Part shown: piece by piece, positions 1 through 15,032 of the stretch | How positions within the stretch are numbered: position 1 is the first letter of the stretch | Layout of the letters: every line of letters begins with the position of its first letter | Origin: a bacterium | Lineage (GTDB): Bacteria; SAR324; NAC60-12 | Assembly: GCA_965233585.1 (NCBI GenBank) | Contig: CBDDTI010000082.1 | Coordinates: 1-15,032 of the forward strand | Direction: 5' to 3' | Length of the DNA: 15,032 nt | The notes under the pieces: generated by a model | The model's input: only the letters and a program-made list of their open reading frames with translations | Database searches by the model: none | Told to the model about the DNA's origin: nothing | Made by a program: the position numbers and the translations under genes

Positions 1-1748
1 CTCCTGTATGACTTACGTGTACTCCGGTGGAATGCTGATCCCCTGAGCGCTGACCTCATGTCCCAGGTATTTGATGTGATCCTGGAACAGTTGAGCCTTT
101 TCAGGGGAGATCTGAAGCCCAGCGGCTCGGAACGCGGCCAAGACCTTGCGGAGGATCCGGAGATGACCCCAAGCATCGGCCGAATGTATGGCCGTGTCAT
201 CCAGGTAGCAAAGAACCTCAGACGAGGGGAGGTGGCGAAGGGCTTTGGCAACCAGACAGGAGTAGGTGGCGGGTGCGTTGGCCAGTCCGAAAGGCATCTT
301 GACAAACTGATACTGACCGAAAGGTGATGAGAAGGCGGTCTTCTCGCGGTCAGTACGCTTGACGGGGACAGCATGAAAAGCCCCAGCACCATCAAGGGGC
401 GAAAAGATGTGACTTCCTGACAACCGGGACAGGTTGTCGGCAATGTTCGGCAAAGGGAAGGCATCCTTCTTGGTGACGGCATTCAGTTTGCGGTAATCCA
501 CAGCCCACCGGATCTCCTTTCCGCTCTTCTTGGGTACCGGGACGAGAGGGAAGGACCAAGGGGAGTCGGCTTCTTCCACCACCTTCTGGGCCAGCCATCG
601 GTCGATCTGTTGGCGGAGAGACTCCTCCATCACGGGGTTCAGGGGACGATGTTTCATCTTAATAGGAGTCGTTCCGGGTTCTACCACGATGGCGTGGGAG
701 ATGAGATTGGTCTCTCCGTACCCCCCAATGGAGATCACATCGGTGAACTGGAGGAGAGTGCGGATCACTTCCTTCCGGAGCTGGGAGTCCCGCTGAAGAA
801 GTGGTGACGAGTCCAGGCGGAAGTGAGCCACTAACCATTTGATCTTGTCGCCCTGAGGTAGAGCATCGAACGCTTCGTGGGTGGTAGCCTCGGGCGGTGG
901 AGTTGTTTCGGGATCAACAGTGGTCGGAGCGGAGGTGACCTCTTGGACGGATCCAATGAGCATTTCTGGCGCAAGTTCCTGGTCGGTGGTCTCCAAGTTA
1001 TCAGCTAAAACGGCCAGGCTGCCGTCTGACCGAACCTCCTGTAAGATGGGGTTGTCTCCCAACAGTGAAGAAGTGGCTGGTTGGAGTAATACCAGTGAGC
1101 CGGCTGGAAGAGGTGGGTCGATACGCAAGGGAAGGATGGATCGGTCCGCTTGGGTACCTTGATGGGTGTCGAGCCCACCTTGGCAGACGACAACGGGCCA
1201 CAAGGCACATATTGTTGCCTGGGGGGCGGAGCATCAGCAACGTGGAGTGTACAGACCCCTGGAGTAGGCTGTGGAGGAGGAAGACTGGAGGTCCGGCTCG
1301 CTGGCCGCGGAGGGCACATTGGAACATCTTTCCCGCGGACCCGAAGTACCCCCTCGGAGTGGATCTGGTCGATCCCCGAGCGAGCGAGGAATGGCCCGCT
1401 CAGGTTTACGGGGTGTATCAACCCTTGAAGGATGAGGGGTCGAATACGGAACTTAGCGGGGTGTTGCCCGATCTGGAGGTCAATCCGAGGCGCTTGTCCC
1501 AAGATCTTCATTGTCTTACCGGCGGCGGCGGTGCCCACCGAAAGTTGGGGTACCGGTTCCAGTTGCGAAGGGGAGATGCCCAAGGCGGTCATCGTCTGGG
1601 GTGAGATGACGTTGGCGAACGTGTTACCGCTGTCGACAAAAGCCGCCGTGGTGAGGTGACCCAGCTGTATGGGGATGTAGGCGCTGTAATCCTGCATCCG
1701 ACTGGGCTGAAGGTGGATCTTCGCGACCTAGGCACCGGGGTTAGCCAT
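1..1748 (-). pseudogene. pol: Ty3/Gypsy LTR-retrotransposon pol (aspartic protease + reverse transcriptase), disrupted; continues beyond the left edge
   Basis: Protease motif FVDSGN in ORF 1005-1697. RT motifs SPWSFPLVPVPKK, VDYRKLN, MPFGLANAP and YLDD in ORF 13-1203. The two ORFs are joined by an apparent frameshift near ~1150. In-frame TAA at 13-15 is followed by GTC ATA CAG GAG. An upstream in-frame ATG at 1748 reads MANPGA*VAKIHLQPSRMQDY with an internal TAG. Confidence 0.9.
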
Positions 1749-1840
1749 AACTGCAATATACGATGAAGAGTGAGCGAGTGTCTTAACAGAGTGGTAGTGC
1801 AGAGGACAGTAATGGGGAACTGTTTTATTCTCAGGGGGGC

Positions 1841-1914
1841 GAGTGTTGTAGAGAAATGTACCTACATCAGGCTCTTTCGAGCTTGATGTAGGCACATTTC
1901 TTCTCAAAACACTC
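1841..1914. repeat. Imperfect inverted repeat / hairpin
   Basis: agaaatgtacctacatcaggctc (1852-1874), loop tttc, gagcttgatgtaggcacatttct (1879-1901): 23-bp arms with 2 differences. Outer gagtgtt (1841) pairs with aacactc (1908-1914). Confidence 0.85.
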
Positions 1915-2019
1915 TCAAAACACCTTAAAACAGTCTAAAACGGGCTTTTAACCATCCGTTTACGCATGAAAACCATCTTGATGCGCTCTCAAACCACCTT
2001 GATGGCATCTACATTGAGT

Positions 2020-2392
2020 CTGTTGCAGGCTCAATCGAGCCTGTTTTCGTCTGTAATCGGCCTGCAACCGGCTTGTTTTCGTCTGCAATCGGCTTGCAAC
2101 AGGCTCGATCGAGCCTGTAATCGGCCTGCAACCGGCTTGTTTTCGTCTGCAATCGGCTTGCAACAGGCTCGATCGAGCCTGTAATCGGCCTGTTGCAAGC
2201 CGATTGCAGACGAAAACAAGCCGATTACAGGCTCAATCGAGCCTGTTGCAAGCCGATTACAGGCTCAATCAAGCCTGTTGCAAGCCGATTACAGGCTCAA
2301 TCAAGCCTGTTGCAAGCCGATTACAGGCTCAATCAAGCTTGTTGCAGGCCGATTGCAGACGAAAACAAGCCGGTTACAGGCTTGTTGCAACA
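2020..2392. repeat. Palindromic tandem-repeat block (32-bp units, 64-bp period on the left) arranged as inverted arms
   Basis: Unit ccgattacaggctcaatcaagcctgttgcaag starts at 2221, 2253, 2285 and 2317 (variant at 2349). Perfect 20-bp palindrome acaggctcgatcgagcctgt at 2099-2118 and 2163-2182. Perfect 36-bp inverted repeat 2133-2168 / 2188-2223. Confidence 0.92.
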
Positions 2393-2659
2393 TCTATTTT
2401 TCTTCATTGTCAAATTGTTCTCAATTTAAAAGCACGAAGAAAGGTTCTGAGAATAAAAAATGATTTAAAATTCCGTCATTTTTCTTAAAACCCGCTCAAA
2501 TGTAATTCTTCAAACTCCATATTTTAGGAAGAAGAATTTTCAAAGTTGTTTTTGATAAGACAAAAATTTGATCGCGCGTATCAAAGTTTTCATCCAATCC
2601 TGTTAAAAATTCAACTCACAGTCGTTTTCAACAGTTTCAATTATCAAGACATCTATTTT

Positions 2660-3246
2660 CTCATAGTTTTTTGATAAATGTGAGGGGTTAAAATTTTTTA
2701 ATTATAATTTATCTCTCACATTTATTTTAAAATTGTGAGTTTTTACTACACTCAAGATAACTCCGAAGACCATCTTTATTTCTCATGCTTTTTTGACAAA
2801 TGTGTGCAGGTCTAAATTCTTTAATTAAATTTGACCTGTCACATTTGGCATTAAAATTGTGAGCTATTACTCAACTCTAAAATCCAAACACTGCTTATCA
2901 TTTCATGCTTTTTTTACTCTTGTACGGGTCTCATAATGTTTTATTATATATGACACTCGCCACAAGAGTAATTAAATTGTGAGCAATTATTTAGCAGAAA
3001 CGTTGTTAAAATCGCAGTCAACTTTCATCACATTTCATCATCAAGATCTACGTCTTACGCTTTTTTAACTTTTGTGCGCGATTTAAATCTTTAATTTCAA
3101 TATTTGAATCCACATAAAAGTTACAAAATTGTGAGCAACTACTTCACACCGAAAATGTTAACATCTAATCTTCATACTTTTTTGGCACTTGTTTAACTCC
3201 AAAATTTTTATTTATTTGGATTTGCTCAAGTACCATTAAATTGTGA
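2660..3246 (+). ncRNA. Cluster of five ~75-82-nt stem-loops, putative pri-miRNA cluster
   Basis: Hairpins at 2660-2739, 2782-2863, 2902-2983, 3054-3135 and 3172-3246. Each has a ctcat(a/g)ntttt-like 5' flank pairing with aaattgtga(g), plus a unit-specific self-complementary upper stem. G:U pairs in the lower stem favour a + strand RNA. Confidence 0.6.
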
Positions 3247-3307
3247 TTACCAACTCGTCCAAATATTTGTCAAGCACGCTTTTATTTATTAGTTGTGTCT
3301 ATGTTAA

Positions 3308-3712
3308 ATGCTGTTTCAGTCGTGCAGAATGGGTGGACAAGTCAACAACCAACCAACAACAGGATCACCGCATAATTCTGACTGGGATTCTGGTCCTGAC
3401 GAAGCTGGTATTTACAGTACTTCAGATCCAACTCACATTGTGCATTGTATGCGTCGCATTTCTGCTCATCTTCGCAGAATCAACGAGTCTTTGGAATCAT
3501 TGGACAGTGAATTGGTAAACTACAGGACCTGCTTCAAAGACAAACTTCTTGGAAAACCTAATACTTCTGGCGACTCAGGCACCAGGTTGTGGTGGTATCG
3601 TGAAATCCAAAACGAGCTAAAAGTGTTTCATTTTTATGCGTCTTTTTGCATGAAATTGTTGTGCAAAGATTTTTGTTTGGAACAACACGCGGTTGATGGA
3701 GAAGAAGTATGA
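3308..3712 (+). CDS. Hypothetical protein (134 aa; alternative start at ATG 3329)
   Basis: ATG-initiated ORF in AT-rich DNA; its stop overlaps the next start (ATGA at 3709-3712). No recognisable domain. Confidence 0.5.
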   Translation: MLFQSCRMGGQVNNQPTTGSPHNSDWDSGPDEAGIYSTSDPTHIVHCMRRISAHLRRINESLESLDSELVNYRTCFKDKLLGKPNTSGDSGTRLWWYREIQNELKVFHFYASFCMKLLCKDFCLEQHAVDGEEV

Positions 3713-4032
3713 ACAACAACATTTGGCTAAAGATGAACCCAAATACACATCAACGCTCAGAACCAAACCACCGTTTTGAAGAATTGGATCAATTTCATCA
3801 AGATTTGCCAAAATCTCCTAGCCTCGAGCGTTTTTACTCTGACCCTTGCACTGATTTATGTGCTGTGATTGGAATGATCTTTACTATTATTATCTCTATT
3901 TGTGCTTGTATATGGTTGATATCGGTATCAACTTGTAACGCTCTAAAATCGCTTGCTTTAACAAATCGTACTTTAGAACTTTCTTTAGTAAATTTTACCA
4001 ATAATTCATTGTTTTTAAATGATACGTTTTAA
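3709..4032 (+). CDS. Small single-pass membrane protein, probably glycosylated (107 aa)
   Basis: Hydrophobic stretch LCAVIGMIFTIIISICACIWLISV, then N-x-S/T sequons NRT, NFT, NNS and NDT. AATAAA follows the stop; the ORF converges on the minor capsid gene. Confidence 0.6.
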   Translation: MNNNIWLKMNPNTHQRSEPNHRFEELDQFHQDLPKSPSLERFYSDPCTDLCAVIGMIFTIIISICACIWLISVSTCNALKSLALTNRTLELSLVNFTNNSLFLNDTF

Positions 4033-4043
4033 TAGAATAAAAT

Positions 4044-5795
4044 TTAAATTGGGTTTTTAATCACAATATTTAAAATAACACTTTTTTCGTCGTCGAATTC
4101 AATTAAGTCTCCGTCTAATCTCCTTAATTCAATCTTCATGTTGTCTAAATAATCAACATTGCATTTGATATATTCTAAATGCTCAAAATGGATAGAGCAG
4201 TAGTCATTTTGTTTTGACTGACCGATTGTGGGAATAATTCTAAGTATTGGGTAAAATTTGTCTCCGACAATAGAATGCTGAACAAAATTGGCATAACAAA
4301 TCATAACACCGGGATACAGTTTGTAAATGTCTATTGGTTGTGGTGCTTGATAAACTGAGTAATTTCTTACGGCAAAAAAATGGTAGTTGTTTTGATCACT
4401 AACTCTTTGTTTTTCTTCATTGGGGTAATCGTACATTCCTAAAATCGGACAAAAGCTTTGTGGAAATCCAATTATAAAAATTTGATCAGTTTTAGCCGTA
4501 ATTCTTAAATATCCATTAACGTTTTCAAAATATACTAGTTTCTTTAATTCTTCTGTCAATAAATCATTCATTGCCGTTGTTAAATCGTTAGAGTCACAAA
4601 AATAATTTTTTGGTATATTCAATTTGTGTTCTTCCTCTATGTTTCCATCCTTAACCAGTTTTATAATTATTGGTTCATTAGCGATTGATTCTGGAATGCT
4701 GCATATGCTGTCGGGAAAAGAAATATCCATCAGGGCAATTTTCGCGTTTGGATTTAAATGCAGTGGATGTTTTAAATGCACCCAAAAGCTACTATTTGTA
4801 TTTTCGTAATCCAATTTGGCATCTACTTTCGAATCGATTCGCACGTGTCTCAATTCGTGATCCATGTTTTTTTCTTTCTCCCTCAAATGGTAATGAATTA
4901 AAGACGGTTGACCTTCGTTTAAGCTTAAAAGATTTCCAAAAGCATCTGTGAATTGAGAGTTTATCGTCTCAATATTGGTTTGCCGCACTTGATAATATCT
5001 GACCTTTTTTACATTATGGTAAAAATAATGGCCCTCCATTTGCTTAGGTAAAGTTGTTGTAAACATAATTGTGGAATAATTATCACTGTTAGGAACGTCG
5101 GAAATAATATTTGATTTTACGTGAACTAAACCGGGTTTTAAAACGGAAGTCACTTTATTTGCTATGGTTTGAAACCTAAAATTTTTTTGTAACGGATAAT
5201 ACACATATTCGTTACCAAAATATTTAATTGATTTTTCTCCAGAAAAAAACACTCTGTCTTTATAACATCTTAACTTTATAATTTTTATTAACTGTTGATG
5301 AATTAGTAAGTATCTATTATAATTGTAATTTTCATTTTCCGTCTCATTTTCGGTTTCTTTTTTAGGACCTTCTTCAATTATGTAGAATCTTTTAGTTTCA
5401 CCGTCTGATTCGAGGTCACCAACAACCATTTTCATTCCTTCCTTGTAAATAAATTGCATCAAATTTTGCATTAATCTATATACTGTCAGATCTTCTTCAT
5501 CTAAATCAGGCAAAACCCAAACAGATTTTGTCTGGTTTAAAATCTCGGTCTCTATCTCCTCTTCTGAAGAATTTATAGATGTTAATTCGTTTTTTAGCGT
5601 TATGACACCGATTTGACCTTTTGTCATGGTTAATTGGTTGTAATTATAATGTAACCCCATAGATACTATTCCAATTTCCCATTCTCTATTTTTCAAATCT
5701 AAATTTTGCGGAAATAAATTGGTAAAGGAATTTAAAGTATTTTTGACGTCCGTATTGGAACCAGCGTTTGACACGCAATAAATGTTATAATCCAT
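4044..5795 (-). CDS. Maverick minor capsid (penton-like) protein with two tandem domains, 583 aa
   Basis: N-terminal motif SN..NTLNSF..FPQNLDL..EWEIGI and C-terminal motif ICYANFVQHSIVGDKFYPILRIIP..F..LEY....IELRRLDG match the Maverick minor-capsid pattern as I recall it. Each motif appears twice. Confidence 0.8.
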   Translation of the reverse strand: MDYNIYCVSNAGSNTDVKNTLNSFTNLFPQNLDLKNREWEIGIVSMGLHYNYNQLTMTKGQIGVITLKNELTSINSSEEEIETEILNQTKSVWVLPDLDEEDLTVYRLMQNLMQFIYKEGMKMVVGDLESDGETKRFYIIEEGPKKETENETENENYNYNRYLLIHQQLIKIIKLRCYKDRVFFSGEKSIKYFGNEYVYYPLQKNFRFQTIANKVTSVLKPGLVHVKSNIISDVPNSDNYSTIMFTTTLPKQMEGHYFYHNVKKVRYYQVRQTNIETINSQFTDAFGNLLSLNEGQPSLIHYHLREKEKNMDHELRHVRIDSKVDAKLDYENTNSSFWVHLKHPLHLNPNAKIALMDISFPDSICSIPESIANEPIIIKLVKDGNIEEEHKLNIPKNYFCDSNDLTTAMNDLLTEELKKLVYFENVNGYLRITAKTDQIFIIGFPQSFCPILGMYDYPNEEKQRVSDQNNYHFFAVRNYSVYQAPQPIDIYKLYPGVMICYANFVQHSIVGDKFYPILRIIPTIGQSKQNDYCSIHFEHLEYIKCNVDYLDNMKIELRRLDGDLIEFDDEKSVILNIVIKNPI

Positions 5796-5801
5796 TCCAC
5801 G

Positions 5802-6884
5802 TTATTGTGACACATCAACTACATCTTTCTCATATGTCCAACTAGGGTTTTTATACCCTCTCCATTTCACCAAAACCATGTTTTCACCTGTTTTTTTATC
5901 TTTTTTTGTTCGTAAAACCTTTTCAATCACAAATAATTCCGGCTCAATCACGGGAGTAAGTTCACTCTCATAAAAATTTCCTTCCAGAGTTTCATCCTGT
6001 TCTAAAGTTTCCAATTCATAAGTAGGTTTAGGCAAACGAGTAAAAATTGATTTTATTTTAAAAATTTCTTCCTTAAATTGTTGTGTAAAACCTCTGTCAA
6101 ATTTTCCCTTCATTATGCTAATGCGCACGGTTTGACCAATTTTGTATTTTGGTCTTTTTCTTTTAAACTTCGAATAATGCAATTCCTGTTTTCTTCTAAT
6201 AAAATAAGTCCGACCAGGGAGCTCAGCTTCAGCGGGTGACATCCCAATCATTCGATGTTTACGATGGTTGTAAGTATGAACAAGAAAAGGTAACGCATCG
6301 ATGTACCTATCTGTATTTTCGTGAGTCATGTATTTAAACATCAGATTTTTCAAAGTTCGGTTAAATCTTTCCACAAAAGGGGCGTGCACAAAATTGTTGC
6401 TGTGTAATAGAAGAATGTTATTGTTTTTGCAGTAGGCTTGAAACAATTTATTCTTTATTTCTGCACCTTTATCAGCTAAAATTCTACGAGGAAACTTTTT
6501 TGCTCTTCTCATAATAGACTCAAACCCCTCCATAAAAGTTTTTGCTGTTTTATTTTTTAAGGGTTCTACAAACGCGAATCGTGTAAAAATATCAATAGCT
6601 GTTAAAAGGTATCTATTCCCATCATTTTCTTCGATCAAATTTCCTAAATCTATAAGATCAATTTGAAATTGATATCTCTTATGATAAGCAAATGTTGGAT
6701 TTCTAGGTTTAGGTAATTTTGGTTGTTTATGAAGTGTGTAAGAATCAGTTCCCTTTAACCATTCTTCTATTGTTGTCAAGGGAATTTTTTTTCCATAATA
6801 ATAATAAATCAACGCAGGAGATGCAAAAGCTATTGGTGAGCCTGGTCTTGCATATTCTTTTAAAAAAATCTCTTTTGTTGTCAT
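5802..6884 (-). CDS. Retroviral-like (rve) DDE integrase with C-terminal chromodomain, Maverick type
   Basis: QFQIDLID (D), YLLTAIDIFTRFA, ILADKGAEI (D), FVERFNRTLK (E), YNHRKHRMIGMSP. Chromodomain FVIEKVL...LVKWRGY..PSW. Confidence 0.96.
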   Translation of the reverse strand: MTTKEIFLKEYARPGSPIAFASPALIYYYYGKKIPLTTIEEWLKGTDSYTLHKQPKLPKPRNPTFAYHKRYQFQIDLIDLGNLIEENDGNRYLLTAIDIFTRFAFVEPLKNKTAKTFMEGFESIMRRAKKFPRRILADKGAEIKNKLFQAYCKNNNILLLHSNNFVHAPFVERFNRTLKNLMFKYMTHENTDRYIDALPFLVHTYNHRKHRMIGMSPAEAELPGRTYFIRRKQELHYSKFKRKRPKYKIGQTVRISIMKGKFDRGFTQQFKEEIFKIKSIFTRLPKPTYELETLEQDETLEGNFYESELTPVIEPELFVIEKVLRTKKDKKTGENMVLVKWRGYKNPSWTYEKDVVDVSQ

Positions 6885-6890
6885 TTCTTT

Positions 6891-7292
6891 TTAAAACAGG
6901 GGTTGTTTAGTTATTCTCCGTCTTTTTTTCCTAGATTTATCAATTGACGGGGTTTTCCTCTTTCTGCTCGAATTTTGAGCTCGATATTCGTTGTTGGTAT
7001 CTGCTTGTCTAGCAGCGTTAAGCAAAATACCGCGAGTAGCTGATTTTAAACGTTGTTTAGCTTTTCTGCCGACCGGTTGACCCTCCAAAGCCTCTAATGC
7101 AGTTTCTACCGCCGCCTTTGTCGCCTCTTTTTTCAAAGCTTTACCTGCGGATCTTATCGGTGCGCTTCTAGCCACTTTTCCAATAGTTTTTACCGCTGAT
7201 CTTGCTACCGGCATTAAACCGCGAAAGATTCCAGAAAAAAGTGATCCGATTCCCGAGCCTCGTTGCCAACGTAAGCCGCTGTGGTAATTCAT
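6891..7292 (-). CDS. Basic Maverick virion core-type protein (133 aa)
   Basis: QRGSGIGSLFSGIFRGLMP N-terminal motif typical of small Maverick proteins; K/R-rich C-terminus RKRKTPSIDKSRKKRRR. Confidence 0.8.
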   Translation of the reverse strand: MNYHSGLRWQRGSGIGSLFSGIFRGLMPVARSAVKTIGKVARSAPIRSAGKALKKEATKAAVETALEALEGQPVGRKAKQRLKSATRGILLNAARQADTNNEYRAQNSSRKRKTPSIDKSRKKRRRITKQPLF

Positions 7293-7300
7293 ATATTTTC

Positions 7301-8020
7301 TTATTGCTCTAGACTTTTAAGACATCTGTATAAAGACATAACACTGACGCCTAAAATACGAGCCGTATTTTTGACGCTCGGATATAGTGCTCTTGTTTCT
7401 TTTAAAAAGGCATAAGCACATGCTGCTAATAAAGTCCTAGGAGCAAAAGAACTATTTTCATTTTTATTTAGTTTTTCTTTTATAGTTGTCATCTCTTGAT
7501 AATTTAACTGTAGAGGCTGTAAAAAATATTCTGCCATATCTTTTGCTTTTATAGAATTTTCTGTCTTGATTGTGTTGGTCGAATCTTGTCTGTATAATTT
7601 TATCCATCTCCATACCGTTTTTGGACTAATACCAATTTCCTGGCACAAATGACTTATTGGACGGGGAATTTTTTCCTTTATTAAACTTTGATACAATGCC
7701 ATAGCAATTAAGCCTTTTGGATTAATTTTAATTTTTCCATTTTTTTGATAATGCCACGCTGCTATTTCTGTCCACAAATCAAAAATAGTTTTTGTAACAT
7801 CATTATTTAAATGTAATTTATTACATAAATTTTTTAAAATATTTTTTTCTTTCTTTAAATGTTCGCTGTTTTGTTCAAAGTCTTCATTTAAATTTTTTAT
7901 TTTTTCCCATTTTGTTTCTAAATTTGGTTCACAATATATTTTATCAATAACTAAACCACACTCAGTACACACTACGTCTCCTTGTCTGGTGTCTTCTATT
8001 ATATATTGATGAATGCACAT
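7301..8020 (-). CDS. TFIIB: TFIIB-like transcription initiation factor (Zn ribbon + two cyclin folds); probable start ATG 8020
   Basis: Zn ribbon CIH...EDTRQGDVVCTECGLVID. First cyclin repeat ends LIAMALY...KIPRPISHLCQEIGIS. Second repeat has PRTLLAACAY...VKNTARILGVS. Confidence 0.88.
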   Translation of the reverse strand: MCIHQYIIEDTRQGDVVCTECGLVIDKIYCEPNLETKWEKIKNLNEDFEQNSEHLKKEKNILKNLCNKLHLNNDVTKTIFDLWTEIAAWHYQKNGKIKINPKGLIAMALYQSLIKEKIPRPISHLCQEIGISPKTVWRWIKLYRQDSTNTIKTENSIKAKDMAEYFLQPLQLNYQEMTTIKEKLNKNENSSFAPRTLLAACAYAFLKETRALYPSVKNTARILGVSVMSLYRCLKSLEQ

Positions 8021-8126
8021 TTTAATCAAATCTAATTTTTGATCATAATTTCATTGTTTATTGAATGAAGTTCAAAATTTGACTGATTTTATAAATAAAC
8101 TGACGTAATCTTTTATTATATTGAAT

Positions 8127-8669
8127 TTATTCAGTTTTATATTTTTTCAGCAATTCATAAATAATTTTTATTCCTTGTTTAGCGTCTTTTTCGCAGGAAG
8201 CACCAATTATTACTATTTTTCCAGACGAAAATATTAAAGCAGAACACTTCTTTAATGTTAAAAACATTCCAGGAAATTTCTCACAGTCGTATCTTTTTTG
8301 GATAATTTCAAAATCTACATTTAATTTCAAATTGTTGTAAAATGTTAATAAATTGATTTTTGATGACATATGACACAAACAAGTCATGTTTTCTATTTTA
8401 AACTTTTCAGTAATAAATTTATTACTTATAACAAGTTTTAATTCGTCTAATGCTTTTGGTATATGCTCTGTGGAAGGGATTTTAGTAATATTTACGTGGA
8501 AATTTTGATTTTGCTTTGTTTTAGTAAACACAATAAAAGAATATTTTTTCTTAACAACAGTAAAATTATTATAATGTTTTAGTACATTATCAGTATTAAA
8601 AGAAATTTTGTCGCTGTCGATGAGACGAATTTTGCAACTGATTTTAACATTGCTGACCATCACTTCCAT
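8127..8669 (-). CDS. TBP: TATA-binding protein-like (core only, divergent first repeat), 180 aa
   Basis: Second repeat KIENM...INL...YDCEKFPGMF...ALIFSSGKIVIIGA...IYELLKKY matches TBP YEPELFPGL...LIFxSGKVVxTGA. First repeat VSNVKIS..NFTVV..FIVF..VNITK is degenerate. Confidence 0.9.
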   Translation of the reverse strand: MEVMVSNVKISCKIRLIDSDKISFNTDNVLKHYNNFTVVKKKYSFIVFTKTKQNQNFHVNITKIPSTEHIPKALDELKLVISNKFITEKFKIENMTCLCHMSSKINLLTFYNNLKLNVDFEIIQKRYDCEKFPGMFLTLKKCSALIFSSGKIVIIGASCEKDAKQGIKIIYELLKKYKTE

Positions 8670-8675
8670 CTTGGT

Positions 8676-10025
8676 ATGGGCTTGCCCGACAAAAGCGGAA
8701 TTGCTGGATTAGCCGTGGAACAAAACGATGGCACAGAAAGTGGTTTAGCGCTTCACGCACCCTTAGAAGTGGAAACGGGTCTATTGGAAGGGGCTCACGT
8801 TATTTACAATAGCGTGGCTTCTATCACCAACACCGGACCGGTAGAATTTCTTGTTCCTCGCGACAACGAGTGTTCTTTTATACTGAGTCAAACCAGACTC
8901 AGTGGACATTTTGTAGTGACAAATGATGATGGTGGCTTTGTTACGGACGCAAGTAAAACCGCGTTGGTAAATCATTTTGCTGCTTGTTTATTCAGTCAAG
9001 TAGAAGTATATTTGAATGGAGTTCAGGTAGCTGATTTAAGTTCGGCAGTCACCTACCCCTGGAGAATGTTTTTACAATCATATTTAAGTTACAATATTGA
9101 CGTAAAAGACACTTATCTGTCTGCTGAAGGATATTATCCTGAAACTGAAGACGAAACTACTGCCACCAAAATTACTGATGAAGTTTCTTCTAGTTCTTTG
9201 AAAAAAAGAAAGAATTTAATTTTAAACGGAAAAAAAGTATTTTTCAACTCGCGTATAGCTGTTGATCTGTTTGACACTGATCGATTCTTACCACCAAATG
9301 TGGATATCAAGATAAAATTGGTTAGATCGGCTGAAACATTTGGTTTGCTTCAAGATCCTGCAGCAGCAAAACCTTTCAAGATTGTGTTGAAAGATGTCAA
9401 ATTGCATATGAGAAAAGTGTTGCCCACGTTGATAATACGAGAAAGTTTCAAAAACAAACTTTTAAAAGAACCGTGCTACCTGCCTTTTAGCTCTACACGT
9501 TTAAGACATTACGTTATTCCTCAAGGCGTGTCGTCTTTTAACATCGCTAATATTGCTAATGGAACATTACCCAAACAAGTGTTTTTTGTGATGGTTCACA
9601 ATCAGGCTATGTCGCATGCTCCCGACAAAAATCCTTTTAATTTTCAACACTTTAATCTTTCCTCGTTTAATTTAAAAAAGAACGGACAATGCGTATTTCC
9701 CAAACCTTTTCAACCTAACATAGGGGAAGGGGACGCCGTTGACTTATATCGACATTTATACGACAGTATAGGTATTTCGCACGGCAATCAGTCCATTGGC
9801 TTGACGTATGATGCTTTTATAGATGGAAGATTTTTTCTGGCGGCCGACTTGACACCGGATCAATGTAATTCTTACCACACACATCCAGAAAATTATGGAA
9901 ATTTAGATTTAGAGTTGGCTTTTTCCCAAGTCACTCCCCATCCAATATACGTTCTAGCCTTATCTATTTTTAACTCCGGTATTAAAATAGATCAATTTCA
10001 ACAAGTCATGAAAGGAACCAATTAA
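8676..10025 (+). CDS. Maverick major capsid protein (double jelly-roll, hexon-like), 449 aa
   Basis: GPVEFLVP, LFSQVEVYLNG, DLFDTDRFLPPNVDIKIKLVR, LPKQVF..MV, NPFNFQHF, DLTPD and GNLDLELAF are conserved Maverick MCP blocks; the gene sits next to the protease. Confidence 0.92.
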   Translation: MGLPDKSGIAGLAVEQNDGTESGLALHAPLEVETGLLEGAHVIYNSVASITNTGPVEFLVPRDNECSFILSQTRLSGHFVVTNDDGGFVTDASKTALVNHFAACLFSQVEVYLNGVQVADLSSAVTYPWRMFLQSYLSYNIDVKDTYLSAEGYYPETEDETTATKITDEVSSSSLKKRKNLILNGKKVFFNSRIAVDLFDTDRFLPPNVDIKIKLVRSAETFGLLQDPAAAKPFKIVLKDVKLHMRKVLPTLIIRESFKNKLLKEPCYLPFSSTRLRHYVIPQGVSSFNIANIANGTLPKQVFFVMVHNQAMSHAPDKNPFNFQHFNLSSFNLKKNGQCVFPKPFQPNIGEGDAVDLYRHLYDSIGISHGNQSIGLTYDAFIDGRFFLAADLTPDQCNSYHTHPENYGNLDLELAFSQVTPHPIYVLALSIFNSGIKIDQFQQVMKGTN

Positions 10026-10028
10026 AAT

Positions 10029-10511
10029 ATGAAGGGTGGGTTATCAAATATCTTTTTAAACAATTACATTAGACCCAGATGTAAGAATTTCGTCGGGGTA
10101 TTTTCGGTCGACGACTTGCCATCTGATCTGCTTTCATTGCCTTGCTGTCTGATCGCTAACTTATCCAAAAGAAATCAAGAAGGATCTCATTTCGTGGCAA
10201 TGTACATTAACAAGAAAAATCAACTTTATTATTTTGATTCTTTCGGTTTTTTACCGCCGATATGGAATAAATGCCTGATGAAGTTTTTACGACCCTGGAT
10301 AGAGAAGAACTCCTTCAAAATTGTCTTATCTCACTCAATTCAAAGTTTCCGTTCTTTGTTTTGCGGATGGTACACGTGCGCATTTTGTTTATCTGTGGGC
10401 AACAATTTAATGACCCCTCAACAATTCGTTAAAATATTTGTAAAAAATCCCAAATCAGAAAATGATAAAATTGTAACTCATTTTATAAAAAAAATTGAAA
10501 ATAAATGTTGA
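10029..10511 (+). CDS. Adenain-like (Ulp1/C5) cysteine maturation protease
   Basis: FVGVFSVD, IANL...GSHFVAM (His), YFDSFG (Asp), IQS...CGWY (Gln/Cys). Confidence 0.94.
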   Translation: MKGGLSNIFLNNYIRPRCKNFVGVFSVDDLPSDLLSLPCCLIANLSKRNQEGSHFVAMYINKKNQLYYFDSFGFLPPIWNKCLMKFLRPWIEKNSFKIVLSHSIQSFRSLFCGWYTCAFCLSVGNNLMTPQQFVKIFVKNPKSENDKIVTHFIKKIENKC

Positions 10512-10523
10512 TATATTTTACTT

Positions 10524-11984
10524 TCATAACTTTGGATATTTTCCTGAAAAAAGTTTTTTAACAGAATCTACTTTAGCTTCTGATTTAGACATTTTTCTTG
10601 TTTTTGATCTGGTTTTTGCGGGAGACGTACTAGCTTCAATTGGGTCCCTTTTTATTGGGCTTTTAGATTGTGACATTTTCATTGATTTTGATCTGGTTTT
10701 GGTTTGTGCAGGAGTCATGTTAGCATCAGCAGAATTTCTTTTTGTTGCACCCTTTGATTTAGCTTTTCCAGCTGAAAATCGTATTTTAACAGGTGTAAGT
10801 GGAAATGAAGGGGAAGAGCTTCCAATTCCTCTTAATCTTCTTTTTCGAGGGGTAGAGGTCATTCCAAAAATTTTATTTTGATTTCTTACAGACAATTCTT
10901 TATAATGATCTTTCATCATATGTTTGGCAAATTGTGGAATGCCAACATATTGCTTCCCGCAATTGGGAAAGGGACAAACTATTTTGCCGGCCGCATTCTT
11001 TTCTTTCACTGCTTTTGCAATTGGTGTATTTCGCCAATTTAACACAACTGGAGATTTTATTGCGGAAAGTGTGTATGAGTAATCCGTTTCATTTGAGCTG
11101 TTTCTTCTAGCGTAAGGGCTGGAAATCATTCCTTTAATGGTCTTTTTGTCTTTCAAAGCTATATCTTTAGGATGATCTTTTAGCAAATGTTTGCCTAATT
11201 GCCCTTCGTCAACATATTGCTTCCAACAATCAGGAACTGGACAAACTAATTTGCCTTTTGAATTTCTTTTCGTCATCGCTTCTAAAACAGGTGTTTCTCG
11301 CCATTCTTCTCGTTTGGTAGCAACAGGAGTTGAATAAGCTGATTCGTTCGGACTTTTTGTTTTTTCAGGACTAAGAGATTTTTCTGCAACAAATTGTCTT
11401 TCAATAATGGGGGTACTAGGTAAATTATTTTCTTCTTGTTGGGGAATTTCAGTGGGTGTTCTGTAAAGAGATACGTCCGTGAGATCCATATTGGTATCAA
11501 TTCGAGCAGGTGTTAGTGCATTTGGTATTTCTTCTCGTTGCATAATTTGGGTGGATGGTGATCTTAAAACCGGGTGGTAAGCGCGGTCAATACTGCTACC
11601 TTTTTGGGTAACTCGACCAGGAGACATTACATTCTGTATTTCTTCTCGTTGAGGAATTTGAGTGGATGGTGATCTCGAAAGAGATTGGTAAGTACGACCC
11701 ATGCTATCAGATTGGGCAATTGATGTGACATTCGGTAATTTATCAGACCCAAAACGAAGTAATTTATCCCCAGTTTGGATTGTTTTCTGTCTGTCTTGTA
11801 GATTTTTAAATTTAATGGCATTTTCAATATAGTTGGTTGTTTCCGGTTTTTCATTCATAGAAATAAGTTCCTTTTTTGATTCATCGTCTTCCGTATTTTT
11901 TATTAATGAATAATATAATCTTTTAGGTACTAAAAACATGGAATACATTTCATCATGTGGTTTTATTTTTACTCCTGAGCTCAT
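10524..11984 (-). CDS. 486-aa protein with two C2H2 zinc fingers, S/T-P-rich repeats and a basic tail
   Basis: CPVPDC-x12-HLLKDH (11172-11243) and CPFPNC-x12-HMMKDH (10905-10976). Repeats RSPSTQI.QREEI. N-terminal MFLVP and position after the PW-like gene recall Maverick PZ (inference). Confidence 0.85.
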   Translation of the reverse strand: MSSGVKIKPHDEMYSMFLVPKRLYYSLIKNTEDDESKKELISMNEKPETTNYIENAIKFKNLQDRQKTIQTGDKLLRFGSDKLPNVTSIAQSDSMGRTYQSLSRSPSTQIPQREEIQNVMSPGRVTQKGSSIDRAYHPVLRSPSTQIMQREEIPNALTPARIDTNMDLTDVSLYRTPTEIPQQEENNLPSTPIIERQFVAEKSLSPEKTKSPNESAYSTPVATKREEWRETPVLEAMTKRNSKGKLVCPVPDCWKQYVDEGQLGKHLLKDHPKDIALKDKKTIKGMISSPYARRNSSNETDYSYTLSAIKSPVVLNWRNTPIAKAVKEKNAAGKIVCPFPNCGKQYVGIPQFAKHMMKDHYKELSVRNQNKIFGMTSTPRKRRLRGIGSSSPSFPLTPVKIRFSAGKAKSKGATKRNSADANMTPAQTKTRSKSMKMSQSKSPIKRDPIEASTSPAKTRSKTRKMSKSEAKVDSVKKLFSGKYPKL

Positions 11985-11986
11985 TT

Positions 11987-12361
11987 TTAACGACGACGTC
12001 GCGAACTCTTATTTGCAATAATTTGAGCCAAAAGAGGGATGACGGTGCTGGCGATCGCTGATAAAACTCCTAAAATTCCGCCCTTTTGTAATATTTTTCT
12101 TTTTTTTGAAATGTCGGAAGAACGACGCGGCGGTGCAGCAAGACGTCTAAATTCTGTCACATGAGCTCTTATCTTTTTTTGAAGACGTGTTCGTACTTTG
12201 CCATGTATGGGCAAGTCACCGTTCAACACGTAATGTAATATACGACAAAGCAATTCAACTCCACGATCGTCCAAATGACTTAAAAAATTGGCACAATCCT
12301 GATGTTTTAATTTTTTTATTACATAAAAAAGTGAACTAGCTTTTCCTAATGTTTTAGACAT
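11987..12361 (-). CDS. Small basic Maverick protein (PW-like), 124 aa
   Basis: LCRILHYVLNGDLP and KKRKILQKGGILGVLSAIASTVIPLL match the conserved small ORF found beside Maverick ATPases. Confidence 0.82.
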   Translation of the reverse strand: MSKTLGKASSLFYVIKKLKHQDCANFLSHLDDRGVELLCRILHYVLNGDLPIHGKVRTRLQKKIRAHVTEFRRLAAPPRRSSDISKKRKILQKGGILGVLSAIASTVIPLLAQIIANKSSRRRR

Positions 12362-12381
12362 TTTGACAGTTGCAATTTTTT

Positions 12382-12395
12382 ATTTTTCTTAAATA
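12382..12395 (-). promoter_or_regulatory. Candidate TATA-like promoter motif TATTTAAGAAAAAT upstream of the PW-like gene
   Basis: Begins 34 nt before the ATG; an identical 14-mer lies upstream of the ATPase gene. Confidence 0.4.
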
Positions 12396-12409
12396 GATAT
12401 GAAAATCCT

Positions 12410-13105
12410 TTAAACGGTAACGTAAGCTTTCATCAGTCCCTCGTACGGAAAAATGTTGCTTCGAATTCTGACTTTATCGTCTTGTTGTTGATGGAAATCT
12501 AGAAGGAGATATCCGTGACTTCGACCGTTAACAGCTTCCCTGTATGCTTTATTTAAAATTCCGACTCGTCCGGGGAAAATTTGTTTAGCCAAATGCGCAA
12601 CCGCACTTCTGTCCCGAGGATTGTTAAAAAGAACCATATACTGTGTGTTTATGCTTAATGTCCGCAAATCACCTTTTTTATCAAATAAATTTTGACACAG
12701 AAAAACGGTGAAACAATTGTAGTGATGAGTCAAAACCGTAAAAAAATGTTTTAATATTTGTCCAACATCGTCTAAATAATCATCAAAAACAACTAATTTG
12801 GGCATTTTTCTTGGATATGATTCCAAAATATCTTTTAGTTCTTCAATCGAATTTGGAATACTTTTAAATTTACGAAATGTTGGAAAGCGAGAGTTTGAAC
12901 GTTTGTCTCGATTCATATCATCTTCCATGTATTCATAAGCTTTTTGTGGTTCTTTGTAGAACAACAACATTGTTTCTGGTGGAGTTGCAAAATATTCATG
13001 CCTACCAACCACTAAATGTTTAAGCCACGTTGTTTTTCCACTCGATGTTGGGCCAACAATTAACATGTTGGAAGGAATACTGAACCTTAAATCAAAACCA
13101 TCCAT
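12410..13105 (-). CDS. A32/FtsK-like genome-packaging ATPase
   Basis: Walker A GPTSSGKT, Walker B LVVFDD, then THHYN, FLCQNLF, RTLSINTQY, NNPRD and GYLLLD. Confidence 0.95.
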   Translation of the reverse strand: MDGFDLRFSIPSNMLIVGPTSSGKTTWLKHLVVGRHEYFATPPETMLLFYKEPQKAYEYMEDDMNRDKRSNSRFPTFRKFKSIPNSIEELKDILESYPRKMPKLVVFDDYLDDVGQILKHFFTVLTHHYNCFTVFLCQNLFDKKGDLRTLSINTQYMVLFNNPRDRSAVAHLAKQIFPGRVGILNKAYREAVNGRSHGYLLLDFHQQQDDKVRIRSNIFPYEGLMKAYVTV

Positions 13106-13134
13106 TTTGCTAGTTTTTGAAAAATATTTAAAAA

Positions 13135-13148
13135 ATTTTTCTTAAATA
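13135..13148 (-). promoter_or_regulatory. Candidate TATA-like promoter motif TATTTAAGAAAAAT upstream of the ATPase gene
   Basis: Begins 43 nt before the ATG; identical to 12382-12395. Confidence 0.4.
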
Positions 13149-13168
13149 AAAGTAACAATATGTTTTAT

Positions 13169-13961
13169 TTATTTACAAATAGGGCATTTAGATGATTTGT
13201 TGTTGACAATAAGACAATTTCCTAGTGATAAAGTGTGATATCCGCAATTCAAAATGTGTCTTTTGGAATCCATTGCTGATAACGCAATCTTTCTTTGAAA
13301 ACATGTCCGAATTTTATGATTCTTTGATCTTAAGTTTTTGAAAGATTTGTAAATTAGAACAGCCCGTTTCAGACATTTTTTGTAATCGTTATAGGTTAAT
13401 TGCTTTTTTATGCTAGATTTTTTTAAACCTTTGCAAATTTTCTTTTCTTCTGTTTTGTTTTTGTCTGAAAAATCAGTAATTTTCATAGAATAACATTTTG
13501 GACGTGAGCCTATAAAGTGAGTAATAGCTGCTCTGCCTTTTAGTTCGTCTTTGAAATAAAAAAGCTGATTGGCTCTACTGTCATCGAAAAGAGGATGTTG
13601 TTTGGGGTACTTTGAAAAATCAAATATGTGCTCCAATTTTTTCATTTCCCTTTCCAAGTTGTTGCATCTTACTTTTAAGAGAAAAGAATCCGTGTCTGAG
13701 AAACATATAGACACATTTTCTTCGCCAAAATGTTGTTGAATCGTGTCATAATACGATCTGTACATAAACAACTTGGACAATTCCAAAATAGAAAATCCAA
13801 CAGCTAAAGGCTTCCTGAGCTCTATTATTGCCGGCTTCTTGTTGACAGCCACCAAGTTTTCATTGATGATTTGAAACTGTTGATGTGTTGACCAAGACTG
13901 GTTTTCCTTAAGCTCTGTTCATCACCACAAAGGATCACTTCAGAGTAATTTCGAACATTTT
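13169..13961 (-). CDS. polB: Protein-primed family B DNA polymerase, C-terminal part (probable last exon; one frameshift near 13900-13920)
   Basis: KPLAVGFSILELSKLFMY, FSDTDSF (motif C), FKDE, RPKCY, KGLK and DSKR. Upstream, ENVRNYSEV is in a different frame from QQFQIINENLVAV. It is preceded by ...ttattctgcatttcAG and an in-frame TAA. Confidence 0.9.
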
Positions 13962-14179
13962 CTGAAATGCAGAATAAGATTTATTTAATAAAGAAAATTG
14001 ATTATGTGCGCAATCACCTCAGCTAACTAGCCGTCCCATATCACATTTCATTTTCCTCTGTAATTAGCAATGTACTATAATTTACTTCAATTTGAAATCA
14101 TTCCTTTTTTAAAGCCCGACATAAACGGACATCAAAAATTCCAACAAAATAAACACTAAGTCAAAATGGATAAAAAAGA

Positions 14180-15031
14180 TCAGGAAAAGAGCAAAGCTTT
14201 TTGGTTAAAAGTAATAAAATCAGGCCAGGAGGAGGCAACTTCAAGTCCGACTTCTGGCAGTAGCTCTACCGGGGCTGCGGCTGGGGGAGCATGGTCATCT
14301 ACTAAAACTGAGGGAGCATGGTCATCTTCTGGGGCTGCGGGTGGAGGATCATGGACATCTTCCGAGCGTCCCGTGGCACCTGCTTGGCCATCACGGACTC
14401 CGTACAAGTCCGTCCCACAAAAATCAGGGTCGGGGTCGTGGAAGAGCGCATCTACTGCTGGGGTCGGGGGCGGAGGAGCATGGTCATCCACTAAAACCGG
14501 AGGAGCATGGTCATCTTCTGCGGCCTTGGGTGGGGAATCATGGTCATCTTCCGAACGTCCTGTGGCACCTGCTTGGCCATCACAGACCCCGTACAAGTCC
14601 GTCCCACAAAAATCAGAGCGGGAGTCGTGGAAGAGCGCATCTACTGTCGGAGCCGGGAGTGGGGGAGCATGGTCATCTACTAAAACTGGAGGAGCATGGT
14701 CATCTTCTGGGGCTGTGGGCGGAGGAGCATGGTCATCTGCTAAAAATGAGGGGGCATGGTCATCAACTAAAACTGCGGGAGCATGGTCATCTTCTGCGGC
14801 CTTGGGTGGGGGATCATGGGCATCTTCCGAACGTCCCGTGGCACCTGCTTGGCCATCACGGACCCCGTACAAGTCCGTCCCAAAAAAATCAGAGCCGGAG
14901 TCGTGGAAGAGCGCATCTACTACCGGGGCTGGGGGCAGGGGAGCATGGTCATCTACTAAAACTGGAGGAGCATGGACATCTTCTGGGGCTGTGGGCGGAG
15001 GAGCATGGTCATCTGCTAAAACTGAGGGGGC
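14180..15031 (-). CDS. Pro/Asp-rich repetitive protein (DDHAPP repeats), 5' end outside the window
   Basis: The frame stays open from the window edge (APSVLADDHAPP...) to the stop at 14180. Higher-order repeat spacings of 189 and 276 bp are multiples of 3. Confidence 0.55.
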   Translation of the reverse strand, partial: APSVLADDHAPPPTAPEDVHAPPVLVDDHAPLPPAPVVDALFHDSGSDFFGTDLYGVRDGQAGATGRSEDAHDPPPKAAEDDHAPAVLVDDHAPSFLADDHAPPPTAPEDDHAPPVLVDDHAPPLPAPTVDALFHDSRSDFCGTDLYGVCDGQAGATGRSEDDHDSPPKAAEDDHAPPVLVDDHAPPPPTPAVDALFHDPDPDFCGTDLYGVRDGQAGATGRSEDVHDPPPAAPEDDHAPSVLVDDHAPPAAAPVELLPEVGLEVASSWPDFITFNQKALLFS

Positions 15032-15032
15032 A
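14260..15032. repeat. GC-rich nested tandem repeat
   Basis: gagcatggtcatc recurs about every 27-33 bp. The block cgtacaagtccgtccca starts at 14401, 14590 and 14866. Confidence 0.92.

Follow-up and report, generated by a model that had tools for sequence, protein, structure and literature searches.

A tandem array of putative microRNA-precursor-like hairpins adjoining the left terminal repeat of a Maverick-like element

The window (the whole stretch of DNA that was analysed, 15,032 nucleotides) carries the left end of a Maverick-like element of ~24 kb, of which the assembly contains at least 21 copies. Apart from an array of hairpins that is described below, the following features were assigned:

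1846..2505, no strand: left terminal inverted repeat (TIR) with first letters TTGTAGAGAAATG, a terminal palindrome (1843-1910) and GC-rich 32-nt subrepeats (2039-2400)
2617..2624, + strand: CACAGTCG (CACAGTY motif), 40-55 nt upstream of the first hairpin; conserved in the alignment of subfamilies A, A2 and B
3283..3321, + strand: core-promoter-like stretch of orf1 with the TATA-like TATTTATTAG at 3283-3292 and TCAGTC at 3316-3321, 8 nt before the ATG
3329..3712, + strand: orf1, 127 aa, first gene 3' of the array in every copy; no Pfam and no PHROG match
4044..5795, - strand: penton / minor-capsid-like protein (predicted), 583 aa; nearest ESM Atlas clusters viral, commonest phylum Preplasmiviricota
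5802..6884, - strand: rve integrase with C-terminal chromodomain (PF00665, E 2.8e-9; PF00385, E 6.7e-5)
8676..10025, + strand: candidate double-jelly-roll major capsid protein, 449 aa, an ESM Atlas lead only
10029..10511, + strand: adenain-like protease, weak match (PF00770, E 0.0042, below the curated cut-off)
12410..13105, - strand: A32/FtsK-type packaging ATPase, weak match (PF04665, E 8.5e-4; PF01580, E 6.4e-3; both below cut-off)

Similarity among all copies ends at ~1843-1846, which marks the left border of the element. The element possesses TIRs of the kind looked for in Mavericks, as seen in the copies C288 and C579, where they are inverted matches of 458 and 580 nt with 92% and 96% identity, respectively. 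The same holds for the integrase, which scored 37.6 bits against PF00665 (cut-off 32.6) and 23.2 bits against PF00385. No target-site duplication of 5-6 bp was recognized by eye in either of two copies inspected; nested insertions could hide it. In Foldseek searches with a low-confidence model (pLDDT 58.6), the 583-aa protein matched minor capsid proteins of mavirus and virophages, adintovirus proteins, adomavirus LO5 and the adenovirus penton, and its modelled fold thus appears penton- or minor-capsid-like. Its 27 homologues stem from ENA assemblies, where identity is 38-48%, or from the present assembly; IMG/VR yielded no relatives with the single protein, and a 7-sequence profile found none there or in metagenome contigs of JGI. 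The clusters nearest to the 449-aa protein in the ESM Atlas consist of animal proteins of ~450 aa, 15-24% of whose members carry the DJR-like domain PF21738. Neither this protein nor the 583-aa family had a Pfam match or yielded anything meaningful in PDB sequence searches. No polymerase family was detected among the 30 ORFs of the full element, and none of the 21 PF03175 matches in the assembly falls within an A or B copy of the element: 20 are on other contigs and one is on C212 (67.2 kb), away from the copies there. Since a protein-primed polymerase B is not detectable, the element is not a canonical Maverick. The preliminary description, which had placed the hairpins in a Maverick, is thus borne out by the integrase with chromodomain, the TIRs and the capsid-like genes, but has to be qualified with respect to polymerase B.

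The contig comes from a mixed bin, most of which is eukaryotic. That an assembly filed as a bacterium consists of about two-thirds animal DNA exposes a practical problem with such labels. The assembly contains an animal-type tandem histone unit (H3-H4-H2B-H2A-H1) with an Rfam histone 3' stem-loop after each gene; the closest named relatives of its histone H1 are from molluscs, and those of a Gypsy-type pol gene in the flank of the window are from animals. To judge from these genes, the host of the element looks like an animal, and a mollusc-like one; the contig is linked to the mollusc-like histone contigs by co-binning and not by physical linkage. As the eukaryotic DNA is animal-like, Drosha geometry is a fair yardstick for the hairpins. 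Searches of the partial eukaryotic fraction of the assembly gave no match for Piwi, and the only RNase III gene, located on a contig with dense ORFs, was taken as bacterial, with no eukaryotic one found; these absences are uninformative because the eukaryotic fraction is partial.

The array comprises five hairpin units of 77-82 nt at 2660-3247, which were delimited from the sequence and with a regular expression for the scaffold. It adjoins the left TIR on the inner side, upstream of the first + strand gene, and is present at one end of the element only. The units are listed with their paired positions among copies and their predicted folding energies (kcal/mol) on both strands:

2660..2739, + strand: hairpin unit 1, 80 nt, 32 pairs; 97.2% of cells paired among copies, 2 pairs compensatory; + -30.9 (z -8.38), - -14.0 (z -4.72)
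2782..2863, + strand: hairpin unit 2, 82 nt, 32 pairs; 96.5% paired; + -27.2 (z -5.43), - -25.2 (z -5.99)
2902..2983, + strand: hairpin unit 3, 82 nt, 31 pairs; 98.7% paired, 1 compensatory pair; + -27.1 (z -5.81), - -23.8 (z -4.88)
3054..3135, + strand: hairpin unit 4, 82 nt, 31 pairs; 99.0% paired, 9 one-sided changes with pairing intact; + -24.4 (z -5.14), - -16.1 (z -1.29)
3171..3247, + strand: hairpin unit 5, 77 nt, 25 pairs; 98.4% paired, 2 compensatory pairs; + -19.7 (z -4.67), - -19.7 (z -4.40)

Sizes of 80, 82, 82, 82 and 77 nt and start-to-start distances of 122, 120, 152 and 117 nt agree with the five hairpins spaced ~120-150 bp apart that had been reported previously; the spacers between the units measure only 35-70 nt. 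Each unit forms a single stem-loop on the + strand. The previously proposed basal stem of ~11 bp common to all units was confirmed as CUCAUGCUUUU / AAAAUUGUGAG, including a U:G pair, a G:U pair and a C.U mismatch, and the loops are A/U-rich as claimed (6-13 nt). All units have a run of T5-T7 inside the 5' arm, and the flanks on the 3' side are rich in C and A and lack T runs. The 3' scaffold AAAATTGTGA, which resembles an early motif of giant viruses, is confined to the five units and precedes no gene, and was rejected as a giant-virus early promoter. When both strands were folded and compared with shuffled sequences, as the preliminary description had suggested, the z-scores on the + strand (-4.7 to -8.4) were mostly better than those on the - strand, and none of 200 shuffles equalled the native + strand energy of any of the five units. 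For the whole array (2600-3330; 20 shuffles per strand) z was -8.22 on the + strand vs -4.53 on the - strand, and the spacers were mostly unpaired in the centroid fold.

About 12 element copies have retained the array. The number of units among copies is 5, 4, 1 or ~10: one copy, on C212, has lost units 2-5, and in subfamily B the corresponding site is occupied by about 10 hairpins, next to an orf1 whose protein is 66% identical. One of the subfamily B units shows decay, 3/9 copies having lost 31 nt of it. In tblastn searches, orf1 was recovered from 12 copies with 85-100% amino acid identity, from nine full-length copies with 66%, and as further paralogs with 36-41%. The promoter-like stretch of orf1 has a mean identity of 84% among A, A2 and B, and the arrays directly upstream of it, including the B array relative to the A array, are not alignable by BLAST. 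The TCAGTY immediately upstream of orf1 is similar to the CACAGTY motif at 2617-2624.

A covariance model (R1) trained on A/A2 units only was scanned against the 12-Mb assembly. It gave 75 matches at E<=0.01, all of them within arrays (55 of A, 20 of B) and all oriented like orf1. The scaffold sought in related elements is therefore present in B, at the same site. A search for the scaffold pattern in IMG/VR gave 56 single matches, approximately the number expected by chance, and no arrays; none of these matches was a comparably clean hairpin, the best one (-22.4 kcal/mol) being in a different context.

Pairing is kept in homologous arrays, as had been demanded of a miRNA cluster: in 151 pairs compared among 11 copies of subfamily A, 98.0% of cells remained paired, and in subfamily B 98.3%. 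In subfamily A, two-sided pair changes numbered 5 vs 1.0±0.9 in shuffled data (1/500 shuffles reached 5), slid controls gave 1 each, and another 24 pairs had a one-sided change with pairing retained. The covariation expected in the preliminary description was hence found for A, but was not significant for B with 2 compensatory pairs vs 0.9 expected (80/500 shuffles reached 2). The units are diverged tandem duplicates that can still be aligned with one another, and 18 pairs share a common register, six of them with compensatory differences. The earlier notion of variable upper stems holds in that these stems differ and stay paired; since the units are alignable paralogs whose upper stems are not fully unrelated, it goes too far. 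Of 15 non-redundant hairpins (five from A, ten from B), 14 were more stable on the + strand (Wilcoxon p 0.0015), and G:U pairs outnumbered A.C 1x1 mismatches (56 vs 5). Changes per column amounted to 0.06-0.08 in the basal stems, 0.145 in the upper 3' arm, 0.225 in the upper 5' arm, 0.20 in the loop and 0.23 in the spacers. The 3' arm is thus the better conserved upper strand (p 0.008 relative to the upper 5' arm), and the basal 3' strand changed more slowly than the spacers (p 3e-6).

The hairpins were also compared with animal pri-miRNAs. Most of the latter are described as having an imperfect stem of ~35 bp flanked by basal and apical single-strand junctions (PMC7668254). In 14 hairpins of the present arrays, arm length was 36.5±3.5 positions (range 32-44). 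A CNNC motif is usually placed ~16-18 nt from the 3' cut of Drosha (PMC9905709). In 12/15 units a CNNC starts at +4 to +7 from the stem base (shuffled mean 2.9; 0/3000 shuffles reached 12), in 9/15 it starts at +6/+7 (shuffled mean 1.6), and in 0/15 it does so when read on the - strand. Because the 15 units are paralogs, these counts and those for strand preference do not represent 15 independent events. Hairpin, arms and pairing are furthermore conserved between subfamilies. Basal UG, apical UGU/GUG and mGHG motifs are processing enhancers and not obligatory. A basal UG at the junction was found in only 1/15 units and an apical UGU/GUG in 0/14 loops. The canonical mGHG, defined as a mismatched GHG at positions 7-9 of the 3p strand (PMC7668254), is absent; positions 5-7 of the basal stem are U:G, G:U and C.U. 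The Drosha substrate geometry that had been postulated is thus supported by the stems of ~36 positions and the CNNC offset, but not by the auxiliary motifs. The absence of the latter, the non-significant covariation in subfamily B and the paralogy of the units argue against the pri-miRNA reading.

An Rfam scan (E<=1) yielded only sub-threshold matches to miRNA families, in unit 1 (mir-5728, E 0.39; MIR1523, E 0.47) and in the GC-rich TIR palindromes (mir-1788, 39 bits; cut-off 57). They were treated as chance matches. No tRNA genes were found. When all 30 arms were searched against the 12-Mb assembly with blastn-short, no near-perfect antisense match to any arm was detected outside the arrays; beyond them there were only scattered AT-rich matches of 18-22 nt. 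These Rfam and blastn outcomes likewise weigh against the pri-miRNA reading.

Taken together, the folding, its strand bias, the conservation, the flanking motif, the position of the array and its distribution among copies point to a pri-miRNA-like cluster, that is, a polycistronic precursor of small RNAs, and we hold this reading with somewhat better than even confidence. The array would probably be transcribed rightward (+) from the Maverick-like element by RNA polymerase II in an animal nucleus, with CACAGTY in CACAGTCG as a candidate initiator of the transcript. Each unit of ~80 nt would then act as a pri-miRNA-like hairpin, on which the conserved basal stem of ~11-13 bp and the C-rich 3' flank (CNNC) may position the host Microprocessor; cleavage by Drosha and Dicer would release the upper ~22 bp as a miRNA duplex, either arm of which might serve as guide against a target. 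Whole units, scaffold and flanks included, are presumed to have been duplicated in tandem and to have diverged thereafter by paired changes in the upper stems, so that one subfamily now has five units and another about 10. There is, in our estimation, an even chance that a marine invertebrate hosts a Maverick-like virus or transposon equipped with a modular 'scaffold plus guide' microRNA cassette. In such a cassette one Microprocessor-docking stem with its flank would have been duplicated 5 to 10 times while the guide-bearing upper stems diversified, and host RNA silencing could be steered at (i) defence genes; (ii) rival elements; or (iii) the element's own genes.

All of the + strand RNA-structure evidence would fit equally well with a structured RNA in a non-guide role, such as a decoy or sponge for dsRNA-binding proteins or a stability or localisation element of a non-coding transcript, and a single protein could bind again and again to the many near-identical scaffolds. 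Adenovirus VA RNAs are Pol III products which act as decoys for PKR, Exportin-5 and Dicer; adenoviruses and Mavericks are placed in one virus realm, with which the predicted capsid-like folds agree. A non-guide RNA does not, however, predict a stem of ~35 positions, the CNNC offset or the slower evolution of one upper arm, and the T5-T7 run in every 5' arm should stop Pol III in the case of a VA-type RNA. We therefore regard this explanation as unlikely. Location is one argument for a role at the DNA level, either in replication (origin, priming or resolution structures) or as a repeated packaging signal: the array occurs at one end only, just inside the TIR, as does the adenovirus packaging domain just inside the left ITR. 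Moreover, a putative A32/FtsK-like ATPase is encoded, the lack of polymerase B leaves the mode of replication open, and G.T pairs are tolerated in single-stranded DNA, the + strand being displaced from the left end in replication of the adenovirus type. Duplex recognition, however, needs neither palindromic variable parts nor compensatory changes, a one-sided C-rich motif at a fixed offset (12/15 vs 0/15) is not predicted, and the adenovirus A-repeat consensus TTTG-N8-CG was not seen by eye. A DNA-level role is accordingly judged improbable.

The variable number of tandemly duplicated units, the loss of units 2-5 in the C212 copy and the deletion in a B unit would be natural for a neutral minisatellite generated by functionless duplication of an AT-rich palindrome, and hairpins arise easily in AT-rich DNA. 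Such a repeat is nevertheless hard to reconcile with basal stems and 3' arms that change 2-4 times less than spacers, with 98% of cells paired by way of compensatory and G:U-preserving changes, with strand asymmetry, and with persistence of the array in subfamilies that share no more than 66% identity in the adjacent protein; we consider it very improbable. The predicted virophage-like capsid folds of the element also bring to mind the transcript ends that follow the 'hairpin rule' of giant viruses, as in Mimiviridae and virophages. Genes of virophages and transpovirons are described as lying between terminator hairpins and late promoters that belong to the helper virus (PMC7031253, PMC4402537). 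In the window, however, no ORF of at least 80 aa ends on the + strand between 2488 and 3243, the spacers measure no more than 35-70 nt, 5-10 signals without intervening genes are not what the rule describes, and the eukaryotic fraction is animal-like rather than protist, which makes transcript ends of this type scarcely credible.

Viral miRNA clusters have been found chiefly in herpesviruses, along with a few other nuclear DNA viruses and retroviruses; the literature searched contained none from Mavericks/Polintons, polinton-like viruses or virophages. Should the array indeed give rise to small RNAs, it would be the first miRNA cluster described in the Polinton/Maverick lineage. Processing of the hairpins would imply that widespread giant transposon-viruses of animals exploit host RNA silencing, and that they do so with a natural, reusable pri-miRNA scaffold on which new guides evolved by duplication, a natural counterpart of engineered multi-shRNA-mir arrays. 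Model R1 would in that case provide a structure-level marker with which the element could be traced in invertebrate genomes.

Among relatives of the element, a survey of polinton-like viruses and virophages lists miRNA-family matches from Rfam scans (n = 10); in the section concerned this is a tally only, without cluster, structure, conservation or position (PMC12220804). The penton-like fold and the adenain-like protease (weak match) suggest kinship with adenoviruses. VA RNAs of the latter are structured hairpin RNAs which Dicer is able to cut; unlike the present array, they are encoded by one or two genes of ~160 nt located far from the genome end. The adenovirus A repeats likewise consist of an AT-rich motif that recurs next to the left terminal repeat on its inner side, but they are short duplex motifs with neither hairpin potential nor covariation. 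Bovine leukaemia virus (BLV) also has a row of five hairpins within a short non-coding stretch; there, each short pre-miRNA is made directly by Pol III, with a T run after the hairpin. Unlike these, the present stems extend over ~36 positions including the lower stem, and their T runs lie inside the 5' arms with none after the hairpins, so that viral pre-miRNAs of the BLV type were rejected. Other parallels are the miRNA clusters of nuclear DNA viruses, namely the herpesviruses KSHV, EBV (BART) and Marek's disease virus. Here, too, several Drosha-type hairpins of ~80 nt lie 100-150 nt apart on one strand, in a non-coding stretch of a dsDNA virus genome near terminal repeats; in contrast to them, the present lineage is Maverick/Polinton-like, integrated and multicopy, and all of its units have one conserved basal scaffold and 3' flank. 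Host miRNA clusters that have grown by tandem duplication, such as miR-430 of fish, the mir-17~92 paralogs and C19MC, share with the array the duplication of hairpin plus flank, in which mature parts diverge and processing determinants stay. Those clusters are host genes, whereas the array described here rides on a mobile element with at least 21 copies.

Five hairpins occupy positions 2660-3247 of the window, directly inside the left terminal repeat of a Maverick-like mobile element, and end 83 nt before the ATG of orf1:

2660-2739, + strand: hairpin unit 1 (80 nt; -30.9 kcal/mol)
2782-2863, + strand: hairpin unit 2 (82 nt; -27.2 kcal/mol)
2902-2983, + strand: hairpin unit 3 (82 nt; -27.1 kcal/mol)
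3054-3135, + strand: hairpin unit 4 (82 nt; -24.4 kcal/mol)
3171-3247, + strand: hairpin unit 5 (77 nt; -19.7 kcal/mol)
3329-3712, + strand: orf1, the first + strand gene after the array

Unit starts are 122, 120, 152 and 117 nt apart. On the + strand each of the five units folded into one stem-loop (z -8.4 to -4.7), and none of 200 shuffles equalled any unit. Folds of the - strand reached -14.0, -25.2, -23.8, -16.1 and -19.7 kcal/mol for units 1 to 5 (z -4.7, -6.0, -4.9, -1.3 and -4.4). For the entire array, z was -8.2 on the + strand and -4.5 on the - strand. Because units and whole array fold far below shuffled sequences, the five-hairpin array of the preliminary description, where it was read as a putative Maverick-encoded microRNA cluster, is confirmed. 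Its upper stems had been described as different yet still paired. The pairing was borne out, but the upper stems cannot be taken as unrelated insertions, since the five units can still be aligned as tandem duplicates that have diverged, with 18 pairs in a common register, six of which stay paired via two-sided changes.

Among 15 non-redundant hairpins, 14 folded better on the + strand (Wilcoxon p 0.0015). The + strand structures contain 56 G:U pairs vs 5 A.C single mismatches (binomial p 6e-12), and the basal stem holds a conserved tandem U:G/G:U. This asymmetry in folding and G:U content points to a single-stranded molecule of + sense, most simply an RNA that runs in the same direction as the neighbouring genes. 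Transcription of the + strand by Pol III is argued against by runs of at least four T inside every 5' arm (T6-T7 in subfamily A; A, A2 and B are groups of element copies in the assembly). A CACAGTY motif, common to the three subfamilies, lies 40-55 nt before the first hairpin and resembles the TCAGTY after a TATA-like box before orf1; judged from sequence, it may mark the start of an array transcript. Between array and orf1 lies one further feature:

3283-3321: core-promoter-like stretch (TATTTATTAG, 23 nt later TCAGTC, then 8 nt to the orf1 ATG)

This stretch, 84% identical between subfamilies whose arrays resist alignment, is likely the TATA+Inr core promoter of orf1, so that orf1 probably has its own transcription start downstream of the array.

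A regular expression for the scaffold, the basal stem shared by the units, retrieved 52 units in 12 arrays on 11 contigs of the assembly, with identical array position throughout. In subfamily A, represented by 11 copies with 78-98% identity to the window across the array region, the 151 pairs are 98.0% paired: 104 are invariant, 24 show one-sided changes with pairing kept, 18 differ only through pair-losing copies, and five carry two-sided changes, compared to 1.0±0.9 in shuffles (1 of 500 reached five) and one in each of six slid controls. Subfamily B, whose orf1 protein is 66% identical and whose array is not alignable by BLAST, has about ten hairpins (77-91 nt each) at the same site, with 79 nt between the last one and the ATG. 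Its 270 pairs are 98.3% paired in nine copies, with two compensatory pairs vs an expected 0.9 (80 of 500 shuffles had as many; not significant). Covariation was found in subfamily A and between paralogous units, and was not significant within subfamily B. A covariance model trained on ten A/A2 units only, with which the whole 12.0-Mb assembly was searched at E<=0.01, gave 75 full-length matches in orf1 orientation (55 in A arrays, 20 in B arrays) and none outside these arrays. With the detection of B arrays by the A-trained model, the scaffold was traced into a related subfamily of the same assembly; the preliminary description had suggested looking for it in related Mavericks.

At their far end, B elements carry an inward-pointing orf1 paralog (~40% identity; contigs C30:~1900-2250 and C77:~3400-3740, and other right ends), which no array precedes; one hairpin of 97 nt lies 22 nt upstream of it. 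Array size varies among copies, as one copy (contig C212:48665-49045 / 48651) lacks the equivalent of window positions 2794-3252 (units 2-5) and keeps unit 1 alone, while the copy on contig C592 lacks unit 1. The eighth B hairpin, which has a weak multibranched fold (-17 kcal/mol) and in 3 of 9 copies lacks 31 nt (columns ~1004-1031 of the alignment of B arrays L033-L041), looks like a decaying unit. Four sequencing runs, all of DNA, were compared with the array, and one of them, a seawater metagenome, contained a diverged array copy on an 825-nt contig matching window positions 2708-3400. There, window stretches of 81 and 222 nt give way to 80 and 106 different letters; two whole units were therefore lost or swapped for other sequence of similar length, while flanking units were kept. 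Exact scaffold searches of IMG/VR gave chance-level matches only, and relatives of the element beyond the assembly were found only as ENA proteins.

The AT-rich middle of the window (~30-40% G+C) is the mobile element, which begins at ~1846 and extends past the contig end. Complete copies measure ~24 kb, with terminal inverted repeats (TIRs) matching over 458-580 nt. Further features of the window are:

13-1203, - strand: Gypsy-type LTR-retrotransposon pol fragment (RVT_1), GC-rich left flank
1843-1910: palindrome at the very terminus of the left TIR (32-nt arms)
2039-2400: GC-rich 32-nt subrepeats of the left TIR (inverted repeats up to 156 nt, dG about -77 kcal/mol)
7301-8029 and 8127-8669, - strand: genes for a TFIIB-like zinc-ribbon/HTH protein and an adjoining TBP-like protein (Pfam matches)
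14166-15032, + strand: GC-rich ORF within the element, with 276-nt tandem repeats (14286-15026; 84-93% identical) holding 36-nt sub-repeats

The repeat ORF, which matches no Pfam family, explains why G+C climbs towards the right end of the window. The GC-rich TIR repeats gave below-threshold matches to Rfam mir-1788/mir-1307. Encoded by the element are (i) an rve integrase with chromodomain; (ii) C2H2 zinc-finger proteins; (iii) an adenain-like protease and an A32/FtsK-like ATPase, both weak matches under Pfam cut-offs; (iv) the TFIIB-like (PF08271, E 1.8e-7) and TBP-like (PF00352, E 4.3e-18, one repeat matched) proteins, basal transcription factors being unusual cargo for a Maverick-like element; (v) a 583-aa protein resembling viral proteins in the ESM Atlas (commonest phylum Preplasmiviricota) and, by a model of low confidence (pLDDT 58.6), matching the minor-capsid/penton proteins of mavirus, virophage, adintovirus, adomavirus and adenovirus; (vi) a 449-aa protein whose nearest ESM Atlas clusters are DJR-like capsid proteins of animals. 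TATA-like boxes lie upstream of orf1 in this element with its own TBP-like and TFIIB-like proteins. A search of the element brought up no protein-primed polymerase B (of 21 PF03175 matches in the assembly, 20 are on other contigs and one is on C212 away from the element copies there), and hairpin-forming ends may matter for its replication, polymerase B not being found. Neither of two copies examined showed a target-site duplication. For these two reasons the element is Maverick-like, not a canonical Maverick.

The assembly (12.0 Mb, 747 contigs, of which the window is one complete contig of 15,032 bases), although filed as a bacterium, is a mixed bin of bacterial and animal DNA. This follows from 708 contigs (8.2 Mb) that have a low density of ORFs at equal G+C and from an animal-type histone quintet with mollusc-like H1. 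The 39 contigs of high ORF density (3.8 Mb) comprise large bacteria-like contigs and about ten compact, Maverick-rich ones; element-like sequence totals 565 kb on 28 contigs. Low-density contigs carry a 6.6-kb tandem unit of H3, H4, H2B, H2A and H1 (e.g. contig C7:2000-8800), each gene followed by an Rfam histone 3' stem-loop above gathering score. Among its named relatives, H1 is closest to those of molluscs (Mytilus, Crassostrea, Ostrea, Saccostrea, Aplysia, Nucella). Named relatives of the Gypsy-type fragment, which the element adjoins or is inserted into, are from a fish and a pseudoscorpion; longer relatives add RNase H and integrase domains. On the basis of histone unit, H1 and pol flank, the host is most likely an animal and probably a mollusc, the tie being by co-binning, not physical linkage.

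Most pri-miRNAs are described as having a ~35-bp stem between two junctions; Drosha cuts ~13 bp from a junction, and a basal UG, an mGHG at 7-9 of the 3p strand, an apical UGU and a CNNC in the 3' segment serve as helper motifs (PMC7668254). A second paper puts CNNC ~16-18 nt away from the 3' cut and reports it for 59.4% of human pri-miRNAs (PMC9905709). Hairpin arms of the array measure 36.5±3.5 positions. In 12 of 15 units CNNC starts 4-7 nt beyond the stem base, and in nine at +6/+7, vs shuffled-flank means of 2.9 and 1.6 (0 of 3000 shuffles match the observed count) and 0 of 15 on the - strand reading; the units being paralogs, CNNC and motif counts are not independent events. Basal UG occurs at the junction in just 1 of 15 units, UGU/GUG in 0 of 14 loops, and positions 5-7 of the basal stem show wobble, wobble, mismatch, not a canonical mGHG. 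Changes per column were fewest in basal stems (0.06-0.08), followed by the upper 3' arm (0.145); loops (0.20), the upper 5' arm (0.225) and spacers (0.23) changed most (upper 3' vs upper 5' arm, p 0.008; basal 3' vs spacer, p 3e-6). These rates fit a scaffold plus guide. For none of the arms did the assembly contain a near-perfect antisense site outside the arrays.

The array of hairpins is genuine and strand-specific; it is under selection and specific to the element family. Its best explanation, held with somewhat more confidence than doubt, is a polycistronic pri-miRNA-like precursor made by Pol II, which host Microprocessor and Dicer would process. A structured RNA with another role would share the + strand bias; set beside the CNNC placement and arm lengths, it is unlikely. 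Ranked just after it, and likewise unlikely, is a DNA-level replication or packaging structure, which would suit the position inside the terminal repeat but would not predict the compensatory changes or a CNNC on one side only. A neutral palindromic minisatellite might vary in unit number as the array does; given the retained pairing, it is improbable. Helper-virus terminator hairpins are reported to be used by virophage and transpoviron genes (PMC7031253), but transcript ends set by such a hairpin rule are very improbable here, since the hairpins do not follow a gene and the host appears to be an animal.

Full-text literature searches turned up no miRNA cluster described for Mavericks, Polintons, PLVs or virophages; a 2025 PLV survey tallies 10 Rfam miRNA matches without comment (PMC12220804). 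Compared to known viral or transposon miRNA clusters, the array would represent a lineage without a described case, and its scaffold is unusually uniform.

Follow-up and report, generated by a model that had tools for sequence, protein, structure and literature searches.

Small nuclear DNA viruses, and Mavericks with them, are generally regarded as fully dependent on host general transcription factors. The beta- and gamma-herpesviruses, nuclear DNA viruses that lack an RNA polymerase, encode a TBP mimic (KSHV ORF24, HCMV UL87, EBV BcRF1), which drives late TATT-type promoters with host RNA polymerase II (Pol II); this large protein contacts Pol II directly, has five further viral proteins as partners and is not accompanied by a TFIIB homologue. 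The locus described here would by analogy follow the same working principle, as proposed below for an element without a polymerase gene, and differs in that a small TBP is accompanied by a separate TFIIB-like protein. A virus-encoded TBP/TFIIB-like pair is known from the poxviral factor VITF-3, in the portion of PMC12917281 available to us, and resembles the pair of this locus in that both proteins are diverged from the cellular forms. The Nucleocytoviricota encode a multisubunit RNA polymerase themselves, and their transcription takes place in viral factories or the cytoplasm, whereas the element analysed here, of about 23 kb, has no polymerase gene. Closest in gene content are the Mavericks, Polintons, adintoviruses and Maverick-like (MELD) viruses, which, as far as the accessible part of Starrett et al. 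2021 (PMC8502044) describes them, share with our element the integrase and multicopy integration and, as putative assignments in our element, the protein-primed DNA polymerase B (polB), an A32-type ATPase, an adenain-like protease and the capsid genes. The legend of Fig. 5 in that paper labels a "TBP" gene in MELD viruses, and no TFIIB-like gene is named in its text or matched in one of its supplements (0 matches).

The window, by which we mean the whole 15,032-nt stretch of DNA that was analysed, consists of host flank (1-1845) followed by the left ~13 kb of a Maverick/Polinton-type element of ~22.9 kb. The sequence-only reading had recognised a Maverick, which is indeed present, yet it is not wholly contained: its left end lies at about 1846, and the contig stops before its right end is reached. 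All four element copies inspected have a sharp left end, each with a different flank, about ten copies match the element at 96-98% identity to the last base of the window (blastn), and C523:10759-33635 (~22.9 kb) is a full-length copy, in which no terminal inverted repeat was found. The features of the window are as follows (coordinates, strand, description).

1..1845, no strand: host flank, GC 0.51-0.60; other element copies are homologous only from ~1843-1846
13-1203, minus: reverse-transcriptase ORF of a retroelement in the host flank (Pfam RVT_1, E 8.3e-31)
1846..15032, no strand: Maverick/Polinton-type element, left ~13 kb, stopping at the contig end
1977..2407, no strand: subterminal array of ~32-nt direct and inverted repeats (repeat families D1, D3, I1-I14)
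4044..5795, minus: 583-aa protein, probably a virion protein, following the integrase in all lineages
5802..6884, minus: retroviral-type integrase with a C-terminal chromodomain (Pfam rve, PF00665; Chromo)
6891..7292, minus: basic 133-aa protein (the "core protein" of the sequence-only reading), no Pfam match
7301..8020, minus: TFIIB-like gene, 239 aa; Zn ribbon aa 2-27, linker aa ~28-50, two cyclin-like repeats aa ~50-239
8021..8126, minus: AT-rich spacer upstream of the TFIIB-like gene, with TATA-like runs and a tiny upstream ORF
8127..8669, minus: TBP-like gene, 180 aa, ATG start; repeat 1 (aa 1-84) diverged, repeat 2 (aa 85-180) canonical
8676..10025, plus: putative major capsid protein of the double-jelly-roll type, 449 aa, transcribed away from the TBP-like gene
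10029..10511, plus: putative adenain-like cysteine protease, 160 aa (Peptidase_C5 E 0.0042; 17.2 bits where the cut-off is 21.3)
10524..11984, minus: 486-aa protein, internally repetitive (96-nt direct repeat D4) and carrying two zinc fingers of the C2H2 type
11987..12361, minus: 124-aa protein, conserved in all lineages
12382..12395, minus: 14-mer TATTTAAGAAAAAT, preceding the 124-aa gene by 21-34 nt; identical copy at 13135-13148 (minus) upstream of the ATPase gene
12410..13105, minus: putative 231-aa packaging ATPase (A32/FtsK type), P-loop present
13169..13855, minus: putative C-terminal piece of protein-primed DNA polymerase B (tblastn to polB pieces of other copies)
14100..15032, no strand: GC-rich 276-nt tandem repeats (family D2) interrupting the polB region, common to all close copies

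The integrase has a Pfam match above the cut-off (rve E 2.8e-9, 37.6 bits against a cut-off of 32.6) and a Chromo match at E 6.7e-5. Matches of the ATPase (Pox_A32 E 8.5e-4, FtsK E 6.4e-3) and of the 486-aa protein (zf-C2H2 and FOXP-CC, both weak) fall below the Pfam cut-offs, and neither the 583-aa protein nor the putative capsid has any Pfam match. As a lead only, the ESM Atlas look-alikes of the putative capsid are eukaryote clusters carrying PF21738 (DJR-like_dom) in 15-24% of their members; likewise, look-alikes of the 583-aa protein in the same resource are Preplasmiviricota proteins of ~620 aa, again a lead. In full copies polB is split into at least four ORF pieces and contains a GC-rich repeat of ~1.9 kb, the N-terminal pieces lying beyond the window, and a Pfam search of the window and of the right arm of the full copy returned no polB match and no RNA polymerase domain. 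GC content is 0.24-0.41 over 2501-14000 and 0.47-0.60 in the outer parts of the window; the two genes do share the AT-rich composition of the rest of the element, as had been read from the sequence, yet the GC-rich stretch at 14100-15032 also belongs inside it.

The contig was binned as bacterial, in a bin that also has eukaryote-derived contigs. A bacterial or archaeal locus was considered and rejected because of the chromodomain integrase, the eukaryote-type TFIIB, the retroelement in the flank and the dozens of insertions. The element is virus-like and multicopy, its host a marine eukaryote. All 41 PF00352 matches of the assembly, every one above the cut-off, lie on contigs with the element's own TBP-like copies; with no match off the element-bearing contigs, the host's own TBP/TFIIB were not found in the assembly. 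Sequencing runs containing the stretch or part of it amount to seven records from three studies, with no RNA run among them.

The TBP-like and TFIIB-like genes are adjacent and co-oriented and sit, exactly as the sequence-only reading described, between the basic protein/integrase and the capsid gene, with an 8-bp gap (7293-7300) separating the TFIIB-like gene from the 133-aa gene and a 6-bp gap (8670-8675) separating the TBP-like gene from the capsid gene. The block is ordered protease and capsid in one direction and, divergently from these, TBP, TFIIB, basic protein, integrase and 583-aa protein in the other. Both genes lie within 3.5 kb of every one of the assembly's Maverick integrase copies (38/38); these Maverick copies fall into five lineages with the same gene block, in all of which the protease follows the capsid gene, and TBP identity drops to 33-34%. 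Outside the assembly, the IMG/VR locus L014 carries the whole block at 28-43% identity (capsid ~31%), including the 133-aa gene, whose position after the TFIIB-like gene is kept there and in the lineages. A second locus, L015, has the head-to-head arrangement of capsid and TBP, which is thus present in two unrelated public contigs, one of them (L014) with the whole block. The synteny of TBP, TFIIB and capsid holds in the five lineages and in L014.

Each gene is an open ORF in 39/39 full-coverage copies, so that the earlier description of the genes as intact stands, the word "intronless" going beyond what can be proved. From the 7 of 28 pairs per gene with unsaturated synonymous sites, dN/dS was 0.16-0.28 for TBP and 0.21-0.27 for TFIIB, and close copies (dS ~0.1) gave 0.22 and 0.27; these sequence comparisons indicate that both genes are under purifying selection. 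The 38/38 linkage, the five lineages, the open ORFs, the dN/dS values and the shared synteny together lead us to conclude that the TBP + TFIIB pair are old, selected core genes of a Maverick/Polinton (adintovirus-like) clade, bearing out the view of integral, long-resident genes as opposed to recent host captures.

The two proteins are genuine homologues of the TBP and TFIIB types. For the TBP-like protein, whose intact ORF and TBP-like identity had been read correctly from the sequence, the Pfam TBP family (PF00352) matches at E 4.3e-18 (65.4 bits, cut-off 22.9) over residues 89-177 only, a PDB profile search matches TBPs at E 1e-13 to 4e-8, and the AlphaFold model (pLDDT 91.7) superposes residues 1-179 on the human TBP core 161-337 (Z 16.8, rmsd 2.5, 162 aligned). 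In a structure search with this model the top 38 rows were all TBP and the next, unrelated row had Z 7.2. As in cellular TBP, the two tandem repeats are modelled as forming one saddle, and the C-terminal repeat is canonical, with the TFIIB-contacting stirrup E130-x-F132-P133 invariant in the alignment. Residues F36, F48, F132, F147, N7 and N94 are invariant across 23 TBP-like sequences and would occupy the places of the four intercalating phenylalanines and the two central asparagines, an equivalence given by the HMM alignment in repeat 2 and tentatively extended to repeat 1 from yeast TBP numbering and a non-significant alignment. The element's protein differs from cellular TBP in its repeat 1, which is unrecognisable by sequence (hhalign probability 3%, against 99.6% for repeat 2), confirming the strong divergence already noticed, and which in the model has its first helix shrunk to a single short turn; an N-terminal tail is also missing. 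In canonical TBP, TFIIA is bound on the side of repeat 1.

Under table 11 the TFIIB-like ORF spans 7301-8029 and opens with TTG, whereas its likely eukaryotic start is the first ATG, at 8020; in the sister lineages the ORF begins 9-13 codons earlier. Its Zn ribbon (PF08271, 30.5-31 bits against a cut-off of 29) is present in 17/17 family members and has human TFIIB as its best match. The ribbon follows the pattern C-x-H...C-x2-C, with C2, H4, C18 and C21 invariant in the alignment; the first zinc pair of human TFIIB is C-x2-H, so that the element's C-x-H, kept throughout the family, differs from it. Against the PDB, the family profile finds human TFIIB with a whole-sequence E of 1.1e-9, the match taking in the ribbon as well as the two cyclin repeats, for which profile positions 62-241 align to residues 111-285; archaeal TFB scores no better than 3e-3, and at E<=1 neither Brf nor Rrn7 was matched. 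With the AlphaFold model, the first 32 rows listed by Foldseek were all TFIIB, TFB or Brf. In Z-scores, TFIIB (up to 13.8) has ordinary cyclins close behind (10.5-11.8), and the TFIIB repeat family PF00382 reached 18 bits, below its cut-off of 23.6, with 7/17 members at E<=0.01. The ribbon, the profile and the Foldseek rows together uphold the TFIIB-like identity proposed from the sequence. As in cellular TFIIB, a TFIIB-type ribbon precedes two cyclin repeats, with a helix-turn-helix closing each of them; the protein terminates with the second repeat, with no Brf-type C-terminal extension.

The difference from cellular TFIIB, besides the location of the genes on a mobile virus-like element, lies in the reader/linker, which in the canonical protein serves start-site selection and DNA opening. 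Between ribbon and core the element's protein has ~20-30 unconserved residues, against ~60 in human TFIIB, in agreement with the short region suspected earlier; pLDDT is below 50 at residues 29-51 and no column between Y29 and I79 is invariant. The conserved B-reader and B-linker of a canonical Pol II TFIIB proper are not present in this protein.

We hypothesise that the pair of this polymerase-less element nucleates host Pol II on the element's own promoters, a reading that we infer from the two folds and their conservation and consider rather probable. Given the lack of an RNA polymerase gene, the two proteins probably act inside the host nucleus as a minimal unit for promoter recognition. 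The concave sheet of the TBP-like protein would bind and bend AT-rich element promoters, its canonical C-terminal repeat would dock the cyclin core of the TFIIB-like protein that the element itself encodes, and the cellular-type Zn ribbon of the latter would bring in host Pol II. The diverged repeat 1, on the TFIIA side, and the short, unconserved reader/linker suggest a stripped-down pair, which may work without TFIID and TFIIA and give the element a promoter specificity of its own. A complex prediction that paired the TBP-like protein with residues 55-239 of the TFIIB-like protein, its core, was run without controls; it scored 0.00 and speaks neither for nor against the hypothesis.

The search for promoters brought out the 14-mer TATTTAAGAAAAAT, which is kept in two sister lineages; the exact 14-mer precedes only 2/13 genes, and with up to two mismatches it has 4 matches against 1.2 expected, a number reached by 5/200 shuffles and not significant window-wide. 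TATTWAA was not enriched either (18 occurrences against 12.8 +/- 3.4 in shuffles, 20/200 of which reach 18), and inspection by eye of the upstream regions of six copies gave no shared motif. With only 6 bp between the TBP-like and capsid genes, their promoters would have to sit within coding sequence, and a sliding scan across this junction gave a weak dip in synonymous divergence (0.22-0.38, against 0.30-0.74 elsewhere in the capsid gene). The sequence-only reading had the pair redirecting host Pol II specifically to late promoters, which these searches do not support: there is no enriched or shared promoter motif and nothing separates late from early genes. The lack of an element-wide motif, like the lack of canonical features in repeat 1 and in the reader/linker, would also suit partly disabled mimics, viral proteins that compete with host TBP/TFIIB for DNA or Pol II and damp host transcription or innate responses. 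We regard such a decoy or shut-off function as unlikely, since both genes are kept in 38/38 copies under apparent purifying selection with their DNA-facing and zinc positions invariant, and a decoy would have no need for both a DNA-binding saddle and a complete ribbon and core.

The TBP-like protein belongs to a wider family of one-sided TBPs, in which only the TFIIB-binding half is canonical. A profile search recovered at least 113 clusters of this type, and a branch with SH-aLRT 100 separates 113 one-sided rows from 27 canonical TBP rows in a quick tree with SH-aLRT support only, the canonical rows being the few ranked highest by the viral profile; the clade of the window and L014 fall into different sub-clades of the one-sided TBPs. 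Among the family members 101 are unlabelled; one label encountered among the relatives is the generic JGI "TATA-box binding protein". Contig searches gave two short loci only in metagenomes and no locus in genomes. IMG/VR contained no relative of the type beyond one Maverick-like contig, and scans of it with two alignments, A3 of the distant family and A2 of the TFIIB-like proteins, came back empty, blanks that weigh little since the A2 patterns also missed L014, which has a TFIIB-like gene.

That sole IMG/VR relative, L014, lies on a contig whose label assigns it to a giant-virus bin, and the other known TBP/TFIIB pairs, in the part of PMC12917281 available to us, come from viruses with their own polymerase. 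Both points would fit a virophage-like element that uses the pair to make its promoters readable by the multisubunit polymerase of a large DNA virus infecting the same cell, in parallel to poxviral VITF-3. The L014 contig is itself Maverick-like, with an integrase and the same block, so that its bin label probably reflects co-binning; moreover, ribbon and profile have cellular (human) TFIIB as their best match, the copies are integrated at many host sites, and the look-alikes of the capsid (a lead only) come from animal genomes, all of which makes dependence on a helper virus quite improbable.

TFIIB-like factors serve all three polymerases, and Brf1 and Brf2 are among the structural matches, so a Brf-like initiation module for Pol III, or one for Pol I, with small non-coding RNAs of the virus as its products was also weighed; it appears very unlikely, as the protein lacks the Brf-type extension and any Brf sequence match at the threshold given above, and the window yielded neither a tRNA nor an Rfam RNA. 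That the pair are inert passengers, functionless captured host genes hitch-hiking in a recently amplified element, might draw on the polB region of this lineage, which is split and interrupted by the GC-rich repeat so that the lineage might be non-autonomous, but this most improbable reading is close to refuted by ORFs open in 39/39 copies across lineages with saturated synonymous sites, by dN/dS of ~0.2 even between close copies and by synteny kept in unrelated datasets.

Recruitment of host Pol II by the pair remains our preferred reading. As to novelty, a gene labelled "TBP" had already been placed in Maverick-like viruses, and the herpesviral mimic offers a precedent for the principle; the TFIIB-like gene and the pair were not found in print, a literature search, covering the accessible portions of the sources, having returned no report of either in Mavericks. 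Compared with the MELD viruses, in so far as PMC8502044 describes them, the pair here belongs invariably to the core block throughout a clade. More tentatively, and with somewhat less than even confidence, we propose that a large and old animal-type Maverick clade has, as a core pair, a private minimal pre-initiation nucleator made up of the one-sided TBP and a TFIIB with a cellular-type ribbon and almost no reader/linker.

If this is true, general transcription factors would for the first time be known from a group of small nuclear DNA viruses that lack a polymerase, such viruses would recruit host Pol II to their own promoters independently of TFIID and TFIIA, and the 100-plus unlabelled relatives of the TBP type among public sequences would mark an unrecognised Maverick radiation, for which the one-sided TBP may serve as a cheap marker in genomes and metagenomes. 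Since Mavericks and Nucleocytoviricota share ancestry, the pair also bears on the origin of the TBP/TFIIB-like factors of giant viruses. It would offer a natural minimal TBP/TFIIB system in which to define the strict requirements of Pol II recruitment, and its conservation in a polymerase-less element of ~23 kb would make promoter recognition itself virus-encoded in this group.

The contig that constitutes the window (one entire 15,032-base contig, C82, in a bin of 12 Mb and 747 contigs) is eukaryote-like despite its bacterial bin. Positions 1-1845, which are GC-rich, carry a reverse transcriptase gene at 13-1203(-) (Pfam RVT_1, E 8.3e-31); this host-flank retroelement adjoins or surrounds an element insertion. 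From about 1846 the sequence is AT-rich (GC 0.24-0.41), and this part is 96-98% identical in about 10 further contigs, through the window's final base. Homology begins at the same base in 4 copies, with flanks that differ in all four. The shared start base, the differing flanks and the near-identical contigs together indicate a multicopy integrated element, of which the left ~13 kb lie in the window and which is complete at ~22.9 kb in contig C523 of the same assembly (C523:10759-33635). At 14100-15032 the element has GC-rich tandem repeats, an internal part of it that is common to all close copies. Just within its left end, at 1977-2407, lies an array of dense ~32-nt direct and inverted repeats with inverted-repeat arms of up to 156 nt (87% complementary), and short blastn matches from other contigs of the assembly stack at 2001-2500 to a depth of 78-123. 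The assembly is rated bacterial, 92% complete with 2% contamination, yet it contains dozens of eukaryote-type Maverick contigs (35 of them with TBP-like matches), contigs to which marker-based contamination scores are blind. The gene set, read from ORF calls and a Pfam search of the window, is that of a Maverick/Polinton or adintovirus-like element.

Gene order of the element in the window
Two small ORFs, (+), first in the gene order
583-aa protein, (-), ESM Atlas look-alikes are Preplasmiviricota proteins (lead only)
rve integrase with chromodomain, (-), Pfam
133-aa basic protein, (-), ORF
7301-8020, (-), TFIIB-like gene, 239 aa, between the basic protein and the TBP-like gene
8127-8669, (-), TBP-like gene, 180 aa, between the TFIIB-like gene and the capsid gene
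449-aa putative capsid protein, (+), ESM Atlas look-alikes (lead only)
Adenain-like protease, (+), Pfam match below cut-off
10524-11984, (-), 486-aa protein with two C2H2 fingers and a 96-nt internal repeat
124-aa protein, (-), ORF
A32/FtsK-type ATPase, (-), Pfam match below cut-off
From 13169, (-), polymerase B, C-terminal piece

The source of the element is probably an animal. ESM Atlas look-alikes of the 449-aa protein fall in eukaryote clusters, Arthropoda and Echinodermata being commonest, in which 15-24% of the members carry a DJR-like domain (a lead only). No tRNA or Rfam family was found in the window. The right arm of the full copy (L010, C523:22500-34500) encodes a second C2H2 zinc-finger protein of 239 aa (L010 5591-6310(-)), so that the transcription-related genes of the element may exceed the TBP/TFIIB pair; it also encodes a 232-aa Ser/Thr-rich mucin-like protein with a hydrophobic N-terminus (L010 9970-10668(-)) and a 157-aa very acidic protein, both lacking a Pfam match. 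The polymerase B gene is split over several ORFs, at least 4 pieces in the window lineage (420, 118, 110 and 228 aa; window 13169-15032 and L010 629-5538), the last two separated by a ~1.9-kb GC-rich tandem-repeat block common to all close copies. In a distant element on an IMG/VR contig (L014 1705-6495) this region likewise comprises several ORFs on one strand, and the split could reflect introns or inserts, not decay. The two most distant lineages (TBP identity to the window 38-42% and 33-34%) carry a tandem pair of genes matching the window's capsid protein (37-43% and 52-56% identity), with such pairs in C47, C401, C530, C593, C93 and other contigs (e.g. C47:9498-12209), in what looks like a capsid gene duplication beside the TBP gene.

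The TBP-like protein is a member of the TBP family. Its Pfam match (PF00352, E 4.3e-18) is confined to residues 89-177, and phmmer against PDB sequences returned 35 TBP entries (E 1e-13 to 4e-8), among which archaeal TBPs rank first because repeat 2 matches both archaeal repeats. The AlphaFold model, built on an alignment of 23 sequences, has a pLDDT of 91.7; TBP fills all of the best 44 Foldseek matches, and VIA-align superposes model residues 1-179 on human TBP 161-337 with Z 16.8, rmsd 2.5 and 162 residues aligned, the top 38 rows all being TBPs and the following row reaching only Z 7.2. The sequence-only reading had described repeat 1 as diverged, and profile comparison agrees, since hhalign gives a probability of 99.6% for repeat 2 against canonical TBP and 3% for repeat 1 alone. 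In the model, repeat 1 has a TBP fold with a sequence unlike TBP, and of its first helix one short turn is left. Invariant positions in the family alignment are F36, F48, F132, F147, N7, N94 and the stirrup E130-x-F132-P133.

The TFIIB-like protein belongs to the family of TFIIB-like factors with a ribbon and two cyclin folds. A TTG start at 8029 is a bacterial-code artefact, and the first ATG, at 8020, stands immediately 5' of the first zinc ligand codon. Sister lineages start 9-13 codons farther upstream, and these codons were lost from the ORF of the window sub-lineage, given an in-frame stop just upstream (8021-8060); a 3-codon upstream ORF lies ahead of the ATG in the same interval. The zinc ribbon (PF08271) scores over cut-off and is present in 17/17 family members, with C2, H4, C18 and C21 invariant. 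Against human TFIIB the single sequence reaches E 3e-5 and a 17-sequence profile E 1.1e-9 in two stretches, the ribbon and positions 62-241 (TFIIB 111-285, both cyclin repeats); weaker profile matches are archaeal TFB (3e-3) and yeast TFIIB (0.04, ribbon only). Pfam HTH models detect a helix-turn-helix closing each cyclin repeat. The structural model is less certain (pLDDT 73, residues 29-51 below 50): TFIIB, TFB or Brf occupies the first 32 listed Foldseek rows, and Z-scores reach 13.8 for TFIIB and 10.5-11.8 for ordinary cyclins, so that the identity rests on the ribbon and the sequence profile, not on the fold alone. The core begins at about residue 46-55, equivalent to human residue 105-113, which leaves a ribbon-to-core linker of ~20-30 residues vs ~60 in human TFIIB, the short region that had been proposed from the sequence; no column within it is invariant in the family alignment. 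Since the conserved reader/linker of canonical Pol II TFIIB is not found, we do not call the protein an orthodox TFIIB.

Both genes are long-established in the element. The ORF calls place them as first described, 8 bp and 6 bp from their neighbours, and tblastn within the assembly found TBP-like and TFIIB-like matches in 35 contigs each. Every contig listed shows the order TBP-TFIIB-basic protein-integrase, head-to-head with capsid-protease, in five lineages by TBP identity to the window (94-100, 86, 74-76, 38-42 and 33-34%). Among 42 TBP matches, 39 exceed 85% query coverage, every one of them an open frame from ATG to stop, and the remaining 3 are fragments of two broken copies; for TFIIB, 39 of 43 exceed that coverage and 39/39 are open. 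Both genes lie within 3.5 kb of the integrase at 38/38 integrase anchors (coverage >0.8, identity >50%). By the Nei-Gojobori method, dS was saturated in 21 of the 28 pairs per gene; the other 7 gave a dN/dS of 0.16-0.28 (TBP) and 0.21-0.27 (TFIIB), and even close copies (dS ~0.1) gave 0.22 and 0.27. Protein-level change is quicker in these two genes than in the capsid, integrase and ATPase genes. The anchors, open frames, dN/dS and five lineages all support long residency over recent capture.

Relatives were also found outside the assembly. An IMG/VR scan recovered the block at one locus, L014, on a 20.6-kb contig whose label places it in a giant-virus bin; protease, capsid, TBP, TFIIB, basic protein, integrase and the beginning of a homologue of the 583-aa protein match there at 28-43% identity. 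No giant-virus hallmark is among its matches, and the contig probably represents a Maverick-like element that was binned together with a giant virus. In L015, a metagenome or WGS contig, protease-capsid stands head-to-head with TBP; another short locus, L016, shows a TBP piece only, and other GTDB species genomes gave no matching locus. Word-based protein searches returned 35 TBP and 42 TFIIB relatives, all in ENA or Logan assemblies; six TBP-like/TFIIB-like cluster pairs have largest contigs of equal size (6759, 10894, 8217, 8156, 6442 and 3196), which suggests that they sit on the same contigs. Moreover, a TBP-like profile search of 1.84 billion representatives retrieved 4320 proteins at E<=1e-3 (1052 at <=1e-10, 11 at <=1e-30). 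The best 150 of the 4320 are mostly 165-190 aa and align to the full length of the profile, its odd repeat 1 included, in a single stretch, whereas canonical TBPs match its repeat-2 half, twice. In a quick IQ-TREE analysis with SH-aLRT support only (140 rows: 7 copies from the assembly, L014 and 132/150 representatives; of the 18 outside the tree, 13 are <150 aa, >260 aa or tandem-duplicated), a branch with support 100 parts 113 one-sided rows, with canonical repeat 2 and diverged repeat 1, from 27 canonical rows. The 113 include the window's clade of 11 rows (support 95) and, in a different part, the 5-row clade of L014 (support 99). An IMG/VR scan with an alignment of the other 101 one-sided rows found no locus.

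Both proteins are conserved and have the expected TBP and TFIIB folds, and we are highly confident that they are real, selected homologues. Neither the window nor the right arm of the full copy yielded an RNA polymerase domain. The C-terminal stirrup of TBP is the TFIIB-binding side and the N-terminal stirrup the TFIIA side, so the TBP-like protein would keep the half for pairing with TFIIB, the other half being remodelled. The ribbon of its partner, nearest human TFIIB, would dock host Pol II, and the short variable reader/linker would imply altered start-site selection or DNA opening. We hypothesise, with moderate confidence in the statement as a whole, that these selected homologues serve the element as its own promoter-recognition pair, working with host Pol II. 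In function, the late-gene TBP mimic of beta- and gamma-herpesviruses comes closest; as a gene pair, the closest counterparts are the TBP/TFIIB-like factors with which large DNA viruses serve viral polymerases (PMC12917281). The sequence-only reading is supported in part, on identity and residency; its redirection of Pol II is a proposal against which several results count: no promoter motif common to the element genes was found in upstream regions, the 6-bp capsid-TBP gap forces promoters into coding sequence, and synonymous change dips only weakly at that junction. Identical copies of a 14-mer, TATTTAAGAAAAAT, precede the 124-aa gene by 21-34 nt (12382-12395(-)) and the ATPase gene by 30-43 nt (13135-13148(-)). 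Slightly altered versions are retained in the 86% and 75% lineages, related T-G/T-TAAG cores occur in distant ones, and the 14-mer is a possible promoter element restricted to these two genes.

A decoy or host shut-off factor is the best of the alternatives, and still an unlikely one. Factors serving a helper virus's polymerase seem less probable again. Brf appears among the structural matches of the TFIIB-like protein, Brf and Rrn7 are absent from its profile matches in PDB sequences, and we give a Pol III/Pol I module little credence. Inert passengers, for genes with such dN/dS, are the least credible reading.

A full-text search, with subscription papers, figures and bioRxiv supplements outside it, found no paper on a TFIIB-like gene or a TBP+TFIIB pair in Maverick/Polinton/adintovirus elements. 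Term searches of PMC11161782, PMC8097293, bioRxiv 10.64898/2026.10.13.758929 and PMC11131425 returned no passages on TBP, TATA or TFIIB; their sole 'transcription factor' passage, in PMC11131425, concerns VLTF3. A bioRxiv preprint on Bamfordvirae mentions TFIIB for giant viruses only. The one precedent found is a 'TBP' label that Starrett et al. (PMC8502044) use in the legend to their Fig. 5; a supplement of that paper holds no matching mention. What is new here is a clade of Mavericks in which the TBP+TFIIB module is fixed, together with a large undescribed family of one-sided TBPs.
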